From contig JANQLF010000278.1 in the NCBI GenBank assembly GCA_028280785.1, positions 2,671-66,670 on the forward strand: 64,000 nt of DNA, written 5' to 3'. Source of the DNA: Planctomycetota bacterium (GTDB lineage: Bacteria > Planctomycetota > UBA11346). How positions within the stretch are numbered: position 1 is the first letter of the stretch; each line of letters opens with the position of its first letter. A program made the translations under genes and the position numbers. The notes below the pieces were generated by a model. It was given only the letters and a program-made list of their open reading frames with translations. It had not been told where the DNA came from and did not search any database. Positions 1 through 64,000 of the stretch are shown here, in pieces.

Positions 1-1
1 C

Positions 2-214
2 ATGGGATTAAGCCCACGTGATTTACGCCAGGTTTTTGATCGCTTTTCGCGCGTCTCGCAACAATCACACATCAGCGGCAGCGGTCTTGGTTTATTTATC
101 GTTAAACAATTACTAAAAGGCATGGGCATGCGCATTGATGCGAAAAGCGAAGGCGAAGACCAGGGCTCACAATTCTGTATTCATATTCCAAGGAAGCTGG
201 ATGCCGAGTTATAA
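2..214 (+). CDS. Sensor histidine kinase, C-terminal fragment (5' end outside window)
   Basis: The tail SGSGLGLFIVKQLLKGMGMRIDAKSEGEDQGSQFCIHIP looks like the G2 box/ATP-lid end of an HATPase_c domain. Its stop (212-214) overlaps the ATG (201) of the downstream response regulator, the usual two-component layout. Confidence 0.8.
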   Translation: MGLSPRDLRQVFDRFSRVSQQSHISGSGLGLFIVKQLLKGMGMRIDAKSEGEDQGSQFCIHIPRKLDAEL

Positions 215-905
215 TATCTTATTAGTTGAAGACGAAGACAACGTCGCCGCCATGCTCAAATTAAATTTAGAAGCAGAAGGCTATGGAGTCGTGCATGCGC
301 CAAATTTAGCAGCGGCGCGTACCTTAATGGCCGAAGATATTTCTTTAATCGTTTTAGACGTGATGTTACCCGATGGCAACGGCATGGATTTTGCCGATGA
401 GCTGCGTCAGCAATCGCTGCGTCTCCCTATTTTAATGCTTACCGCCAAAGACACGACTGGTGATATTGTTGAAGGTCTTGAATCCGGTGCCGATGATTAT
501 TTGTGTAAGCCATTCCAGCTCGATGAATTGCTTGGGCGTATTTTTGCCTTATTGCGCCGCCAAGATTGGGACAAACGCCAAGTTGAATTAGAGCATATCA
601 GCTTTTACGGCATCGACATCGATATGCGCAGCGGCTTAATCAGCGGTAGCTCACAAGCTGCTGCCTTAACCGATATCGAATTAAAATTATTGCGCTATTT
701 TTCTCAGCGCCCGTATGAAGAATTAAAACGCGATGACATTATGCAGGCCGTCTGGGATGCGCCGTCCACCGTAAAAAGCCGCACTCTCGATAATTTTGTC
801 CTACGTCTGCGCAAATTATTTGAACCAGACGTTGGTAATCCGCAGCATTTTTTGACGGTGTATGGTAGTGGTTATCGGTATGTGCCACCGCCATCTGAGG
901 AATAG
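201..905 (+). CDS. OmpR/PhoB-family response regulator (receiver + winged-helix DNA-binding domain)
   Basis: YNILLVEDEDNV...LIVLDVMLPDGNG...LTAK is a receiver domain. The C-terminus LTDIELKLLRYF...RTLDNFVLRLRKL...TVYGSGYRY is a Trans_reg_C winged helix. ATG at 201 is preferred over the track start 135 because the receiver begins there. Confidence 0.9.
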   Translation: MPSYNILLVEDEDNVAAMLKLNLEAEGYGVVHAPNLAAARTLMAEDISLIVLDVMLPDGNGMDFADELRQQSLRLPILMLTAKDTTGDIVEGLESGADDYLCKPFQLDELLGRIFALLRRQDWDKRQVELEHISFYGIDIDMRSGLISGSSQAAALTDIELKLLRYFSQRPYEELKRDDIMQAVWDAPSTVKSRTLDNFVLRLRKLFEPDVGNPQHFLTVYGSGYRYVPPPSEE

Positions 906-914
906 TTTTTAGTA

Positions 915-1020
915 AACTGGTATAAGCTTTTGTCTTGGTCCAGCGCTGCGCGCTTCCTAGTATTAGTTTCCGATTCACAGCGCTAAGACTAATACCAAGA
1001 CGAAGACTCATACCAGTTAG
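915..1020. repeat. Intergenic nested-palindrome repeat, family 2, copy 1
   Basis: Arms aactggtataagcttttgtcttggt (915-939) and accaagacgaagactcataccagtt (994-1018) are inverted repeats matching at 21 of 25 positions. There is an inner palindrome agcgc-tgc-gcgct. The reverse complement resembles 63451-63551, with the first 15 nt identical (ctaactggtatgagt). Confidence 0.75.
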
Positions 1021-1050
1021 CTAATGGTTAGCTAATGGTAATCTAATCGG
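1017..1050. repeat. Short tandem repeat (11-12 nt unit, about 3 copies)
   Basis: ttagctaatgg (1017-1027) and ttagctaatgg (1028-1038) are followed by a degenerate taatctaatcgg (1039-1050). The repeat sits next to the family-2 repeat and overlaps the stop of the 85-aa gene. Confidence 0.7.
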
Positions 1051-1300
1051 TAATTATCACTTCCACCTGCGCTTCGTGCTGCCAGCCGCCCTTATAAATA
1101 AATTGCAAACCGTGAACAAAGAAGTCGGGTTGTTCACTACTTAAATGGATATCTTCCGTATTGCCATCCCACTCCATTTCCAAATGCACATGCATTAAGG
1201 GCGAATGCTCTTCCGCTTCTTTTATCGAACAACAACGCACGCGTTTATGCTGTCCTATTGGATGCCATTCCTTGGGTTTAAGGCTCAATGATAGTTTCAT
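1043..1300 (-). CDS. Small hypothetical protein (85 aa), shares its 14-aa N-terminus with the upstream gene
   Basis: Its ATG (1300) overlaps the TGA of the upstream ORF (ATGA). The N-terminus MKLSLSLKPKEWHP is identical to that of ORF 1297-1485. I recognise no family. Confidence 0.55.
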   Translation of the reverse strand: MKLSLSLKPKEWHPIGQHKRVRCCSIKEAEEHSPLMHVHLEMEWDGNTEDIHLSSEQPDFFVHGLQFIYKGGWQHEAQVEVIITD

Positions 1301-1485
1301 TTTAGAATTTCCGTTAACACACGGCGAATTCTCGAGTCGGCGAACGCCGATGAGTGGTCTGAGCTACATGCGAAGAATTTTGCAAAGCAAAATAACAAAG
1401 ACAAAGTGAGCGAGGGGCTTGGGGATGTAATCCCCAAAGCAACAGGATGCCACTCTTTTGGCTTCAGGCTCAAGGATAATTTCAT
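1297..1485 (-). CDS. Small hypothetical protein (62 aa), Ser/Thr/Cys-rich after a shared 14-aa N-terminus
   Basis: It has ATGA overlaps at both ends (1482-1485 and 1297-1300). Its first 14 codons encode the same peptide as the next gene but differ at 8 synonymous positions, which argues for translation. Confidence 0.5.
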   Translation of the reverse strand: MKLSLSLKPKEWHPVALGITSPSPSLTLSLLFCFAKFFACSSDHSSAFADSRIRRVLTEILK

Positions 1486-1745
1486 TCCGGTTTCGTTTCT
1501 TCTTCTTTTTTCAAAATACCAACCATTAACACCCCAAGCCCCAGCGCAAATAGGGGTAATGCAAAGAGGCGTGTCGTTTCCATAGAAGCATCTGTGTCTT
1601 CTTGTAAACGTTTTTGATTAATTTCACCAGAGAGATTATATTCTTCCATGCCTTTCGTCATCATTAAATACGTTGGGATAATGCCGGTTAGAAACGCCGC
1701 GGTGAGAATCACTATGCCGCCATTAATCAAGTGTGTCCGTTTCAC
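1482..1745 (-). CDS. Small membrane protein (two predicted TM helices)
   Basis: Hydrophobic segments are INGGIVILTAAFLTGIIPTYLMM and LFALPLFALGLGVLMVGIL. A GTG at 1745 gives a GTGA overlap with the upstream stop, so it is preferred over the track ATG at 1823, which would overlap the upstream gene by 82 nt. Confidence 0.5.
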   Translation of the reverse strand: MKRTHLINGGIVILTAAFLTGIIPTYLMMTKGMEEYNLSGEINQKRLQEDTDASMETTRLFALPLFALGLGVLMVGILKKEEETKPE

Positions 1746-2047
1746 AGTGTACCCTCTTCGTAATAACCGCGCATCGGTGTGCCATTGTCCGCACAAATTA
1801 AAATACCGGCGCAATTTCCACAACGAATTTTACAGTGCACGTACTGGGCCTGAAATTTATCAAGCTGAGCTTTTTCTTCTTTACTCACGTAGCCCAAAAA
1901 TTCATAGAGCGCTTCATCGAGTGGGCTATCACAGAGGACGCAGTTATAGCTATCGATGTGCTTGGTCAGTTGCTTGCGCTTCAACCAAATCCGCACTACC
2001 CAGGCCAAAAACCCCGTCGCTAGCAGAATCAGAACAAGATAACCCAT
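1742..2047 (-). CDS. Membrane-anchored Cys-rich (zinc-ribbon-like) small protein
   Basis: It has an N-terminal TM helix (YLVLILLATGFLAWVVRIW) followed by CVLC...CKIRCGNCAGILIC cysteine pairs. It is the first gene of a four-gene overlapping operon. Confidence 0.55.
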   Translation of the reverse strand: MGYLVLILLATGFLAWVVRIWLKRKQLTKHIDSYNCVLCDSPLDEALYEFLGYVSKEEKAQLDKFQAQYVHCKIRCGNCAGILICADNGTPMRGYYEEGTL

Positions 2048-2125
2048 AGTAGCATGCTAAGATTTGAGCATGCAGTCCCAAGAGCCACGACGCCTCAGGC
2101 TTGCGATTGAGGCAAAATACCCAGC

Positions 2126-3445
2126 ATGCCCACCCCGGAGATGCAGATGCAAGACTATGGCATTGGCTTACTTGGTTGGGGCACCGTCGGCGGCGGTATC
2201 CTCGACATCCTGAGCCAGGAAGGTGGACACCTTTCTCGTCGTAGTGGTTTTGACTTCAATTTGCATCGCATCGTCACGGCCAATCCAGACCGCAAGCGTG
2301 ATCAAGATCAAATGGGTGCCGAATTGAGTTCGAGCATCGATGACATGGTCAATGACGACCGCGTTCAATGTGTCCTGCATATGGTTGGCGGCACCGACGT
2401 AGCCAAGGACATGGCCATAGCTTGTCTCGAAGCAGGCAAGCACGTGGTCACCGCCAACAAAGCTCTGTTGGCTGAACACTGGGACGAACTCTTCGAAGTT
2501 GCAGCGACCAACCAAACCTGTCTGGCTTTTGAAGCGGCGGTTGCTGGAGGCATCCCAGCCATTCTCGGTTTGCGCGACGGCTTAATTGCTAATCGTATTC
2601 AAGGTGTCAAAGGCATCTTAAACGGGACCTGCAATTATATTTTAACCCAGATGGAAGAGCGCGGTCTTTCCTACGACGATGCACTTGGCCAAGCACAAGA
2701 ACTCGGTTACGCCGAAGCGGATCCAACGCTCGACGTCGATGGTACCGACACCGCGCATAAATTAGCTATTCTTGCCCGCATTGCTTATAATGGTCGGATT
2801 AATTTTGATGACATCGCCATCGAAGGCATCCAAGCCATTACCGCTGGTGATATTGCTTCAGCCAAGCGCATGGGCGCACGGATTAAATTATTAGGCGTTG
2901 CTGATCGCCAAGAAAAGGGTTTAGAATTACACGTCGCACCAACCTTGGTTCCGATCGAACACGAACTCGCTGCGGTACGCATGAATTATAATGCGGTTTT
3001 AATTGATGGTCACGCCGCCGGTCCAAATTTACAAGTTGGTCAAGGTGCTGGTGCGTTGCCAACTGCCAGCGCGGTGCTTTCTGATTTAGTCAGCATTGCC
3101 AGTGGCGCTTACGGAAAAATCAGCGGGCACTTTGGTTATTTTCATACCACGAAAAAAGTGCCGTTACTTGCTGAAGCTGACGAACGCACTGGTTCGTATG
3201 GCCGCTTCAATGTTAAAGACGAACCAGGTGTCTTAGCTGCGATTACCAACACGCTCAGTGAATTTAATATTAATATTTTATCAGTGAATCAGGAAGTCTT
3301 CGCCAAAGATAATCGCGCCACGGTTGAGGTCATTACCCACCCGAGCATGACTGGCGACTTTTTAAAGGCGATCGAAAAAATTGACGGGTTTGATTTTACC
3401 GTCGAGCCAACGGTGATTTTACGCCGCATGTTTGAAAAAGCTTAG
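2126..3445 (+). CDS. hom: Homoserine dehydrogenase
   Basis: The N-terminal GLLGWGTVGGG is a Rossmann motif. The central GILNGTCNYILT and AEADPTLDVDGTDTAHKLAILA are hallmark Homoserine_dh motifs. The C-terminus is ACT-like. Confidence 0.95.
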   Translation: MPTPEMQMQDYGIGLLGWGTVGGGILDILSQEGGHLSRRSGFDFNLHRIVTANPDRKRDQDQMGAELSSSIDDMVNDDRVQCVLHMVGGTDVAKDMAIACLEAGKHVVTANKALLAEHWDELFEVAATNQTCLAFEAAVAGGIPAILGLRDGLIANRIQGVKGILNGTCNYILTQMEERGLSYDDALGQAQELGYAEADPTLDVDGTDTAHKLAILARIAYNGRINFDDIAIEGIQAITAGDIASAKRMGARIKLLGVADRQEKGLELHVAPTLVPIEHELAAVRMNYNAVLIDGHAAGPNLQVGQGAGALPTASAVLSDLVSIASGAYGKISGHFGYFHTTKKVPLLAEADERTGSYGRFNVKDEPGVLAAITNTLSEFNINILSVNQEVFAKDNRATVEVITHPSMTGDFLKAIEKIDGFDFTVEPTVILRRMFEKA

Positions 3446-3987
3446 TCTTTTTTATCAATCACTTCTTTTTTCTTTTCATTAATCTTAGAAATGATATCTA
3501 GGCGTTGTTTCAGTAATGCGATCATTTTTTTATCATAATCTTTTGGGTTTGCCTTTAATTGCGGCCAAGCAATTCTAACATGCATTCCATGTTTCTCTAA
3601 ATTTCGTCGCGCATCAATTATGTCATATTCAACTTCGCCCTGCTTGGCCTTTCTGCTTCGCAGCAACCACTCGCCGTGCTTACTTTGCGTTTCTCCTTCT
3701 TTAAGTTCAGCTATCAGCTGTTCAACAAATGCAAATGCAGACTTGTCGTGAGCCAAGTCATAACTTGTATAAATCAGATTCGTCGATTCCCGAGTACCAT
3801 TTTCGGCCTCATTCCCAAGAATATGAAATGCAAGGGCATTTTGTGGCCCTATTGGATGATGGCCTATTATTACCCAATCTGCTGGCGCCCGTGTAATAAC
3901 CTTGCCCCCTCCTAAGAGGATCGTGTTTTCTTGCGCCTGTAAAAAACATGGTGTTAGTACACATAAAAGAAATATGACAAAGCGCAT
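3442..3987 (-). CDS. Secreted hypothetical protein
   Basis: It has an N-terminal signal peptide (MRFVIFLLCVLTPCFLQAQ) and a Lys-rich C-terminus. I recognise no family. Confidence 0.5.
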   Translation of the reverse strand: MRFVIFLLCVLTPCFLQAQENTILLGGGKVITRAPADWVIIGHHPIGPQNALAFHILGNEAENGTRESTNLIYTSYDLAHDKSAFAFVEQLIAELKEGETQSKHGEWLLRSRKAKQGEVEYDIIDARRNLEKHGMHVRIAWPQLKANPKDYDKKMIALLKQRLDIISKINEKKKEVIDKKD

Positions 3988-3996
3988 AATGAACCC

Positions 3997-4425
3997 CTAT
4001 AATGATATTTTTTCTTTTATTAATGCTTTTAACCCTGGCATTTTCGGGCACTCGCCTATTTCATCGAACGAAACCCAATGCAATGGTCTATCAGTGTCGA
4101 GCACGGTATTAGGAATCTTGCCCATCCATCCCGGTATATGGTAAACGTAAAATAACCATTCTTGGTTCAACCATACCTCACCAATAAAATGCTGTTCGAA
4201 ATGGTAGATTTTAAATTCTTCTTTCATTTCACGTTTTAAACAGGTCTGGCGGTAATCATCGCCTAAGCGATCTTCTGGATCAACACGGCCACCGGGAATG
4301 CTATACATGAGCTCACCCAGCCATTCGCGATGCTCACACAAAAACTTTGCATCCTTGGTCAACACAAAGAGCACGCTTTCACCGTAACTATTCTTGCTCA
4401 TCACTCTGTTTCGGAGGGTTGGCAA
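3997..4425 (-). CDS. NUDIX hydrolase
   Basis: The Nudix box is PGGRVDPEDRLGDDYRQTCLKREMKEEFKI (GX5EX7REUXEEXGU pattern). An alternative start at 4401 (MSKNSYG) would reduce the overlap with the upstream gene. Confidence 0.8.
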   Translation of the reverse strand: MPTLRNRVMSKNSYGESVLFVLTKDAKFLCEHREWLGELMYSIPGGRVDPEDRLGDDYRQTCLKREMKEEFKIYHFEQHFIGEVWLNQEWLFYVYHIPGWMGKIPNTVLDTDRPLHWVSFDEIGECPKMPGLKALIKEKISL

Positions 4426-5152
4426 TTCTCCATTTTTTTCGCAGCAATTGTAGATAACCCTCTTTTTTCAAGTGATCCAAATGCTTATTAATCTCTTTCA
4501 ACAAAGTCTGGTCCGATTTATTTACCGCTATTCCCCATTGCTCCGGTGCGTATATTTTTGGCAAAACACGCAACTTGCTATTTTTTTCAGCAATTTTAGC
4601 CAAGTAGGAATAATCTAAAATGAACGCGTGCGCCTTTTTCTCTTCCAACATTTTAATTTCTTGCCCATATTCCTCTATTTTTGTTACATAATCTTCGGTA
4701 CTTATCGTTCTCTGTGCCCAAGCATAAGAACTGGTGTTGGGAAAAGCTATTATCTTTTTATCTTTTAAATCAGTCGGCGTTTTTATCTTAGACTCTTGAT
4801 GTACTAAAACACCGATGCCATCAGTAAAATAGGCTTGACTAAATGAAACATGCCCCCTTCGCTCTTTGGTGATGGTGAAACACGACAGGACCATGTCGAC
4901 ATGTCTTTTATGCAGCGCGTCAATTCTTGGATTTTGATAGTTAACTTTTTTGTAAAAGATTACCTTACGTTTCATCCGTTTGCCAATTTCAAGAGCAAGG
5001 TCTACTTCATGCCCTACGGGCTGTACTTTATCTGCTGGCCAAGAGTAAAAGGGTTTGTAGTCCGCTGTAGGCGGACAAACCATCACGGTTAGTGTTTCTT
5101 GGGCAGACAAACTACAGCAAATCAAAAAGCATAATAGAATACATCTAGTCAT
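4388..5152 (-). CDS. Periplasmic solute-binding protein, family 3 (amino-acid ABC type)
   Basis: The signal peptide MTRCILLCFLICCSLSAQ begins at ATG 5152. The body resembles PBPb domains (VDMVLSCFTITKERR, AHAFILDYSYL). No permease or ATPase gene is adjacent. Confidence 0.6.
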   Translation of the reverse strand: MTRCILLCFLICCSLSAQETLTVMVCPPTADYKPFYSWPADKVQPVGHEVDLALEIGKRMKRKVIFYKKVNYQNPRIDALHKRHVDMVLSCFTITKERRGHVSFSQAYFTDGIGVLVHQESKIKTPTDLKDKKIIAFPNTSSYAWAQRTISTEDYVTKIEEYGQEIKMLEEKKAHAFILDYSYLAKIAEKNSKLRVLPKIYAPEQWGIAVNKSDQTLLKEINKHLDHLKKEGYLQLLRKKWRIANPPKQSDEQE

Positions 5153-5304
5153 TTTGCTGAGAATACTCCGCCTGAATAAAGTGACAATTGTAAACGGTAC
5201 TCGTTTACAAAGGCCCTCCGTATTGTCGCACACTCTTGCCGTTTTTGGCAATAAATAGACGCTTTGTTTCTTGGTCTTGCACTTATCTGAGATAGTATCG
5301 ATAC

Positions 5305-5568
5305 ATGCTTCGCGCGCTTTTTTTATCCATAGTTATTTGTTTCGCTGTTCCCTTAGCAGCCTGTTACAACGATTCTGATATTCAGAGCTATGAGGAAGAA
5401 TTTGAATCCGAATACCTGCAACAAGGGGCTCCAGCTGAGGAAGAAGTACCGAGTGGCATAGCACTGTTCTTGAGAGACGCCGTTGTAAATGTCATTTTCG
5501 GCGTTGGCTTATTCTTCGTCCTCGTCTTTGCTGTTCGTGGCGATTTGCGTGTCGTCCACCGAAGCTAA
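5305..5568 (+). CDS. Small lipoprotein-like protein with a C-terminal hydrophobic segment
   Basis: It has a lipobox-like VPLAAC, an acidic middle region and the hydrophobic stretch VIFGVGLFFVLVFAV. Its 3' end overlaps the next ORF in another frame. Confidence 0.4.
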   Translation: MLRALFLSIVICFAVPLAACYNDSDIQSYEEEFESEYLQQGAPAEEEVPSGIALFLRDAVVNVIFGVGLFFVLVFAVRGDLRVVHRS

Positions 5569-7153
5569 ACCAATTCCCTGGTGGCAATCATCCTTAGAAA
5601 GACGCGCTTCGTATTGCTGCGTTGCGTACGCACTGATCTTTGTGGCTTTATGGGGCATTTTTTGTCTGCTTAATGGCGATAGTCGTAAAACGCAGAAAGG
5701 TCCTGGCCTACACACGTTTAAACGCACTGGCGTACAAATGCCGTTGCGTTTTGCCATGGTCCACGACGTCATTCATCAGCGCTTTCGTAAACACGGCGAG
5801 TCGTGGTATAAAGAAAAGCTTCGGATTAATTTAGAATTACTCGAACAGCACAAACGTGATGGCCTCAAACACGGTTACACCTCCCTCCATTTATTTGATA
5901 ATATCGCCGTTACCTATGAACGGTTACATCAGTCCGAGCGCGGTCTCGAATATATAGAAGCAAAAAGGCAGGCCTTGCTTGATGAGTTTGGTGAAGAGCC
6001 CAAGCCTTTTCGGCCTTTAGACATTGCCTGGCATCTGTTTGCCCAAGAACGCTATGCCGATGATTCTTATACATTATCAGAGGCCCTGTTTGAGCTTATA
6101 AACTATGAACCGTCCGAACTCAGCCTCGCCTGGTACCGCTATTATGCCAACAAAGGCACTATATTAGTCCACGCCTATATGAAAAAGGCGATGCAGGGTG
6201 ATGCAGCAGCAAAAGAAAAAGTCAAAGAGGCTGCGGAATTAATTAAAAAGAGTTTATGCCATAATCCCAATGCACACTTTGGCCGTGAATGGTTTCAATT
6301 ATTCGCGATACAAAATCTCTTGGTGTTTTTAGACAAACCCAAAGCGCTCTACCTCAATTCGATCATTGGTCATAGCCTCGGTGAATTTCAGTCTGATGAA
6401 TACTATGGGGCTGAACGGCACACCCATTTCTATGACCAGATACCTAAGGATCCCAACGATTCATTTATTCTCATGCATATACCAACCATTAATTTATTCG
6501 TCGATGGTATCATTGGCGATTATAATGATGACAATGAATACGTTGAAGAGGCAAAACTTATTTTTGGTTTCGATGAATTGTCCGCGCCCTTCGATGAACC
6601 CGTACTTGGTATTATTGGCATGTGGGTTTACGGCGGCGGTGCTAATCCACATTTTGCACTGGCACTTGGCGACATCATGGAAGGCTTTGGACAAAAGCGC
6701 ATAGCCTGGTCAGCATATCGTCGTGCCGTGAGCATGGCCAAGCGCTTTTGGCCAGATCAAGAAATTGCTGACAATCTCAAACAGCACTGCGAAATGCGCA
6801 TGCGTGCCTTAGAAAAGCATATGCGACCAGACATTGTTGCGAAATTAGAAGATGCCTATCTCTACGAATTACAACGTGGTATCGACTACCAAGCCGCGCA
6901 GGCTGCATATGAACACGAACAGATTGAATTAGGCAAAGATATACACGACCCGAGTTTTTTTGAGGCCTTTAATCAAACACACGGATCAATAGCGAGTAAG
7001 ATCGGCAACAGCGACCAGTTAACCGTTCGTTATTTTGTGCCTTGGGATCAATTGTTTTGGCGTTATTGCTTAGTTGCTGCTTTTTTCGGCTCGTTGTTCG
7101 GACTGGGCATGTTTACGTGGCTTACTAAACGTAAACCAGAAGCAGTCGATTAG
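5489..7153 (+). CDS. Hypothetical membrane-anchored protein (start uncertain)
   Basis: This is a long ORF with TM-like segments near the N-terminus (YCCVAYALIFVALWGIFCLL) and C-terminus (YCLVAAFFGSLFGLGMFTWL). I recognise no family. Confidence 0.55.
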   Translation: MSFSALAYSSSSSLLFVAICVSSTEAKPIPWWQSSLERRASYCCVAYALIFVALWGIFCLLNGDSRKTQKGPGLHTFKRTGVQMPLRFAMVHDVIHQRFRKHGESWYKEKLRINLELLEQHKRDGLKHGYTSLHLFDNIAVTYERLHQSERGLEYIEAKRQALLDEFGEEPKPFRPLDIAWHLFAQERYADDSYTLSEALFELINYEPSELSLAWYRYYANKGTILVHAYMKKAMQGDAAAKEKVKEAAELIKKSLCHNPNAHFGREWFQLFAIQNLLVFLDKPKALYLNSIIGHSLGEFQSDEYYGAERHTHFYDQIPKDPNDSFILMHIPTINLFVDGIIGDYNDDNEYVEEAKLIFGFDELSAPFDEPVLGIIGMWVYGGGANPHFALALGDIMEGFGQKRIAWSAYRRAVSMAKRFWPDQEIADNLKQHCEMRMRALEKHMRPDIVAKLEDAYLYELQRGIDYQAAQAAYEHEQIELGKDIHDPSFFEAFNQTHGSIASKIGNSDQLTVRYFVPWDQLFWRYCLVAAFFGSLFGLGMFTWLTKRKPEAVD

Positions 7154-7698
7154 CGCACCATGTCATGCGGGTCGAGCGCCGGTGCGGCCAGCAACAGCGG
7201 AATAATAAAAATGCACAACAAACCAATGGCGATAAACAGAACGCCGTTTTGAAATTTGTTTTGTTCGTCGTCTTCTAATTCGAGATAAATCTCATAGAGC
7301 TTCGGAATTTTTACCAAATACACAAAGACCACAAAAACTTTGAAACCAACAACAATATACACTGCTCGAATAATTGCGGCGAGGCCCCACATAACGTAGA
7401 CAATGCCTGCGCCAAAGCAGACGCTTAGAAAAAAGGTTCCATCTCCCCCTTCTCGGTCTACATGATCAATGGCAGCAAAGATCAAACCGAGCAATGCGCC
7501 AATTAAGAATGGCCACAATAACTCGCGCCATAGCGGTGTTTTTAGATCACTGCTGCGCTGTTGAGCAATGGCTGCTGCTATTTCCAAATCTTCGTAACCG
7601 TAAGAACGCAACGATTGCTTAATGTACTCATCGTCCTTATTGATATTGACGAGTAATCCGACTTCTTTGTGGAGATGTTCTTCTGAGCGTTCGTTCAC
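7150..7698 (-). CDS. Hypothetical integral membrane protein
   Basis: It has four or more hydrophobic helices after a charged N-terminal domain. Its 3' end overlaps the convergent upstream gene by 4 nt. Confidence 0.5.
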   Translation of the reverse strand: MNERSEEHLHKEVGLLVNINKDDEYIKQSLRSYGYEDLEIAAAIAQQRSSDLKTPLWRELLWPFLIGALLGLIFAAIDHVDREGGDGTFFLSVCFGAGIVYVMWGLAAIIRAVYIVVGFKVFVVFVYLVKIPKLYEIYLELEDDEQNKFQNGVLFIAIGLLCIFIIPLLLAAPALDPHDMVR

Positions 7699-7750
7699 AA
7701 TTACAGTATGCGCGCGAGCTGTTCAGTGCCAAGTTCTAGTTGAGTCTAGC

Positions 7751-8068
7751 TTATGGACCTAGCTCTCGAATGTCGTCGTTAACCCAGCCATCAACGGCGA
7801 AATCCCAATATTCGATTCTACCTAATATGGGATTAATACGCAGATGGCCCCAGGTATCGAAGCGTTCAGGCATGTTATTGCCAAATTGAAAGTGGTACCA
7901 AACGCCTTCGCTTCTGTCGTAAAAGAAACTTGGTCGGTCAGCTATTTTTTCGCAGCGCTGAAAATGCACGCTGTCCCAAACCAATGCTTCGGCACGCGAC
8001 TGAATGGGCGTCAATCCATCGCAAGACATGAGTAAACAGACACAAAGCATGAATGCTGGCATGCGCAT
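7751..8068 (-). CDS. Small secreted hypothetical protein
   Basis: It has a signal/lipobox-like N-terminus (MRMPAFMLCVCLLMSC). Confidence 0.45.
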   Translation of the reverse strand: MRMPAFMLCVCLLMSCDGLTPIQSRAEALVWDSVHFQRCEKIADRPSFFYDRSEGVWYHFQFGNNMPERFDTWGHLRINPILGRIEYWDFAVDGWVNDDIRELGP

Positions 8069-8117
8069 ACCATTTATTGGCTGGCAGCTGCCTCACATTT
8101 CAGCAATTCTCTTGCAG

Positions 8118-8432
8118 CTAAGAGATAAGAAGGTGCAGGGCTAAATTAGCGACGATGACGCAAAGCGCTGCGCAAAAACAAGCCGCTTTCATGAGACCAC
8201 GAAAACAGTCCATACCCAGCACTAATGCCACCCAGGCCATTAACGAAGTAACAAAGGTCGTTGGCAGCAAGAGCCTGTTCATTATAGGCAGAATTTCAGG
8301 CTCATTAGGAACCAGGAAGAAGAAGATAAAAACGAGATAAGCTATCGTTGTCCAAGTCGCTGTCGAAACGGCCCACAACCAAAAAAGGAATACGTTCGAA
8401 CCGCCCACCTGCTGGCGCTGAATTAAGATCAT
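8118..8432 (-). CDS. Small hypothetical membrane protein
   Basis: It has three hydrophobic helices across 104 aa. Confidence 0.4.
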   Translation of the reverse strand: MILIQRQQVGGSNVFLFWLWAVSTATWTTIAYLVFIFFFLVPNEPEILPIMNRLLLPTTFVTSLMAWVALVLGMDCFRGLMKAACFCAALCVIVANLALHLLIS

Positions 8433-8499
8433 GCGTCCAGCTTAGCAGAAGAGTCCATCGTGTCTGCTAGAATTCATTTTCAAAACCGCAAGTACGCCA

Positions 8500-9741
8500 C
8501 TATTTGATTTTGTACAGGTGCGTTCCCCAAGCTGCAAAGTCATCGACTATCTTCCCATCTTTGACCGGAACAGTGCGGCTCTCATTGATAACTTCAGCGG
8601 TTCCTGATGTGAGTCCTTTGATGCTGATGGTTGCCGATCCTGCTTTGCCCGCTCGTTCAACTGCAAAGACATAGGTAGCGCCGCCATGCTTGCGTGCACC
8701 CAGGTCGAGATTGGCCCCTGCTGCACTGACTAGGTCGTTACGCTCTTTGCTGTTGATGACCGCTGCCAGGCTGTGCAATTCTTCGTTGATGGCTTTGACC
8801 TGCTTGCCGATCTGTGGGTCGTCGAGTGGCATTTTTTCACTTAGCAACTTTTTGTTCTTCCAACGGTGAACAAACCAGAAAATGCCCTTGGCACCGTGAT
8901 TAATCGACATCCATATTTGGGCGCGCTGCTCAGCCTGATTGGCGAGGCGGTCTTCGCCAAATCCAGCTTCTATGGCTACCATGAGGGGACGCTTATCGCT
9001 GCCCCATTTTTTGAGCGCGCTCACCCCATCGCCAGTGAGATAAAGTTTGTCGTGGTATCCGTAGGCCACTGGATAGATGTCGTAGGTGACGCAGTCCGAA
9101 CCCTTGATGTATTCTGGATACTCCCAGGTCTTGCCGCTGCGATCACCACGACCAGCAAGTTTTCCGTTAAGCGCCACACCCTTAGAGAGCTGTAGGTAAA
9201 CCGGTCGCTTAGTGTCAATTTTCTTGTAGCGCTTGTAGTCAGCCTGGATGTCGTTGATCGGATGTGCCCCCATGCCCCAACCGTTGTACTCGTTGTTGTC
9301 GAGATCGAGTTCCTTGTAGATCTCGGGCCACTTCTCTTTGATGATCTGCTTGCCCTTTGGCCCCTTGAGTAATTTGCGAGGATAGACATGGGCCAGATCT
9401 GGCTCATCGCGATGCATCCAACCGACCACAATCTTCTCATCGAGGAGGCTTTTTTGTGCGTACTCGTTGAGTTGACATATGACATACATGTCATGCTTTT
9501 TGAGGCCAGCAATTTGCTCAGCTGTCGGTCCTGCCCAGAGCCCATAGTAAAAATTAACCCCCATAGCTTTGTACTTAGCCGCATTGGCCGGCGACTGAGT
9601 CCACACCCCTATTGGGAAAAAGTTCTCGTCTTTGGGAAAGGTATGTTCGAATTCGCTAAACACGGTCGGTCCTTCGCTGCCATGCATACTCGATGCAATC
9701 GTCAAAAGCAGGCTGGTCATCAGTGCAAAAGTGAGCTTCAT
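8500..9741 (-). CDS. Secreted protein, possibly a glycoside-hydrolase-like TIM barrel
   Basis: The signal peptide MKLTFALMTSLLLTIASSMHG begins at ATG 9741. GWMHRDEPD resembles the clan GH-A acid/base strand, but the function is not established. Confidence 0.5.
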   Translation of the reverse strand: MKLTFALMTSLLLTIASSMHGSEGPTVFSEFEHTFPKDENFFPIGVWTQSPANAAKYKAMGVNFYYGLWAGPTAEQIAGLKKHDMYVICQLNEYAQKSLLDEKIVVGWMHRDEPDLAHVYPRKLLKGPKGKQIIKEKWPEIYKELDLDNNEYNGWGMGAHPINDIQADYKRYKKIDTKRPVYLQLSKGVALNGKLAGRGDRSGKTWEYPEYIKGSDCVTYDIYPVAYGYHDKLYLTGDGVSALKKWGSDKRPLMVAIEAGFGEDRLANQAEQRAQIWMSINHGAKGIFWFVHRWKNKKLLSEKMPLDDPQIGKQVKAINEELHSLAAVINSKERNDLVSAAGANLDLGARKHGGATYVFAVERAGKAGSATISIKGLTSGTAEVINESRTVPVKDGKIVDDFAAWGTHLYKIK

Positions 9742-9904
9742 TGCTGTCTCCGGATGCTTAATGCAGGCAAGATGGTGCTGTGACTGGGTAACACGTGTTA
9801 CTTTGCATGCAATTCTTTTTGTAAACATGTAAGTATAATATATTCATTGGCTTATAATAGAAATAGGTCTGTATGAACCCCTTGCTTGCGGTCTCTCTTT
9901 CGAT

Positions 9905-9920
9905 TGTTCCACGTGGAACA
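9905..9920. promoter_or_regulatory. parS: parS centromere-like site 1
   Basis: tgttccacgtggaaca is a perfect 16-bp palindrome. It differs by one base from the classical TGTTCCACGTGAAACA consensus and lies about 130 bp upstream of parA. Confidence 0.85.
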
Positions 9921-9955
9921 TCTGTGCACACTCACAGGGCCTCTCATACCCCAAT

Positions 9956-9971
9956 TGTTCCACGTGGAACA
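9956..9971. promoter_or_regulatory. parS: parS centromere-like site 2
   Basis: This is an identical tgttccacgtggaaca copy 51 bp after site 1. Both sites share the flanks attgttccacgtggaacat. Confidence 0.85.
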
Positions 9972-10047
9972 TAGCGCTGCTTGCTCCCCCAGTATTCCAG
10001 TCGCCATTACTCTAGACAGCCCTTTGGCTCTATTAGACTCCGCCCCA

Positions 10048-10785
10048 ATGGCTGATTGTATAACCGTTGCCAACCAAAAAGGCGGGGTCGGAAAGACCAC
10101 AACCGTCATCAATCTGGCTGCCTATATTGCTAAGGCAGGCAAGCGCTGCCTGGTAATTGATAACGATCCACAAGGCAATGCCTCCTCTGTTCTCGCTCCA
10201 GATTACGAGGGCCCCTGTGTCTATGGATCTGCCACGCCTGTTAAAACTCGCATAGCAAACCTCGATGTGATTCCATGTGGAGCTGACCTCTCAGACTATG
10301 AATTGCGCCTGCAACAGGACTCCCAGTCAGTACGCGTCATGCAGTCATTGCTCGCTGATATAAGGGACCTATACGACGTCATCCTCATCGATTGCCCTCC
10401 AAATCTCAATATTTTGTCAATAAATGCCCTTTTAGCCTCGAACAAGGTGCTTATTCCCATCCAATGTGAGTACTATGCCATGGAAGGTTTGAGCCAAATG
10501 CTGGGCAGCTTAGAGAGCATAGAACACGATTTCGCCCATTCCGTAGGCTTGGCAGGTATTCTTTTGACCATGTACGAGGACTATTTAGCCTTAAATCAGC
10601 AGGTTGTATCCGAATTACGCCAGCATTTTCCGAATCAGGTTTTTCAGACATTGATTCCCCGTGATGTTGCTTTGGCCGCCGCACCGAGCCATAGCAATAC
10701 TATTTGTGAGTATGATCCGTTGAGCCAAGGCAGTGTTGCCTACTTAGCGGCAGCGAAGGAGCTTCTCGATGGTCTTCGGGTCTAA
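10048..10785 (+). CDS. parA: Chromosome partitioning ATPase ParA/Soj
   Basis: It carries the deviant Walker A motif VANQKGGVGKTTT, plus VIDNDPQGNAS and ILIDCPP. ATG 10048 was chosen because the track start 9886 would translate through both parS sites. Confidence 0.9.
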   Translation: MADCITVANQKGGVGKTTTVINLAAYIAKAGKRCLVIDNDPQGNASSVLAPDYEGPCVYGSATPVKTRIANLDVIPCGADLSDYELRLQQDSQSVRVMQSLLADIRDLYDVILIDCPPNLNILSINALLASNKVLIPIQCEYYAMEGLSQMLGSLESIEHDFAHSVGLAGILLTMYEDYLALNQQVVSELRQHFPNQVFQTLIPRDVALAAAPSHSNTICEYDPLSQGSVAYLAAAKELLDGLRV

Positions 10786-11713
10786 GAAGAAACAAAAGCC
10801 AGGCATGGTGAATCCCGAATTGGGAAAAAGTATTCAAAATGTTCTAAAAAATACGCCAAAAAAAGGCGAAAAAAATCAAGACGGCTATGTGATGGTTGAG
10901 CTCTCTTTGATCCGTCCCCCCGCGGAAAATCCGCGTAAACAGTTTTCCGATAAAGACTTAGAAGAATTATCCGAGTCAATCCGTGAACATGGAATTATTC
11001 AGCCTATAGTAGTGGTGAGACAGGGTGCTGCGGGCTACGAAATCGTCTCTGGCGAGCGTCGCTACCGTGCTTCCAAGCTTTTGGGCCTCCAACAAGTCCC
11101 TGTTGTCATCAGAACCAATGACGATGACCAAAGCCTTTCAGAAATTCGGCTCATCGAAAATATTCAACGTGCCGATTTAAATCCGATCGAGGTAGCCGTT
11201 GCCTACCGTAAGTTAATAGATGATTACAAACTGACTCAAGATGATTTGAGCAGGCGCGTCGGCAAGAGCCGGGCGAGCATCGCCAACAGCATGCGCCTCT
11301 TATCATTGCCGAAGCAACTCCTCGATGCGTTAGCTGATGGCAGTCTGAGCACCGGCCACGCTAAAGCGATCTTGTCCCTCGACGATGAAGATGCGCAACT
11401 CAGTTTAGGACGCCAAGTCATCATCAACAAACTGAGCGTGCGCGAGACTGAAGAGCTAGCCAAGGAGAAGGATCGCAAATCGTTCACTACGGTGGTCAGC
11501 AAACGCAAAAAGAAGAGTCCTGAAATTAAGGAAGTAGAGGGGGACATGACCCGCATTCTTGGACGCAAGGTCAAAGTGAAGTACAACGAGAAAACCGGCA
11601 AGGGCTCGGTCACGCTCAACTTCGCATCGAAGAATGACTTCAACGATCTCTACAAGCTGCTTCAGAAAGCAAAAGACAATAAGTCTGGTGGCCTGCTTCC
11701 AGACTACGATTAA
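10769..11713 (+). CDS. parB: Chromosome partitioning protein ParB/Spo0J
   Basis: It has the ParB box GIIQPIVVV...YEIVSGERRYRASKLLG and the HTH region LTQDDLSRRVGKSRASIANSMRLL. It overlaps the parA stop. Confidence 0.9.
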   Translation: MVFGSKKKQKPGMVNPELGKSIQNVLKNTPKKGEKNQDGYVMVELSLIRPPAENPRKQFSDKDLEELSESIREHGIIQPIVVVRQGAAGYEIVSGERRYRASKLLGLQQVPVVIRTNDDDQSLSEIRLIENIQRADLNPIEVAVAYRKLIDDYKLTQDDLSRRVGKSRASIANSMRLLSLPKQLLDALADGSLSTGHAKAILSLDDEDAQLSLGRQVIINKLSVRETEELAKEKDRKSFTTVVSKRKKKSPEIKEVEGDMTRILGRKVKVKYNEKTGKGSVTLNFASKNDFNDLYKLLQKAKDNKSGGLLPDYD

Positions 11714-11734
11714 AGCCCTTAGAAGGAATCACTC

Positions 11735-12292
11735 ATGAAATTCATAAACCTAATCATTATTCTCAGCATCGTTATCCTCAGCTCATGTAGTGGTGAGAAG
11801 AACTCTGGTGGTGGGGTAACGATAGCTGACATGATCGAAGCTGAGGCTGGTACAGCTGCAGCACAGACCATTTCGTTACAATGGGGTAATGACACCGTCG
11901 CTGGCATTACCGTCGTTAATGGCGTCGATACGAGCGCTCAAATGGATCTCTCGATCACCTATGACGCTGGTAATCGATTTAACATCACTGGCTGGAACGT
12001 CGAAGGGTCTGCTGATAATCCAACCGTTACGGGATCGGGGTCTGCAACCTACGATTATATAACCGATACGTTTACGATCGTCGCAAGCGGTTCACTTACT
12101 GATACGACGCCAGATACCGTCACCTTCACGATGACCATCACGGTACCAAGTGTCGCGTTAAATACGCTTTCTCAGGCAAGCAAATATGATGCTGCTGATA
12201 ATGCCAGTATCGGCATCTCAATTACCTACGATCCGGGTGGTGCTTCTGAGAGAACAGATGTGTTCACGGTTTCAGCAGGTGTAGGCGTCTAA
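11735..12292 (+). CDS. Lipoprotein, Thr/Gly-rich, unknown function
   Basis: It has a signal peptide with the lipobox ILSSCSG. A strong terminator follows. Confidence 0.55.
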   Translation: MKFINLIIILSIVILSSCSGEKNSGGGVTIADMIEAEAGTAAAQTISLQWGNDTVAGITVVNGVDTSAQMDLSITYDAGNRFNITGWNVEGSADNPTVTGSGSATYDYITDTFTIVASGSLTDTTPDTVTFTMTITVPSVALNTLSQASKYDAADNASIGISITYDPGGASERTDVFTVSAGVGV

Positions 12293-12320
12293 CAGTATTT
12301 AGTTTATTTGTTTCCATTAA

Positions 12321-12355
12321 AAAACCCCGGCGCATCAACGCCGGGGTTTTGTTTT
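12321..12355. terminator. Bidirectional rho-independent terminator
   Basis: In aaaaccccggcg-catcaa-cgccggggttttgtttt, an 8-bp GC stem is flanked by an A-run and a T-run. It lies between the convergent lipoprotein gene and ppdK. Confidence 0.85.
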
Positions 12356-12368
12356 GGTAACTCAATTC

Positions 12369-15251
12369 TTAGCGCTTGGCTTTTTTAGCCTTCGCTTTTT
12401 TCTTTGCCGGTTTTTTAGCCGCTTTTTTCTTTTTGCCGCCGAGTTTAACACCTGCTTTGACAGCAGCCTTCGCAGCAGCCAAACGTGCAACAGGTACACG
12501 GAATGGGCTACAGCTGACGTAGGTTAAACCAACGCCGTGGCAGAATTCGATAGAAGCAGGATCGCCGCCGTGCTCACCACAGATACCAAGTTTGATGTCT
12601 GGACGAGTACTGCGACCGCCTTCAACACCAGCTTGGACCAATTTACCAACACCGGTTTGATCAAGCGAGGCAAATGGGTTGTTATCAACGATGGCAACTT
12701 CTGGTTTCTCGTAGTGAGGGAGGAAGGTACCAGCATCGTCACGCGACATACCCAAACAGGTTTGAGTTAAGTCATTGGTGCCAAAGCTGAAGAATTCAGC
12801 GTGCTCAGCTACTTCATCAGCGGTCAAAGCAGCGCGTGGAATTTCAACCATGGTGCCCACTTTGTATGGGATCTTGGTTTTAGCTGCAGCCATTTCTTCT
12901 TTGGCTACGCTATGCACGATGTCGAGTTGGAGTTCCAACTCACGGGCAAAGCCAACCAACGGAATCATGATTTCTGGTTGTGGTTTCTTCTTGGTTTTCT
13001 TGGCTACAGAAATCGCGGCTTTAATGATAGCGCGGGTCTGCATTTCAGAAATTTCAGGATAAACCACACCTAAACGACAGCCACGATGGCCAAGCATTGG
13101 GTTGCTCTCATGCAATGCTGCACAGCGATTTTCTACGTCGCCAACAGAAATGCCTAGTTTTTCAGCAAGGTCACGTTTTTGTTCTGGTGTTTGTGGTAAG
13201 AATTCGTGAAGTGGTGGGTCTAAGTAACGAACGGTAACTGGGCGACCGTCCATTGCTTTGAACAGACCTTCGAAGTCTTTTTGCTGAATTGGTTGTAATT
13301 TTTTAAGTGAATTATTGAAATGCTTAATCGCACCATCGTATTCATTGCGCAGTACTTTTTCATTACCGCCAGCAGCAAGTTTATCTTTAAATTCGCTGTA
13401 TTCGGCAGCGTACATAATTAATTCACGAACGTGGTCGATACGATCGCCTTCGAAGAACATATGCTCGGTACGGCAGAGACCGATACCTTCTGCACCAAAA
13501 GCAACAGCGTTACTTGCTTGATCAGGTTGGTCAGCGTTAGTACGAATACCAAGAACGCGCGCTTTATCAGCAAGCTTCATGACAAAGTCATAATATTTGA
13601 ATAATTCAGATTTGTTTGGTTTGAGTGATTTATCAACCAAGACCTGAATTAATTCAGATGGAGCTGTTTCGATCTTACCAGCAAAGATGTCACCGGTTGA
13701 ACCGTTAATCGAAATGAATTCACCTTCTTTGATGGTGGTACCACCAGCAGCGAGGGTGCCCTTCTTGTAGTCGATCAAGACATCGCCAGCACCAGCGACA
13801 CAGACCTTACCCATTTGACGGGCAACAACCGCAGCGTGTGAAGAAACACCGCCTTTGGCCGTTAAGATACCGTTTGCCGCAATCATACCGCGGAGGTCTT
13901 CAGGACTGGTTTCGATACGAGCAAGTACAACAGGACCATGCTTAGCAAACTCTTCGGCTTTTTCGGCCGTAAGTGCAAGTAAACCAGAAGCGGCGCCTGG
14001 GCCAGCAGGTAAACCGACTGCAATTTTTGAACCATCTTTAAGAGCCGTTGCCAAACCTTTTGCTTCAAAAATTGGAGCAAGCAGCTGCTCGATAGCTTCT
14101 GGATCAGCAGAAGAAATCGCGTGCTCTGGGCTCATTAATTTTTGCTTCACCATATCGTGAGCAATTTTTACGTAAGCTTGCGCGGTACGCTTACCATTAC
14201 GTGTTTGGAGTAAGAACAGTTCTTTATTTTCGATAGTGAATTCGAAGTCTTGTACATCACCGAATTCTTTTTCGAGTTTCTTGCGAACGGCTTCGAGTTC
14301 TTTGTGGGTTTTCTTCCAGTTGGCGTCTTTTGCCATATCGGCAATTGCCAATGGTGTACGAATACCAGCAACCACGTCTTCACCTTGCGCGTTAACAAGA
14401 TACTCACCGTAGAATTCGTTCACACCGTTTGCTGGGTTACGGGTAAAGGCAACACCAGTTGCACTGTCTTCGCCCATGTTACCGAATACCATCGATTGAA
14501 CGTTAACCGCTGTACCCCATTCCGCAGGAATGTTGTATTTTGCACGGTATAGAATAGCGCGGTCATTCATCCATGAACTAAATACCGCACCGATAGCGCC
14601 TTCAAGTTGCTTATTCACATCTTGTGGGAAAGCCTTACCAGTATGCTTTTTAATTAACTTAACAAAACCATTAATAACTTGGCGCAAGGCTTCTTCGTTG
14701 AGATCAACGTCTTCTTTGGCACCAACTTTATGTTTTACTTCTTCAAGAATTTCTTCAAACGGATCTTCTTCGTTATCATCTTTCTTTTGCACGCCCATAA
14801 CCACGTCGCCGTACATTTGAATAAAGCGACGATAGCAGTCATAAGCAAAACGACCGTCGTTGGTCAATGCTTTGAGACCTTCAACGGTTCTATCATTTAA
14901 ACCAAGATTAAGAACAGTATCCATCATACCTGGCATCGATTCACGCGCACCAGAACGTACCGCTACTAATAATGGATTCTTAGCATCGCCAAATTTTTTC
15001 TTTTGAACCTTTTCCATTTTCTTGATCGCGGCTGCAATTTCAGCCTTCAAGGTTTTTGGATACTTACGGCCATTGTCGTAGTAATAGGTGCAAACTTCTG
15101 TGGTAATAGTCAAACCAGATGGGACGTTAAATCCACGGCGACACATTTCGGCAAGGTTACAGCCCTTACCACCGAGTAAGTTCTTTAATTTTGCGCTTCC
15201 GTCGGCTTTACCGCCACCGAAGAAGTAAACATTTTTCTTGGCCTTGGCCAT
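12369..15251 (-). CDS. ppdK: Pyruvate, phosphate dikinase with an unusual Lys/Ala-rich C-terminal tail
   Basis: The protein is PPDK-like along its full length: N-terminal ATP-grasp ([26 protein letters not shown]), phosphohistidine motif [12 protein letters not shown], and PEP-utilizer TIM barrel ([11 protein letters not shown]). The last ~30 aa are [29 protein letters not shown]. Confidence 0.95.
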
Positions 15252-15504
15252 ACGATCTTCCTTGTTGCTTTTCAGGAACGACGCTAAACAGCGTCAGAGA
15301 GGAGTTTTGGATTAGTTCAAAAGGGCGCCCAAGCTACTTCCACTCCAATACTCGTCAATTGTCTCGGGGGCCTTGCCCCCAAACCCCCGCTCTCTTTGTC
15401 ATTGCTAATTTTCTACGAAAATTTCCTCGCAGGTAGCTCGGACCACTCTTCGGCGATCGCAGGCTCGAGAACTCGCCGCTCTTAACGTCGTAATCTTTAA
15501 GATT

Positions 15505-16689
15505 CTAATTAGGCAATGTTATTGGCATGATTAGGAAGCAGGAGTCGTCGCTGCGAATGATCAAACCCTTGCCAGGACCATTCAACTCGATCGTGCAATC
15601 ATCAGTGCCAAGGACTTTGAGCACCTCAGAGAGATATCCGGCGTTCATACCAATGCGCTCGTCACCACCATCAAAGGAACAGTTTATCGGAATACGCGCT
15701 GATCCAGTTGTATGATTGAGATTACTTAAGATCGCCTGACTTGCTTCTAGCTGCACGACAATTCCACGACTCGCAGCACTAGTCATCAAAGCGGTACGAC
15801 GAACACCTGAGAGCAGGTCTTTGGTCTTAAACGTAACTTTTGACTGACCACTGGTTGAAATGGCATTGCGGTAAGCTGGGTAAGAACCTTCGACTAAGCG
15901 GCTGCTCAGTTCTATTTGAATGCTACCACTGCCACCATCGCCTCCACCAATAGTACTGCGAATAAACACTATTTTCTTTTGAACACTTAACTCGACATCA
16001 TTTTTTGCGTTTGAACTGAGAATCCGATTAACGTGATTAACGGTAATCGCAGGTATAATTGCCTGTAATTCTTCATCACCGCCATATTGCTCGCTCTTAT
16101 CAACTGCTTCAGCGAGAATCTTACCATCAGTCGCGGCAAGTATCAGCTCACCATCACGTGCAGCAAGATAAACACCACTGAGCACGGCACTCGTACGATC
16201 GCGATCAACAGCAAATGAAGTCCTCTTAATCATTTGCTCAAGTGTCTGCGCTGGAACTTTGAGAATGGTACCACTATCAGGGAAGTGACTAATGGTTGGG
16301 AAAGTTTCACTAGCAATGATGGGTAGGTTGTAATCACCATCGCTCAATTTGATCTGGAGGAACTGTTGTCCATCATCGCTCATCAGATGCATATTCACAT
16401 CTGTTGAACTCGATTCTTTTAAAATACTCACCAATTGACGTGCTGGGATGATAACTTGTCCATCAGCATCAATTTCGATTCTTCTGACTATCGCTCGTAG
16501 ACCTACCTGAGTATCTGTAGCAGATACTTCCAATAGATGATCTGCTGCTTGTAGCTTCAGATTGTTCACAATTGGATTAGCACTATTATTCGGTACTACC
16601 GCATCAGCTGCCTGTAAGGCAAGTAAGAGGTCTTCACGTGGGCATCTGATTTGAAAGGTACGTTCTATAGTTAAAGATTCTTCATTCAT
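15505..16689 (-). CDS. dnaN: DNA polymerase III beta sliding clamp
   Basis: LLEVSATDTQVGLR, ILAATDGKILAE and a three-domain length of 394 aa are typical of DnaN. Confidence 0.93.
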   Translation of the reverse strand: MNEESLTIERTFQIRCPREDLLLALQAADAVVPNNSANPIVNNLKLQAADHLLEVSATDTQVGLRAIVRRIEIDADGQVIIPARQLVSILKESSSTDVNMHLMSDDGQQFLQIKLSDGDYNLPIIASETFPTISHFPDSGTILKVPAQTLEQMIKRTSFAVDRDRTSAVLSGVYLAARDGELILAATDGKILAEAVDKSEQYGGDEELQAIIPAITVNHVNRILSSNAKNDVELSVQKKIVFIRSTIGGGDGGSGSIQIELSSRLVEGSYPAYRNAISTSGQSKVTFKTKDLLSGVRRTALMTSAASRGIVVQLEASQAILSNLNHTTGSARIPINCSFDGGDERIGMNAGYLSEVLKVLGTDDCTIELNGPGKGLIIRSDDSCFLIMPITLPN

Positions 16690-17277
16690 CTATCTTCTCT
16701 ATCCCTAAAAATGTCGAAAAGTATCTAAGTCATTTTAGCACAATAAGTTACCGCACTTAAATATTCTGTAGATAATATCGATGATTTGGTCGCTAACGGT
16801 AGGATTTTGACCATGAATACAAGCAAATTGATAGGGTGTCTCGTTATTGACTAATGACGGTCAATAACGCTGAGTTTTCATCACCACAACAGATAAAAAA
16901 TTGTAAAAAAATACAGGTGTTTTGACATCCAATTTACCTGTATTCGACAGAGTTTTTGCCAAGGAAATTGTAGTGGTCAAAGACCCCTAACTCATAAGTA
17001 AGAGTAGCTTGCTATCTTATGAGACGCTGCCTTCGATAGTAGAAACTAAGGCTGTGAAAGAAACGTAGTACATATAATCTCTAGTGATAGTTTTTAGTTT
17101 ATATTATAAGTATTTAAAAATAAGTGACTTATATTTCAAGAATAGTTACCGCTTTCTTTTTAAATTACCACAATTATCTAATGTTATAACATTGTTATAT
17201 AATTATAGTACTAAAGTCACACTCTGTTTTACCTTTAGTTTAGTGGGTGTACTTAATAACAAAGGGAGGGTTTAAAT

Positions 17278-19422
17278 ATGAGAAATATTTTTCTTCTAAT
17301 AATATTATTACCATGTTGTCTTTTTGCTGCCGATGAAATTAAAAATGGTGTTGAGCCAATTAAAATGGAGATAAGTCCAACATATGAAAATATTGGTATT
17401 AAATATCGATTTCATGGTGATGCGAATAATAATGTTAGTGGTAAAGTGACTTATCGAAAAAAAGGTGATGCAAAATGGTTAGAAGCACATTATCCAGTTA
17501 AAATACAAATAAATTACGGTCGAGGAAATACGAAACCATATGAGACTATGGCCACTTCAGTGATGTTTTTAAATGAAAATACTGAATATGAAGTTAACTT
17601 TGAAATTATAGATCCCGATGGCGTGACTAAGCAGTTGCCTAGCCAAACAGTAAAAACATTGAATTCAAAAGTTAATACTGGAACAGGTAAAATATATTAT
17701 ATCAACAATGATGCCGCTGAACATGGAGATGGTAGTAAAGAGAAACCATTTAATAATTTTAAAGCAATTAAATCATTGCAACCTGGTGATGTTCTTGAAT
17801 TAGTAAAAGGTACGCATCACCTTAGTTACTTAGATCAAATCACTCTCGAAGGTACTGAAGATGCCTATATTACTATACGTGGTTCTGACGGTGTAATTTT
17901 AACAGACGCTGATCCGAAAATAAGCGGTGTTGGTAAGTTACCATATGAATTACATAAAAAAGATGTAGATGGCCGCCAGATTTATAAGGCGGATGTACAA
18001 AATACGATAATGATGGCTGTACGAAAAAAGACCGGCAATCCTTCGACAAGCTATATATTTTGGGGTTTTACTACAAAGCAGAGTATATTTTGGGGTAAGG
18101 ATAAACGAGCAGGACCACATCGTGGCGCAACTTTAGAACATCTCGAACAAAACACTACGAATATGAATGAATACGGCGCATTTATACAGGATGGAGATAC
18201 ACTTTATTTTACGGTCCCTGATGGCATAGATATTAAGTTAGCTGATTTACAAATTTCCCGCCGTTATAAGGATAAAAATGGTAGCAGTTTTGTTCCTGGA
18301 GGATTACGGGTAGTAGGTAAATATGTAGTAATTGAGAACATTACTATGGAAAATCGCGTATCCATAAACTGCCGTGATTTCAGTAAAACAAAACCGTCAT
18401 CTAATATTATTGTAAGAAATATGCAAATGTATGGTAAAGTCGCTGATTATTATGGTGGTTTTGCAATAGCTAAAGATTCTTTAGTTGAGAATTGTTTAGC
18501 ACAACATAATTCGTATTGGGACTGGTATAGTTCAAAGCCGGCTCGTGTTGAAGGTAAAGGAAATAACCGACCGTATCCATGGTTTAAAATTAAAGACAAC
18601 CCAATGAATGATAGTTCAGTATTTAAGTATATGAGTGATGTGACTATACGCGATTGTACATTTATAAATCAATCAAATGCGTTACCAACATTTACGGCAA
18701 AAGATATTCCTGAAAAAGGAAATATTGATGTCTATAGAAATTATTTTCTTCGTACTGGTGATGACTGTATAGAACCTGATGGTGCTGGTATCAATATGCG
18801 TGTCTATGATAATAAAATGGAAGAGTTTCATAATGGTTTCAGTGATGCACCAGTTCATACTGGTCCTGCTTTTATCGTTCGTAATCAGTTTATAAAATTT
18901 CACCAAGCAGCTATAAAAATACGTAATGGTGCGCGCGGTTGGACTTTTTACTATCATAATGTTTGTGTACCAGAAACCGATACTAGTACTGCTGCAGATG
19001 GTAAAGGAAATGGAAAGTTTGCTTTTTGTCCGGATAGTGAAGGTGTAAAGAATATGGTAATGCGTAACAATATTTTCCATGCCAATGTAAATGCATATAC
19101 TTTACAAAATGCTCGTATGAAAATTGAAAAACACGTGACACTTGATTTAGACTATAATCTTTATTTTCCTTATATGAATAAATGGAAAATTATGTTCGAA
19201 GAAGAAAATGGGGTTCAAGAAAAACCGGTATATGTCGATGAAGAGAAAGGCGATTATCGCATAGGGAAGGAAGCAACGCAGCAAATTGATAAAGGTGAGA
19301 TCATTATAGGAATTAATGATCAAGTTCCTGCAACATATCAATTTAAGGGGGCTAAACCTGATATCGGTTTACTTGAGTTTGGTGTTGAAGCTCCTTACTA
19401 TGGAAGAAAAGCCAGTGAATAG
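17278..19422 (+). CDS. Secreted right-handed beta-helix (pectate-lyase-fold) protein, in a visibly AT-rich gene
   Basis: It has the SD aagggaggg, a signal peptide, and the cap motif GSKEKPFNNFKAIKSLQPGDVLELVKGTH, which is typical of parallel beta-helix carbohydrate-active proteins. GDDCIEPDG and repeated N-x-x turns follow. Codon third positions are strongly A/T compared with the neighbours. Confidence 0.7.
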   Translation: MRNIFLLIILLPCCLFAADEIKNGVEPIKMEISPTYENIGIKYRFHGDANNNVSGKVTYRKKGDAKWLEAHYPVKIQINYGRGNTKPYETMATSVMFLNENTEYEVNFEIIDPDGVTKQLPSQTVKTLNSKVNTGTGKIYYINNDAAEHGDGSKEKPFNNFKAIKSLQPGDVLELVKGTHHLSYLDQITLEGTEDAYITIRGSDGVILTDADPKISGVGKLPYELHKKDVDGRQIYKADVQNTIMMAVRKKTGNPSTSYIFWGFTTKQSIFWGKDKRAGPHRGATLEHLEQNTTNMNEYGAFIQDGDTLYFTVPDGIDIKLADLQISRRYKDKNGSSFVPGGLRVVGKYVVIENITMENRVSINCRDFSKTKPSSNIIVRNMQMYGKVADYYGGFAIAKDSLVENCLAQHNSYWDWYSSKPARVEGKGNNRPYPWFKIKDNPMNDSSVFKYMSDVTIRDCTFINQSNALPTFTAKDIPEKGNIDVYRNYFLRTGDDCIEPDGAGINMRVYDNKMEEFHNGFSDAPVHTGPAFIVRNQFIKFHQAAIKIRNGARGWTFYYHNVCVPETDTSTAADGKGNGKFAFCPDSEGVKNMVMRNNIFHANVNAYTLQNARMKIEKHVTLDLDYNLYFPYMNKWKIMFEEENGVQEKPVYVDEEKGDYRIGKEATQQIDKGEIIIGINDQVPATYQFKGAKPDIGLLEFGVEAPYYGRKASE

Positions 19423-19498
19423 AAGCTGATGCGCGAAGCCAAAGCACGATACTTAGTACTTGGTGTCAAAGAAAACCCTTGGCATACTTTTGTCTAAG

Positions 19499-20125
19499 AT
19501 GTGTTTACGCTTTTTGCTCTTAGTGGTACTCATGCTCTCCTTGTCGAGCTGCCTTAATCAAGCGATTAATGTTGCGCGATCTCCTGGAGCCGTGGCTAAT
19601 GCTGTTGTTGCAGATACAGCCCAAGGCATTGTCGGTGACGATTTAGGAACCTTATTTTCAGAATCAAAAACATCTGAACATATCGAACAAGCATTGCGAG
19701 ATAATCCAGATGCTTTAAATGGCCAAGAGTTGCGCAAATTACGTGAAGAAATGGATTCACATAACATGGGCGCGAATGGACAGGGTGGCGTTTCTTCGGG
19801 AACTGGTCGCCAGAAATATTATGATCGTCGGGCAGGAGCAGAATTTACTGGTACCCGCTATCGAGTCGATCATCAAACAGGAATGGTTTACGATACTCAT
19901 GAATATGGAATTTTAAACGCTCCGCGTGTTCCTTTAGAAAATGAACTTCCCGCTGATAGGCTATTACGCAGTCGAGATGATTGGCGCTTTGGTTTACCAA
20001 AACAAACTAATTTGCGAGTGCATAAAACCAAGCAGGTTAAATATATTAAGCCATATCAACCGAAGATAATGAGCGCCGAAGAATTTATGAATAAAAAAGG
20101 TATTGAGTTACCTAAGAAGGATTAA
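19499..20125 (+). CDS. Lipoprotein, unknown function
   Basis: ATG 19499 gives MCLRFLLLVVLMLSLSSC, a signal peptide with a lipobox. The track start at 19460 is a TTG. Confidence 0.5.
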   Translation: MCLRFLLLVVLMLSLSSCLNQAINVARSPGAVANAVVADTAQGIVGDDLGTLFSESKTSEHIEQALRDNPDALNGQELRKLREEMDSHNMGANGQGGVSSGTGRQKYYDRRAGAEFTGTRYRVDHQTGMVYDTHEYGILNAPRVPLENELPADRLLRSRDDWRFGLPKQTNLRVHKTKQVKYIKPYQPKIMSAEEFMNKKGIELPKKD

Positions 20126-20633
20126 TTTCTTCTGGGGTGTGAACAGTGAAGATACTTTCTAGATTTTTAGATACGATATCTTCTTCTTCTGGTGTCATTT
20201 TTGGGTCTTTAATTTTATAACAGTTCTTATCGCTGCGATCTTGCAATAATATAAAGTCTTCATTCTCTTCATGAGCAATGTCTAAATAACGCAGCTTCTT
20301 AAGGCGCATTAACAGCAATCCAAGGCAGTAAAGAAAACATTGTTCATGCCGTGAATTTGTTTGCTTCATATCATTAAAGATACCAAGTAAAACAGTCGCA
20401 TTAAGCAATTGCTGTTTATGTTCATCCTTATTAACAGGAAGATCTTGTCGCCACCAGCTAATTACTTTTTCTTTATCTACGTTATCCCATTCTTCTGCTT
20501 TAAAATCTCTTCTGATAAATTCTCCGTTTTCGAAGTGAAGAGTCGAGTAAAACGTTTCACCAGGTTTAATTTCCTCTTCGCTTTGAGAAGAGATGAGATA
20601 TGGCTTATGAACCTTTTCCTGCCAATTAATCAT
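20112..20633 (-). CDS. Hypothetical protein co-transcribed with proC
   Basis: Its start overlaps the proC stop by 4 nt. I recognise no family. Confidence 0.5.
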   Translation of the reverse strand: MINWQEKVHKPYLISSQSEEEIKPGETFYSTLHFENGEFIRRDFKAEEWDNVDKEKVISWWRQDLPVNKDEHKQQLLNATVLLGIFNDMKQTNSRHEQCFLYCLGLLLMRLKKLRYLDIAHEENEDFILLQDRSDKNCYKIKDPKMTPEEEDIVSKNLESIFTVHTPEEINPS

Positions 20634-21436
20634 GCTTGCTCCGCCAATTCCTTACCTCGTTGTTCTGCTGCTGCTAATGCTTGTTGGCACATATCAATAA
20701 AATCTTTAGATTTAAAAACATCTAAGGCCGCAGCGGTTGTGCCACCTTTACTGGTTACTTGTTCGCGTAATTGTGCAGCAGGAAAGCCTTCTTGCTGACA
20801 TAAATAGTTAACCGACCCTTGAGCGGTTTGACTCACGAGCAATTGTGCTTCTTCAGTAGAAAAGCCAATGGATTCGGCTGCCGCTTGAAGTGCTTCGCAA
20901 AAATGGAAAAAGTAAGCAGGGCCCGAACCAGAAACGGCAGTTAACGCATTCATCTTTGATTCATCAATTTCTAGTGTTTTACCAGAAATACCAAAAATAT
21001 CCTTAGTAGAAGAGATATCTTTTTCGTCAGCATGGGTGCCGCGGGCCATACCAATCATACCCTGTCCAATCATCATTGGTGTGTTGGGCATAGTGCGTAC
21101 GACATGAACCTGATCAGGCAAAGCAGCTTCAATTTGTTTAATGGTAACACCGGCTAAAATAGAAATGACAAGCTGACCGTTTAAAGCCGCAGCTAATTCT
21201 GCCATTATATCGCCAAAATTTTGAGGTTTAACCGCTAAGACAATGACATCACTGTGCTGACAAAGGTTTGTAATATCAGCATAGGTTTGGCGATTGAGGT
21301 TTTTATGCTTATCGCGAACAAGCTCTACTGCATCACAAACATGAATACCAATATCTTGATAGGCTTTTTCGAGGCCACCGATAATAGCCGAAGCCATATT
21401 TCCACCGCCAATAAAGCCTATGTTTTGTGCTTCCAT
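20630..21436 (-). CDS. proC: Pyrroline-5-carboxylate reductase
   Basis: The N-terminal IGFIGGGNMASAIIGGL is a Rossmann motif. The C-terminal SKGGTTAAAL motif is typical of P5CR dimerisation domains. Confidence 0.9.
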   Translation of the reverse strand: MEAQNIGFIGGGNMASAIIGGLEKAYQDIGIHVCDAVELVRDKHKNLNRQTYADITNLCQHSDVIVLAVKPQNFGDIMAELAAALNGQLVISILAGVTIKQIEAALPDQVHVVRTMPNTPMMIGQGMIGMARGTHADEKDISSTKDIFGISGKTLEIDESKMNALTAVSGSGPAYFFHFCEALQAAAESIGFSTEEAQLLVSQTAQGSVNYLCQQEGFPAAQLREQVTSKGGTTAAALDVFKSKDFIDMCQQALAAAEQRGKELAEQA

Positions 21437-22608
21437 TACTTAGTGCCGTCCATTTTGTAGGAATGTACTTCCGTTGTTTCATCAGCAAGCACTACCTGAT
21501 TGCGGCCATTTTCTTTGGCATAGTACAACGCAGCATCAGCACGGCCGATAATCGAATCAGCATTATCGGTGGGGCGCACATCAGTAACCCCAACACTGAC
21601 AGTTACTTCACAGGGTAGATCGGCAAGTGTAGCAATTTTAGCACGAATTCGTTCAGCAACGTCACGACCACTCACCGCACTTGCGCGTGGTAATAATAAT
21701 AAGAATTCTTCACCACCGTATCGACAGGCTATATCGCCAGTCCGTAGCGTTTTATTCAGAACGCCACCAACCGTTTTTAAAACCAAATCACCGGTTTGAT
21801 GACCATGATTATCATTAATATTCTTAAAGTAGTCTATATCGACCATGGCAATACAGGCAGTTTCTCGACTTTTGATTAATTCTTCTAAGCGTTCAATGCC
21901 ATACCAACGACGGGTAACGGTAGTTAATGGATCTGTACGTCCAAGTTCTTGTAAACGATTATATAATTTTACACGACGCAGTGATAAGACCAACTGACCA
22001 CGTAGCACATCAGCGATATAACGTTGATCACTAATACTACGATTTGCAATTGTTGGTTGCGGTTTGGCATTGCGTAAAATAACTGCAGCCTGTCCATCAA
22101 CACCAGGACTAAGATCGAGAATTAATTCTTTTTGTTTAGTATCAGGTAACTGGACTGGGCCTGTTAACATCGGTTCATCACCAAAAGCTTCACCACCGAG
22201 GCTTGTCCAAACACCGCGCTCCCAAACAAATAAATCTAATCCAGCAGAGGACCAATAAATTTGTAATGTTGCCATGAATCGTTCACGCGCATCGTTTTCA
22301 TCGGATAAACCGACCAATTCAGTTGAAGCTTCGAATACAGTACTTTGTAATGTTCGCGCTGATTCGAGAATGCTCAGCTCTTCTAAAATTTGTTCACGCT
22401 TTAACGCTAATAACTTAGGGTCATCGGCGACGCGATGGGTAATGGTTTCAAATGCAGATTTATCTTTGGTATAGGTGCAAAAATGAGCTAAAGGAATAAT
22501 GATAAAACAAAGAATACTTGTAGCGAGGTCTTGATAAACGTAAAACGCTGCGCCAGCAATGATAATTCCAACGACTACAGATAAAGAAAAGGATTTGAAG
22601 CTACTCAT
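21436..22608 (-). CDS. Membrane-anchored diguanylate cyclase (GGDEF) with an I-site
   Basis: The active site is RYGGEEF, preceded by RTGD at the canonical RxxD I-site spacing. There are N-terminal TM helices. ATG 22608 gives an 8-nt overlap with the upstream stop. Confidence 0.88.
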   Translation of the reverse strand: MSSFKSFSLSVVVGIIIAGAAFYVYQDLATSILCFIIIPLAHFCTYTKDKSAFETITHRVADDPKLLALKREQILEELSILESARTLQSTVFEASTELVGLSDENDARERFMATLQIYWSSAGLDLFVWERGVWTSLGGEAFGDEPMLTGPVQLPDTKQKELILDLSPGVDGQAAVILRNAKPQPTIANRSISDQRYIADVLRGQLVLSLRRVKLYNRLQELGRTDPLTTVTRRWYGIERLEELIKSRETACIAMVDIDYFKNINDNHGHQTGDLVLKTVGGVLNKTLRTGDIACRYGGEEFLLLLPRASAVSGRDVAERIRAKIATLADLPCEVTVSVGVTDVRPTDNADSIIGRADAALYYAKENGRNQVVLADETTEVHSYKMDGTK

Positions 22609-23932
22609 GTGGCGCCTCAATAACTTGATCACGTCCACTTTCTTTAGCTTGATAACAAGCTTTATCCGCACGTTTAATTAAATCTTCTTCGCCATCATTT
22701 TCTAGCAAAATGCTCCAACCGATACTCGCTGTAAGTTGTGCATCTACTTCGAGGTTTGTATTGCGTATAGATTGATGAATCGAATTAGCGAAACGTTCGA
22801 TATCTTCTTTGCTATCAGCAACCAAAAAGGAAGAAAATTCTTCGCCGCCAAAACGACAGGCGACGCCACCTTCAGGCAATTGTGCATTAATGCTATTGGC
22901 AATAGCTTTGAGCGCAGCATCACCAGCAAGGTGTCCAAATTCATCATTGAATTTTTTCAGGTGGTCCATGTCGCACATGACCAAACCAAGAACACTCTTG
23001 TTACGTCGACACAATGCAATTTGCTCATCTAAACGACGTTCGTATTCATGACGACCATATAAACCGGTGAGATCATCGTGGAGTGCTAATTCTCGTGCCT
23101 GGGCCATTAAGTTAACAGCAGCGAGGGTTAATCCGGCTAAGCGGCCGAGGGCGCGTAAAATATCAATAATTAATTCATCATTAATACCGTGGCTCTTAAA
23201 ACTAATATATAAAACACCATTAACACCTGGCCCTAAGCGCGATACTTCTTGGCGCCGCTCTCCGCGCATAGGAATATAAATATTATTGAGTGGGCCGTCA
23301 CGTAAAACCAGCATGCGCGATTCGGTAATACCAAAAATCTCATTTTTACCAACGCTTAGATTAATGGACTCTTGCTTTGCATTTATCGCATAAGCGCAGG
23401 AAATTTTATCACCCTTACCATAAAAGACGCCGATTTGTTCAAAACTCGGGACAATTTTAATCGATTGTTCGCAGAGCATCGAAGCCAATTGGCCCAGTTC
23501 TTGTGCACTGGAAAATAAGGTACACGAATCAAGTAAAACCGGATAACGACTGATATGCTGTTGTAGAATTTCTTGTTGGAATTCAGCATCACGTAATTCA
23601 TTGCGCAAGGGACGCAGTTTTTCGGGGAGGCTGCTGTCAGGTGTAAAAAGAATGTCGAGCAAGACCGCGACAACACCGATGATGATGCATGCTACGGCTA
23701 TTCCGATGCCACTGGGTAAATGAATGGCAGTAAATAACAAAACAACTGGAGCGCCCGGAATTCGCAAAATGATTCCGACAATGGCCCACATAACACAGAG
23801 CGATGCAGCTACCAATGGCCCAGGTCCGAGCGTGCTCAAGCCAAGCGCACTGATCAGCGCACCACAGCATAAAAATGCAAAAGCACGGAGGACATGCTGC
23901 GTTTGAAAACGTTGTGCTAATATCTGCTTCAA
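22601..23932 (-). CDS. Membrane diguanylate cyclase (GGDEF) with a GAF-like sensor region, no I-site
   Basis: The active site is RFGGEEF. PEGG occupies the RxxD position. The N-terminus has multiple TM helices. Confidence 0.88.
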   Translation of the reverse strand: MKQILAQRFQTQHVLRAFAFLCCGALISALGLSTLGPGPLVAASLCVMWAIVGIILRIPGAPVVLLFTAIHLPSGIGIAVACIIIGVVAVLLDILFTPDSSLPEKLRPLRNELRDAEFQQEILQQHISRYPVLLDSCTLFSSAQELGQLASMLCEQSIKIVPSFEQIGVFYGKGDKISCAYAINAKQESINLSVGKNEIFGITESRMLVLRDGPLNNIYIPMRGERRQEVSRLGPGVNGVLYISFKSHGINDELIIDILRALGRLAGLTLAAVNLMAQARELALHDDLTGLYGRHEYERRLDEQIALCRRNKSVLGLVMCDMDHLKKFNDEFGHLAGDAALKAIANSINAQLPEGGVACRFGGEEFSSFLVADSKEDIERFANSIHQSIRNTNLEVDAQLTASIGWSILLENDGEEDLIKRADKACYQAKESGRDQVIEAPHE

Positions 23933-24036
23933 ATAGAGCCTCTTATAGTAATTTCATACCAAAATTGCAGAAGATCGCCAGTCTGGATGATAGACAGCAC
24001 TGGTAAATAGTGCATACGGCGGTAGATATAGCCAGC

Positions 24037-24621
24037 ATGAGCCGATCAGCGACGATCACCCGTGAAACAAAAGAAACACAAATAACAGCCACTTGGGACC
24101 TCGACCAAGCTGGCACGATGGATATTTCCACCGGCATTGGTTTCTTGGACCACATGTTGGAAGCACTGTGCAAACACAGTGGCACCAGCCTGAGTCTGAA
24201 ATGCGAAGGCGATTTACACATCGATGGTCACCACACCACCGAGGACTGTGGAATTGTGCTTGGTCAATGTTTGCGTGAAGCACTTGGCGATCGTGCCGGC
24301 GTAGAACGTTTTGGCCACATGGCTGTGCCATTGGATGAAGCGCTGGTCAATGCGACTATCGACTTTTCAGGTCGTGCCTATTTGGCTTACGATATCCAAG
24401 TTAGTGCACCAATGCTTGGCACTTGGGATACCGAATTAATTCCAGAGTTCTTTGGCGGTCTTGTTGAAAATGCAAAGTGCTGTTTGCACCTACACCAAGT
24501 CTGTGGTCGCAACGCGCACCACATTGTTGAAGCAGCATTTAAAGCGACTGCGCGCGCGATTCGCCAAGCGATCAAAGTTACTGGTACGGACATTCCATCG
24601 ACTAAAGGCACTTTGGCTTAG
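24037..24621 (+). CDS. hisB: Imidazoleglycerol-phosphate dehydratase
   Basis: RETKETQI, IGFLDHML, GDLHIDGHHTTED and HHIVEAAFKA are the IGPD signature histidine clusters. ATG 24037 is preferred to the GTG at 24010. Confidence 0.93.
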   Translation: MSRSATITRETKETQITATWDLDQAGTMDISTGIGFLDHMLEALCKHSGTSLSLKCEGDLHIDGHHTTEDCGIVLGQCLREALGDRAGVERFGHMAVPLDEALVNATIDFSGRAYLAYDIQVSAPMLGTWDTELIPEFFGGLVENAKCCLHLHQVCGRNAHHIVEAAFKATARAIRQAIKVTGTDIPSTKGTLA

Positions 24622-24628
24622 TTTTTCT

Positions 24629-24796
24629 GAACCACAGATTAATACAAATAGTATTATGGTGACGCATTCTTTCCCTGGGCACGCGGGCACCCTTGCCCAC
24701 ACAGAGACGTATATGCGGGCAGGGGTGCCCGCGTGCCCAGGAATTACACAACGTTAAACATTTATTTATGTTTATCTGTGTCCATCTGTGGTTCTA
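24629..24796. repeat. Intergenic nested-palindrome repeat, family 1, copy A
   Basis: The outer inverted repeat is gaaccacagat (24629-24639) with atctgtggttc (24784-24794). The inner perfect 19-bp stem is cctgggcacgcgggcaccc (24674-24692) with gggtgcccgcgtgcccagg (24723-24741). The right flank gtgtccatctgtggttcta is the reverse complement of 38541-38559. Confidence 0.8.
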
Positions 24797-24798
24797 AA

Positions 24799-25518
24799 CT
24801 ATTCAAACTTTCTTTTTTCATACTGCGCCAACATTCCACGTAATAGATCACAGTCTTTTTCAGTAAGCGGCATGCGCTGAAATAAACGCTGAAAATGTTT
24901 GCGGCGCCAGGCTTCTTTATGTTCCGGTAAATAACCAACTCTGTCCAAGCTGTTAATCCAATAATCAAACAATTGTTGGCGTTTTGCTTGATCGGCTAAG
25001 CCGACATCATTATCGCTCGAATTATTTTGGCTAAGTGCCTGTTTAACTTGATAGAGACAAATTGCCATGGCATGAGTTAAATTGTACGAGTAATAATCAC
25101 TAAATGTATCAAGCGTTAAAAAATGCTGACAGCAAGCGAGCTCTTCATTATTTAAACCGTCGGCTTCATTGCCAAAAACAATCGCAACATGCTTTGCTTG
25201 CCACTCGTTTAGAGCAGCACCAATATCTTGCGCAGCAATAATATTACCCCAATCAGCGTCGCGTTGGCGTGCGGTGGTACCAATAACCAAATCGCAATCT
25301 GCAACGGCTTCTTCTAAACTCGAATAAACAGGAAGATTTAATAAGGTATCGCGCGCTTTATTGGCAAACATTCGCGCCTCTTTGACATCACGTTCGCATT
25401 GTGGATTAACCAAAACAAAATCGTCGATTCCTAAATTAGCACAGAGGCGACAACTAAGACCTAAATTTACTGGGCCCTGCGTACGCACGAGGACAACACG
25501 TATTGCTGTAGATGGCAT
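24799..25518 (-). CDS. SpoU/TrmH-family RNA 2'-O-methyltransferase (TrmJ-like)
   Basis: IRVVLVRTQGPVNLGLSCRLCANLG, VIGTTARQR, VAIVFGNEADGLNNEEL and SYNLTHAMAI align with my recollection of E. coli TrmJ. ATG 25518 was chosen. Confidence 0.75.
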   Translation of the reverse strand: MPSTAIRVVLVRTQGPVNLGLSCRLCANLGIDDFVLVNPQCERDVKEARMFANKARDTLLNLPVYSSLEEAVADCDLVIGTTARQRDADWGNIIAAQDIGAALNEWQAKHVAIVFGNEADGLNNEELACCQHFLTLDTFSDYYSYNLTHAMAICLYQVKQALSQNNSSDNDVGLADQAKRQQLFDYWINSLDRVGYLPEHKEAWRRKHFQRLFQRMPLTEKDCDLLRGMLAQYEKRKFE

Positions 25519-25570
25519 GGCCCTACTCTGTAGATGTCTACACAATTCCAAGTTTGATCGGGGTCAAGCA

Positions 25571-25855
25571 ATGAGCGATAACATCATTCAATTTCCAGGC
25601 ACAACACCATCCGATTCAGACAAAAACGAAGATCAACAAATACCGGCATTTGGCTTACCGAATATGAGCGCCGACCAAGAGAAGGCCTTGCAGGTAATTC
25701 TCAGCGGTATGAGCTTTGTGTGTGTCGGAATAAAACCGACAGATAGCGGCGCTGATTTTTTTACTGCAGTTGACGGTGAAGAAGAAGAATTGCGCAATGC
25801 GTTACCGCATTTAGACGGAGTCATTGAACGCGCTTATGCGCGCAAAGGCATTTAA
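25571..25855 (+). CDS. Small hypothetical protein (94 aa)
   Basis: The ORF runs from ATG 25571 (MSDNIIQFPG...). The longer track ORF would be antisense to the methyltransferase gene. Confidence 0.4.
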   Translation: MSDNIIQFPGTTPSDSDKNEDQQIPAFGLPNMSADQEKALQVILSGMSFVCVGIKPTDSGADFFTAVDGEEEELRNALPHLDGVIERAYARKGI

Positions 25856-25947
25856 ACAGAGAAAACGGCAGTATTTGCGCAGATTCTGAGGCTGGCATAA
25901 AGCGGAAGCATGATTAGCCTGCGCCCCGCATTTAACAAAGGTAGTAC

Positions 25948-27255
25948 ATGGCCGATCTCAAAGTCGCTAAGTTTGGTGGGACTTCTGTCGCTAACGCAGC
26001 ACAACTGCGTAAAGTAGCTGATATTATCAACGCTGATAAAGGGCGTCGTTTAATCATTCCATCAGCGCCAGGTAAGGAACATCCTGAAGATACCAAGATA
26101 ACCGATCTCTTGTACTTAGCGCATGAATTAGCCAGCAAACACCAAGATATCAGTTCCGTTTGGGGCAACATCGAAAAACGTTTTTTGGATATTATCAAAG
26201 AGTTAGGTATTACCTGTCGCTTACAGGGTGCACTTGATGATTGCCGCAAACAAATTGCCGAAGGCGCAAGCTCTGCCTACGCAGCAAGTCGCGGCGAAGC
26301 CTTAAATGGCCGTATTGTTGCAGCTTTGTTAGACGCAGAATATATTGATGCGAGTGAAGTTATTCGTTTTGATGAAAACAAACAATTAGATCCGATTACA
26401 CACGATTTAATTCGTAAGCGTTGCAGCGAAGAAAAACGTTACGTCATTCCTGGCTATTATGGCGCACAAGAAGACGGCAATGTGTGTACCTTTTCGCGCG
26501 GTGGCAGTGATGTAACCGGAGCGATTGTCGCTAATGCGCTTGATGCTAGTTTATATGAAAATTGGACCGATGTTTCAGGCGTATTAATTACTGACCCACG
26601 AATTGTTCCATCGGCGAAAACCATTACCGATATTACTTATCGTGAATTGCGCGAATTATCCTACATGGGTGCAAGCGTCCTACACGAAGAGGCGGTCTTT
26701 CCAGTGCGCGAAAAATCAATTCCTATTAATATCCGCAATACCAATAAACCAGACGAGGGTGGAACATTAATTGTTGCCGACCGTGACCCTGGTGACCAAA
26801 CGGTAACTGGTATTGCCGGTCGTGGCGGCTTTACCGTCTTTTTAATTGAAAAAGCCATGATGAATAACGAAGTCGGTTTCGGTCGTCGTGTGCTTGATGT
26901 GTTCGAAAGCTTCGGCGTGTCTTACGAGCACACGCCTTCTGGTATCGACACCATGTCAGTTGTGGTCAGCAATGATAATTTGGCAAATAATAAACAAAAA
27001 ATATTAGACGACCTTGAAACCGTTCACCCTGATCACATTGAGGTCATCGATAATATGGCTTTGGTTGCTACCGTGGGCAAAGGTATGAATCGCCAAGTCG
27101 GTGTTGCGGCAAAATTATTCAACGCCCTCGCCGACGCCAAAGTAAATATCCGCATGATCGACCAAGGTAGCTCCGAGCAAAATATTATCGTCGGCGTCGA
27201 AGAAGACGATTTGTCAAAAGCCATCAATGCAATTTATTCAACGTTTGTTAATTAA
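25948..27255 (+). CDS. lysC: Aspartate kinase
   Basis: It has the VAKFGGTSVAN start motif, FSRGGSDVTGA, and C-terminal tandem ACT regions (ALVATVGKGM, IRMIDQGSSEQNI). Confidence 0.93.
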   Translation: MADLKVAKFGGTSVANAAQLRKVADIINADKGRRLIIPSAPGKEHPEDTKITDLLYLAHELASKHQDISSVWGNIEKRFLDIIKELGITCRLQGALDDCRKQIAEGASSAYAASRGEALNGRIVAALLDAEYIDASEVIRFDENKQLDPITHDLIRKRCSEEKRYVIPGYYGAQEDGNVCTFSRGGSDVTGAIVANALDASLYENWTDVSGVLITDPRIVPSAKTITDITYRELRELSYMGASVLHEEAVFPVREKSIPINIRNTNKPDEGGTLIVADRDPGDQTVTGIAGRGGFTVFLIEKAMMNNEVGFGRRVLDVFESFGVSYEHTPSGIDTMSVVVSNDNLANNKQKILDDLETVHPDHIEVIDNMALVATVGKGMNRQVGVAAKLFNALADAKVNIRMIDQGSSEQNIIVGVEEDDLSKAINAIYSTFVN

Positions 27256-27265
27256 AGAGAAGAAC

Positions 27266-27526
27266 ATGAAGCACATCGCAAAGGCCCTCGTTTATATATG
27301 TGAATACGTCGACATGCGTAGCGATGAGCATAATGACGAGGACGATGACATCGAAGCCGTACAGCATGTCGCTGCATTGCTCGATAAATGCGACGGCGAA
27401 GAACGCAAAGCCCTCAAAAAAGCATCTTTAGCACTAGCTGAGGAAGAGGCTAAATCCGAAGACCCTAACGAGGAAATGGTCGAGGATTACGAAAACTGGG
27501 TAGGCGAATACCTCGACGGTAAATAA
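27266..27526 (+). CDS. Small acidic hypothetical protein (86 aa)
   Basis: ATG 27266 follows the SD-like aaagagaag, 11 nt after the lysC stop. The protein is very Asp/Glu-rich. Confidence 0.45.
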   Translation: MKHIAKALVYICEYVDMRSDEHNDEDDDIEAVQHVAALLDKCDGEERKALKKASLALAEEEAKSEDPNEEMVEDYENWVGEYLDGK

Positions 27527-27535
27527 GGTTTTCCA

Positions 27536-27601
27536 CCTGGGAACGAGGGTGTCTCCACCCTCGCAAGTCGCTCCGACGATGAGGCTATCGTCGTTCCCAT
27601 G
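27536..27601. repeat. Structured element with family-1-like termini (copy C, tentative)
   Basis: The termini cctgggaacga (27536-27546) and tcgttcccatg (27591-27601) resemble the CCTGGG...CCCAGG ends of copies A and B. They enclose the hairpins cgagggtg-tctc-caccctcg and cgacgat-gaggct-atcgtcg. Confidence 0.5.
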
Positions 27602-27725
27602 CTTAGAGGGGGCGCCAGCGAGCAGCCTCTGGCAGATTGATCTGAAACAGCCAGCCCTATAGTTTCTTCCGGCCTTATAGGACACAAATGAGATTTCGTT
27701 GTCCTTAGATTGCCAGGAGGACAAG

Positions 27726-28181
27726 ATGACAGAATTACTTATTTCCTGCAAAATTGATGGGCATGAGAAGCAATCAAGTTTTGATGACTTGATTTACAAG
27801 TTAGCCGAAGAGAAAGTCGAAATCTGTGAATTGATTCGACAGATAGTGACAGAACAAGTACGATCACTTAATGCCCGTAATGATATACAAGAGCAAGAGA
27901 AACGAAAAATCATTAACCGACAATATTTAAGACAAGAAGACATTGAAGAACAGGCTAAAGACGGGCGCATTGCTGTTAACGAAGCAAGCCAACACACGCC
28001 AGACAAGCAATCTCCCCTTATTGACCCCGATAAGGAAGCTCAATCAGCCGTTCGCGCATTTAAACGAGGTGCTTATTTTGTGCTTATCAATGGCAAGCAG
28101 GTTGAACCAGGAGACGAGTTGTCTTTAACTGAACAATCTAAATTAGTGTTTTTGCGCCTGACGCCCTTGGTTGGAGGATAA
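27726..28181 (+). CDS. Small protein with a MoaD/ThiS-like (beta-grasp-like) C-terminus ending in Gly-Gly
   Basis: ATG 27726 follows the strong SD aggagg. The C-terminus YFVLINGKQVEPGDELSLTEQSKLVFLRLTPLVGG-stop fits the pattern of MoaD (...FFPPVTGG) and ThiS (...VIAGG). The middle of the protein is a long charged, helical-looking segment. Confidence 0.6.
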   Translation: MTELLISCKIDGHEKQSSFDDLIYKLAEEKVEICELIRQIVTEQVRSLNARNDIQEQEKRKIINRQYLRQEDIEEQAKDGRIAVNEASQHTPDKQSPLIDPDKEAQSAVRAFKRGAYFVLINGKQVEPGDELSLTEQSKLVFLRLTPLVGG

Positions 28182-28182
28182 A

Positions 28183-31068
28183 ATGAGCGAAGAAGCCATC
28201 AAAGCATATCGTGATTGTTTTAAAGATGTTTACAAAGAAATATATAAGATTTGGGATTTTGATAAACATTTTAATACAGAGACAAACTCTTATCCGGTCA
28301 ATTTGAATCACAAATGGGACGAGGGGTGGGAAGCACCCGAAGAACACTACGAACAGCCCTTTAAAGACTATTTCATAGAAACAAAAAAGTATTTGTTAAA
28401 TGAATTAGAAAAAAATGACAATATGTCTGTTCAAATAGTTGAGCGAATGGCTAACGGTTATGGTAGGTATGTTTCTCATCAAGAGAAAGACCCGGGTATT
28501 TCGATTTGTGATAAAATGCTGTTGAACGTGTCTACGGAGATTCTTTTGAAGATGGATGCTGGCCCGATGTCAGCGCATCTTGAAAAGATTATTGAGGACA
28601 TGCTCAAACAACCTTTCATAGAAAACGAGTTTAAGCCGCAAATAGATGAAGTATTTAAATTTATCGATAAACCACATAGTCAAACATTATTAGATATTTG
28701 TAAAAAGGTTTTACTGGGTGCTTATCAAGACACCATCGAATATCCAAGTGAGTGGACAGAGATGTACGAAGTTAAAGAGGAGGGCGGAAGTTCGATACAC
28801 GCACTGACCTCAGTATTTAGCCTATATCTGAACATTTGTCTCCGTAACATGATGGAATCATTAATCAAAGCAGGACAATTCACCTATGAAGAATTTAAAA
28901 AATCCACCGAAGTGTTTGAAAATCTTGCAGGAGCTGGCTTAGACCTTGATGAGGAATACGGGTCGCATGAAACGTTGTTAAAATATTTTAATATGATGAA
29001 TTATGAAATGTTAGATACGAACGATCCGAATCTGGACAGATATTTTTCACGCTACGAATCAGTTTCGGGATATGAATATTTAATAAAGGGCTGTCATTTA
29101 CTCGAACAAACCAAACAGAAAATCAATTCTGAAAACAGAAAGCTGTTCGACATTCGGTTTTTATACGAGGACGAAGACAAGGTCTACAAAGAGCTTTTAC
29201 AATTTAAACCAGATACGCTTATCAAAGTGTTGCCATTTGCAGGGGCAGCCCAGTTTGCCGTGGCAAGGGCTATAGAATCTCAAACAGAGATGAAGGGTGT
29301 CGAACGTTTGTGTGTTAATCTGAATGATCTATTCAAAGATTTCGCCTGCGAGGATTATGTTGATCGCTACAAAGAAGTTGAGGCAACATCTCCAGATCCA
29401 AGCAAGGGCATTATAGACATATTAGATTGGAGGCAGGTATTTGATGATTTGGGCGAAAAAGGATCACGACAAATAATAAAAGAGTTTAACAAGAACAAAG
29501 ATGTAAAATCTGTTTATAAACTCTTATTGTATCCCGAGATCATGCTAGGAGAGAATGAGAAAACTATTCAAAAACGCATTAAGTCACGAAATCAAATAGC
29601 GATTCGTTCCTATGGCCTATGGCCGATTGATAAAAAGAAAGATCGCAAAAAGCAATTGTCTGAACGTTTTGCGTTTTACGAAAATTTTCTCAAGGAAAGT
29701 CAAAAATATGGCCAACAGCGACGGACTAACGAGGCTGCTGCATGTAAAGCAGGCTTGGAAAATTTAGCCAGAAACTTTGGCTATGAAGATGCTGCACGTA
29801 TGGAATTAGCCATAATGGCTGATGCGGCACAGGAAATACCCAAGCCGTTCTCGGATAAAACTTATGCCATTTCTGTTGATAATGGCAGCTTGGTTTGCGA
29901 ACTCGTTATCGAAAAGTCTGGAAAACGTATTAAGTCGATTCCCGCAGCACTTAAGAAGAACAAGCAGGTTGTAGCCCTCAAGGATTTTGTGAGCGAGCAG
30001 AAAAAAATGTTTACGCGCTATCGTCGCACACTCGAAAACATGTGTGTTAATCGCGAACAACTGTCCGTTGCCGACATAAAAGACATTAGTCGAATGAATT
30101 GTGTTGGGCAGATGTTAAAGCGCTTGGTGCTATACACGGATACAGAAACTTTTGTAACGTATGATCTTGACACACAATCCTTTTTTGACATTTCTTTGAA
30201 AAAGGCAAAGGCGTTTAAGTCATGCACGATTGCTCACCCACAGGATTTTTATAAGCACAAATTGCTCTCTCAGTGGCAGCAAGAAATTGTTAAAAGAGAA
30301 ATAATACAACCATTTAAACAAGTGTTCAGAGAGTTGTATGTGGCAACACCGGCAGAACTAAAAACAAAGAACCAATCGATGCGCTTTGCCAATCATTGTC
30401 TTAATTCGCGGCAATTTTCAGCATTGCTTTCTAATCGAGGCTGGACCGTAAAAACAGGTTACGACTGGTGTATACTGAAATTGTTGCCAGCGTGGGGTTT
30501 TCAGGTCGAACTGGAGCTTGGTGGTGATATTGGGCATTATTTAACTGAACTTGAGACGGCGACAACAGGACCACTTACATTTTCAAAATATCCATCAAGT
30601 GGCGATCGTGAAAAAGACACATTGCTCATAAAAGATGTCCCGGCTCAAGCCTTTTCCGAAATTATGCGCGATATGGATTTATTTTGCAGCGTTGCACATA
30701 CAACAGAAGAGGATGTCTATTACACGTTCGAACGCAATTCGAGTAATACTGAGTTAGCCAAAACTATACTTGAAAACCTCGGCATAGAAGGCATCGGTTT
30801 TGATGGAAACTTTGTAAAAGTCAGCGGTAGTCTCGCAAATTATCGGGTAAACCTTAACAGCGGCGCCGTACACATCGATCCGGGTTCCCATGTTTGCATC
30901 GTGCCTGATCGTTCAGCAGCAAAATATAAGCCAGACTATTTACCCTTTATCGATAAGGAGGATCCGACGCTGAGCATTGTTATCAGTAAAGTGATTCTTC
31001 TGTATAACGATAAAAAGATTAAGGATGCGGTGATTCTTGATCAGATCAAAGCCAGCCAAGGTGCTTAG
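28183..31068 (+). CDS. Large cytoplasmic protein, probable DUF4132 (MolR/YehI-type) family
   Basis: ATG 28183 lies 1 nt after the upstream stop, and the SD ggagga is formed by the upstream Gly-Gly codons. QPFKQVFRELYVATPAE and the C-terminal block YRVNLNSGAVHIDPGSHVCIVPD match my recollection of DUF4132 proteins. There is no signal peptide or TM helix. Confidence 0.6.
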   Translation: MSEEAIKAYRDCFKDVYKEIYKIWDFDKHFNTETNSYPVNLNHKWDEGWEAPEEHYEQPFKDYFIETKKYLLNELEKNDNMSVQIVERMANGYGRYVSHQEKDPGISICDKMLLNVSTEILLKMDAGPMSAHLEKIIEDMLKQPFIENEFKPQIDEVFKFIDKPHSQTLLDICKKVLLGAYQDTIEYPSEWTEMYEVKEEGGSSIHALTSVFSLYLNICLRNMMESLIKAGQFTYEEFKKSTEVFENLAGAGLDLDEEYGSHETLLKYFNMMNYEMLDTNDPNLDRYFSRYESVSGYEYLIKGCHLLEQTKQKINSENRKLFDIRFLYEDEDKVYKELLQFKPDTLIKVLPFAGAAQFAVARAIESQTEMKGVERLCVNLNDLFKDFACEDYVDRYKEVEATSPDPSKGIIDILDWRQVFDDLGEKGSRQIIKEFNKNKDVKSVYKLLLYPEIMLGENEKTIQKRIKSRNQIAIRSYGLWPIDKKKDRKKQLSERFAFYENFLKESQKYGQQRRTNEAAACKAGLENLARNFGYEDAARMELAIMADAAQEIPKPFSDKTYAISVDNGSLVCELVIEKSGKRIKSIPAALKKNKQVVALKDFVSEQKKMFTRYRRTLENMCVNREQLSVADIKDISRMNCVGQMLKRLVLYTDTETFVTYDLDTQSFFDISLKKAKAFKSCTIAHPQDFYKHKLLSQWQQEIVKREIIQPFKQVFRELYVATPAELKTKNQSMRFANHCLNSRQFSALLSNRGWTVKTGYDWCILKLLPAWGFQVELELGGDIGHYLTELETATTGPLTFSKYPSSGDREKDTLLIKDVPAQAFSEIMRDMDLFCSVAHTTEEDVYYTFERNSSNTELAKTILENLGIEGIGFDGNFVKVSGSLANYRVNLNSGAVHIDPGSHVCIVPDRSAAKYKPDYLPFIDKEDPTLSIVISKVILLYNDKKIKDAVILDQIKASQGA

Positions 31069-31137
31069 AAGCAAAGACTTATGTCGGATTTTTGGGCCTA
31101 GCGCGTCTATCAGGTACCTCGTATAGTTGGAAGTCCC

Positions 31138-33009
31138 ATGCGCTCATATTGTTTCGGTCTAATTTGTATAAGTACATTGATACTAGTGGTTTGGATGGCG
31201 CAATCACAGCCCGAATCAATTCCTGACAAGCCTCAGCTGAGTCCACGTCAGCAAGCCTTTGTCGATGATTTTGCTAACAGTCTGCCGCGGATGGTTTGCT
31301 TTGCTCCGGGTACACCAGTGCATTTCCAACAAGAGATGGATAAGGCTTCGACCGTAGCCATGACTAAGGCTTTTAAGATCGAACGACATCGCTCAAATTT
31401 TACTTTTAAAAATTCATCGCGATGGGATCAGACAGCCACAGATGGTTCTACTGGAGGAAGCGCAAATGCAGGAGAAGGTCTTACCTTAACGTGGTCGATT
31501 GTGCCAGATGGCACAACAATCATCGGTGGTCAGAGTGAAGGCGATGGACCAAGCGATTTACGTGCGCGTTTAGATGTTTTATATCCAGGCGGTGAAGCGC
31601 AGTGGCTACCATTTTTTCAAAGTGTTTTTGATGATTGGGCAGCAGTCAGTGGCATTACCTATGTCTATGTGACTTACGATGACGGTGCCGATGTAGGTAA
31701 TATTTCGAATACCAAAGGCGAATTAGGCACACGCGCTGATATTCGTATTGCCGGTCAGGATATCGACGGTGATGCAGGAATTTTGGCCTATAATTATTTT
31801 CCTGAAAATGGCGATATGATTATCGACACCAATGATGATTATTTTGATCCGATAACGCACGGTGCAGTACTCGCTGAATTGCGTTTACGTAATGTCATCG
31901 CTCACGAGCATGGACACGGTTTAGGCTTAGGGCATGTGTGCCCGGTTAATAATACCAAATTAATGGAGCCATTTTTAGCAACGGCCTTTGATGGTCCTCA
32001 ACATGATGATATCCGTGGCGTGCAAAAAGGTTACGGTGATGTCAATGGAACCAATAACGATAAAGACGCTGCCATCGCCTTAACATTAAATCATGATGAT
32101 ACGACAAGCGTGCAAGGTGTAAGCTTAGACAAGAACAGCGAAGAAGATTTTTATAGTATTAATGTGGCTCAAGCAGGCATTTTAAATGTTACCGTAACAC
32201 CCGTGGGTGGCGCATATTATACCGGACCACAAGATTCCTCATGTCTCGGTAGTGAATACGATTCGTCAGCACAAGAAAACTTAGTAATTACCGTTTTAGA
32301 GTCCGACGGTTTAACCGTGGTAACTAATGTTGATAATTGGGCTATTGGCAAACATGAAAAAACCCAGGCAGTTAATATTAGCAGCACCGGCACTTATTTT
32401 ATTAAAATAAGCAGCAGCGGTGGTAGCAGCGACGTGCAAATGTATGATTTAGACCTAAGTATTGGCGACGAAATATTTGCCATGGGTGTCCCAACGGACG
32501 AAACGGATTTAGCATTTGCTGATGTCGGAATTGGCGGCGCAACAGTACAATTATTTAATGCAGCAACGCAGGCCTATGAAAGCACGAGTGATGTTGACAC
32601 GCAACAAGGCTACTGGGTTAAAATTGCTCCGTTTAATCCAGATTTTGCTGCACGCAGCACGGTAGTTGGAACCGTTACCTATACCTTAAATCAGGGTTGG
32701 AATTTATTAAGCATTCCTAGTGATGTCTGTTTTCACTGGGATACGGCAATGATTGATATAGAAAACGCCAGTGTTACCGAAGACCTCTTAACCGCGGCCC
32801 AGGTTGAGGCATGGGTAGAAGATTATGCTTGGGTGTATAACCAAACGAATCGTGTTTATGAGCCCGTTTACGACAATGGCGTATTAAGTGTTGGGGCAGA
32901 TCATATTGAACCCGGGCAAAGCTTTTGGTTTTATAGTCACATCAACGGAACCAAATTAATTTTAAACGTACCAGCTTCTGCAATGTGTCGTGTAGAGGTG
33001 GCACCATGA
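31138..33009 (+). CDS. Secreted metzincin zinc metalloprotease (M10-like) with C-terminal beta-rich domains
   Basis: It has an N-terminal signal anchor and the HEXXHXXGXXH motif AHEHGHGLGLGH. Confidence 0.8.
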   Translation: MRSYCFGLICISTLILVVWMAQSQPESIPDKPQLSPRQQAFVDDFANSLPRMVCFAPGTPVHFQQEMDKASTVAMTKAFKIERHRSNFTFKNSSRWDQTATDGSTGGSANAGEGLTLTWSIVPDGTTIIGGQSEGDGPSDLRARLDVLYPGGEAQWLPFFQSVFDDWAAVSGITYVYVTYDDGADVGNISNTKGELGTRADIRIAGQDIDGDAGILAYNYFPENGDMIIDTNDDYFDPITHGAVLAELRLRNVIAHEHGHGLGLGHVCPVNNTKLMEPFLATAFDGPQHDDIRGVQKGYGDVNGTNNDKDAAIALTLNHDDTTSVQGVSLDKNSEEDFYSINVAQAGILNVTVTPVGGAYYTGPQDSSCLGSEYDSSAQENLVITVLESDGLTVVTNVDNWAIGKHEKTQAVNISSTGTYFIKISSSGGSSDVQMYDLDLSIGDEIFAMGVPTDETDLAFADVGIGGATVQLFNAATQAYESTSDVDTQQGYWVKIAPFNPDFAARSTVVGTVTYTLNQGWNLLSIPSDVCFHWDTAMIDIENASVTEDLLTAAQVEAWVEDYAWVYNQTNRVYEPVYDNGVLSVGADHIEPGQSFWFYSHINGTKLILNVPASAMCRVEVAP

Positions 33010-33449
33010 AATATATAAGTTTGAGTCTTTTAATATGCTTATGTGCCTGTGGAGGCGGCAGTGGCGGCAGCTCATTTTCGAAAAAAAGCGCGGCAGCGAC
33101 GTCTCCACCCAGTATCAGCGATATTAGCATTACGCCGATTAATTTACGCTTCACCGGCGGAAATGTGCAAGTTGATTGCACCGTTACAGATAATCGGGGT
33201 GTGGTATCGGTTGATGTTGATGTTGCCGGCCCATCGGGTTCGCAAGTCTTTGCGATGACCGCAAGTGGTGATGATTACAGCGCTACCGTCCCTGTTTCAG
33301 CCAATGAAAATATTTATGAAGAAAATGCCATTTATACATTCGTTATTAAAGCAACCGACACCGATAATAATAAATTCAACAGTACATCGTTTACGGTAAC
33401 CGTTCAGGCAATGAAACGACCGCCCGATCCGCCAGCTGTTATTCCTTAA
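32985..33449 (+). CDS. Lipoprotein with an Ig-like domain
   Basis: It has the lipobox LCACGG and a Gly/Ser linker, followed by a beta-rich domain. It overlaps the protease gene by 25 nt. Confidence 0.5.
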   Translation: MSCRGGTMKYISLSLLICLCACGGGSGGSSFSKKSAAATSPPSISDISITPINLRFTGGNVQVDCTVTDNRGVVSVDVDVAGPSGSQVFAMTASGDDYSATVPVSANENIYEENAIYTFVIKATDTDNNKFNSTSFTVTVQAMKRPPDPPAVIP

Positions 33450-34458
33450 TACGTCGCAAGGCAGCAGCGACCACCGCTTCGACCATTTCAAGCATGCCAT
33501 TAACTTGATCAGCAAATGGCACGGCACGAAAACCAAAGTTTTCTTTTAAATCATTAATATGCTTTAGTGGCTCATCACTTATCATTAAAGTGTTGATTAA
33601 TTCCCGCCAATCACCTTTACCTGGTTGATCAATAGAAAATAACGGAAATTCACTGACTGCGCAAAGCGGTAAAGGTTTCTGTGCTTTGGCACAACGTAAA
33701 CGCGCCGCGTCCATAGAACCATAGGCAAAATGATCGGCAAATATCTGTTCAGTTTGCTTGGCCCAAAAACGCATAGCGATGCCGCTCGGTGTGGTGCAGA
33801 ATCCTTTACCACTGCGGCGGAAGCCTTTGTCGCCATAACGAAAGCTTTCGTGCAAATTAAAATTATTATTGTCAGCGGTGTTTTTTAAATCGGACCACAA
33901 TATTTCATCACGCATGGCTAAATGATCTAATAAAAACCATGCGCCTTCGGCAACAGCCATGCCATGTAAACTTAAATGAGCAATCGCTGGCCCTTGTGCA
34001 TCTAAAAAGTCTGCAGCTGCTGCGCATTCTGGCAAAATAGTTCCACCCCACGGCGCACCGGGCCACGCAAATTCGCGATCAGCGCCAGGTAAGCGACGTA
34101 AACGATGTTGCATATACCGAACAGGATCAGTTGCTTTTTCAAACGGGTCTAACCATTCACGTTGTTCATAAATGCCATCGATATCTAAAATCGGTACGAT
34201 TGCCAAACGTACCTGCTGTAAAATTGCAGACTTACTAAAGCGTTTAGCTAGCGCTAACGCAGCAACAGGACCAGCGGGTTCATCAGGGTGGGCGCCAGCA
34301 ACAATGCTTACTGTTGGCTTTTTTGGATCGCCAATGGTGTAGGCGAATAATTCATGGTCATCTGCGCTATTACCAATGTAGGCAACCGTCGCACCCTGTT
34401 CGTGCAGGGCTGCACTATCATCTGCGCTCATGGCTTGGTGTACGGGTTGCATAGACAA
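33439..34458 (-). CDS. M14-like zinc carboxypeptidase / succinylglutamate desuccinylase-superfamily protein
   Basis: VAGAHPDEPAGP (an HxxE zinc motif) and a later SLHGM histidine are typical of the M14/AstE-AspA fold. Confidence 0.6.
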   Translation of the reverse strand: MSMQPVHQAMSADDSAALHEQGATVAYIGNSADDHELFAYTIGDPKKPTVSIVAGAHPDEPAGPVAALALAKRFSKSAILQQVRLAIVPILDIDGIYEQREWLDPFEKATDPVRYMQHRLRRLPGADREFAWPGAPWGGTILPECAAAADFLDAQGPAIAHLSLHGMAVAEGAWFLLDHLAMRDEILWSDLKNTADNNNFNLHESFRYGDKGFRRSGKGFCTTPSGIAMRFWAKQTEQIFADHFAYGSMDAARLRCAKAQKPLPLCAVSEFPLFSIDQPGKGDWRELINTLMISDEPLKHINDLKENFGFRAVPFADQVNGMLEMVEAVVAAALRRIKE

Positions 34459-34544
34459 AGTGTATCTTTTGGTCTGCTGTGAACAGCCCAGGTGCTTGCT
34501 CAGGTCCTACACTTTGCAAAGTAGGCGCTGATTGGAGCGCGCCC

Positions 34545-36035
34545 ATGTCTCGATTTACCGCTGTCTTTGATGTAGGCAAAACGAACAAAAAAGTTTTGAT
34601 TTTAAACGAGCAACTTGAAACCGTTGCTTCTGCTTATCAGCAATTCCCTGCCGATGAGAGCGGTAATGTACACATCGAACAATTTGCTGAAGCGCGCGAT
34701 TGGTTACTTGAACAATTAAAAACTTTTGCCAAAGAATACGACATCGCCGCCATCTCGGTAACTACGCATGGGGCCACGGTTGTGTTTATTGATGAGGCTG
34801 GTGCATTTACTGTACCACCAATTGCCTACACCAGCTCCGTGCCGCAAGAACTCTATGATAAATTTTACGCTGAGTTTGGTAGCCAGCGCGAACTACATGA
34901 AAAAGTTGCAACGCCATTTTTAGGTAGCTTATTAAATTACGGTTTATGTGTGTATTTCGCCCAAGATGCCTATCCAGATGAATACGCGGCTACTAAACAT
35001 ATTTTAACCTTGCCAAGTTATTTTGTACATGCGTTAACTGGTTTAGCAGGCGCTGAACCAACTAGCATCGGTTGTCATTCCTATCTCTGGGATTTTAACG
35101 AAAGCACTTGGTCATTTATTGCTAAGGGCATGGGTATTTTAGATAAGGTACCAAGCGAGATTCATCAATCACAGGAAGTCATCGGCACCGTTTCTGCAGC
35201 AGTAGCCGAACAAACCGGATTGCCGGCGGACTGTAAGGTAACCTACGGTGTCCACGACTCGAATTCGTCCCTGGTTCCATATTTGGCCCACAGTACCGGC
35301 AAGTTTATTTTAAATTCAACGGGTACCTGGTGCGTGTGCATGTGTCCGAATGATGAAATTTCATTTAGCGAAGATGAAATGAATGCCGGTGCTTTTTATA
35401 ATATTAGCGCACTTGGTCAGCCGGTTAAAACTGCCATTTTTATGGGCGGTAATGAGCACGACACTTGGGTCACGGCATTAAAAGAGCACAGTGACTTTGA
35501 ACACTTTCCTAGTTTTGACCCCAAAGTTTATCAACAGGTCATCAGTGATAAATCCTGCTTTATTTTACCGGGCGTTATTGATACCGGCCCATTCCCACAA
35601 TCGGTTTCGCGGGTTCATGAAAATGGCACCGACTACTTATTAAAAGACATTGCCGCTAACAGACCGCCGTGCTTTGCCAACAGTTTGTATGCTTATGCGG
35701 CATTAAATATTTCGTTGGCTGTTCAAAGCCGTGCCAATTTTCAAAACATCGGCCTAGAAGATGGTATGACGATTTACATCGAAGGCGGTTTCCGCCGTAA
35801 TAAATCCTACCATGCATTGTTAGCAGCCTTGTGCCCGAAAAATAAATTCGTCCTCAGTTGCTTGGAAGAGGCGACGGCCTTTGGTGCGGCCTTAATGAAT
35901 GTTGCTGCTTTAGAAGGTAAATCGCTGAATGATATCGGTGATAAATTTACGATTATCACTGATGATATTGCTATCCCAGATCTTGAAGGTTTCGAGGAAT
36001 ACGCCGAAGCTTTTTTGAAATTAGCTGCCTCATAA
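34545..36035 (+). CDS. FGGY-family carbohydrate kinase
   Basis: AVFDVGKTNKKVLI at the N-terminus, GVHDSNSS, and the overall two-domain length fit FGGY kinases. ATG 34545 was chosen. The substrate is unknown. Confidence 0.7.
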   Translation: MSRFTAVFDVGKTNKKVLILNEQLETVASAYQQFPADESGNVHIEQFAEARDWLLEQLKTFAKEYDIAAISVTTHGATVVFIDEAGAFTVPPIAYTSSVPQELYDKFYAEFGSQRELHEKVATPFLGSLLNYGLCVYFAQDAYPDEYAATKHILTLPSYFVHALTGLAGAEPTSIGCHSYLWDFNESTWSFIAKGMGILDKVPSEIHQSQEVIGTVSAAVAEQTGLPADCKVTYGVHDSNSSLVPYLAHSTGKFILNSTGTWCVCMCPNDEISFSEDEMNAGAFYNISALGQPVKTAIFMGGNEHDTWVTALKEHSDFEHFPSFDPKVYQQVISDKSCFILPGVIDTGPFPQSVSRVHENGTDYLLKDIAANRPPCFANSLYAYAALNISLAVQSRANFQNIGLEDGMTIYIEGGFRRNKSYHALLAALCPKNKFVLSCLEEATAFGAALMNVAALEGKSLNDIGDKFTIITDDIAIPDLEGFEEYAEAFLKLAAS

Positions 36036-36058
36036 AAGAGGGATAAAAGGAACTGCAC

Positions 36059-36406
36059 ATGCAACTAGTTAACAAAGGTTTGCTCGGGGCCATTGTCAGC
36101 ATTGGCATTCATATTGCAGCCAAATCGCGCTTCTTTTTTATTGCTGGCTTATTGCCGTTGTTCCCGGCCTTTGCGCTTATCGCTCATTGGAGCGTTGGCC
36201 AAGAGCGCGGTCTTAGCGATTTACGCGTGTGTATTATTTTCACCATGCTCTCGCTGATTCCCTATGCAGCGTATTTAATCAGCATGCTGGTGTGCATCGA
36301 GCGCTATTCCTTGGGTCGTTCCTTAATGCTCAGCAGCATCATTTGGTTGGTCTTTGCCGCTGCCTTAATCATTGCTTGGCAGCTCTACGGCATCAAATCG
36401 TTGTAA
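36059..36406 (+). CDS. glpM: GlpM-family membrane protein
   Basis: AGLLPLFPAFALIAHWSVGQERG...IIFTMLSLIPYAAYL closely parallels E. coli GlpM as I recall it (AGLIPLFPTFALIAHYIV...IIFSMWSIIPY). Confidence 0.75.
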   Translation: MQLVNKGLLGAIVSIGIHIAAKSRFFFIAGLLPLFPAFALIAHWSVGQERGLSDLRVCIIFTMLSLIPYAAYLISMLVCIERYSLGRSLMLSSIIWLVFAAALIIAWQLYGIKSL

Positions 36407-36507
36407 ATCCTTAAGCCTTATAGCCTTTACCTTTTGCCCGTGGCTACTAGCATGCGCGCCCATTTCAGCAATTCGTGGTGAGTTGCTGCTTTTGAAACGA
36501 GCGAGTT

Positions 36508-38532
36508 ATGCCCAATTTTACTCTACCTGATGGAGCGACGCTAAGTTTGGAAGGCGAAGTCACGGGCTTCGACATAGCCAAAGCGATCAGCTCTAGTTTG
36601 GCAAAAAAGGCCTTGGCTATCAAGGTCGACGATGAGGTATTGGATCTTGCTCGAACTATCACCGCTGATGCCAGCATCAGCATAATCATGCCGGACAATG
36701 AAGACAAAGACGCACTTGATGTGCTGCGTCATTCTTGTGCCCACGTTTTAGCTGAAGCGGTATGTGAATTATTTCCCGGAACCAAATTAGCATATGGTCC
36801 TGCGGTCGATGATGGCTTCTTTTATGATATGGCGACGCCGAAAGCAGTAACGGCCGAAGATTTTCAAGCCATCGAAAAAAAGATGAAACAAATCATCAAA
36901 GAGAACCGTCGCTTTGTTCGTTGTGAATATTCAACCGATGATGGCCTCAAGCGCACTGATGGTGATAAATATAAAACAGACAATGCTGAGCGCGCCATTG
37001 AACGCGGTTCTGAATCATTGTCATTTTATGTAACCGGTGAAGAGGGTAAGCATTTTGAAGATTTGTGCGCAGGTCCGCATGTTCCTAGCACTGGCAAATT
37101 AAAAGCATTTAAAGTGACGGCCGTTTCTGGCGCCTATTGGCACGGTGATCAATCATCAGATCAATTAACCCGTATCTACGGTACCTGTTTTGCAGATCGT
37201 GATGGGCTTGATGCCCACTTAAAACGTTTGGAAGAAGCCAAAAAACGTGACCACCGTAAAATCGGTAAGGAAATGCAATTATTCCATATTGATGAAGAAA
37301 ATCCTGGGCAAATATTTTGGCACCATAACGGTTGGTCAATTTATCGTACAGTAGTGGATTACGTACGTGGTAAGATTCTCGATAATGGTTACATCGAAGT
37401 GAAGTCACCACCGATGATGCCGCAAAGCCTTTGGGAAAAATCAGGGCATTGGGCGAAATACCGTGAGAACATGTTTATTACATGGGAAAATGTAACCAAA
37501 GAAGGCGATGACTGTGACCACGATCACGGTTGCGGACATGACCATGGCGATGAAGCGAATAAGAAAGAAGGCGAAGATCGCGTTTTTGCTTTAAAACCAA
37601 TGAATTGTCCCGGCCACATCGAAATATTCAAACAGCATTTACACAGTTACCGCGACCTTCCATTACGTATGGCAGAATTTGGATCGTGCACACGTTTCGA
37701 ACCGAGCGGTGCTTTGCATGGTATCATGCGTGTACGTGGATTCGTACAGGACGACGCACATATTTTTTGTAGTGAAGATCAAATAGCACAAGAAGTCGCA
37801 GATTTTTGCGAACTCTTAAAAGAAATTTATGACGCATTTGGTTTCACCTCAGATAAAGTAAAAGTTAAATTCTCTACACGCCCAGAGGTTCGTGTTGGTA
37901 GTGATGAATCGTGGGATCGTGCAGAAGCGGCTTTAGAAGATGCCTGCAAATTAGCTGGCTTAGAGTATGAAGTCAGCCCAGGTGAAGGCGCTTTCTATGG
38001 TCCGAAACTTGAGTTTACCTTGCTAGACTGCTTAGGTCGTGAATGGCAGTGCGGAACAATTCAAGTTGATTATCAATTACCATCAGCGGAACGTTTAAAT
38101 GCAACCTATATCGGCGAAGACGGTAATAAACATAACCCGGTTATGTTGCACCGTGCTATCTTAGGCAGCATCGAGCGTTTCATTGGCATTTTGATTGAAG
38201 AATTCGCAGGCAAATTTCCATTGTGGCTGGCGCCAGAACAAGTGCGTATTTTACCGGTCACTGACGAGCATAAAGATTACGCTGAATCAGTTTGCGAAGA
38301 ATTAAAAGCTGTGGGCATCTTATGCACGGTAGACTCGAAGTCTGAAAAACTCGGTGCAAAAATTCGCAACGCTCGTAATGCGCGAGTGAATTATTTCGCT
38401 GTGGTTGGCGCTCAAGAAATCGAAGAAAAAACCGTTTCATTGCAACAGCAAGACGGTACTAAACTCGGTTCCAAAGATGTGGCTACCTTAATTAGTGAAC
38501 TGCAGGACGAAATAAATACCAAACGTCTTTAG
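36508..38532 (+). CDS. thrS: Threonyl-tRNA synthetase with a His/Asp/Cys-rich insertion
   Basis: It has the TGS N-terminus, the editing-domain motif HSCAHVL, the class II core [17 protein letters not shown], and an anticodon-binding C-terminus. The extra segment [31 protein letters not shown] precedes KPMNCPGH. Confidence 0.95.
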   Translation: [674 protein letters not shown]

Positions 38533-38540
38533 TTTTTTAT

Positions 38541-38731
38541 TAGAACCACAGATGGACACCGATTAACAGGATAAGCGCTGATTATAAGAAAAGCGTCCCT
38601 GGGAATGCCGAGCTCCAGCTCGGCCAAGGGTGATGTATTCAGGTTATACCATGAACAACGGTTTCACCTAGGAACCACAATTAATTAAATAATGAAACGT
38701 CTTCGCCGAGCTGGTGCTCGGCATTCCCAGG
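38541..38731. repeat. Intergenic nested-palindrome repeat, family 1, copy B
   Basis: tagaaccacagatggacac (38541-38559) is shared with copy A. The 27-nt arms cctgggaatgccgagctccagctcggc (38598-38624) and gccgagctggtgctcggcattcccagg (38705-38731) pair with one mismatch. An internal ggaaccacaattaat echoes the left flank of copy A. Confidence 0.8.
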
Positions 38732-38847
38732 AATAGTCTATCCGTGGTCCAAATTTGACCACATGTTCTTATAAAATTACTAAATTAACGCGATAACAAC
38801 GCTTTTATGCAGGTCACCCAATTTAAACAACGAGAGTCGAAAAATAA

Positions 38848-38885
38848 AAAGGTGCCGCTTGAAGCGACACCTTTGACTTTTTGTT
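38848..38885. terminator. Probable bidirectional rho-independent terminator
   Basis: In aaaggtgccgct-tga-agcgacaccttt, the stem pairs at 8 of 9 positions, extended by A/T pairs. T-runs follow on both strands (tttgactttttgtttt on plus, tttttatttttc on minus). Confidence 0.55.
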
Positions 38886-39048
38886 TTGGGGGTTACATCC
38901 CCGAGCCCCCCGCTTACTTTGTACGGTCAAGCCGCATCGAGATCTTCTCTATTTTTGTCCGTTTTACTCCCAAAAATTATGGCCAAGTGGGCCATACCGT
39001 TCATCGGCGCTCGCCGCTGCGAGAACGCAGCGTGAGTACCGGCATTAT

Positions 39049-39249
39049 TTATGATGCTACTTTGAGTACCTCGTAGCAAACGCGTGCGGGTGAAATATCT
39101 TTAAAGTTCACGCGCATGCGATTCTGGTACATCCAGTCTACGACGCGCCAGGCGTCGGATTCGTTACTGCTTGGATGGAAATCTTCGTCTACAGTGCCTA
39201 ATACGATCTTGGAAACACAACGGTCGATGTCTTCGGTATTCATAATCAA
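39049..39249 (-). CDS. Small hypothetical protein (66 aa) downstream of the anti-sigma gene
   Basis: The ORF has the SD-like aggaaggattg upstream (seen as caatccttcct on the plus strand at 39247-39257). I recognise no family. Confidence 0.4.
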   Translation of the reverse strand: MIMNTEDIDRCVSKIVLGTVDEDFHPSSNESDAWRVVDWMYQNRMRVNFKDISPARVCYEVLKVAS

Positions 39250-39436
39250 TCCTTCCTTCTATCTATAGTTGTCTGCTCGAAGGCAGATGTATCAAAGTTT
39301 CTTGTAAACATCTAAATATGCTATGTTTACGTAGAATCAGCGATGCAGAACTTAAGAACAACTACCCGCATACATACTAGATTCCGAAACCTAAAGATAC
39401 TAACGCATCAATTCTAAGCTGGTTCAGTGTCTCTAT

Positions 39437-40849
39437 TTACGGCAATTCGAGTCGAAGCTCTTTCCATAAGACCTTTACAGAACCCTTGTTACGTTGTGTC
39501 GAGCCACGAACACCCACATAGACCTCGGTGCTGGGTAGCTTGAGCTCTTCGGTGTGGACTTCCTGGCCATCGAGGCGGACGCTGAAGCGTTGTTTGCTGA
39601 CACTCATTTCGACCTGAAACCAGCGGTCAAAGACGAGGCCGTCATTATCACGCCAACTCGAGACTTGCCCACCACCATTCAAACGCGTGGCTACGTGTTT
39701 ATTGACGTCCATTAAGGCGATGCGTTGGAAGTTTTCACTTTGACCTTCTTCATCATGTTTTTGTGGTAACGAACTGGCGATAAACATCGACGCAATGCAG
39801 CTGCTATCAGTTTGTTCTATTTTCACCTTACCACTTAGGGTGATGGCTTTATCACCGAGCTTAAATTTTTCCTGCGAATACAAAGCTGCGCCATGCCAAT
39901 TGCTCCATTCATCTGTTTTTAAATCAATTAAGGCCTGTTGATTATTGATGATTGGTTTCACGCTGCCAAATAAGTGCACCTGTGCTAAAAAATCTTTGTC
40001 GTTTGGCTTACGTTTCTGAACAGCAATTTTTTCACCAGCACTCAACAATGACTCTTTACCGCTTATAAAATCCTTCACTGAAACGTTGCCTTCGCTGACT
40101 ACGACTTCACTGTGATCATTGTCAGCAATAACATCAAATGCTGTACCGATGACTTTTACCTGTAGGTGTTTAGTTATAACACCGACGACGTGATTATTAT
40201 TTTGTTTGCTCACCCGGGCAGCAACATTGCCATGAGCGAGCTCAAGCATGCTTGTGTCGCTGAGGGCGTGTATGTCTAAGTGAATGTTGCCAGATAAAGT
40301 AAATGTACTCTTATCATTTAAGGTGAGGACAATGGTACCGTTGCCACGAAGATTGTCATTATCACGGCAATCAGCTTTCTTATCCAACGTGTTGTTGTTC
40401 AGGGTAAATAAACCGGAAGTAATTTCCCAGCTACCAATACTGTCTTGAACAATACGTTGATCTGTGTTTTGCCCGTTAGAATCATTACCAACTAAGAAAA
40501 GGCCCATAAAAACTAAGATACTGGCAGCGACCGCAATCCACAACGCTTGATACGATGTCTTCTTTTTAGGGGCCTTGCTACGGCGCTGGCGTTTACGCTG
40601 AATAGAATCGAGGGTTTGTTGTTTTTGACTGGCCCGATCTGCTTTACTGAGGGCAATACAACGTCTAGCTAATTCGTCAGCATTTTGTTCTTCGCTTAGT
40701 TGTTCTTTGATGATACCTGCTGATTCCATATAACGCAGAAAATACGTACGCGCTTCTTCATCGTTTTGAATAATTTCTAATAATTCATTGTAGCCATCAT
40801 CACTGATGTCACCATCTTCAAAAGCGGCGATCAGTTCTTCTAAGTTCAC
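39437..40849 (-). CDS. FecR-type anti-sigma factor / transmembrane sensor
   Basis: Its start overlaps the ECF sigma stop by 4 nt. It has a cytoplasmic N-terminal helix, a single TM (ALWIAVAASILVFMGLFLV), a FecR-like beta region and a C-terminal lectin-like domain. Confidence 0.7.
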   Translation of the reverse strand: MNLEELIAAFEDGDISDDGYNELLEIIQNDEEARTYFLRYMESAGIIKEQLSEEQNADELARRCIALSKADRASQKQQTLDSIQRKRQRRSKAPKKKTSYQALWIAVAASILVFMGLFLVGNDSNGQNTDQRIVQDSIGSWEITSGLFTLNNNTLDKKADCRDNDNLRGNGTIVLTLNDKSTFTLSGNIHLDIHALSDTSMLELAHGNVAARVSKQNNNHVVGVITKHLQVKVIGTAFDVIADNDHSEVVVSEGNVSVKDFISGKESLLSAGEKIAVQKRKPNDKDFLAQVHLFGSVKPIINNQQALIDLKTDEWSNWHGAALYSQEKFKLGDKAITLSGKVKIEQTDSSCIASMFIASSLPQKHDEEGQSENFQRIALMDVNKHVATRLNGGGQVSSWRDNDGLVFDRWFQVEMSVSKQRFSVRLDGQEVHTEELKLPSTEVYVGVRGSTQRNKGSVKVLWKELRLELP

Positions 40850-41406
40850 GCAGCACCGCCTTTGCTCTCAACGCAATCGCGGAGCTTGAGGGTGAGGCGC
40901 TGAATTTCACGCGATAGTGCCTGTAAGGGCTTCTTAAATGACTGAGCTAATTTTTTAAAGCTATGACCTTCGGCGTAACGCGCATGTAAAATTTTCTTAT
41001 GTCGATCGCTTATCGCTTGCATGCATGATTGTAAATGTTGCCATTTTAAATCAGCATTGGGATCTTCCTCGTCGGTTTTTTGAATGAGATGATCGCACAA
41101 TATATTTTCTATGGATTCACTGCGACTCTGTTCATTTTTCAATCGGCGTAGTGCGTTTAGCAATTTAAATTTTGCAATGCCGCACAACCACGACGAGACT
41201 AATTTGGGATCGCGTAATTTGCCAATTTGTTCCCACGCAGCGATAAAGCATTCTTGAACGACATCTTCGACGATATCAAAATGTGAACTACGCGCGGCAA
41301 TAAAACGACGCACATAACTTTGATAGCGATCAACCAGGATGGCAAAGGCCTCCTGGTCTTGCTGACGAATACGTTCAACTAATTCAATGTCATCGGGTTC
41401 TGACAT
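40846..41406 (-). CDS. ECF (group IV) sigma-70 factor
   Basis: It has a region 2 (FAILVDRYQSYVRRFI...DIVEDVVQECFIAAW) and a region 4 HTH (YAEGHSFKKLAQSF). The 186-aa size is typical. Confidence 0.85.
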   Translation of the reverse strand: MSEPDDIELVERIRQQDQEAFAILVDRYQSYVRRFIAARSSHFDIVEDVVQECFIAAWEQIGKLRDPKLVSSWLCGIAKFKLLNALRRLKNEQSRSESIENILCDHLIQKTDEEDPNADLKWQHLQSCMQAISDRHKKILHARYAEGHSFKKLAQSFKKPLQALSREIQRLTLKLRDCVESKGGAA

Positions 41407-41636
41407 GGCTCTGCTTTATATATAAGTATGCAGATCGTGAAAAACACGACGCTGCCTTCTCTAAACATTGATTTTATAAGGAGATAGATCATATCAGCAA
41501 AGACAAACACCAGATCGCTTCGACCATTGTCTCTGAAGGGCTAATTCTCTTTTACTGCAATCATAATAAGCATTTAAAGAAGAAACTGACGCATGCTGCG
41601 TGGCTGGGCTACTACTGATGAACCCAGAGGAAGCCC

Positions 41637-44600
41637 ATGTCTATTCGTTATCTTTTCATTCTCCCAATGTTGCTCCTATGTACGGCAGCAGCCTTAGTCG
41701 GCGCCGATAAATCACGCTTGGTGGTACTGACCGATATAGGTGGGGGCGATCCTGATGATGAACAATCATTAGTGCGGCTTTTAGTCTATGCCAACGAGTT
41801 TGACATCGAGGCATTAATTGCCGGTGCTCATTTAGATTCAGGCACGGATACCAGTGAACATTTAATTTACACGGCTATTGATCGCTATGAATCAGATCGA
41901 CCAAATTTAATTAAGCATGCCTCTGGTTACCCGACAGCTGCGCATTTACGAACAAAAGTATTTAAAGGTCAAGGCGATGCAGGTATTTCTGGCATTGGTG
42001 CAGGTAAAGATACCGCCGGCAGCAATGCAATCATATCTATTGTAGATGCCAGCGATTCACGACCGGTAGATTTTGCTATTTGGGGTGGTGCGACTGATTT
42101 GGGTCAGGCCCTGTGGCGCGTGCAAAATGATCGAAGCCAAGCACAGGTAAATGCCTTTGTTGCGAAAATTCGCATTGCCTGGGTTGAACAGGACGACGGT
42201 GTTTCTTGGATTAAATCTACTTTTCCAAATTTATTTATTGTCAGTAATGTTGTTGCGCCCGGAGAAAATTCCTGGTGGGAAGCACCATTTCGTGGCATGT
42301 ACTTAGGAGGTGACACTTCTTTAACGACAGCTTCTTGGGTTACGACACACGTCCTTAATCATGGTCAGGTTTCCTTATCCTATCCACCGGTTGCCGCTGG
42401 TGGTGAAATGAAAGAAGGCGATACACCAACCACATTTTATTTTTTACATAATGGTTTAAACGATCCATCACAACCATCGTGGGGTGGTTGGGGCGGCCGT
42501 TATTTAATTAATGGCCCACACCACGCGCCAGCAAAAGATAATGGTGATGGTGGTTTGCATGGTAGAAATACGGTTAACCGTTGGCGTCTCGAATATCAAA
42601 ACGATTTTCAGGCACGCATGGACTGGGCGAAAACATCTGCATATGTCGATGCCAATCATAATCCCGTCGCCAGTATCAGTGGTGCATTATTTCGCACCGT
42701 TGCGCCCAGCACGCTTGTTACGTTAAATGCATCGGGTTCGAGCGACCCAGATGGTGATAACTTAAGTTATGAATGGTTTCAATATACCGAAGCCGATACT
42801 TATGCTGGGAGCGTAAGTATTAATGGGAGCACATCATCAACAGCCAGTTTCACAGCGCCAAGCGTCGCTAGTGCGCAAACCGTGCATATTATTTTAAAAG
42901 TCAGAGATAATGGTTTACCAAATTTATTTTCTTATTTACGTGCAGTCATAACGATCGATCCCAATGCAGGCGGTGGTAATACACCTCCGGCAGTAAACGC
43001 AGGATCAGATCAAAACATTACACTTCCCTCTGGTGCAAATTTAAATGGAACGGTGAGCGATGCAGATGGCGATAGCCTCAGCATTTCCTGGACCAAGGCT
43101 TCTGGTCCAGGCACCGTTACGTTTAATAACGCATCAGCAGAAGATACCTACGCCAGTTTTTCAACAGCAGGTACCTATATTTTAACCTTAGCTGCAAATG
43201 ATGGCAGCGTTACGATTTCTGATAATGTCACGATAACGGTTAACGGTGCGCCGAATAATCCACCTTCAGTTGACGCCGGTTCACCTATATCTGTTACCTT
43301 ACCAAGTGCAGCGAATCTTAATGGAACAGTAAGCGATCCAGAAGGTGACTCGTTAACAACAAGCTGGTCAAAAATCAGCGGACCGGGTGTCGTTACCTTT
43401 GGTAATGTGAATGCAGTTGATACGACCGCGAGTTTTTCAGTCGCTGGTTCTTATGTCTTACAATTACAGGCGAGTGATGGCATTAATGCTGCAGTAAGCG
43501 ATACCGTATCGGTAACAGTAAATAGCGATGGAACGGGTAGTGATAAAGTAATTGATATACAATGTAATGAAGGCAGTGGCTTAAGTGCCAACGATGCATC
43601 AGTCTATAATAATCACGGTACATTAGTGAATATGGAAAGCAGTGATTGGGAAACAGGAGTCAGTGGTTCTGCTATTGTAACTGATGATGTGAATGAAGTC
43701 TTAATTATCGATAATGATGCCAGTTGGAGTGGCATTAGCGGTGACTATACCCTGGCGTTCTGGGCAAAAATCGGTGCCTATAATGCTTACGATATGATTT
43801 GTTCGGTTGGTCCATGGAGTGGCGGCACCTTTCGTCTCTATGTGAATAATGGTGCAATAACCGTTGTGGCGCCAACCGATGGATCCTGGGGTGGTGGTAT
43901 GAGCGCGAGTTCACGCAGTGAATTAGGCGATGGGCAATTTCATCACTACGCGGTTATTCGTGATACCAGTGCTGGTAATTTAGTTTTGTATATTGATGGC
44001 CAAGCGGTCGCTACAGACCAGTATATTAATGGTAATAATATTTTTGGACTTGGTAATTTTGCTTTTGGTGGTGGTGATAATGCAGCGAATGCATTAGAAG
44101 CTTCTTTTGATAATATCGAATTATATACACGAGCACTGAGCAGTGCTGAATTAAACGATATCGTGAATAGCGGCAGTGGCGGTGGTTCTGGCAATACTGC
44201 ACCGACAGTCGATGCTGGTCCCGATCAAAGCATTACTTTACCTGCATCAGCAACGTTAAATGGAACGGTAGCGGACGCCGATGGCGATAATCTTACGGTT
44301 TCATGGATTAAATATACTGGTCCAGGTACGGTTACCTTTGGCAATGCCAACGCTGAAGATACGACAGCAAGCTTTTCAGTCGACGGTACCTATGTCTTAC
44401 GTTTATTAGCCAATGATGGTCAGGTGTCGACGAGCGATTATGTGACAATAACTGTTAACCCCGAACAAAGTGGCGGAGGCGGTGGTGGACCGAGCGATGC
44501 GTTAATCGATCTCAATTTTGATGAGGGCAGCGGCTTAACGGCAAATGATGCATCAGGAAATAATAACCATGGCTCATTAATGAATATGGAATCGAGTGAT

Positions 44601-45827
44601 TGGACGACTGGTCAATTTAATAGCGCTGTAGAAACCGATGGCAGTAACGAACACGTGCAAATTAATGATGACGCGAGTTGGAAAGTGTCTGGTAGCTACA
44701 GCATCAGTTTTTGGGCTAAAATAGACACTATTGCTAATTACAAGAATTTATTTTCGGTAGGAGATTGGAGTACTGGCACCTTACGCCTATATATTCAAAA
44801 TGGTCATTGGGGCTTACATGCGACCACCGATGGCTCATGGAGCGGTGGTGGCAGTTCCATCCAATTACCAGAATTAAACAGCCCAGATGGTCAATATCAC
44901 CATTATGCCTTAATACGTGATACCGATGCAGCAAATATGGTTTTATATGTTGATGGTGTCGCGGTATTAACGGACAACTATATTAACGGTAATAATGTTT
45001 GGGGCAGCCATCATTTATGCCTTGGTGCTTCACAGGGTGGTGGCAATGCCTTGGACTGCGATATCGATGATTTTCGTATGTATGGTCGCGCCTTAAGCAG
45101 CAGTGAATTAAATGATATTATTAATGGCAGTGGTGGTTCGGGTGGCGGTGGATCGGGCGGCGGCTCCGGTGGTGGTAACCCAGGTGATGACGCCGTCATC
45201 TATTTAGACTGTGATGAAAATACCGGTACACTTGCACAAGACGGAAGTGGTAATGCCAATGATGGATCATTAAACAATGGTGCGGCTTGGACTGCCGGGG
45301 AAATTGGTTCAGCAATAAGCTTCGATGGTATCAATGATAATTTACTTATTGCGAGTGATGCATCGTGGGCTGCCAATAATGATGCCTTCACGCTAGCCTT
45401 CTGGTGCAAAGTCGATGCTTCAGGAAGTTATGATTTACTATGTAGCGTTGGCGATTGGTCCGATGGTAATTTACGCATCTATGCTAATGCCAATAAATGG
45501 ACCTTCTTTATGCCAACGACTGGTTCTTGGTCTGGTGGTGCAACATCGGCAGTGCGACCTGAATTAAGTAATCCTGATGGGTTATTTCATCATATCGCCT
45601 TAATTTATGACGGCACTATCATGCAGCTGTATGTTGACGGCGCAGTCGTCGCCACTGATAATTATGTCAATGGCGATACCGATTTTGGCAATCTTGATTT
45701 ATCATTTGGTGCAGGGGTGAGTGGTGGCAACGGACTCGACTGTAATGTCGATGAGATTCGTTGGTATACGCGCGCATTAAGTGCTACTGAAATATCTGAC
45801 TTGATGGGCCCTGGCGGCGCTAATTAA
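41637..45827 (+). CDS. Giant secreted modular protein: DUF1593 nucleoside-hydrolase-like domain + Ig/PKD-like repeats + three LamG-like lectin domains
   Basis: It has a signal peptide. LVVLTDIGGGDPDDEQSLVRLLVYANEFDIEALI matches DUF1593 as I recall it. Three ~90-aa repeats follow (NAGSDQNITLP...GDSLSISW...GPGTVTF), then three ~190-aa repeats ending RALSSAELNDI, joined by Gly/Ser linkers. Confidence 0.75.
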   Translation: MSIRYLFILPMLLLCTAAALVGADKSRLVVLTDIGGGDPDDEQSLVRLLVYANEFDIEALIAGAHLDSGTDTSEHLIYTAIDRYESDRPNLIKHASGYPTAAHLRTKVFKGQGDAGISGIGAGKDTAGSNAIISIVDASDSRPVDFAIWGGATDLGQALWRVQNDRSQAQVNAFVAKIRIAWVEQDDGVSWIKSTFPNLFIVSNVVAPGENSWWEAPFRGMYLGGDTSLTTASWVTTHVLNHGQVSLSYPPVAAGGEMKEGDTPTTFYFLHNGLNDPSQPSWGGWGGRYLINGPHHAPAKDNGDGGLHGRNTVNRWRLEYQNDFQARMDWAKTSAYVDANHNPVASISGALFRTVAPSTLVTLNASGSSDPDGDNLSYEWFQYTEADTYAGSVSINGSTSSTASFTAPSVASAQTVHIILKVRDNGLPNLFSYLRAVITIDPNAGGGNTPPAVNAGSDQNITLPSGANLNGTVSDADGDSLSISWTKASGPGTVTFNNASAEDTYASFSTAGTYILTLAANDGSVTISDNVTITVNGAPNNPPSVDAGSPISVTLPSAANLNGTVSDPEGDSLTTSWSKISGPGVVTFGNVNAVDTTASFSVAGSYVLQLQASDGINAAVSDTVSVTVNSDGTGSDKVIDIQCNEGSGLSANDASVYNNHGTLVNMESSDWETGVSGSAIVTDDVNEVLIIDNDASWSGISGDYTLAFWAKIGAYNAYDMICSVGPWSGGTFRLYVNNGAITVVAPTDGSWGGGMSASSRSELGDGQFHHYAVIRDTSAGNLVLYIDGQAVATDQYINGNNIFGLGNFAFGGGDNAANALEASFDNIELYTRALSSAELNDIVNSGSGGGSGNTAPTVDAGPDQSITLPASATLNGTVADADGDNLTVSWIKYTGPGTVTFGNANAEDTTASFSVDGTYVLRLLANDGQVSTSDYVTITVNPEQSGGGGGGPSDALIDLNFDEGSGLTANDASGNNNHGSLMNMESSDWTTGQFNSAVETDGSNEHVQINDDASWKVSGSYSISFWAKIDTIANYKNLFSVGDWSTGTLRLYIQNGHWGLHATTDGSWSGGGSSIQLPELNSPDGQYHHYALIRDTDAANMVLYVDGVAVLTDNYINGNNVWGSHHLCLGASQGGGNALDCDIDDFRMYGRALSSSELNDIINGSGGSGGGGSGGGSGGGNPGDDAVIYLDCDENTGTLAQDGSGNANDGSLNNGAAWTAGEIGSAISFDGINDNLLIASDASWAANNDAFTLAFWCKVDASGSYDLLCSVGDWSDGNLRIYANANKWTFFMPTTGSWSGGATSAVRPELSNPDGLFHHIALIYDGTIMQLYVDGAVVATDNYVNGDTDFGNLDLSFGAGVSGGNGLDCNVDEIRWYTRALSATEISDLMGPGGAN

Positions 45828-45837
45828 ACAACGCCAA

Positions 45838-45870
45838 TAAAAAAGTCCCGCGTCGAGCGGGGCTTTTTTA
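45838..45870. terminator. Bidirectional rho-independent terminator
   Basis: aataaaaaagtcccgc-gtcga-gcggggctttttta lies between convergent genes. Confidence 0.8.
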
Positions 45871-45871
45871 A

Positions 45872-48800
45872 TTAGTAAATTTTCTTGAGCCACTCGTCAG
45901 CTTTTTGTTTGAGCTGCTCGGCACTTAATGCTTCCCCATCTTTACCAAAGTGCGATGACTCCAGTTCTTGAATGGACGAGGCAATGCTTTGACGATCGGC
46001 ATCACTGAGTGCTAATTGCTTATCGGCTTGTAGGGCACGTAATAAAGCGCAGATGCTAAATACCGAAATGTCTTTAGGCATGCTATAGGTGCGCGCTTCT
46101 TCAGTTTGTGCTTTCGGTTTCATGATGACATAGGCAAAGACACCTGCGAAAGCGACAACTATTAAAATGTACCAAATAGAATTATCGGTTTCTGCAGGTT
46201 TAACGTTAATAGCAAAGGTGGCGGTCGCCTCTTCGATGTCTGCATCGTTATAGCGTTTGGTCACTAATTCAGCGTCAGTGACGAGCTTGGGAAAGCTAAA
46301 CGAGGTCACTTCTTTTTCAGGGCTATAATGAATGCGCCACATACGTTTGCTAATTGGTGAGCTGCCTTCGTCATCAATTTCTAAACGTTCGATCATTGGT
46401 TCTTCACTCAGACGATCAGTTTCTTTCCATGGACCGCTTAAGTCACCAACGATCTTATCAAGTTCAGGTAAGACACCTTTACCAGTGGCGTGTATTTCTA
46501 GAAGAATTTCACCTTCATCGATTTTACGATTATCCATGATCATTTCGACTTTGAGTTCACGCAGCGGACGCTCAGCAGCCTTGTGGGCGTCAATTAATTG
46601 TTCGCCTGAATCAACAGGTAAAATAACCGTTCCGTGACCATCTAAGAAATCCATGTCTAAGTGGAGGGCTGGTATGCGATCAACACTGGCGTCTTTGGCT
46701 TTTAATACCGCGTAAGCAAAGGGTGTTTCTTGCCAGCGATCGCGACCAAAACCTATGCTTTTCACGGTTGGCTCATGGAAGCTGATTTCAGTAATGTCAA
46801 AGCGTTCACTTAAAGTATCGCGAATATGTTTTTCAAAGTCATCGCGGTAATCGACCGGTGCTTTGTTATAGGAAATATACACTTGGTTGCTCAAGAATTT
46901 AGCAAAGCCGCCAGCTTCACGGGCAATCGCATCGGTATGGCGTAAAGAAATGTGCAAGCCAAATGGCGTTTCTCCTACATCAGTAGCACCGTCAACGGCC
47001 ACATGCAGCGTAATTTCTGATAAGAGATCGTCATAAAATGCCAGTAATTCACGAGCAATGTCTCCGCCTTTATGATCACCAAGCACGATAAGTGATGATT
47101 CTAAGTAACGTGGTTTTAATTCACCGGGAACTTGTTGCAGATTGCCGGTGATGGCTTTGCCAAAGGCTTCGAGATGCCATTCACGTTGTTTGTCGTCGAG
47201 CGATAAAAGATTATCGCGTAATTCCTTGAGGCGCTCTTCTTCAGGATCTTGCTGGCGAGTTAAGACCGATAGGTCACTGGCACCGAGCAGCGAATTAAAC
47301 CAAGACACATAGGGTTGGGCAGTGCGTGTTTCCATGTTCATGTGCTTCAAATAAACATCAGTAGCTTGTTTAAACAAGTTGAGCGATTTATCACGTTGAG
47401 CCGTGTAGACCTTGAGGTTTTCTTCTTGGCCGTAGAGGAATTCGGCGTGATCAAAAATCAATTGCGCCTGCATGATTTGTGCTTGCCAATATTGCTGATC
47501 GCGTTTTTGCACTTCATCAATGATTTCACCAGCTAATTGGTAGCCGCGTTTAACCTCGGCAATTAATTGTTTGTTGGTACGCTTGGTCTTTTCTTTTTGT
47601 TGAACTTTGGGTTGGCGCCAACGCTGTCCAAGGTTTTGACGCATTTTACCAACCAATTGCAGCATAGTCATTTTATCGAGCGATTCGAATGAGCCGAAAA
47701 CAGTCTCGAGGTCTTTGCGGAAATAAACCTCTGCTTGAGAATGACAGGCGTCAAAAGCAGCGAGTATCGCATTCGACTCAATTTTAGGTAAGTGAATCGC
47801 ATAAAGTTGTTTTAATAAATCAGCGAGCTCTTTGAGATATTTATTTTGCTTAGCCCGAGTGAGGGGGATGCCCTGTGGTTGTTGGCGACCGTAGTAGCTG
47901 CGGCTATAGAAGGCGCCGCCATACATATTGTAAGAATCATAGCGGTTATAATTATTACCACGCTCGGGACGATGTTGGGTTGCCCAGACGTTTAAAACAT
48001 TGGCAGCTAAAGATTGGGCTTCATCAACATCAGTTTTTGCCAGTTCGCGAATAATATCCATGGCACCGCTGATATCACCAGCCTTGCACATCAATGCACC
48101 GTTAAGCGAATGAATGCTCTGGGCTAAGCCCTTATCCAACTGTGGATACCATAATTTATTTGGGCCAAATTTTAATAAGATCGCAGCATCGACTGGTTTT
48201 TTATTATTACGGCGATTGCGGTTGTAGTAGTAGTTATCGTTTTGATTTTGGTTTTGTTGTTGATTGAGTGCAAAGTCAGCTTCTTTAATCCATGACATGG
48301 CAATTAAGTTAATAGGCACTGACCACTCCTCGACCTTAACGGAGAAGTTTTTCAATAAGCTATTGACGATACGATGCTGCAGTTCCATGGCTTTGACGCG
48401 TGGTTCCATCTCTTTGCCTTGAAAGCTATATTTTAATTGCTCACTGAGCATAGCTAACATGCGCATGCCTTGGTCCGGACGACTGGCAAAGCTTTCATGC
48501 AACCATTGTTGGCCTTCATCCTCGGTGACTAAAAGTAATAAATCGAGCGAGCGTTGCACGGCACTGCGCACTGTTTCTAAATCAGTGTCTTTATGAGCCA
48601 AGACTTCCAAAGTCAGCATCCAACCTTTTTTAAGAGCATCTTTATTATTGTCTTGACCAATAGCACTTAAATAACGCGCATGCACATCAAGAATCTTAGG
48701 ATCACCACTGGCTTTCGCTTCTTCGAGTGGTGGTAAAAACGCACCGGCTTCTTTAATAAAATCGCCAGCCAATAATAAAGAAACAGCACGGGCACGCTTC

Positions 48801-49477
48801 GCCTGGTCTTCGCCACCAAAGTGTTCGGTGCCCTTTTGCAAAATAGCCATCAAGCTACCACTGTTACCAGTTTTATTGATCGCCTTGCGTACTAATCCAG
48901 ATAGGCGACCTAAAATCTCATTATCATATTCGAGAGGCCAGGCTTCAGCGACGCCGAGTACATCTTGTGGTAAGATAATTGATTGTTCACGCTGTAAGCC
49001 GCCAAGCATGCGATTAAAGATGCGTTTTTGTTCGCCTTCGTTGAGTGGTTTTAATTGATCCTTAACCAGGCTCCATTCGCCGCGCATCACCGCCGCGTTA
49101 AATGCATCGGCTTGTTTTTTGCCGATACGCTGGATGCGCTGATTGTCGTTTTCCTTTTCAGGAATTTTTTCCTCAGGCTGCTTGCCCATTTTATCGGCGA
49201 GACTATTGACCACCAAATCAGATGAGCGTTCGAAACGGAAGCGCGAAGCAGCATTGACAAAAGCACTGCGAATTTTTTGCTCTTCCTGCTTTTTCTTTTC
49301 CTCTTCGCTGACCTTTGGTTTGTCAGCGTTGTCATCACTGCTGGTGTCTTCGGTTACTTCGACTGCACCATCACCAAAGGTTTCCATTTCTTCAACAGGC
49401 ACATCAAAAATAATTTCTGATGCATCAGTGTACTGCCAAAAGCAAGTTAATAAAACTATAAAGAAATACTTTTTCAT
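45872..49477 (-). CDS. Very large (1201 aa) terminal protein of the Bat-like operon (BatD position)
   Basis: It has a signal peptide and a long helical-looking region with an N/Q/Y-rich low-complexity patch (QQQNQNQNDNYYYNRNRRNNKK). A single TM near the C-terminus (IWYILIVVAFAGVFAYVIM) is followed by a cytoplasmic tail. Assignment to BatD rests on position only. Confidence 0.6.
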   Translation of the reverse strand: MKKYFFIVLLTCFWQYTDASEIIFDVPVEEMETFGDGAVEVTEDTSSDDNADKPKVSEEEKKKQEEQKIRSAFVNAASRFRFERSSDLVVNSLADKMGKQPEEKIPEKENDNQRIQRIGKKQADAFNAAVMRGEWSLVKDQLKPLNEGEQKRIFNRMLGGLQREQSIILPQDVLGVAEAWPLEYDNEILGRLSGLVRKAINKTGNSGSLMAILQKGTEHFGGEDQAKRARAVSLLLAGDFIKEAGAFLPPLEEAKASGDPKILDVHARYLSAIGQDNNKDALKKGWMLTLEVLAHKDTDLETVRSAVQRSLDLLLLVTEDEGQQWLHESFASRPDQGMRMLAMLSEQLKYSFQGKEMEPRVKAMELQHRIVNSLLKNFSVKVEEWSVPINLIAMSWIKEADFALNQQQNQNQNDNYYYNRNRRNNKKPVDAAILLKFGPNKLWYPQLDKGLAQSIHSLNGALMCKAGDISGAMDIIRELAKTDVDEAQSLAANVLNVWATQHRPERGNNYNRYDSYNMYGGAFYSRSYYGRQQPQGIPLTRAKQNKYLKELADLLKQLYAIHLPKIESNAILAAFDACHSQAEVYFRKDLETVFGSFESLDKMTMLQLVGKMRQNLGQRWRQPKVQQKEKTKRTNKQLIAEVKRGYQLAGEIIDEVQKRDQQYWQAQIMQAQLIFDHAEFLYGQEENLKVYTAQRDKSLNLFKQATDVYLKHMNMETRTAQPYVSWFNSLLGASDLSVLTRQQDPEEERLKELRDNLLSLDDKQREWHLEAFGKAITGNLQQVPGELKPRYLESSLIVLGDHKGGDIARELLAFYDDLLSEITLHVAVDGATDVGETPFGLHISLRHTDAIAREAGGFAKFLSNQVYISYNKAPVDYRDDFEKHIRDTLSERFDITEISFHEPTVKSIGFGRDRWQETPFAYAVLKAKDASVDRIPALHLDMDFLDGHGTVILPVDSGEQLIDAHKAAERPLRELKVEMIMDNRKIDEGEILLEIHATGKGVLPELDKIVGDLSGPWKETDRLSEEPMIERLEIDDEGSSPISKRMWRIHYSPEKEVTSFSFPKLVTDAELVTKRYNDADIEEATATFAINVKPAETDNSIWYILIVVAFAGVFAYVIMKPKAQTEEARTYSMPKDISVFSICALLRALQADKQLALSDADRQSIASSIQELESSHFGKDGEALSAEQLKQKADEWLKKIY

Positions 49478-49488
49478 CTGTTTAATCC

Positions 49489-50232
49489 TTATGATCCAGA
49501 TCCGCTGCTCACCATTTGTGCAGCTTCACCTTGATTTTGTTTCTTCACTTTGTCACGAGCATCGTCTTTGCCTTCTTTTTTGCCTTTACCTTCGCCTTTG
49601 CCCTTACCTTTGCTTTTGCGCTGTTCACGTTTGCGTTGCGATAAGTTTTCGCAGTTACATGGGCAGTCCTTTGGTAGGGCTAAGCCTTTTAAATCCGCAA
49701 GGCCAATTTCTTGGAGTTTAATCGCAGCTTCTAGGTTCTCTTGATCTTCTTTTTTCTCACTGCGCTCGGCAATGTGGCGGAATTGTTGGCGCGATTGTAA
49801 GATTTCTGGCATCCATTCTTCTTTGGACGCACCTTCTAAGCGCATTAACCAGGCACTGTGATAATAGGCTTTACCAACATCCTTGCGCACTTCATTTAAT
49901 TGTGCTTCACTAGCGCCTTCAGTCTTCATATCAGTGAGCAGGGCTTCGAGTTCATTGGTGCCTTCGAGCAATTTACCACTTTGAATATGTGCGTCAGCTT
50001 GAAGGCGACGAATATCCCAGCGATCCTTATCGGCATCTTTTGGTAATGCAGCCAGTGCTTCGCCATATTTTTCAAAGGCAGCTTGCCAGTTTTTCTCTGC
50101 AGCAGCAGCTTCGGCGTCAGCAATGGCGATATACGTCGCATCGCGGGTACTGTAGTCTTGGCCTGGGCCATAATGCCAAGCAATAAATAAAATGGGTAGG
50201 CAAAGCCAAATGATAATGAGTCCGCTACGCAT
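49489..50232 (-). CDS. TPR-like membrane-anchored protein (BatC position) with a Lys/Gly-rich tail
   Basis: It has an N-terminal TM helix, helical repeats, a CPCNC motif, and then KREQRKSKGKGKGEGKGKKEGK. Confidence 0.6.
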   Translation of the reverse strand: MRSGLIIIWLCLPILFIAWHYGPGQDYSTRDATYIAIADAEAAAAEKNWQAAFEKYGEALAALPKDADKDRWDIRRLQADAHIQSGKLLEGTNELEALLTDMKTEGASEAQLNEVRKDVGKAYYHSAWLMRLEGASKEEWMPEILQSRQQFRHIAERSEKKEDQENLEAAIKLQEIGLADLKGLALPKDCPCNCENLSQRKREQRKSKGKGKGEGKGKKEGKDDARDKVKKQNQGEAAQMVSSGSGS

Positions 50233-51181
50233 GTTTGTGCTCCAAGTGGTAAGCTTTGCTTCCTGCGATGTGTAAAAGCAGTGGTAAGGCTGCTAACATA
50301 CAGGTTGCAAAAATCAGGACATATCGGGCCACGCGATAAATATCCCAGGTTTGTTTTTCATCAGGTAAAACGATGGTGGCAAGGTTTTGTAAATGCATGG
50401 AAGGAATGTGTTTTTCATTGCCGTCGTGATAAATGCCGCGTAAACGACGGGCTAATTGACGCAGGGTGCTGGCGTCTTGGCGGCTTTGATGGCCATCAAT
50501 AAAACGACCATTACGCGGAGAGCCGACACCAACGACTAAAACGTCACGACAGGAATCGGGCATAGAAGCAAGTCCCTGTTCAGGAACGCTATCACCGTCA
50601 CTAAATATAATAACATCAGTACTGTCATCGGGCCAATTGTGCATTTGTTTAGCTGCGACTTTAACTGCTTCAGCAATATTTGTCTTACCGGCTTCAAAGG
50701 CGTGATCGAGGGGCAGGTCGTCAACAATATTACGAATCACCTCGATATCTTTGGCGTCAATAACCACTGGCTTGGCGCCGTTATAAAAGGCGATGACTGT
50801 GGTTAATAAATTCGACATGTCACTGCGTTCCATCAACGACAAGGTTAAATCACGAGTGCGTTCAGCACGGCTTAATGTGTGGTCAGGACCAGCATCGATT
50901 AAATGCATACTCGGCGAGACATCTAATAAAATTAATAAGCGACGTTGACTTTCTGATTTTGAAGAACCTGTTTGCATCAGGCCATGTGGTTCTAGTAAAA
51001 TACAAATGGCCCACGCAACTAAAGTAATGCAAACAAGTCTGATAAATGGTAGGCCATAGGTCCATGGCATCTGCGCTCGACTCGCACGATGCAAATGGGC
51101 AACGCGACGACAACGCCGCCAATGCAAACATTCAGCAAGTGCAACGACAACTATAACCGCGATGGTGATGGGTATTACCAT
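50225..51181 (-). CDS. vWA-domain membrane protein (BatB-like)
   Basis: It has two N-terminal TM helices and the MIDAS motif LLILLDVSPSM. ATG 51181 was chosen. Confidence 0.78.
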   Translation of the reverse strand: MVIPITIAVIVVVALAECLHWRRCRRVAHLHRASRAQMPWTYGLPFIRLVCITLVAWAICILLEPHGLMQTGSSKSESQRRLLILLDVSPSMHLIDAGPDHTLSRAERTRDLTLSLMERSDMSNLLTTVIAFYNGAKPVVIDAKDIEVIRNIVDDLPLDHAFEAGKTNIAEAVKVAAKQMHNWPDDSTDVIIFSDGDSVPEQGLASMPDSCRDVLVVGVGSPRNGRFIDGHQSRQDASTLRQLARRLRGIYHDGNEKHIPSMHLQNLATIVLPDEKQTWDIYRVARYVLIFATCMLAALPLLLHIAGSKAYHLEHKHA

Positions 51182-52089
51182 GGTGTGAACCTCAAACCAA
51201 AGGCACACAAACACATGGATAATAAAATACCAGCAGCAATTAATAAAAACGGTTTTTCATAAGGAACTTGTCGAGGTGCACTTGGTTCCATGCGCACCGG
51301 TTTCATTTGATCAATATGTGAAAAAACCCGATCAAGGATAATAGGATCGTTGGCGGCAAAAACCTGACCGCCCGTAATATTGGCAATGCTATACAGGCCA
51401 TCAGCAGGTTGACCGTTACCAACATGCACAGCAAAAACCACGATGTTATGCTCACGCAATTCCATGCCGATGCTTTGACCCGCTTCGCCACGAATATCAC
51501 CACTTTGACCATCAGAGATTAAAACAATCATGCGATCACCCTCGGGGCGTTCGGTTAATATTTTATTACAGGCGCGCAGGGCCTTACCTATTTGCGTACC
51601 ACCAAATCCACGCGGTAATAATTCAGGGCGTAAAAATGGTGTGGATAAACGCAGTGCGGTTAAGTCCTTGGTTAGTGGTACCCAATGCAGGACTTCATTA
51701 CCAAAAATAGTTAAACCAAAAGCATCGCCTTCGCGAACCTGGGTGAAATCATCAATAGCCTTCATGGCCGCGTCGTATTGACTGCCATCACCAAAGCGCG
51801 CTGTCATCGAACCAGAGACATCCAAACAAAATTGAATGTTGGTTAAAACACGTTTATCTTCGGGTAAGCCATTTTGCTGTGGTCCAGCAATCATCAATAA
51901 AATAACGGCGAGTAATAAAATAGGTAACGACTCGGCAGTAAATAAGAGATAACGCCAGAAAGAAGACGGTTTGTTTTTTAAGTGGTCAACCGGTACCGGT
52001 GTCCACCGCGCTTTGCCCATCCAGGTCCACACTAACAAGAGCAGCGGAATTAATAAGAGCAGTAAGAGTGCCGGTTCAGCGAAGGTCAT
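51175..52089 (-). CDS. vWA-domain membrane protein (BatA-like)
   Basis: It has N-terminal TM helices, the MIDAS motif FCLDVSGSM, VLISDGQSGD, and a C-terminal TM helix. Confidence 0.8.
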   Translation of the reverse strand: MTFAEPALLLLLLIPLLLLVWTWMGKARWTPVPVDHLKNKPSSFWRYLLFTAESLPILLLAVILLMIAGPQQNGLPEDKRVLTNIQFCLDVSGSMTARFGDGSQYDAAMKAIDDFTQVREGDAFGLTIFGNEVLHWVPLTKDLTALRLSTPFLRPELLPRGFGGTQIGKALRACNKILTERPEGDRMIVLISDGQSGDIRGEAGQSIGMELREHNIVVFAVHVGNGQPADGLYSIANITGGQVFAANDPIILDRVFSHIDQMKPVRMEPSAPRQVPYEKPFLLIAAGILLSMCLCAFGLRFTPW

Positions 52090-52868
52090 GATTCAAGCTC
52101 CGCTAAACTAATGTTGGTGTAGGGTGCCAGTGCAGCATCATAATTACTGCTGCGCTCGCGCTGATGAAATAATTTATCAAGCTCAAGTAATGCTGGGCCG
52201 GCTTTAGCATCAGCGCGCATTAATGGAATAGCTTCTTGAACTGACTTTTCACTAATTTGTAAATGGCGCTGCCAGTAGATATAAATAAGGCGTTCAACAC
52301 GCGCTTGATCTTCTTCGCTGATACTGTTGCTTTGTGATTTACTCAAGAGCTGACGTAAATGATCAGCAAGACTTAATTGTGGCTCAACAACCACTTCTTC
52401 GACTTCCTCGCGCTTTGGACGAGTCACAATAATTAATACGATTAATCCGACAAACCAAGCGATGCCTAATACAATTAACCATTGTTGATAAAGTAAAAAC
52501 GGTTGTTTGATTTCGGCCATCTGCCCGTGAATCGCACCGTCATGATCAGGCGGTAATATACCAAAGGCGTTGACCACGGTAATACTGTCATCGATAGCAA
52601 GTTTGCTGCCATCAGTGTATTGGAGGTAATCACTCAACTGGTGTTCGCCAATGCGATTGGAGACCCAAGCAATTTCAACGTTTTGTTTGCCATCATCCAA
52701 AGTTGTACTCTGAATAATGCGCAAGTTTAATCCCGGATGTTCTTCGCTATAAATAATTTGTATGGGTTTATGCTCGCAGGTGATCGTAATGCGACCTTCG
52801 GTGCCAAGTGGCACGGCTTCGCTAGCATGGGCTATTATACAAATGAGTAAGCAGAGCAGGACGCGCAT
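52086..52868 (-). CDS. Hypothetical single-pass membrane protein within the Bat-like operon
   Basis: It has a signal peptide and a central TM helix (WLIVLGIAWFVGLIVLIIV). It overlaps both neighbouring genes. Confidence 0.55.
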   Translation of the reverse strand: MRVLLCLLICIIAHASEAVPLGTEGRITITCEHKPIQIIYSEEHPGLNLRIIQSTTLDDGKQNVEIAWVSNRIGEHQLSDYLQYTDGSKLAIDDSITVVNAFGILPPDHDGAIHGQMAEIKQPFLLYQQWLIVLGIAWFVGLIVLIIVTRPKREEVEEVVVEPQLSLADHLRQLLSKSQSNSISEEDQARVERLIYIYWQRHLQISEKSVQEAIPLMRADAKAGPALLELDKLFHQRERSSNYDAALAPYTNISLAELES

Positions 52869-53722
52869 TAACGACCTCGCTGATTACGACGGCGCAAAAA
52901 TTCGCGCAAGTGAGCAACATAAGGTGTATCGAGATCAATACGGCAATAATCGACACCGCGCTGATTACAGGTGTCTTGAAAAATATCAGGGTCAGCAAAG
53001 GCGTGTCCGCCGTGGGCGACAAACTGCTTATTATGTTCTGCTTCTTGTAAGCGCATAAATCCAGCGCCCATCTGACCACGTTCAACTGGGTCGTGAATAT
53101 GTAACGCAAAACAGTCATGCTCTTGGGCAATAATAGGCAGGCTTTCTAATAAGTCAGGATCGTGACCGTCGGTTAAAATACCGATGACGCTACGCTCTTG
53201 TAATTGCGGGCCAATTTCACGTAGCGCTGCTGATAAAGCGGTGCCTTCATTAAAATCAACCTGGCGTAATTGTTGCATCCATAACCACGCCTGTGAACGA
53301 CCAAGTCCAGGACGATAATGCAGTTTGCGCGTACCGCCGGCCATAAAACCAACCGGGTTCATGCGCGATAAAGCCGACAGCGCTAAGCCACCAGCAATTT
53401 GTAAAGCCACTTGGTATTTACTAATGGGACCAGATCGCACCGCCATTGATGCTGACGTATCTAAAACAATATAAATAGGCATGCGTTTTAATGATTCGTA
53501 TTCTTTTATATAATAACGTTGGGCACGCGCGCTGACTTTCCAATCGATGCTTTTAATCGGATCACCAGGCTGATACGGACGCGATTGCATATAATCAATA
53601 CCAGTACCAACAAATGGTGACGACTCGTTACCAAATTCTAACGAATCTGCTAAGCGTCGGATCGCCAACTCAAATTGACGTTCGTCTAAGTGATCGCAAT
53701 TTTCAAGCAGGAGGGTCGACAT
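52868..53722 (-). CDS. DUF58-family protein (vWA-like, MoxR partner)
   Basis: The hallmark motif is YQPGDPIKSIDWKVSARAQRYYIKEYE, followed by IVLDTSASM. It sits immediately after the MoxR ATPase gene. Confidence 0.85.
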   Translation of the reverse strand: MSTLLLENCDHLDERQFELAIRRLADSLEFGNESSPFVGTGIDYMQSRPYQPGDPIKSIDWKVSARAQRYYIKEYESLKRMPIYIVLDTSASMAVRSGPISKYQVALQIAGGLALSALSRMNPVGFMAGGTRKLHYRPGLGRSQAWLWMQQLRQVDFNEGTALSAALREIGPQLQERSVIGILTDGHDPDLLESLPIIAQEHDCFALHIHDPVERGQMGAGFMRLQEAEHNKQFVAHGGHAFADPDIFQDTCNQRGVDYCRIDLDTPYVAHLREFLRRRNQRGR

Positions 53723-54709
53723 TTAAACTAATTCATCCACCAATTCTTGGAGTACTTGTTTACCGTTACGGCCTTTTGCTAAAGCTTCGTAAGTTAAACG
53801 AATACGGTGGAGCATCACGTCTTCGGCTAATGCGTATAAATCTTCAGGTAACACATGGTCACGACCATGAATACAAGCGCGGGCACGAGCTGCTTGAACC
53901 AGTGCCATACCGGCACGTGGACTACAACCTAAATCTAATTCTTCGCAGTCGCGGGTACGTTGGACTAAGTGCACACAGTGTTCAACAAAAACATCGCTGA
54001 CGTGTACATCTTGCACGGCGAGCATGGCTTTCATTAAACCGTCTTTATCAACACCGGTGTCCTCGGTAATTAAATCGAAATTGGTTTTCGGAATGGCACC
54101 GCCGTCTTTTTCTTTCAGACCTAAATCTAAACTGCGTTTTAACACTTCCGTTTCAACGGCGTGTTCCGGATAATCTAAACGGTGACACATCATGAAGCGG
54201 TCGAGTTGCGCTTCAGGTAATTCAAAGGTGCCGGCCTGCTCAACAGGGTTACGCGTCGCAATAACCACGAACGGTGTTGGAAGCGCGAAGTGCGCATTAC
54301 CGATAGTCACCTGACGTTCTTGCATCGCTTCGAGCAACGCACTTTGCACTTTCGGTGCAGCGCGGTTAATTTCGTCTGCTAATAAAAGGTTGGTGAAAAC
54401 CGGACCTTTATGGGTGCGGAATTCATGGGTCTTTTGATCAAGAATTTCCGAACCGACAATATCGGAAGGCAATAAGTCGATGGTAAATTGAACGCGGCTG
54501 AATTCCAAATCGATGGCCTTGGCAACCGAGTTGACCAAGAGGGTCTTCGCCAGACCTGGCATCCCTTCCAAGATCAAATGCCCGCCAGTGAGCAGGGCGA
54601 TGAGGATGCGCTCGACCACTTCATCTTGGCCGACCACGACCTTGGAAACGCGTTCACGAATTGGATCAACAAAGGTTTCGCTGATCTGACTGGTACTTGT
54701 ACTTATCAT
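53723..54709 (-). CDS. MoxR-family AAA+ ATPase
   Basis: It has the Walker A motif GHLILEGMPGLAKT and the Walker B/AAA_3 region LLADEINRAAPKVQSALLEAMQERQVT. The C-terminal lid contains SPRAG. Confidence 0.93.
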   Translation of the reverse strand: MISTSTSQISETFVDPIRERVSKVVVGQDEVVERILIALLTGGHLILEGMPGLAKTLLVNSVAKAIDLEFSRVQFTIDLLPSDIVGSEILDQKTHEFRTHKGPVFTNLLLADEINRAAPKVQSALLEAMQERQVTIGNAHFALPTPFVVIATRNPVEQAGTFELPEAQLDRFMMCHRLDYPEHAVETEVLKRSLDLGLKEKDGGAIPKTNFDLITEDTGVDKDGLMKAMLAVQDVHVSDVFVEHCVHLVQRTRDCEELDLGCSPRAGMALVQAARARACIHGRDHVLPEDLYALAEDVMLHRIRLTYEALAKGRNGKQVLQELVDELV

Positions 54710-55034
54710 ATGTTACCCCAAAAGCTTAACGCCGAAGACTAGTAAGAGTTCAAGCCAAGCCAGCAATGACTTAGACTTAGTGAACAGGTGCCTGACTGAG
54801 TGACGTAAGTGCTTGCAGCATACTTACGTAAAACAAGCAAACACAGCAAAGCCATCTATTCTTTGACAGATGCCGACAACTACTTTCACGTCACATTCGT
54901 TTCGCGCCATGGCGATCTCGCTTTGCTCGATTTTATCGCCATTTTGCTCACTCTATGTTCCTGAACTTTTGCTTAACAAAAGATTCCGCTCAGGGCTGCC
55001 GTATTTCAGATGCTAAAAAATTAACCTGATTTTT

Positions 55035-55790
55035 CTATACAATAATGAGCTTTAAGGCTCGTTTGGCTAACATCATTTTTGTTTGTTCATCGATGCCGCT
55101 ATCGGTGATTATGCAGTCGATGTCTTCATAACTACACAATCTCAGGTTACCCTCGCGACCAAATTTACTCGAGTCAGCGAGGATGATGCGTTGCTTGCCG
55201 TGACGTAGCATTTGTTGTTCAGCTTGAATCACTTGGGTATCGACGTTGGTCACGCCCACTTCATCCAGTCCTTGAACGCCTAAAAATACTTTGCTGCAGG
55301 AATAATGCGCAAAGTAATCTTCGCCAAAGGGATTAAATATAGCGTGATGATGGCGGGCAATTTCACCGGGGCTTAAGACCACGGTATTATCAGAGTGATG
55401 GTAGAGTTGCTCAGCGATCGGAAAAGAATTAGTTAAAATGGTTAATTGGCGTTGCTTTAAAAAGCCGCACATTTGAAAGGTAGTTGAACCGCTATCGATG
55501 ATTATGGTTTCACCGTCCTCGATCATGTCGGCAGCCGCTTTGGCAATACGCATTTTGGCATCGAGTTGATCGGCTTCACCATAGGGACCGACGCTTGGTA
55601 GATCAGCGCTGGCAATTAATTCGGCGCCTCCATGGACGCGTTGAATCAGACCCTGTTTATCAAGCTTAGCCAAATCGCGACGTAACGTTGCCTCGGATGC
55701 ACCGGTGGCCTGGCACAGCTCGATGGTGCTAGCAAAGCGCCGCTGGTGTAGCTGGTCGATTATCTGTTGATGGCGTTCGCGCTCGATCAT
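55035..55790 (-). CDS. DeoR-family transcriptional regulator
   Basis: It has an N-terminal HTH (ERHQQIIDQL...STIELCQATGASEATLRRDLAKLDKQGLIQRVHGGA) and a DeoR C-terminal sugar-phosphate sensor domain. ATG 55790 was chosen. Confidence 0.85.
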   Translation of the reverse strand: MIERERHQQIIDQLHQRRFASTIELCQATGASEATLRRDLAKLDKQGLIQRVHGGAELIASADLPSVGPYGEADQLDAKMRIAKAAADMIEDGETIIIDSGSTTFQMCGFLKQRQLTILTNSFPIAEQLYHHSDNTVVLSPGEIARHHHAIFNPFGEDYFAHYSCSKVFLGVQGLDEVGVTNVDTQVIQAEQQMLRHGKQRIILADSSKFGREGNLRLCSYEDIDCIITDSGIDEQTKMMLAKRALKLIIV

Positions 55791-55911
55791 GGGCGCAATA
55801 TGCCAGAAAACGATCAAAGTCAATCATAAATAAGATATAGACATTCAAATACGATCATATAGAACCTCAATTCACTCAATTAATGATCGTTTTTGAACGA
55901 AGGTGCTAGTT

Positions 55912-56634
55912 ATGAGCTTACTCGAAAAACACAGCGACAAAGTCGACGAATTTATCCGCGTCTGCCATCACTTGGCAGCCCATCAATACGTAACAGGCCA
56001 TGGCGGTAACTTGGCATGGAAATTGGAAGAAGATGTGGTTTTGATCACACCGACCCAATGCAATAAGGGCGATGTGAACCGCGACAATGTGGTCTTTTTA
56101 AATACCAAGGGTGAAAAACTCGAGGGCACACACCGACCCACTGGCGAAACACCGATGTATGTGAATTTCTTCCGCGAGCGCCCAGATGTGCAATCGGTTC
56201 TGCATTGCCACCCGCCGCACACTAATTCCTTTGCAATTACCGAAGGTGAAAATTGGTTGATGAAGCCGCTCTACCCAGAGACCATTACCGAAGTCGGTCC
56301 CGTTCCGGTTGTTCCTTATGGTGAGCCATTAACCCAACGCTTGGCTGATAACTTTTTACCCTTCGTTAAAAAATATAATGCCTTCTTAATGGAAAATCAT
56401 GGCTTGGTAATCATGACCCATGGTGACATTAAGTGGACGCAGATGTGTACTGACTTATTAGAGATGACTGCCAAGCATATTATTGGTGCGATGGCGCTTG
56501 GCGCTGGCATTAAAGAAGTTGCTTATGAGGATGTTAAAAATCTGGGCAACGTCATGAGTACACGCGGTCTACCATTATTTGGTGCACCGGGCGAGCATGC
56601 GAGTTTAGAAGATATTTATTTCGGTAAAAAATAA
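55912..56634 (+). CDS. Class II aldolase/adducin-family protein (fuculose-phosphate-aldolase-like)
   Basis: GHGGNLAW, SVLHCHPPHTNSF and FLMENHGLVIM are the zinc-ligand His motifs of class II aldolases. The gene is divergent from the DeoR regulator. Confidence 0.8.
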   Translation: MSLLEKHSDKVDEFIRVCHHLAAHQYVTGHGGNLAWKLEEDVVLITPTQCNKGDVNRDNVVFLNTKGEKLEGTHRPTGETPMYVNFFRERPDVQSVLHCHPPHTNSFAITEGENWLMKPLYPETITEVGPVPVVPYGEPLTQRLADNFLPFVKKYNAFLMENHGLVIMTHGDIKWTQMCTDLLEMTAKHIIGAMALGAGIKEVAYEDVKNLGNVMSTRGLPLFGAPGEHASLEDIYFGKK

Positions 56635-56655
56635 GTAGTCAAAAAAGGAACAAAC

Positions 56656-57474
56656 ATGGATTGGGTCGGCCTCAAAGAAAAAACAGTCATGGTAACCGGT
56701 GGCGCGCTTGGCATTGGTCGCGCGATTATTGACGGACTTGCTGAAGTCGGTGCTAATATTGTTGTGGCCGATTTTAATGAAGAGGTCGGCAATAAAGCCG
56801 TTGCCGAAATAAAAGAACAATACGGCGTGAATGCGCTGTTTGCCCCTTGTAACGTTGCCGACAAAGCGATGGTCGACGCAGCAGTTGATGCCGCGGTTAG
56901 CGAATTTGGCCGCTTAGACGTCTTGGTTAATAATGCTGGTATTAATATTCCGCGCTTATTAGTTGACCCTGATGGTAAAGAAGAACTAAGCGAAGACGTT
57001 TGGGACAAAGTCGTCACGATTAATATGAAGGGCCAATTTTTATGCGCCCAAGCTGCTGCACGCGCCATGCTTAAAGACGGTAAAGGCGGCGTTATTATTA
57101 TGACCAACAGCGAATCCGGGATGGAAGGCAGTGAAGGCCAGAGTGTTTACGCCGCTACCAAAGCAGCGGGCTATAATATGACCCGTTCGTGGGCCAAAGA
57201 ATTAGGTAAGCACGGTGTTCGCGTGGTAGGTGTTGCTCCAGGTATTATGGAAGCAACCGCACTACGTAATGACGAATACGAGCGCGCGCTTGCCTATACA
57301 CGTGGCATCACTGTTGACCAATTACGCGCCTCTTATGAAAAAGTCAGCATTCCATTAGCACGTGCCGGTAAATTAAAAGAAGTCGCTGATTTAGTGGTTT
57401 TCTTAGCCAGCGATCGTGGAGCTTATATTCACGGTACGACGGTTAATATTTCTGGCGGTAAATCACGAGCCTAA
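56656..57474 (+). CDS. Short-chain dehydrogenase/reductase (SDR)
   Basis: It has the cofactor motif VTGGALGIGRA, NNAG, and the catalytic YAATKAA. Confidence 0.9.
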   Translation: MDWVGLKEKTVMVTGGALGIGRAIIDGLAEVGANIVVADFNEEVGNKAVAEIKEQYGVNALFAPCNVADKAMVDAAVDAAVSEFGRLDVLVNNAGINIPRLLVDPDGKEELSEDVWDKVVTINMKGQFLCAQAAARAMLKDGKGGVIIMTNSESGMEGSEGQSVYAATKAAGYNMTRSWAKELGKHGVRVVGVAPGIMEATALRNDEYERALAYTRGITVDQLRASYEKVSIPLARAGKLKEVADLVVFLASDRGAYIHGTTVNISGGKSRA

Positions 57475-57475
57475 G

Positions 57476-57856
57476 ATGGCTGACCCGCGTAACGGTAAAA
57501 CGACTATAAAAAGTGAACGTCCTTGGGGCGATATTCACATGCTGGTGCGTAATCAAGAATGCAGCGTGGATTTAACCCATGTCAAAGTAGGCGAACGCTC
57601 GAGTTTGCATTCACATCAAGTCCGTTACGAGTTATTTCATCTACTAGATGACGGTGCCTGCATAGAGATTGATGGTGAAATAATAAAACCCAAAGCCAAC
57701 GACGAAGTTCTAGTAGAGCCAGGCCAACAACATCGTTTTTGGGCTGAAGAGCACGATTTTCGCATGTTGGTCGTGTGTTTTGGTAATTGGACAGTTGAAG
57801 ATCAAATACGCCATGAAGATGATTATGGACGCGAGGGCGCACCTTTAGATATCTAA
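57476..57856 (+). CDS. Cupin-domain protein (mannose-6-phosphate-isomerase-type cupin)
   Basis: ATG 57476 lies 1 nt after the SDR stop. GERSSLHSHQVRYELFHLL...VEPGQQHRFWA are cupin motifs 1 and 2. Confidence 0.7.
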   Translation: MADPRNGKTTIKSERPWGDIHMLVRNQECSVDLTHVKVGERSSLHSHQVRYELFHLLDDGACIEIDGEIIKPKANDEVLVEPGQQHRFWAEEHDFRMLVVCFGNWTVEDQIRHEDDYGREGAPLDI

Positions 57857-57890
57857 TTGATTAGCACCTCGATTTATGTAATTTAATAGG

Positions 57891-58922
57891 GTGAGTAATA
57901 TAGAAATTACCCCTGTTTATAGGTATCATAATCACTGCATAGAGCCCAAGCTGTATAAAAAATGGGAAATTTCTTTTGGCAAAGACATTCAGTCAATTGC
58001 TTGTATTGACAGAAATGTACTAGTACTTTTAGAGGAAAAAAATTACATTGATACCGGAAACACCTCAACTGTTGGATTGAGTTTAATAAACGGGCAAGAA
58101 AAATGGACTTTAAATGGTAATTCCGATTTACAATATTTAAATAATTATTTCATTTATTACTCAGATTCAGACATGGAATTAAGAAAGCCTGATGACGGCG
58201 GTGTCGTGTCATCTCTACCCCTAGGTAAATTACCAGGCCGAAACTTCAATAGAAATTCATTAACATTATATCGAGAAGAAGATGGTCCAATAGACATATA
58301 TGAAATCCCAAGATTTGAAATAGTACAAACACGCCCTGTTTTTTCTGGTTGGACTATTGTGGGAGATAAGTCAGTTATAGTTGAGGAAAAGAACAATGAC
58401 TTAAAAGTGTTTTCCGATGTATATTTAACAAATGAAATCTTTTCAATCCCTATGATTCAAGAGATCTTAGGGTCTAATGGGAATGTTGTGCTAGCCCTTA
58501 AGCGAGGAGAAGATAGACGGGTTGTGCTGATTGATGTGAACAAGCTAGAGATTATTTGGGAAATTGATATCGAAGAGTATTACTATTTTACCCTGACCGG
58601 TGATAGATGTCTTTGCTATGGAGGAATATCCAAAATGAAGTGTATTGAACTCGGTAATGGAAAAATATGTTGGGAAAATGAGTTGGAATATAGCACGAGG
58701 ACCGAATCTGGAGTAGTGTCAGGGCCAAATTTATGGGTTTCTGATAAAGACTCATACCAAGGAAATTTCCTTCGGTGTTATGATATAGAAACAGGAGAGC
58801 TGAAATATGAGAGAGAGTTTAAATCTAGAATACTAATTGTAGCAGCAGCGTTTGATAGATTGTTGGTACAAACCAGAAGCAAAGTAATATGCCTCGGACC
58901 TAGAAAGAGTGAACTTGGATGA
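57891..58922 (+). CDS. Hypothetical protein, possibly a PQQ/BamB-like beta-propeller, in a visibly AT-rich gene
   Basis: A GTG start is implied, because an in-frame stop lies at 57879-57881 and the first ATG is about 95 codons downstream. Recurrent G-x-x-x-W strand motifs are present (QEKWTL, EIIWEI, KICWEN). There is no signal peptide. Confidence 0.45.
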   Translation: MSNIEITPVYRYHNHCIEPKLYKKWEISFGKDIQSIACIDRNVLVLLEEKNYIDTGNTSTVGLSLINGQEKWTLNGNSDLQYLNNYFIYYSDSDMELRKPDDGGVVSSLPLGKLPGRNFNRNSLTLYREEDGPIDIYEIPRFEIVQTRPVFSGWTIVGDKSVIVEEKNNDLKVFSDVYLTNEIFSIPMIQEILGSNGNVVLALKRGEDRRVVLIDVNKLEIIWEIDIEEYYYFTLTGDRCLCYGGISKMKCIELGNGKICWENELEYSTRTESGVVSGPNLWVSDKDSYQGNFLRCYDIETGELKYEREFKSRILIVAAAFDRLLVQTRSKVICLGPRKSELG

Positions 58923-58969
58923 GGGCAGGTTGGAAAAATTGTGAACACATAATTAATCGCAGCGTTTAA

Positions 58970-59500
58970 ATGTGTATGAACAAAGCGCTCATTGTAATTC
59001 TTAGCATTCCATGTGCTTGTCTGATTGCAGGCATTTACGGAATTTTGCATAACCAAATTTCCTATACGGTGAGCAGCGAATACTTTACCCATTTTAAATT
59101 CCAACAATTTGGCCTGATTCATTTTTATGATCGTTTAGGTGCAGCATTGGTCGGTTGGGCGGCATCGTGGTGGATGGGTGGGGTCACAGCTATTCTTTTT
59201 ATTCCGCTTACGCTGGGAATTTCAGAACCGAGACAAACGATGAATGCTTTGATCCGCGGTATTGGGATTGTTTTAGCGTGTGCTCTGAGCATGGGACTGA
59301 TTGCCTTGCTATGGGCGTTGACTGCAATCGATGATCAATTTGCGCCACATTACCAAGTGCCCGAAGGCGTCAGCAATCGCGCTGCGTTTTTACAAGCTGG
59401 GACCATGCACAATTATTCGTACCTCGGCGCATTTATAGGCATAGGTATTGGAATGTGGTACATAAGAAATTTTAGAAAAGCGCGGAAGTCGTTAAAATAA
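58970..59500 (+). CDS. Hypothetical integral membrane protein
   Basis: It has four hydrophobic helices. I recognise no family. Confidence 0.5.
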   Translation: MCMNKALIVILSIPCACLIAGIYGILHNQISYTVSSEYFTHFKFQQFGLIHFYDRLGAALVGWAASWWMGGVTAILFIPLTLGISEPRQTMNALIRGIGIVLACALSMGLIALLWALTAIDDQFAPHYQVPEGVSNRAAFLQAGTMHNYSYLGAFIGIGIGMWYIRNFRKARKSLK

Positions 59501-59502
59501 AC

Positions 59503-60852
59503 TTAGGATTCGAGTACAATAGTAAGCTTCGATAGAATAGTCGAAAGCCACCTGTATGCGGGTGAATTAATGGAATGATGATGCTCTAAAATGCGTTTGT
59601 ACATCTGTTCTACCATTTCCGGTTCACTATTAAAAACATCGTGTAATTCGTCTGGATCGTTTTTGGTATTAAATAAGCGGTGCTCTCCAGTTTTGTGTAG
59701 GAACAAGTGCCAATCGCGGGTTATGAGTCCGGCTGCATTAAAACTTGGGTGATGTTGAAAGACTTCGTCAGTCCATGCTTGCGTGGTTCCATGCAATAAA
59801 TCGACCATGCTACGACCGGCACTTTGAGCGGGGACAGAGACGTCGCCTAATTCACAGAGCGTGTTAACTAAATCATTTTGTGTGCAGTACTGTTCCAACT
59901 GTGTACCCGCTTTGATTTTTTCTGGATAGCGAATTAAGCATGGCACATTGTAGGCAGAGCGGTACATGGAATTTTTACCCATGAGACCATGCTCACCGAG
60001 ATATTCACCGTGATCAGCGGTAAATAAAATAAGCGTATTATCGAGCTCTTCTTGCTCTTCTAAGCATTTCAACAAGCGACCGACATTATCATCAATGCAA
60101 GAAACCATGCCTAAATATTTGGCTTTTTCGCGTTGTAATCGTTTTAGGTTTTGCTGGTCACGAAATCCACAATTATAATCGTTGAGTTTAATCCAGCTTG
60201 GGCGCTGTTCATCATGTAAGGATTCAGGTAACAACATATCATCTGGATTGTACATTGAGGCGTAGGGCTCGCGCACCTCAAAAGGTGAATGTGGATCGGG
60301 TATAGAGAGCATGACGCAAAAGGGACGATCATCATCGCGTTTAATAATATCCAAACATTTATCAGTTAAATAATCGGTGGTAAATTCTTCAGGTGCTTCG
60401 GCAACATCGGTGCTAATACCAGGTTCGCCAATCTGTGGGCGATCAAACATTTTTTTCCAATGGCCACGATTAAACATGTGTGCCGTATCATCAAAACCAA
60501 AGCCGCGCTGAGGATGTATAAACCCAGGACGCAGCGAACCATCTAAATGCCATTTACCAACATAGGCTGTGCGATAGCCAGCGTCGCGGAATTGCATGGC
60601 CCATGTTTGTGCGTCGTTATTTAATGGAATATTATTTAAATAGGCTCCATGTTGGTGCGGATATTGACCGGTCATTAAACAACCGCGCGACGGTGTACAG
60701 ACGGCGCTGACGGTATGACAATGATGTAACGCGGCACCTTCATGGGCAATGCGATCGAGATGCGGGGTTTGAATTTCGGTAGCACCGTGAGCGCCTACGC
60801 TCCAGGTGGCTTGTTGGTCGGTGTGAATGACTAAAATGTTTGCGCGTTTCAT
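59503..60852 (-). CDS. Sulfatase (formylglycine-dependent)
   Basis: The N-terminal NILVIHTDQ and the CTPSRGCLMTGQYP motif (C-x-P-x-R FGly signature) are present, along with FTADHGE. Confidence 0.9.
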   Translation of the reverse strand: MKRANILVIHTDQQATWSVGAHGATEIQTPHLDRIAHEGAALHHCHTVSAVCTPSRGCLMTGQYPHQHGAYLNNIPLNNDAQTWAMQFRDAGYRTAYVGKWHLDGSLRPGFIHPQRGFGFDDTAHMFNRGHWKKMFDRPQIGEPGISTDVAEAPEEFTTDYLTDKCLDIIKRDDDRPFCVMLSIPDPHSPFEVREPYASMYNPDDMLLPESLHDEQRPSWIKLNDYNCGFRDQQNLKRLQREKAKYLGMVSCIDDNVGRLLKCLEEQEELDNTLILFTADHGEYLGEHGLMGKNSMYRSAYNVPCLIRYPEKIKAGTQLEQYCTQNDLVNTLCELGDVSVPAQSAGRSMVDLLHGTTQAWTDEVFQHHPSFNAAGLITRDWHLFLHKTGEHRLFNTKNDPDELHDVFNSEPEMVEQMYKRILEHHHSINSPAYRWLSTILSKLTIVLES

Positions 60853-60941
60853 AGACTACCCCGTATTTAGATGCGTTGATATTATAATAGCTGTTAAATA
60901 TTAGTGTTTTCAATAGGTTTTATGTTGCTATAACCAGGGAA

Positions 60942-61736
60942 ATGTTGCAAAGATCATCACGTATGTTGAGCCCGGGCGAGAAAGATTCATTTCTCAGCGG
61001 TGAAGTTTTTGTACGCATGGCCCATGTGTATCGAGATGACGACCAGTTTCAGGCAATGCGAACCTCTGCACAAGGCTTGCTGTGTGTGCTCAGTGGCTCG
61101 GGACAACTCATGTGTAACGATCAGGAATTAATCTTACACAAAGATCAGTATTTTCGTTATACCCCAGGTATGCGTCTACACTGGTCTGCAGACAAGGTGT
61201 GCTTATTGCGATTTACAGTTAAAGGAAGTAGAGCAGCAAAACGCCTTGACCAAGCACAGATTCTAGCAGCTCGGGTTAATCACATGCCAGCGATGACATC
61301 ACGCTTGCTAATGCAACGCATGCAGCAAATCATTGATGGGCAACAACGCTTAAGCAGATCTTTTCCCATTGCCTTTGCCTGGGAAATTATTGACAGCTTG
61401 AGTACGCCAGTTTATGAGGCTATTGATCACGCTTTGATCATTAAAGAACTCATAGAAGAATCATTTCACCAAAATATTCACATCAACGAATTAGCTAGCC
61501 GGCTCGATGTAGATCGCAGCACTCTATTCCGCCAATTTAAAAAACGTTTTGGTCAGTCACCGAAGGCGTTCTTAGATCAGCTGCGCTTTACGCAGGCACA
61601 GCGTTTGTTGCTAGAAAGTAAATTGTCGATTACTGCGATTGCCGCACAAAGTGGTTTTAATGACCCAGAACATTTTAGTAGGCGCTTCCGCAGCGAATTT
61701 GGGATGCAACCTAGTCAGTGGCGTAATAAACACTAA
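60942..61736 (+). CDS. AraC-family transcriptional regulator
   Basis: It has a C-terminal double HTH (INELASRLDVDRSTLFRQFKKRFGQSPKAFL...ITAIAAQSGFNDPEHFSRRFRSEFGMQPSQWR) and a cupin-like N-terminus. It is divergent from the sulfatase gene. Confidence 0.85.
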   Translation: MLQRSSRMLSPGEKDSFLSGEVFVRMAHVYRDDDQFQAMRTSAQGLLCVLSGSGQLMCNDQELILHKDQYFRYTPGMRLHWSADKVCLLRFTVKGSRAAKRLDQAQILAARVNHMPAMTSRLLMQRMQQIIDGQQRLSRSFPIAFAWEIIDSLSTPVYEAIDHALIIKELIEESFHQNIHINELASRLDVDRSTLFRQFKKRFGQSPKAFLDQLRFTQAQRLLLESKLSITAIAAQSGFNDPEHFSRRFRSEFGMQPSQWRNKH

Positions 61737-61745
61737 GATAATACT

Positions 61746-62570
61746 ATGACTACATTGAATGCCTCACGTTTGATTCTCGGTGGCCACTCATTTATTGCAG
61801 AACTTGGTAATGACGATGCGCTGTCTTATGATCAACAAGTTGAACTCGTCGCTGCGTGTTTAGATGCAGGTATTAATACTTTTGACACGACCTATGAGCC
61901 CGAGCGCATTGCCTTAGGTAAAATTTTAAATGATTTAAATCGTCGTGATGAAGCGCGCATTATTATTTGGAATTTTTTCATCGCTGAAGATGGCAAACAT
62001 ATTACTGGTCCAAAGCCTTATGCTGCAGAGCATTTAAGTTTGTTTCAGGAACAATTGTTTTCTAATCACATAGATGCGCTTGTCGTTCATCCCATTAATG
62101 ATGAAGAAGATTCCAAGCAAATTGCCTTAGCCAAAACCTGGCAAGAAAATGCTGCCGTATCATCGCTCGGTGTTTGGGGTGCAGGAGCAAATCCACAAGA
62201 ACGATTTGGTGCTGATAATCCATTTAGTTTTGCAGTCATGCCATGTAATATTGCCAATCCGCATAGTGATCAATTTGCAGCCAGCAAAGCAATGGGCTGG
62301 TCGAACCTGGCAACCTCGCCGTTTAATCGCGGTTATTTATTAGATAAAATGTGTAAGATTGCTGGAGAAACGGAGCGCGATCGTGTAGCTGCGGCGATGC
62401 TGCGCTTTAGTGCATTTAGTGAACACATTGATCATGTGATTATTGGTTTGCGCAAAACCGAGTGGATTACAGTCAACTTATCTACAATTGCCCAGGGTCC
62501 GCTTGATGCTGATGAATTAAAATGGCTGCAGGCACTCTATGACGAAGCAAAGCAAGCGGACGCAAACTAG
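61746..62570 (+). CDS. Aldo/keto-reductase-like protein
   Basis: LILGGHSF...ACLDAGINTFDTTYEPE resembles the N-terminus of AKR TIM barrels. The assignment is tentative. Confidence 0.5.
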   Translation: MTTLNASRLILGGHSFIAELGNDDALSYDQQVELVAACLDAGINTFDTTYEPERIALGKILNDLNRRDEARIIIWNFFIAEDGKHITGPKPYAAEHLSLFQEQLFSNHIDALVVHPINDEEDSKQIALAKTWQENAAVSSLGVWGAGANPQERFGADNPFSFAVMPCNIANPHSDQFAASKAMGWSNLATSPFNRGYLLDKMCKIAGETERDRVAAAMLRFSAFSEHIDHVIIGLRKTEWITVNLSTIAQGPLDADELKWLQALYDEAKQADAN

Positions 62571-62601
62571 TATAATCACTGAGACGTAGTAGTTTGCACT
62601 T

Positions 62602-63450
62602 ATGTCAGATGATGCGGTTCGTATTGCAGCAGTAACCTTAAATCCCAAGTACGGTGATATAGACGCCAATAAAAATGCGATCATCGAATGGTTAGAGCAA
62701 GCGGCATCGCGCACGGCTAAATTAGTTGTTTTCCCTGAAGGTATTTTGTCAGGTTATGATTTAGATATTAAAGAGCAGGCTGCATTGCGTTTTGATGACG
62801 ATGCAATTGAAGAAATTGCAAATCGCGCGGAAATACTTGGTTGTATAGCCAGCTTTGGTTTTATTGAACGAACAGACGAAGGTTTTTATGTGTCGCAGGC
62901 CTTTGTCGGTGATGGCGTGCGCATGGTCTATCGTAAATGTCATCGCACGGGCTGGGAAAAAGAACATTGCTTAGCAGGCAATGAATTAGCTATTCAAGAC
63001 TTTGGATTTATGAAAACCGGTACTTTGATTTGTTATGATAGTGCGTTCCCGCAAGCGAGCGAATCATTGGTGCGTAAGGGTGCTGAAGTTTTACTGACAC
63101 CAACCAGTAACGGTATGTGGCTTAAAGATCTTGAACAAGAAGGCGGCAAAGACGCGGTTATTCAAAAACGCAAAGAACACGTGCATTGTTATTGGCGTGC
63201 GCGTTCCTTTGATTATTCGGTGTATTCTTTGTATGTGGAACCGGTCGGTGAAACCAGTAAAGGTGAATTTCATCCAGGTTATGCAGCAATTTTTGGCCCC
63301 GATGGCAAATGCCTGATTGAACGCACCAGTTGTAAAGAGGGTATGATTTCTACCGAAATATATCCGGGACGCTTAGCGCAAATGCGCAACGATGGCATTG
63401 GACATTATAAAGTTTTGGATGATGCGCGGCCCGAATTGTATGGTTTATAG
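62602..63450 (+). CDS. Carbon-nitrogen hydrolase (nitrilase superfamily)
   Basis: The Glu-Lys-Cys triad context is VVFPEG, YRKCH and GTLICYDSAFP. Confidence 0.8.
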   Translation: MSDDAVRIAAVTLNPKYGDIDANKNAIIEWLEQAASRTAKLVVFPEGILSGYDLDIKEQAALRFDDDAIEEIANRAEILGCIASFGFIERTDEGFYVSQAFVGDGVRMVYRKCHRTGWEKEHCLAGNELAIQDFGFMKTGTLICYDSAFPQASESLVRKGAEVLLTPTSNGMWLKDLEQEGGKDAVIQKRKEHVHCYWRARSFDYSVYSLYVEPVGETSKGEFHPGYAAIFGPDGKCLIERTSCKEGMISTEIYPGRLAQMRNDGIGHYKVLDDARPELYGL

Positions 63451-63551
63451 CTAACTGGTATGAGTATTGGCCTTGGCTTTAGTCTTAGTGTGGTGATTCG
63501 TTCTCTAAAAGGAGCGTAGCGACGGACTCATACTAAGACAAAGACTTATCC
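63451..63551. repeat. Intergenic nested-palindrome repeat, family 2, copy 2 (opposite orientation to copy 1)
   Basis: It starts right after the nitrilase stop. ctaactggtatgagt is identical to the reverse complement of 1006-1020. The remainder (..ccttggctttagtcttagtg..) is roughly three-quarters identical by eye. The distal arm ggactcatactaagacaaagacttatcc pairs back. Confidence 0.75.
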
Positions 63552-63571
63552 TATTTTGCCAGAACTATTAT

Positions 63572-63859
63572 TTAAGTTTTTGGCATCTCAAATATTTCGA
63601 TACTACCACCATGGGTGACGACAGGATGCTTTTCGAGTAATTCCTGCAGTGCTGCATAATCATCGGCGTCAAAACGCATAAAGCCTCCGAGATACGCACC
63701 TGAATCATGTGATGTCTCTTTACCGATGCATTGACGATCGGAAATGGCACTGCCACCGCGAAACATACCGCTTTGGGATGCCAGTTCAAAAAATGCTTCC
63801 CAAGCACGTGTTGAGATTTCACGTTCATTATTTTTTTGAATTAATATGAGGTATTGCAT
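63572..63859 (-). CDS. YciI-like small protein
   Basis: At 95 aa, MQYLILI...WEAFFELASQSGMFRGG...HPVVTHGGSIEIFEM resembles YCII-domain proteins. Confidence 0.55.
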   Translation of the reverse strand: MQYLILIQKNNEREISTRAWEAFFELASQSGMFRGGSAISDRQCIGKETSHDSGAYLGGFMRFDADDYAALQELLEKHPVVTHGGSIEIFEMPKT

Positions 63860-63860
63860 A

Positions 63861-64000
63861 TCAGCTGATTAATTCCTCGACACGTTTAATCATATTACCC
63901 ATTAAATTCTCAATAACAGCGTCGGCATCTGCCTGGGTACAATTACGTGGATTAAATTCAGGGGCAATGTCAGCTTCGGAATGTAAGATGCCGGTTTCAT
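63861..64000 (-). CDS. C-terminal fragment of an unidentified protein (start outside window)
   Basis: The minus-strand frame stays open to the window edge and ends with TGA at 63861-63863 (...DAVIENLMGNMIKRVEELIS-stop), 1 nt from the YciI-like start. It is absent from the ORF track because no ATG lies inside the window. Confidence 0.45.
   Translation of the reverse strand, partial: ETGILHSEADIAPEFNPRNCTQADADAVIENLMGNMIKRVEELIS

Follow-up and report, generated by a model that had tools for sequence, protein, structure and literature searches.

A probable chimeric ORF made of a spare gene start and a dispersed repeat, inserted in a conserved pair of small genes

The window, by which we mean the whole 64-kb stretch of DNA analysed, contains a chain of four small ORFs in which the products of two neighbours, C62 and D85, begin with the same 14 amino acids. 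Comparison with related loci identifies this shared peptide, here called the tag, as the D family's own conserved N-terminus, belonging to a single protein family. C62 itself is probably a lineage-specific chimeric ORF, consisting of a leftover D start followed by an inserted repeat, and not an independent gene family. The chimera may serve solely to carry coupled translation over the insert.

All four ORFs lie on the minus strand and are linked by overlaps of 4 nt each (GTGA at 1742-1745, ATGA at 1482-1485 and ATGA at 1297-1300), an arrangement reported in the first-pass annotation of this DNA and upheld here in all its coordinates (Table 1). The N-terminus common to C62 and D85 is MKLSLSLKPKEWHP. 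The two stretches encoding it, tag1 in C62 and tag2 in D85, differ at 8 of 42 nt, once at the first position of a Leu codon (tta/cta) and seven times at third positions, and all eight differences are synonymous, as had been noted. These 8 differences fall on 7.8 synonymous sites, giving a pS of about 1.0 (saturated) with a pN of 0, and the DNA identity of the two tags is no higher than that of two independent back-translations of one peptide. When 8 random substitutions were placed in codons 2-14, no more than 1 of 100,000 simulations retained the peptide (p<1e-5); a chance origin of the similarity was therefore rejected, and the shared tag is a real feature, well outside anything expected by chance. 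The tags are also not a piece of a larger duplication, a possibility that had been raised earlier and was rejected because the sequences flanking them in C62 and D85 are only as similar as random DNA (22% identity over 60 nt upstream, 23% over 78 nt downstream).

Table 1. Positions of the small ORFs, the spare gene start, the syntenic anchor gene and the repeat copies in the window
Feature	Position	Strand	Description
A101	1742-2047	-	ORF, 101 aa; N-terminal transmembrane helix and cytoplasmic Cys4 domain
B87	1482-1745	-	GTG start; lineage-specific 87-aa ORFan; two hydrophobic segments; in the A-D interval
C62	1297-1485	-	Probable chimeric ORF, tag1 plus read-through of the repeat; stop is the TGA within the ATGA of D85
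D85	1043-1300	-	Conserved small gene; tag2 is its first 14 codons, 1259-1300
tag1	1444-1485	-	Extra copy of codons 1-14 of D
hom	2126-3445	+	Homoserine dehydrogenase gene (Pfam); divergent from A101; synteny anchor
Repeat copy 1	1309-1443		Codons 15-62 of C62; + strand folds better; matches copies 2 and 3 by blastn and nhmmer
Repeat copy 2	15366-15487	-	Intergenic, flanked by dnaN and a pyruvate phosphate dikinase-like gene; nhmmer E 1.7e-17
Repeat copy 3	38880-39044	-	Intergenic; internal insertion of about 31 nt; nhmmer E 3.5e-12

The combination of zero non-synonymous change with saturated synonymous change shows that selection on the tag acted at the level of the peptide and not of the RNA, in agreement with the earlier reading. 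Since the synonymous-only divergence is periodic, the spare 14 codons are translated, or were at least until recently. No third copy of the tag was found in the 64-kb window, and no further copies in GTDB species genomes or viral contigs; a scan of JGI metagenome contigs for degenerate DNA encoding KPKEWHP returned 5 matches, all at chance level.

Four loci with a D gene are known in all, namely the window, L001 (Logan SRR16995659), L089 and L091. The D85 orthologue in L001, P0002, is 81% identical to D85 and syntenic with a response-regulator gene, while L089 and L091 each carry a homologue with 52-54% identity. Their N-termini read MILELSLKPKEWHP in P0002, MKINLSLKSKEWHP in L089 and MNINLLMKQREWHP in L091, and the consensus of the family is M-x-[LI]-x-L-[SL]-[LM]-K-x-[KR]-E-W-H-P-[LI]-G-x-H-x-R-x-R-C. 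Conservation of D thus runs past P14 to C23, whereas the sharing between C62 and D85 stops at P14, and the residues G16, H18, R20, R22 and C23, which are invariant in the D family, are missing from C62. As C62 shares just residues 1-14 of this longer motif, the tag is an arbitrary fragment of it and not a module. D85 is a genuine gene, in agreement with the comparison of orthologues (D85 versus P0002: dN 0.15 against a saturated dS, pS 0.86). Its predicted structure was unusable (pLDDT 38). The CC pair previously remarked on is present in D85, but of the two cysteines only C23 is conserved in the family.

The first-pass annotation had seen in the two ORFs a conserved tag with divergent bodies, in the manner of RiPP or bacteriocin precursors or of cargo sharing a leader or targeting tag. 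A common N-terminus under peptide-level selection and the Ser/Thr/Cys-rich body of C62 would be compatible with such a scheme. However, the tag is the N-terminus of D and the body of C62 is a non-coding repeat, while the body of D is conserved between species (52-81% identity) and not hypervariable. Paralogues of the tag, which had been looked to in related genomes, did not appear there: the D family is single-copy in the relatives, where D stands directly after A, and the window has just two tag copies. Nor were modification, transport or immunity genes found in the neighbourhood (the earlier statement that no modification enzyme is present was correct), the neighbouring genes of the window being hom, NUDIX, SBP_bac_3, a response regulator with a histidine kinase, and a fatty-acid desaturase. 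We consider the precursor or cargo reading extremely unlikely.

The loci of the relatives also delimit what is conserved around D. In L089 and L091, D follows A directly, through an ATGA and a TGATG overlap respectively, with no B87 or C62 between them, and L090 and L091 carry the same divergent hom gene beside A as does the window. This direct succession shows that the conserved unit is A plus D, and by the same comparison the 445 nt at 1301-1745, which contain B87 and C62, are a lineage-specific insert. In a hom-based synteny search the best identity among GTDB genomes was just 44-46%, which indicates that close relatives are absent from that collection.

A101 is a member of a genuine, conserved and unnamed family. 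A search of 1.84 billion proteins gave 19 representatives (E<=1e-3), all of about 100 aa and each with an N-terminal hydrophobic helix. Seven positions are invariant in the 19 sequences (C36, C39, D63, Q66, C76, C79 and G89), the four cysteines forming two CxxC pairs (CxxC...CxxC), and the AF2 model of A101 has a pLDDT of 93. The initial description of a membrane-anchored, zinc-ribbon-like Cys4 protein was borne out by these results, and we refer to A101 as a putative zinc-ribbon-type Cys4 protein. A fold search of the PDB with A101 gave no match (best E 2.3), and PDB sequence searches, including that with A101, gave nothing significant, so that A101 is a confidently modelled but uncharacterised domain with no PDB match. 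Distant members of the A family occur without D. None of the four ORF products matched an entry in Pfam, NCBIfam or PADLOC, and a scan of positions 700-2300 for promoters and terminators performed no better than on shuffled sequences. Together, the membrane-anchored Cys4 protein A and its partner D, of about 85 aa, make up an uncharacterised conserved module of two genes.

The two ORFs in the interval between A and D differ in how far they resemble genes. B87 matches itself alone in 5.8 billion proteins; read in frame, it has the codon and dicodon scores of a gene, and its GTG start is preceded by an SD-like GAGGG. C62 has no homologue in the same 5.8 billion proteins, its own sequence is likewise unrecorded there, and it was not called as a gene, whereas D85 and B87 of the same NCBI contig are on record. 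In a codon model trained on 34 long ORFs of the window, with 303 held-out 48-codon gene segments as control, A101, B87 and D85 each come out as gene-like in their own frame, the score of D85 being positive. The body of C62 scores -0.24, which is below 303 of 303 held-out segments and within the off-frame distribution, and its dicodon score is below 99.3% of the held-out gene segments. The body is indeed Ser/Thr/Cys-rich, as originally described, but this composition belongs to repeat-derived DNA. A moderately hydrophobic stretch in the tail reaches a 19-residue Kyte-Doolittle maximum of 1.33, under the usual transmembrane threshold. The body as a frameshifted D paralogue was rejected, there being no similarity in any frame. 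Conservation of the 62-aa ORF in homologous loci, on which its standing as a gene had been made to depend, was not found: C62 is missing from L089 and L091, and in L001, where just 107 nt are visible upstream of D, no similarity to C62 or to the repeat was detected in those 107 nt. Synonymous sites are saturated between the window and L001, so the result from L001 speaks only against a constrained C62 or repeat at that position.

The body of C62 coincides with one copy of a dispersed repeat. In a three-way alignment, homology among the copies extends from about codon 15 of C62 to about 9 nt before the ATG of D85, excluding the tag, and the 64 kb contain three copies, two of them intergenic and one in an ORF. 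Copy 3, which is convergent with thrS, has a small ORF upstream of it and is followed by a clean hairpin and T-run terminator. Between copies, pN/pS ranges from 0.6 to 1.7 (0.63-1.66) across the six frames, with values of 0.78, 1.11 and 0.97 in the frame of C62, and the C62-equivalent frame of copies 2 and 3 has neither tag nor ATG. The consensus structure is 94% paired and includes 8 compensatory pairs, a number reached in 2 of 500 shuffles, while slid controls gave 0-2. For copy 1 the folding z-score of the + strand is -3.4 and that of the opposite strand slightly worse; the preference for the + strand is weak. Rfam 15 yielded no family at the gathering threshold in the whole window, with matches at chance-level E-values for copies 1 and 2. 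Inspection of the repeat ends gave neither terminal inverted repeats nor target-site duplications, flank repeats being at most 6-8 nt long and not at its ends; the 42-nt tags do flank copy 1, but they are saturated at synonymous sites. By these alignments and predicted folds the repeat is a dispersed, hairpin-rich, non-coding element. It may form a new structured small RNA family, in which case one copy lies antisense within an operon.

A further possibility is an error of assembly, with two alleles or loci being joined through the repeat. Independent Logan contigs from the same organism do break in the repeat core, L008 ending at 1348 and L002 starting at 1368. However, the junction of tag1 with the repeat and that of the repeat with tag2 are each present at 100% identity in independent Logan contigs, and the order hom-A...D-response regulator fits both L090 (hom-A-D) and L001 (D-response regulator). 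An assembly artefact is very unlikely.

A possible role for the C62 frame is suggested by the way D starts. In 4 of 4 loci the start of D overlaps the stop of the ORF before it, as ATGA in the window, L001 and L089 and as TGATG in L091. The gene before D is A in both L089 and L091; in the window it is C62, and in L001 another ORF takes this place. No SD motif precedes D in any of the four, and such a motif is present in about 40% of the window's long genes. In published experiments, translational coupling depended on -4 or -1 nt overlaps, and gaps of about 20 nt all but eliminated it; coupled pairs were also over-represented among genes for subunits of a single complex (PMC10666635, PMC6728339). 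From the lack of an SD motif together with the stop-start overlap at all four loci, D is presumably made by termination-reinitiation. In the window, the frame that begins at the spare D start happens to be open through the repeat as far as the TGA in the ATGA of D85, and reading of C62 from the stop of B87 to the start of D would then carry ribosomes over the 143-nt insert, with D remaining translated. We infer that, if the C62 frame has any role today, it is this bridging.

That the frame is open is in itself weak evidence, because the C62 orientation of the repeat is stop-poor in every copy (0-2 stop codons per frame). An open frame is therefore cheap, and any ORF in the frame of C62 must stop at the ATGA of D. 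Together with the non-coding look of the body, this would agree with C62 being an inert relic, that is, rearrangement junk left open by chance, with D85 initiating independently. Such independence is at odds with a D gene that lacks an SD motif and overlaps the upstream stop codon at every one of the 4 loci. A start-to-start spacing of 185 nt with no bridging ORF would abolish coupling (PMC10666635). In addition, the absence of any non-synonymous change in tag1 demands that constraint was lost very recently. An inert relic is accordingly doubtful in our view, and we favour a chimera that bridges the insert.

The main difficulty for the chimera and bridging proposal is the kept peptide. Between orthologues whose synonymous sites are about as saturated, the D tag has changed at 2-3 of its 14 residues (2/14 between the window and L001), and for a relic the 14/14 identity of tag1 and tag2 is somewhat unexpected. 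Bridging, or selection on the initiation region, acts on nucleotides and on openness of the frame, and would thus not keep 14 residues identical. The contrast with the orthologous tags would suit C62 being a young functional micro-protein, in which the N-terminal recognition motif of D would sit on a repeat-derived tail and be under peptide-level selection. It could be a decoy or competitor for whatever binds the D N-terminus, for example the co-translated A, and would then modulate an A-D membrane complex. The exact overlaps at the start and stop of C62 and the moderately hydrophobic stretch in its tail would suit such a product. However, that stretch is under the usual transmembrane threshold, and the shared residues end in the middle of the D motif and so form no natural module. 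Furthermore, the tail has non-coding codon usage and comes from a repeat with no coding signal, C62 is missing in L089 and L091 with no conservation seen upstream of D in L001, and its homologues are absent from all databases searched. A micro-protein is possible but on balance unlikely.

An older origin of tag1 could reconcile the chimera with the identical peptides. Divergence at synonymous sites alone shows that, over most of their past, the spare 14 codons were translated and subject to purifying selection. Most likely this took place within another D gene, complete and functional, which would have been a paralogue or a foreign allele, and the body of this copy would later, and recently, have been replaced by the repeat. 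By rough estimate, the chance of a 14/14 tag identity in a relic of such a copy is 5-15%. We favour this origin over a 14-residue peptide that is still selected, such as a mimic of the N-terminus of D, because the shared stretch breaks off inside a longer conserved motif, the tail resembles non-coding DNA and C62 is missing from the relatives.

The locus is a variant of event types that are already known; its interest is modest and it changes no major open question. It does place synonymous-only divergence on an ORF whose other three quarters are non-coding repeat, which is a caution that a signal of protein-level selection may certify a fragment without certifying a gene. If bridging is true, it shows how a coupled gene pair can tolerate an insertion, with a spare start carrying ribosomes over it. 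The locus also draws attention to a dispersed structured element with no Rfam family match.

Several known systems resemble parts of this arrangement. With RiPP and bacteriocin families it shares two adjacent small ORFs with a common N-terminal peptide, but here multiple paralogues, a hypervariable core, a modifying enzyme, a transporter and a leader boundary are all lacking, and one of the two 'cores' is repeat DNA. In termination-reinitiation (PMC6728339, PMC10666635), overlaps of -4 or -1 nt are found as they are here at every junction, alongside a D gene with no SD motif. Coupled pairs are typically subunits of one complex, and by analogy the counterpart here would be A and D; in contrast to usual coupling, the putative link at this locus appears to be a non-conserved, repeat-derived ORF.

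Host ORFs can acquire repeat elements in frame (PMC10969869). The Rickettsia palindromic elements and intragenic ERIC, BOX and MITE sequences (PMC10969869) are like C62 in that a palindrome-rich repeat, here of about 135-165 nt, lies within an ORF and supplies its would-be translated tail. Unlike those elements, the repeat in C62 has no terminal inverted repeats or target-site duplications, and it is located not inside an intact host protein but after a 14-codon spare start, with one of three copies in an ORF. Three similar copies at unrelated sites, two of them intergenic, and conserved hairpins are features held in common with MITE- or REP-like elements, whereas the ends are not those of a MITE. 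Gene-end duplicates are also formed at integration sites, as in Escherichia coli, where the 3' end of icd is duplicated by e14 or phage 21. The present case differs in having no integrase or large element, in the 135-nt repeat that lies between the copies, and in duplication of the 5' end; the likeness is that of a partial gene-end copy beside an intact gene, with differences that are mostly synonymous and two copies that would both have evolved in functional genes.

Proteins of the A101 family, recovered from the window and from loci L089, L090/L091, L092, L093 and L094, are about 100 aa long and combine a TM helix with a Cys4 domain. The AF2 model of A101 itself is confident, and a fold search of the PDB with this model returned no match. 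Genes of the family frequently have neighbors that act in amino-acid metabolism and encode ACT or dehydrogenase domains: a homoserine dehydrogenase gene adjoins the A101-family gene in the window and in L090, a 2-hydroxyacid dehydrogenase lies 12 nt upstream of it in L094, and an ACT-domain protein is encoded beside it on the JGI contig of P0009. Across 185,579 species representatives of GTDB, the homoserine dehydrogenase of the window reaches at most 44-46% identity, with its best matches spread over many phyla. The window seems to derive from a poorly sampled lineage.

At the other end of the gene chain, the DNA directly upstream of D, the conserved family of D85, seems to turn over rapidly while the stop-start overlap is retained. 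In L001 (positions 1-110), the locus of the 81% orthologue of D85, the start ATG of D shares bases with the stop TGA of the ORF that precedes it, as it does in the window; this preceding L001 ORF, free of stops for at least 36 codons, has no resemblance to A101, B87, C62 or the repeat described below. On the 3′ side, D85 and the response-regulator gene converge, and the inverted repeat and palindrome cluster lying between their ends may form a bidirectional terminator. The 90-aa ORF nearby looks spurious.

Features of the window
Feature	Position	Strand	Remarks
90-aa ORF	739-1011	minus	overlaps response-regulator gene
Inverted repeat, 31 nt	909-939 / 994-1024		81% complementary
Palindrome cluster	1011-1052		TAGCTAA-type
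Repeat copy 1	1309-1443		copies ~125-165 nt
Contig breaks (L008 end, L002 start)	1348-1368		inside most conserved core of copy 1
A101	1742-2047	minus	
Homoserine dehydrogenase	2126-3445	plus	
Repeat copy 2	15366-15487		
89-aa ORF	38807-39076	plus	spans copy 3, frame other than that of C62
Repeat copy 3	38880-39044		

The dispersed repeat, present in three copies in the window, contains the palindrome CGGCGAnCGCCG, and compensatory changes among these copies preserve its hairpins. A -10-like TAGAAT stands immediately 5′ of copies 1 and 2, and copy 3 is followed by a clean intrinsic terminator. The 89-aa ORF over copy 3, almost certainly no true gene, illustrates how readily this stop-poor repeat yields long ORFs. 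In the Logan data for the same organism (SRR20820735), two independent contigs, L008 at its end and L002 at its start, are both broken within the repeat's most conserved core, as expected if the genome holds further, more similar copies elsewhere. The repeat had no match in Rfam, and may represent a small-RNA or REP-like family.

Follow-up and report, generated by a model that had tools for sequence, protein, structure and literature searches.

The locus described here raises the question of what is encoded by a small gene whose product ends in Gly-Gly when the same two codons also form the Shine-Dalgarno (SD) sequence of a much larger gene immediately downstream, and whether the Gly-Gly is a property of the protein or of translation initiation. 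Both genes lie within a 64,000-nucleotide stretch of planctomycetote DNA (the window), with the following features:

27527..27725, + strand: intergenic leader of the small gene (RNA folding, inverted-repeat search)
27714..27719, + strand: SD sequence AGGAGG of the small gene (direct sequence reading)
27726..28181, + strand: small gene, 151 aa, predicted beta-grasp (ThiS/MoaD/Urm1-like) product (ORF reading, AF2, Foldseek)
28173..28178, + strand: Gly-Gly codons GGA GGA, doubling as the SD (GGAGG) of the large gene (sequence)
28183..31068, + strand: large gene, 961 aa (ORF, Pfam matches, homologues 3′ of the small gene elsewhere)

The preliminary description of a coupled ORF pair with a strong AGGAGG, a Gly-Gly end and 1-nt spacing is confirmed directly in the sequence. 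The small-gene ATG (27726) is 6 nt 3′ of the AGGAGG, and the product has the C-terminus GAYFVLINGKQVEPGDELSLTEQSKLVFLRLTPLVGG (...FLRLTPLVGG) with the codons gga gga followed by taa (28179–28181), which a single base (28182) separates from the ATG of the large gene (28183). It is also true that the Gly-Gly codons double as the downstream SD, and GGAGGA at 28173–28178 is the only SD-like sequence for the large ORF. The pair is indeed more AT-rich than its flanks, by a modest amount (GC 0.38–0.42 and 0.44–0.47, respectively). A MoxR-VWA operon of the DUF58/Bat type is present in the window, 18 kb from the pair.

The leader had been thought to be packed with hairpins, and the evidence for this is weak. 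Folding of the segment 27524–27730 is barely beyond that of shuffled sequences (z = -2.2, with 8 of 200 shuffles equally stable), and there is one perfect 8-bp GC-rich hairpin (27544–27563), just 3′ of the stop codon of the upstream ORF, together with a unique inverted repeat, CCTATA-N14-TATAGG, at 27656–27681 (about -70 to -45 from the small-gene ATG). The leader matches no Rfam family and contains neither a consensus promoter nor a consensus terminator. A structured leader is thus not well supported, and a role for it is not established.

The Gly-Gly terminus is conserved in most relatives of the small protein. An exhaustive phmmer search yields a family of 383 clusters, and among the best 151 representatives 140 end in exactly GG, within a terminal motif F[LIV]R[LV]xPLxGG; this is far beyond chance. 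One explanation, raised in the preliminary description, is that GG is merely a by-product of SD selection for the coupled gene, with the small ORF having no Ubl-like function. The GG codons do form the downstream SD in both the window and the actinobacterial locus L001, and tightly coupled pairs favor GGA as the first Gly codon (12 of 24, versus 2 of 9 where the gap is at least 29 nt). However, all four Gly codons are seen at both GG positions across loci, and GGA GGN, forming GGAGG, is present at only 18 of 47; at the other 29 the codons are GGC, GGT or GGG, and no GGAGG arises. GG is also retained in nine pairs where the next start is 29–155 nt away, one of which has its own AGGAGG, and orphan small genes likewise retain it; furthermore, the whole small protein is conserved, with a predicted beta-grasp fold. 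Because the codons vary and GG is kept where the start is distant, it is under selection at the protein level and not as an SD, and its conservation among orthologues even where the downstream SD differs is established. The by-product explanation is refuted by the codon table, and we see next to no prospect of its being correct. There are departures of two types. First, a minority clade has termini of SGR[LM]W, RGIIW or GGIF in place of GG and the large partner is still present; unless these tails are processed, the free Gly-Gly carboxylate is thus not a feature of every member. Second, a few members have short extensions beyond GG.

Structural modelling places the small protein in a known fold class. 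The AF2 model (pLDDT 83, pTM 0.77) is a beta-grasp with a ~60-aa insert, and can be divided into three segments:

27729..27875, + strand: small protein residues 2–50, strands 1 and 2 and helix 1 (AF2 pLDDT 88–96)
27876..28064, + strand: residues 51–113, charged helical/disordered insert between helix 1 and strand 3 (AF2, conservation)
28065..28178, + strand: residues 114–151, strands 3 to 5 and a flexible tail (AF2, conservation)

The first segment includes a helix with a conserved ELIxRxVxEQ, in which L36, I37 and V41 are nearly invariant. The insert has predicted helices at 56–67, 70–78 and 101–113 with an intervening loop (79–100; pLDDT 51–63), and carries an RQYL motif and G80. The last segment contains strands 117–121, 131–133 and 139–144 and ends in a seven-residue flexible tail, LTPLVGG, where the pLDDT drops to 47; F142, R144, P147 and L148 are nearly invariant, and in 119 sequences no column other than G150 and G151 is invariant. 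The best Foldseek match is MOCS2A (5mpo; probability 1.0, TM 0.71 on the target), and the other top PDB matches are MoaD (1nvi, 1fm0, 1jwb), SAMP1 (4hro) and Urm1 (2k9x, 6yuc), after which come Ubl domains. At the sequence level the window protein has no match to PF02597 (ThiS), PF09138 (Urm1) or PF00240 (ubiquitin) at E ≤ 1, none of the 119 family members matches the ThiS/MoaD, Urm1 or ubiquitin profiles at E ≤ 0.1, and hhalign gives no significant alignment to MoaD or ThiS of E. coli (probabilities 2% and 1.5%, respectively). The ThiS/MoaD/Ubl match that had been anticipated is thus met by structure but not by sequence profile. The model nonetheless establishes the fold class, and we conclude that this is a ThiS/MoaD/Urm1-class beta-grasp protein. 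The fold had been expected in residues ~105–151 only, but in the model it spans the whole protein, and the charged middle ~70 aa noted as atypical of a minimal beta-grasp are present and correspond to the insert.

In the large protein, the expected match to DUF4132 (PF13569) is strong (125.8 bits, cut-off 27) and covers the full profile. It is one of three recognizable domains:

29521..29808, + strand: C-terminal end of DUF5724 (PF18991), residues 447–542 (Pfam, E = 5e-23)
29920..30444, + strand: DUF4132, residues 580–754 (Pfam, E = 2e-36)
30751..31047, + strand: DUF7737 (PF24879), residues 857–955 (Pfam, E = 6e-24)

The N-terminal half is a poorly conserved helical-repeat region, whereas the core of DUF5724-C, DUF4132 and DUF7737 is conserved. 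Invariant residues in DUF4132 (36 sequences) are H685, Q709, Q713, R716, E717, Y719, E725, R734 and W754, and those in DUF7737 are G882, Y887, K936 and D943, with an invariant SExxRDxD motif (E826, R829, D832) just N-terminal of the latter. The invariant polar residues gather in DUF4132 and DUF7737, which makes them a candidate active site. DUF7737 has no universal Cys or His, as the window protein has N890 and C905 is absent from two homologues. The AF2 model of the large protein is of low confidence (pLDDT 57.7), and Foldseek and PDB profile searches returned helical-repeat noise only.

The order small gene then large gene is found at about 38 of 46 loci, in more than 10 phyla and one archaeon, with a DUF4132/DUF7737 homologue directly downstream at 34 loci by phmmer and four more by tblastn, plus further independent look-ups. 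The adjacency also holds from the other side, in that all three of the closest large-protein homologues have an upstream small ORF with no Pfam match. Distances among the small proteins closely track those among the large ones (Mantel r = 0.84 between the two matrices; 0 of 2000 permutations), demonstrating co-evolution. Orphan small genes account for about 5 of the 46 loci, and in Dictyobacter kobayashii (P0050) the two are present as a fused ORF, although the junction PLIG-DKL-M resembles a 1-nt frameshift in GGAGGATAA and not a designed fusion. The preliminary description had noted the absence of nearby E1, E2 and JAB genes, and across the 46 loci there is likewise no linked E1-like, E2, JAB or rhodanese gene and no other partner that recurs, an unlinked E1 not being excluded, and no ThiF/MoeB domain is present among the called neighbours or the 20 other window ORFs. 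The pair is a conserved, co-inherited and usually translationally coupled module, unannotated to date, and occurs in many bacterial phyla and one archaeon with no known activating enzyme. The proposal of a Ubl-like protein working with a DUF4132 protein had been open to refutation on four points set beforehand (the fold, conservation of GG, adjacency, and the DUF4132 match) and is supported on all of them.

One member of the module has been studied experimentally. Deinococcus radiodurans DR_A0165 (SEP068184) belongs to the small-protein family (hhalign probability 99.4%, E = 2e-21) and is separated by 2 nt (1 nt in the window) from DR_A0166, which has the Pfam architecture DUF5724+DUF4132+DUF7737; there is a published RDRM upstream of this operon. 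The operon is controlled by DdrO/IrrE and induced by MMC (PMC8533742). DR_A0165 was described as a Deinococcus-specific 83-aa sORF peptide that binds Trx1, its level is raised after irradiation and H2O2, and its deletion gives greater H2O2 resistance; structure prediction likewise indicated MOCS2A (5MPO) and SAMP1, and it co-purified with many proteins, with N- and C-tagged versions giving overlapping pull-down sets (PMC9650054). To call the module undescribed is therefore only partly correct: both genes have been studied (PMC9650054, PMC8533742), but not as a Ubl/DUF4132 module, and the published work neither connects DR_A0165 with DUF4132 or with a role as a GG-terminated Ubl nor recognizes the pairing. 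In Deinococcus at least, DNA damage or oxidative stress induces the module, and the same probably holds in some actinobacteria, where a RecA-NDp/PafBC-type promoter motif is present as an exact match at -55 (locus L001) and with one mismatch at -29 (locus L023); there are only five RecA-NDp matches in 203 kb. None of the RDRM, SOS, Cheo or RecA-NDp motifs is present in the leader in the window, and the organism's own damage regulator is unknown.

We read these observations jointly as indicating dedicated beta-grasp/DUF4132 partners in which the GG tail is used in a pocket of the large protein, a proposal that we consider evenly balanced between right and wrong. The large protein would be the dedicated partner of the small GG protein. 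Its N-terminal half would be a variable alpha-solenoid, and invariant Arg, Glu, Asp, Lys and His residues are abundant in its conserved DUF4132-DUF7737 core. Insertion of the tail is inferred, the model of the large protein being too poor to show a pocket, but most likely it would enter a conserved polar one. The covalent chemistry is also inferred, and the terminal carboxylate may be activated or used there, as an acyl-adenylate, a thiocarboxylate or by transfer. A parallel is provided by MoaD, ThiS and CysO, whose tails are inserted into MoeB/MoaE, ThiF/ThiG and CysM. Activation could be performed by the large protein itself or by a housekeeping MoeB/ThiF-type enzyme encoded elsewhere, and any physiological role in this organism is likewise a matter of inference.

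Another arrangement would be a non-covalent regulatory or assembly subunit without carboxylate chemistry, in which the beta-grasp protein would bind its DUF4132 partner in fixed stoichiometry, serving as chaperone, lid or adaptor, and GG would be retained only because two residues without side chains fit a narrow groove. The lack of a linked E1, E2 or JAB, the tight translational coupling (suggestive of 1:1 co-assembly), the strong co-evolution, the fused ORF in D. kobayashii, and the persistence of the large protein with the SGR[LM]W, RGIIW and GGIF variants are all in keeping with this. However, a stop codon directly behind GG, as seen in 140 of 151 diverse representatives, is the hallmark of carboxylate users, a groove-binding tail would be more tolerant of extensions, the fusion is questionable for the reason given above, and every one of the best structural matches is a carboxylate-activated carrier. 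A purely non-covalent subunit is thus a possibility to be kept in mind, but a rather unlikely one.

More doubtful still is a role as a true protein modifier like SAMP, TtuB and Urm1, in which an unlinked housekeeping E1 of the MoeB/ThiF/UbaA type would activate the small protein for conjugation to lysines of target proteins at times of stress, and the DUF4132 protein would be the ligase, the adaptor or the main target. The top Foldseek matches include SAMP1 and Urm1, and the SAMP and TtuB systems use unlinked E1s and function without E2 or E3. Urm1 also has an unlinked E1 and needs no E2 or E3 (PMC9574740). The Deinococcus member is stress-induced and co-purifies with many proteins (PMC9650054), and the few members with short extensions after GG resemble modifier precursors. 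Set against this, the 46 loci show neither a linked JAB or other deconjugating protease nor a protease that could process the extended variants, the strict association with a single large protein suggests a dedicated partner more than a broad modifier, and the overlapping pull-downs with N- and C-tagged versions are unlike C-terminal conjugation (PMC9650054). We also considered an anti-phage defence or toxin-antitoxin-like pair on mobile DNA, given the slightly lower GC and the patchy phyletic spread that includes an archaeon. The bacterial Ubl systems Bil, Bub and CBASS Cap2 work in defence. However, with the PADLOC models only a 10-bit chance match of the small protein to Avs2 was seen and none for the large protein, the module has no match in phage genomes or viral contigs, its neighbours are housekeeping genes without recurrent integrase or defence genes, and such regulation as is known involves DNA-damage regulators (PMC8533742); a defence role thus seems very improbable.

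The proposed GG-tail partnership is similar to several known systems but identical to none. MoaD/MoaE, ThiS/ThiG and CysO/CysM (PF02597) likewise combine a beta-grasp and flexible Gly-Gly tail with a gene position beside that of the tail-receiving protein, often with translational coupling; the module differs in having no profile similarity, a ~60-aa helical insert, no linked MoeB/ThiF, and a 650–1700-aa HEAT-like/DUF4132/DUF7737 partner unrelated to MoaE, ThiG or CysM. SAMP1/2 (Haloferax), TtuB (Thermus) and Urm1, which are dual sulfur carriers and protein modifiers, share with it a GG C-terminus, an E1 that is not necessarily linked and, for its Deinococcus member, stress responsiveness, and SAMP1 and Urm1 are its structural matches; the module has no conjugate evidence, an obligate single large partner and no linked JAB. 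The Bil, Bub and CBASS Cap2/Cap3 operons are also compact and encode a small Ubl with a C-terminal Gly, but they are anti-phage and include E1, E2 and JAB or other peptidases, all of which the module lacks.

The large protein had been compared to the E. coli DUF4132 proteins YehI and MolR (YehF-YehH), and the DUF4132 core is common to both sides, although the large protein is not of the same type. Identity is only 21% over ~260 residues (BLASTP), and because this match ends at the DUF4132 core no DUF7737-equivalent region is aligned in YehI; the E. coli protein has a WGR domain, for which the window protein has no match. The yeh locus has no annotated GG-ended small gene upstream (YehK is unrelated), and the E. 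coli DUF4132 neighbours are instead MoxR, VWA and SWIM genes. We note that molR is stated to be a LexA-regulon member (PMC8533742), an echo of the damage regulation of the Deinococcus pair. DR_A0165/DR_A0166 itself departs from the window pair in its RDRM/DdrO operator, which the window lacks, and in its 1626-aa large protein with a full DUF5724, compared with 961 aa and only the C-terminal end of DUF5724 in the window. The two pairs have in common the small-protein family, the ...LRLTxLxGG terminus and a large protein with DUF5724, DUF4132 and DUF7737.

The gene pair is as the preliminary description read it, a 151-aa open reading frame with an AGGAGG Shine-Dalgarno sequence followed one nucleotide downstream by a 961-aa frame. 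The features of the region, in window positions, are these:

27656-27681: inverted repeat CCTATA-N14-TATAGG, 45-70 nt 5′ of the small-gene ATG, unique in the window
27714-27719 (+): Shine-Dalgarno sequence AGGAGG of the small gene, read in the sequence
27726-28181 (+): small gene, 151-aa ORF, ATG at 27726 and TAA at 28179-28181, with the end ...SKLVFLRLTPLVGG and Gly codons gga gga
28183-31068 (+): large gene, 961-aa ORF, ATG at 28183, 1 base after the small-gene stop
12369-16689 (-) and 36508-38532 (+): housekeeping genes ppdK, dnaN and thrS

The pair is more AT-rich than its flanks, also as described (GC 0.38-0.42 versus 0.44-0.47). Its neighbours are hisB, an RNA methyltransferase-like gene, lysC, a matrixin-like protease, an M14-like peptidase, a sugar kinase and thrS, with dnaN and ppdK more distant; the presence of ppdK, dnaN and thrS confirms a chromosomal, non-mobile setting. 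Three large ORFs in the window (17278-19422, 45872-49477 and 5489-7153) have no Pfam match. A very acidic ORF of 99 aa at 27227-27526 (+), or 86 aa if counted from the ATG at 27266, overlaps lysC at its end and stops 200 nt short of the small gene; it matches no family and does not recur beside the module at other loci. The hisB and methyltransferase-like genes converge on a GC-rich (0.71), near-perfect hairpin of ~70 nt (24671-24743) that lies between them. Its microRNA matches in Rfam are spurious, and the element is probably either a terminator acting in both directions or a repeat.

The leader 5′ of the small gene (27527-27725) had been described as structured and packed with hairpins, and this holds only in part. 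There is one perfect 8-bp hairpin, directly after the stop of the upstream ORF, and the single inverted repeat, which could be an operator of the small gene, but the fold of 27524-27730 is only weakly better than that of shuffled sequences (z = -2.2, with 8 of 200 shuffles equally good). With this weak fold and no Rfam match at E ≤ 1, the idea that the leader holds a riboswitch or other known RNA was rejected, and no consensus promoter or terminator was found there.

The small protein has no match in Pfam, NCBIfam or PADLOC, and a word-index search recovered one relative. Exhaustive phmmer yielded 383 clusters (50% identity) at E ≤ 1e-3, nearly all of them 135-160 aa and aligned through the final residue; the family is thus widespread but rare, is absent from all three databases, and carries the RefSeq label 'hypothetical protein'. 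The Gly-Gly end is kept among these orthologues: 140 of the best 151 representatives end exactly in GG, with the motif F[LIV]R[LV]xPLxGG, five have two or three residues beyond it, one is a 1178-aa fusion, and G150 and G151 are the sole invariant columns in an alignment of 119 sequences. The AlphaFold2 model made from this alignment (pLDDT 83, pTM 0.77) has strand 1 (residues 2-10), strand 2 (22-26), helix 1 (33-50), an insert (51-113) of two helices, a disordered loop and one more helix, strands 3 to 5 (117-121, 131-133 and 139-144) and a floppy tail (145-151). Foldseek against the PDB ranks human MOCS2A (5mpo) first (probability 1.0, TM 0.71 on target), followed by E. coli MoaD, SAMP1, Urm1 and mycobacterial MoaD, and then by assorted Ubl domains. 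On the order of the modelled elements and these matches, we assign the entire protein to a predicted beta-grasp fold with an insert; a beta-grasp had been expected at residues ~105-151, and one is predicted, but it is not confined to the last 47 residues. Membership of the ThiS/MoaD, Urm1 or ubiquitin families at the sequence level was rejected, as none of the 119 family members matches the ThiS, Urm1 or ubiquitin models, and hhalign of the family is not significant either with E. coli MoaD, which aligns in the right register, or with ThiS.

The large protein, the only constant partner of this family, consists of three domains whose function is unknown. Pfam matches DUF4132, as proposed, at residues 580-754 (125.8 bits), DUF7737 at 857-955 and, at 447-542, the final ~100 positions of DUF5724; there is nothing in NCBIfam or PADLOC and no sequence-related PDB chain. 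Two further word-index searches, with the protein or its profile as query, returned only three proteins each. In an alignment of 36 homologues the N-terminal half is poorly conserved and the C-terminal ~520 residues are well conserved, with H685, Q709, P710, Q713, R716, E717, Y719, E725, R734 and W754 invariant and, further towards the C-terminus, E826, R829, D832, G882, Y887, K936 and D943. A catalytic Cys/His pair in DUF7737 was considered and rejected, because not all homologues have it: the window protein has N890, and C905 is absent in two close homologues (P0004 and P0005). Deriving a function from structure was given up: the AlphaFold2 model from a five-row alignment is poor (pLDDT 57.7, residues 1-295 below 50), Foldseek with it returned nothing meaningful beyond helical-repeat noise, and in a PDB profile search the N-terminal half alone had matches, all weak and to helical repeats.

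A fully degenerate back-translation of FLRLTPLVGG retrieved 46 genome loci, from a Thermoplasmata archaeon, Chloroflexota, Actinomycetota, Planctomycetota, Acidobacteriota, Gamma- and Alphaproteobacteria, and Cyanobacteriota (Chamaesiphon and the Obscuribacterales/Melainabacteria group). A homologue of the window large protein is directly downstream of the small gene in 34 loci by phmmer, and four further loci are paired by tblastn, with the large gene running off the contig; four or five have an orphan small gene or a decayed large gene. The adjacency holds from both sides, since a DUF5724/DUF4132/DUF7737 gene follows three divergent small genes that were not selected by motif (P0047, P0084 and P0154), and on the large side P0004, P0005 and P0157, the three nearest homologues, each have a small ORF upstream, without a Pfam match. 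RefSeq pairs on plasmids of Chondrinema litorale and Bacteroides finegoldii are annotated as 'hypothetical protein' followed by 'DUF4132 domain-containing protein'. Distances among the small and large proteins are correlated (Mantel r = 0.84, 0 of 2000 permutations), and the correlation holds in both subfamilies taken singly. All-against-all clustering of neighbours found no third conserved gene and, as had been noted for the window, no E1, E2 or JAB gene is linked to the pair. We note a subgroup with MAFSGG ends (P0137; L052 6001-6456) whose members are orphans: an arginase gene lies on one side, an AsnC-type regulator on the other, and there is no DUF4132 gene in the vicinity.

The conserved terminus could in principle be a by-product of Shine-Dalgarno selection, and in the window the Gly-Gly codons are the only Shine-Dalgarno-like element of the large gene. 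We give this explanation virtually no credence, and reject it on the table of codons and gaps. GGAGG is formed in only 18 of 47 loci, and all four Gly codons are seen at both positions. The first is GGA in 12 of 24 pairs with gaps of -8 to +13 nt and in two of nine with gaps of 29-155 nt; all nine keep GG, including L029, which has its own AGGAGG further down, and GG is also kept in orphan small genes. Because of the mixed codons, and the retention at long gaps and in orphans, we conclude that Gly-Gly is selected in the protein, with coupling biasing only the choice of the GGA codon.

There are departures from the GG end. One clade has SGRMW, SGRLW, RGIIW or GGIF ends (Bacteroides finegoldii, with WP_117810361.1 as an example of the SGR[LM]W ends, loci L060 and L062, and representatives P0080 and P0119) and is still paired with the large protein; SGRLW-, SGRMW- and RGIIW-ended small genes, with a DUF4132/DUF7737 gene following, are found at:

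L066, 4839-5258
L060, 2535-2954
L062, about 2292-2609

Atg8 and SUMO precursors have tails that are trimmed after Gly, and the proteins with these four ends may be precursors needing such a trim; either this occurs, or the module does not require a free Gly carboxylate. In Dictyobacter kobayashii (P0050, WP_126550351.1) small and large proteins are joined in an apparent 1178-aa fusion with the junction PLIG-DKL-M. Loss of 1 nt in GGAGGATAA would give exactly such a sequence, and the fusion may reflect either an error of sequencing or a genuine frameshift.

Both sulfur-carrier chemistry and ubiquitin-type signalling go back to GG-terminated beta-grasp proteins, and to our knowledge every well-understood family of these proteins works with an E1-type adenylating enzyme. 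The module described here is real, and the idea of a Ubl-like protein with a DUF4132 partner is supported by the fold, the conservation of GG, the pairing and the DUF4132 match. It comprises a GG-ended carrier or modifier family, with a predicted MoaD/Urm1-class fold and a GG conserved at the protein level on a flexible tail, and an uncharacterised DUF4132-DUF7737 partner with which it co-evolves and is usually translationally coupled (orphans exist), with no linked E1. We infer that the GG tail would enter the large protein at its conserved polar site and have its carboxylate activated or used there, the activation being either by the large protein itself or by an unlinked MoeB/ThiF-type enzyme. 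Covalent chemistry of some kind at the C-terminus, taking overlapping versions together, is the inference we lean towards; for the specific model of a dedicated partner, in which the large protein is the site of carboxylate use, the case seems evenly balanced. A purely non-covalent subunit is possible, if somewhat unlikely, and broad modification of proteins by the small protein is quite unlikely. A role in defence or mobile elements is very improbable and is rejected, there being no PADLOC support and no occurrence of the module in phage genomes or viral contigs. If the tail is handled by the large partner, this would be the first function for DUF4132 and DUF7737 and possibly a new activation chemistry. 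The further proposal that the DUF4132-DUF7737 protein is a new enzyme, unrelated to E1, that activates its partner's Gly-Gly carboxylate and transfers or sulfur-loads it is speculative and on balance rather unlikely; were it true, the two proteins would on their own form a Ubl or sulfur-carrier system, used in the response to DNA damage and oxidative stress across numerous bacterial phyla and in at least one archaeon.

The label 'MolR/YehI type' for the large protein is only loosely right, because the match to E. coli YehI (21% identity, E = 4e-4) is confined to the DUF4132 core, where the BLASTP alignment ends with no DUF7737-equivalent region aligned, and because a GG-ended small gene is missing from the yeh locus. 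YehK, considered as a counterpart of the small protein, is unrelated and lacks GG. The window also contains a MoxR (AAA_3)-DUF58-VWA-VWA (Bat-like) operon (49489-54709, (-)) 18 kb from the pair, and yehI is beside MoxR/VWA genes; the operon is of a different type and this is probably a coincidence.

The literature on DUF4132 is sparse among searchable papers. One member of the module is already known experimentally under another description, and the module is regulated by damage and oxidative stress in Deinococcus. The drA0165-drA0166 operon of D. radiodurans has an RDRM at -83 and is strongly derepressed on DdrO depletion, mitomycin C raises the DRA0166 protein in an IrrE-dependent manner, and E. 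coli molR is described as a LexA-regulon gene (PMC8533742). The DR_A0165 product, treated as an 83-aa sORF peptide, SEP068184, is elevated after irradiation and H2O2; it binds Trx1, its deletion gives higher H2O2 resistance, its predicted structure resembled 5MPO and SAMP1, and it was said to be confined to Deinococcus (PMC9650054). The supplements of that paper that were searched do not name DR_A0166. Elsewhere, an exact copy of the actinobacterial RecA-NDp (PafBC-type) motif TGTCRGTG-N8-TAnnnT, which marks DNA-damage promoters independent of RecA, is 55 nt 5′ of the small gene in L001 (1322-1343), and one with a single mismatch is at -29 in a Plantactinospora locus (L023, 9966-9987); the search was post hoc, and there are only five matches in 203 kb of actinobacterial loci. 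Motif searches of small-gene upstream regions found no SOS (including in the gammaproteobacterial loci), Cheo, cyanobacterial LexA or RDRM boxes. A GTTC-N4-GAAC palindrome is 5′ of the small gene in L004, and the window leader has nothing comparable to the RecA-NDp motif or RDRM.

The SEP068184 sequence (...LRAFEDGLYYVFVDDEQVETLDETVALQPDSTLLLLRLTALAGG) aligns with the small-protein family with an hhalign probability of 99.4%, and the published 83 aa are the C-terminal part of a longer annotated protein:

L065, 4848-5252 (NZ_OV024759.1 43323-43727): DR_A0165, WP_227086044.1, 134 aa

The gene ends ggg ggc tga, and DR_A0166 (1626 aa, DUF5724+DUF4132+DUF7737) starts 2 nt later, with the published RDRM upstream of the operon. 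The upstream neighbours of DR_A0165 are trxC and two YeeE/YedE sulfur-transport genes. The module is therefore not wholly undescribed, since the D. radiodurans member has been studied, but the tie between a GG-ended beta-grasp and DUF4132 is not in the literature searched; the identification of DR_A0165 as such a protein, its true length and its wide distribution are new relative to those papers. The Deinococcus work can be reinterpreted accordingly, with SEP068184 as part of a 134-aa Ubl-like protein whose family spans more than 10 phyla, and the DdrO-regulon gene product DR_A0166 as its likely partner. Together with the reported place of molR in the LexA regulon (PMC8533742), this reinterpretation makes the old question of a DUF4132 role after DNA damage directly testable in a tractable model organism.
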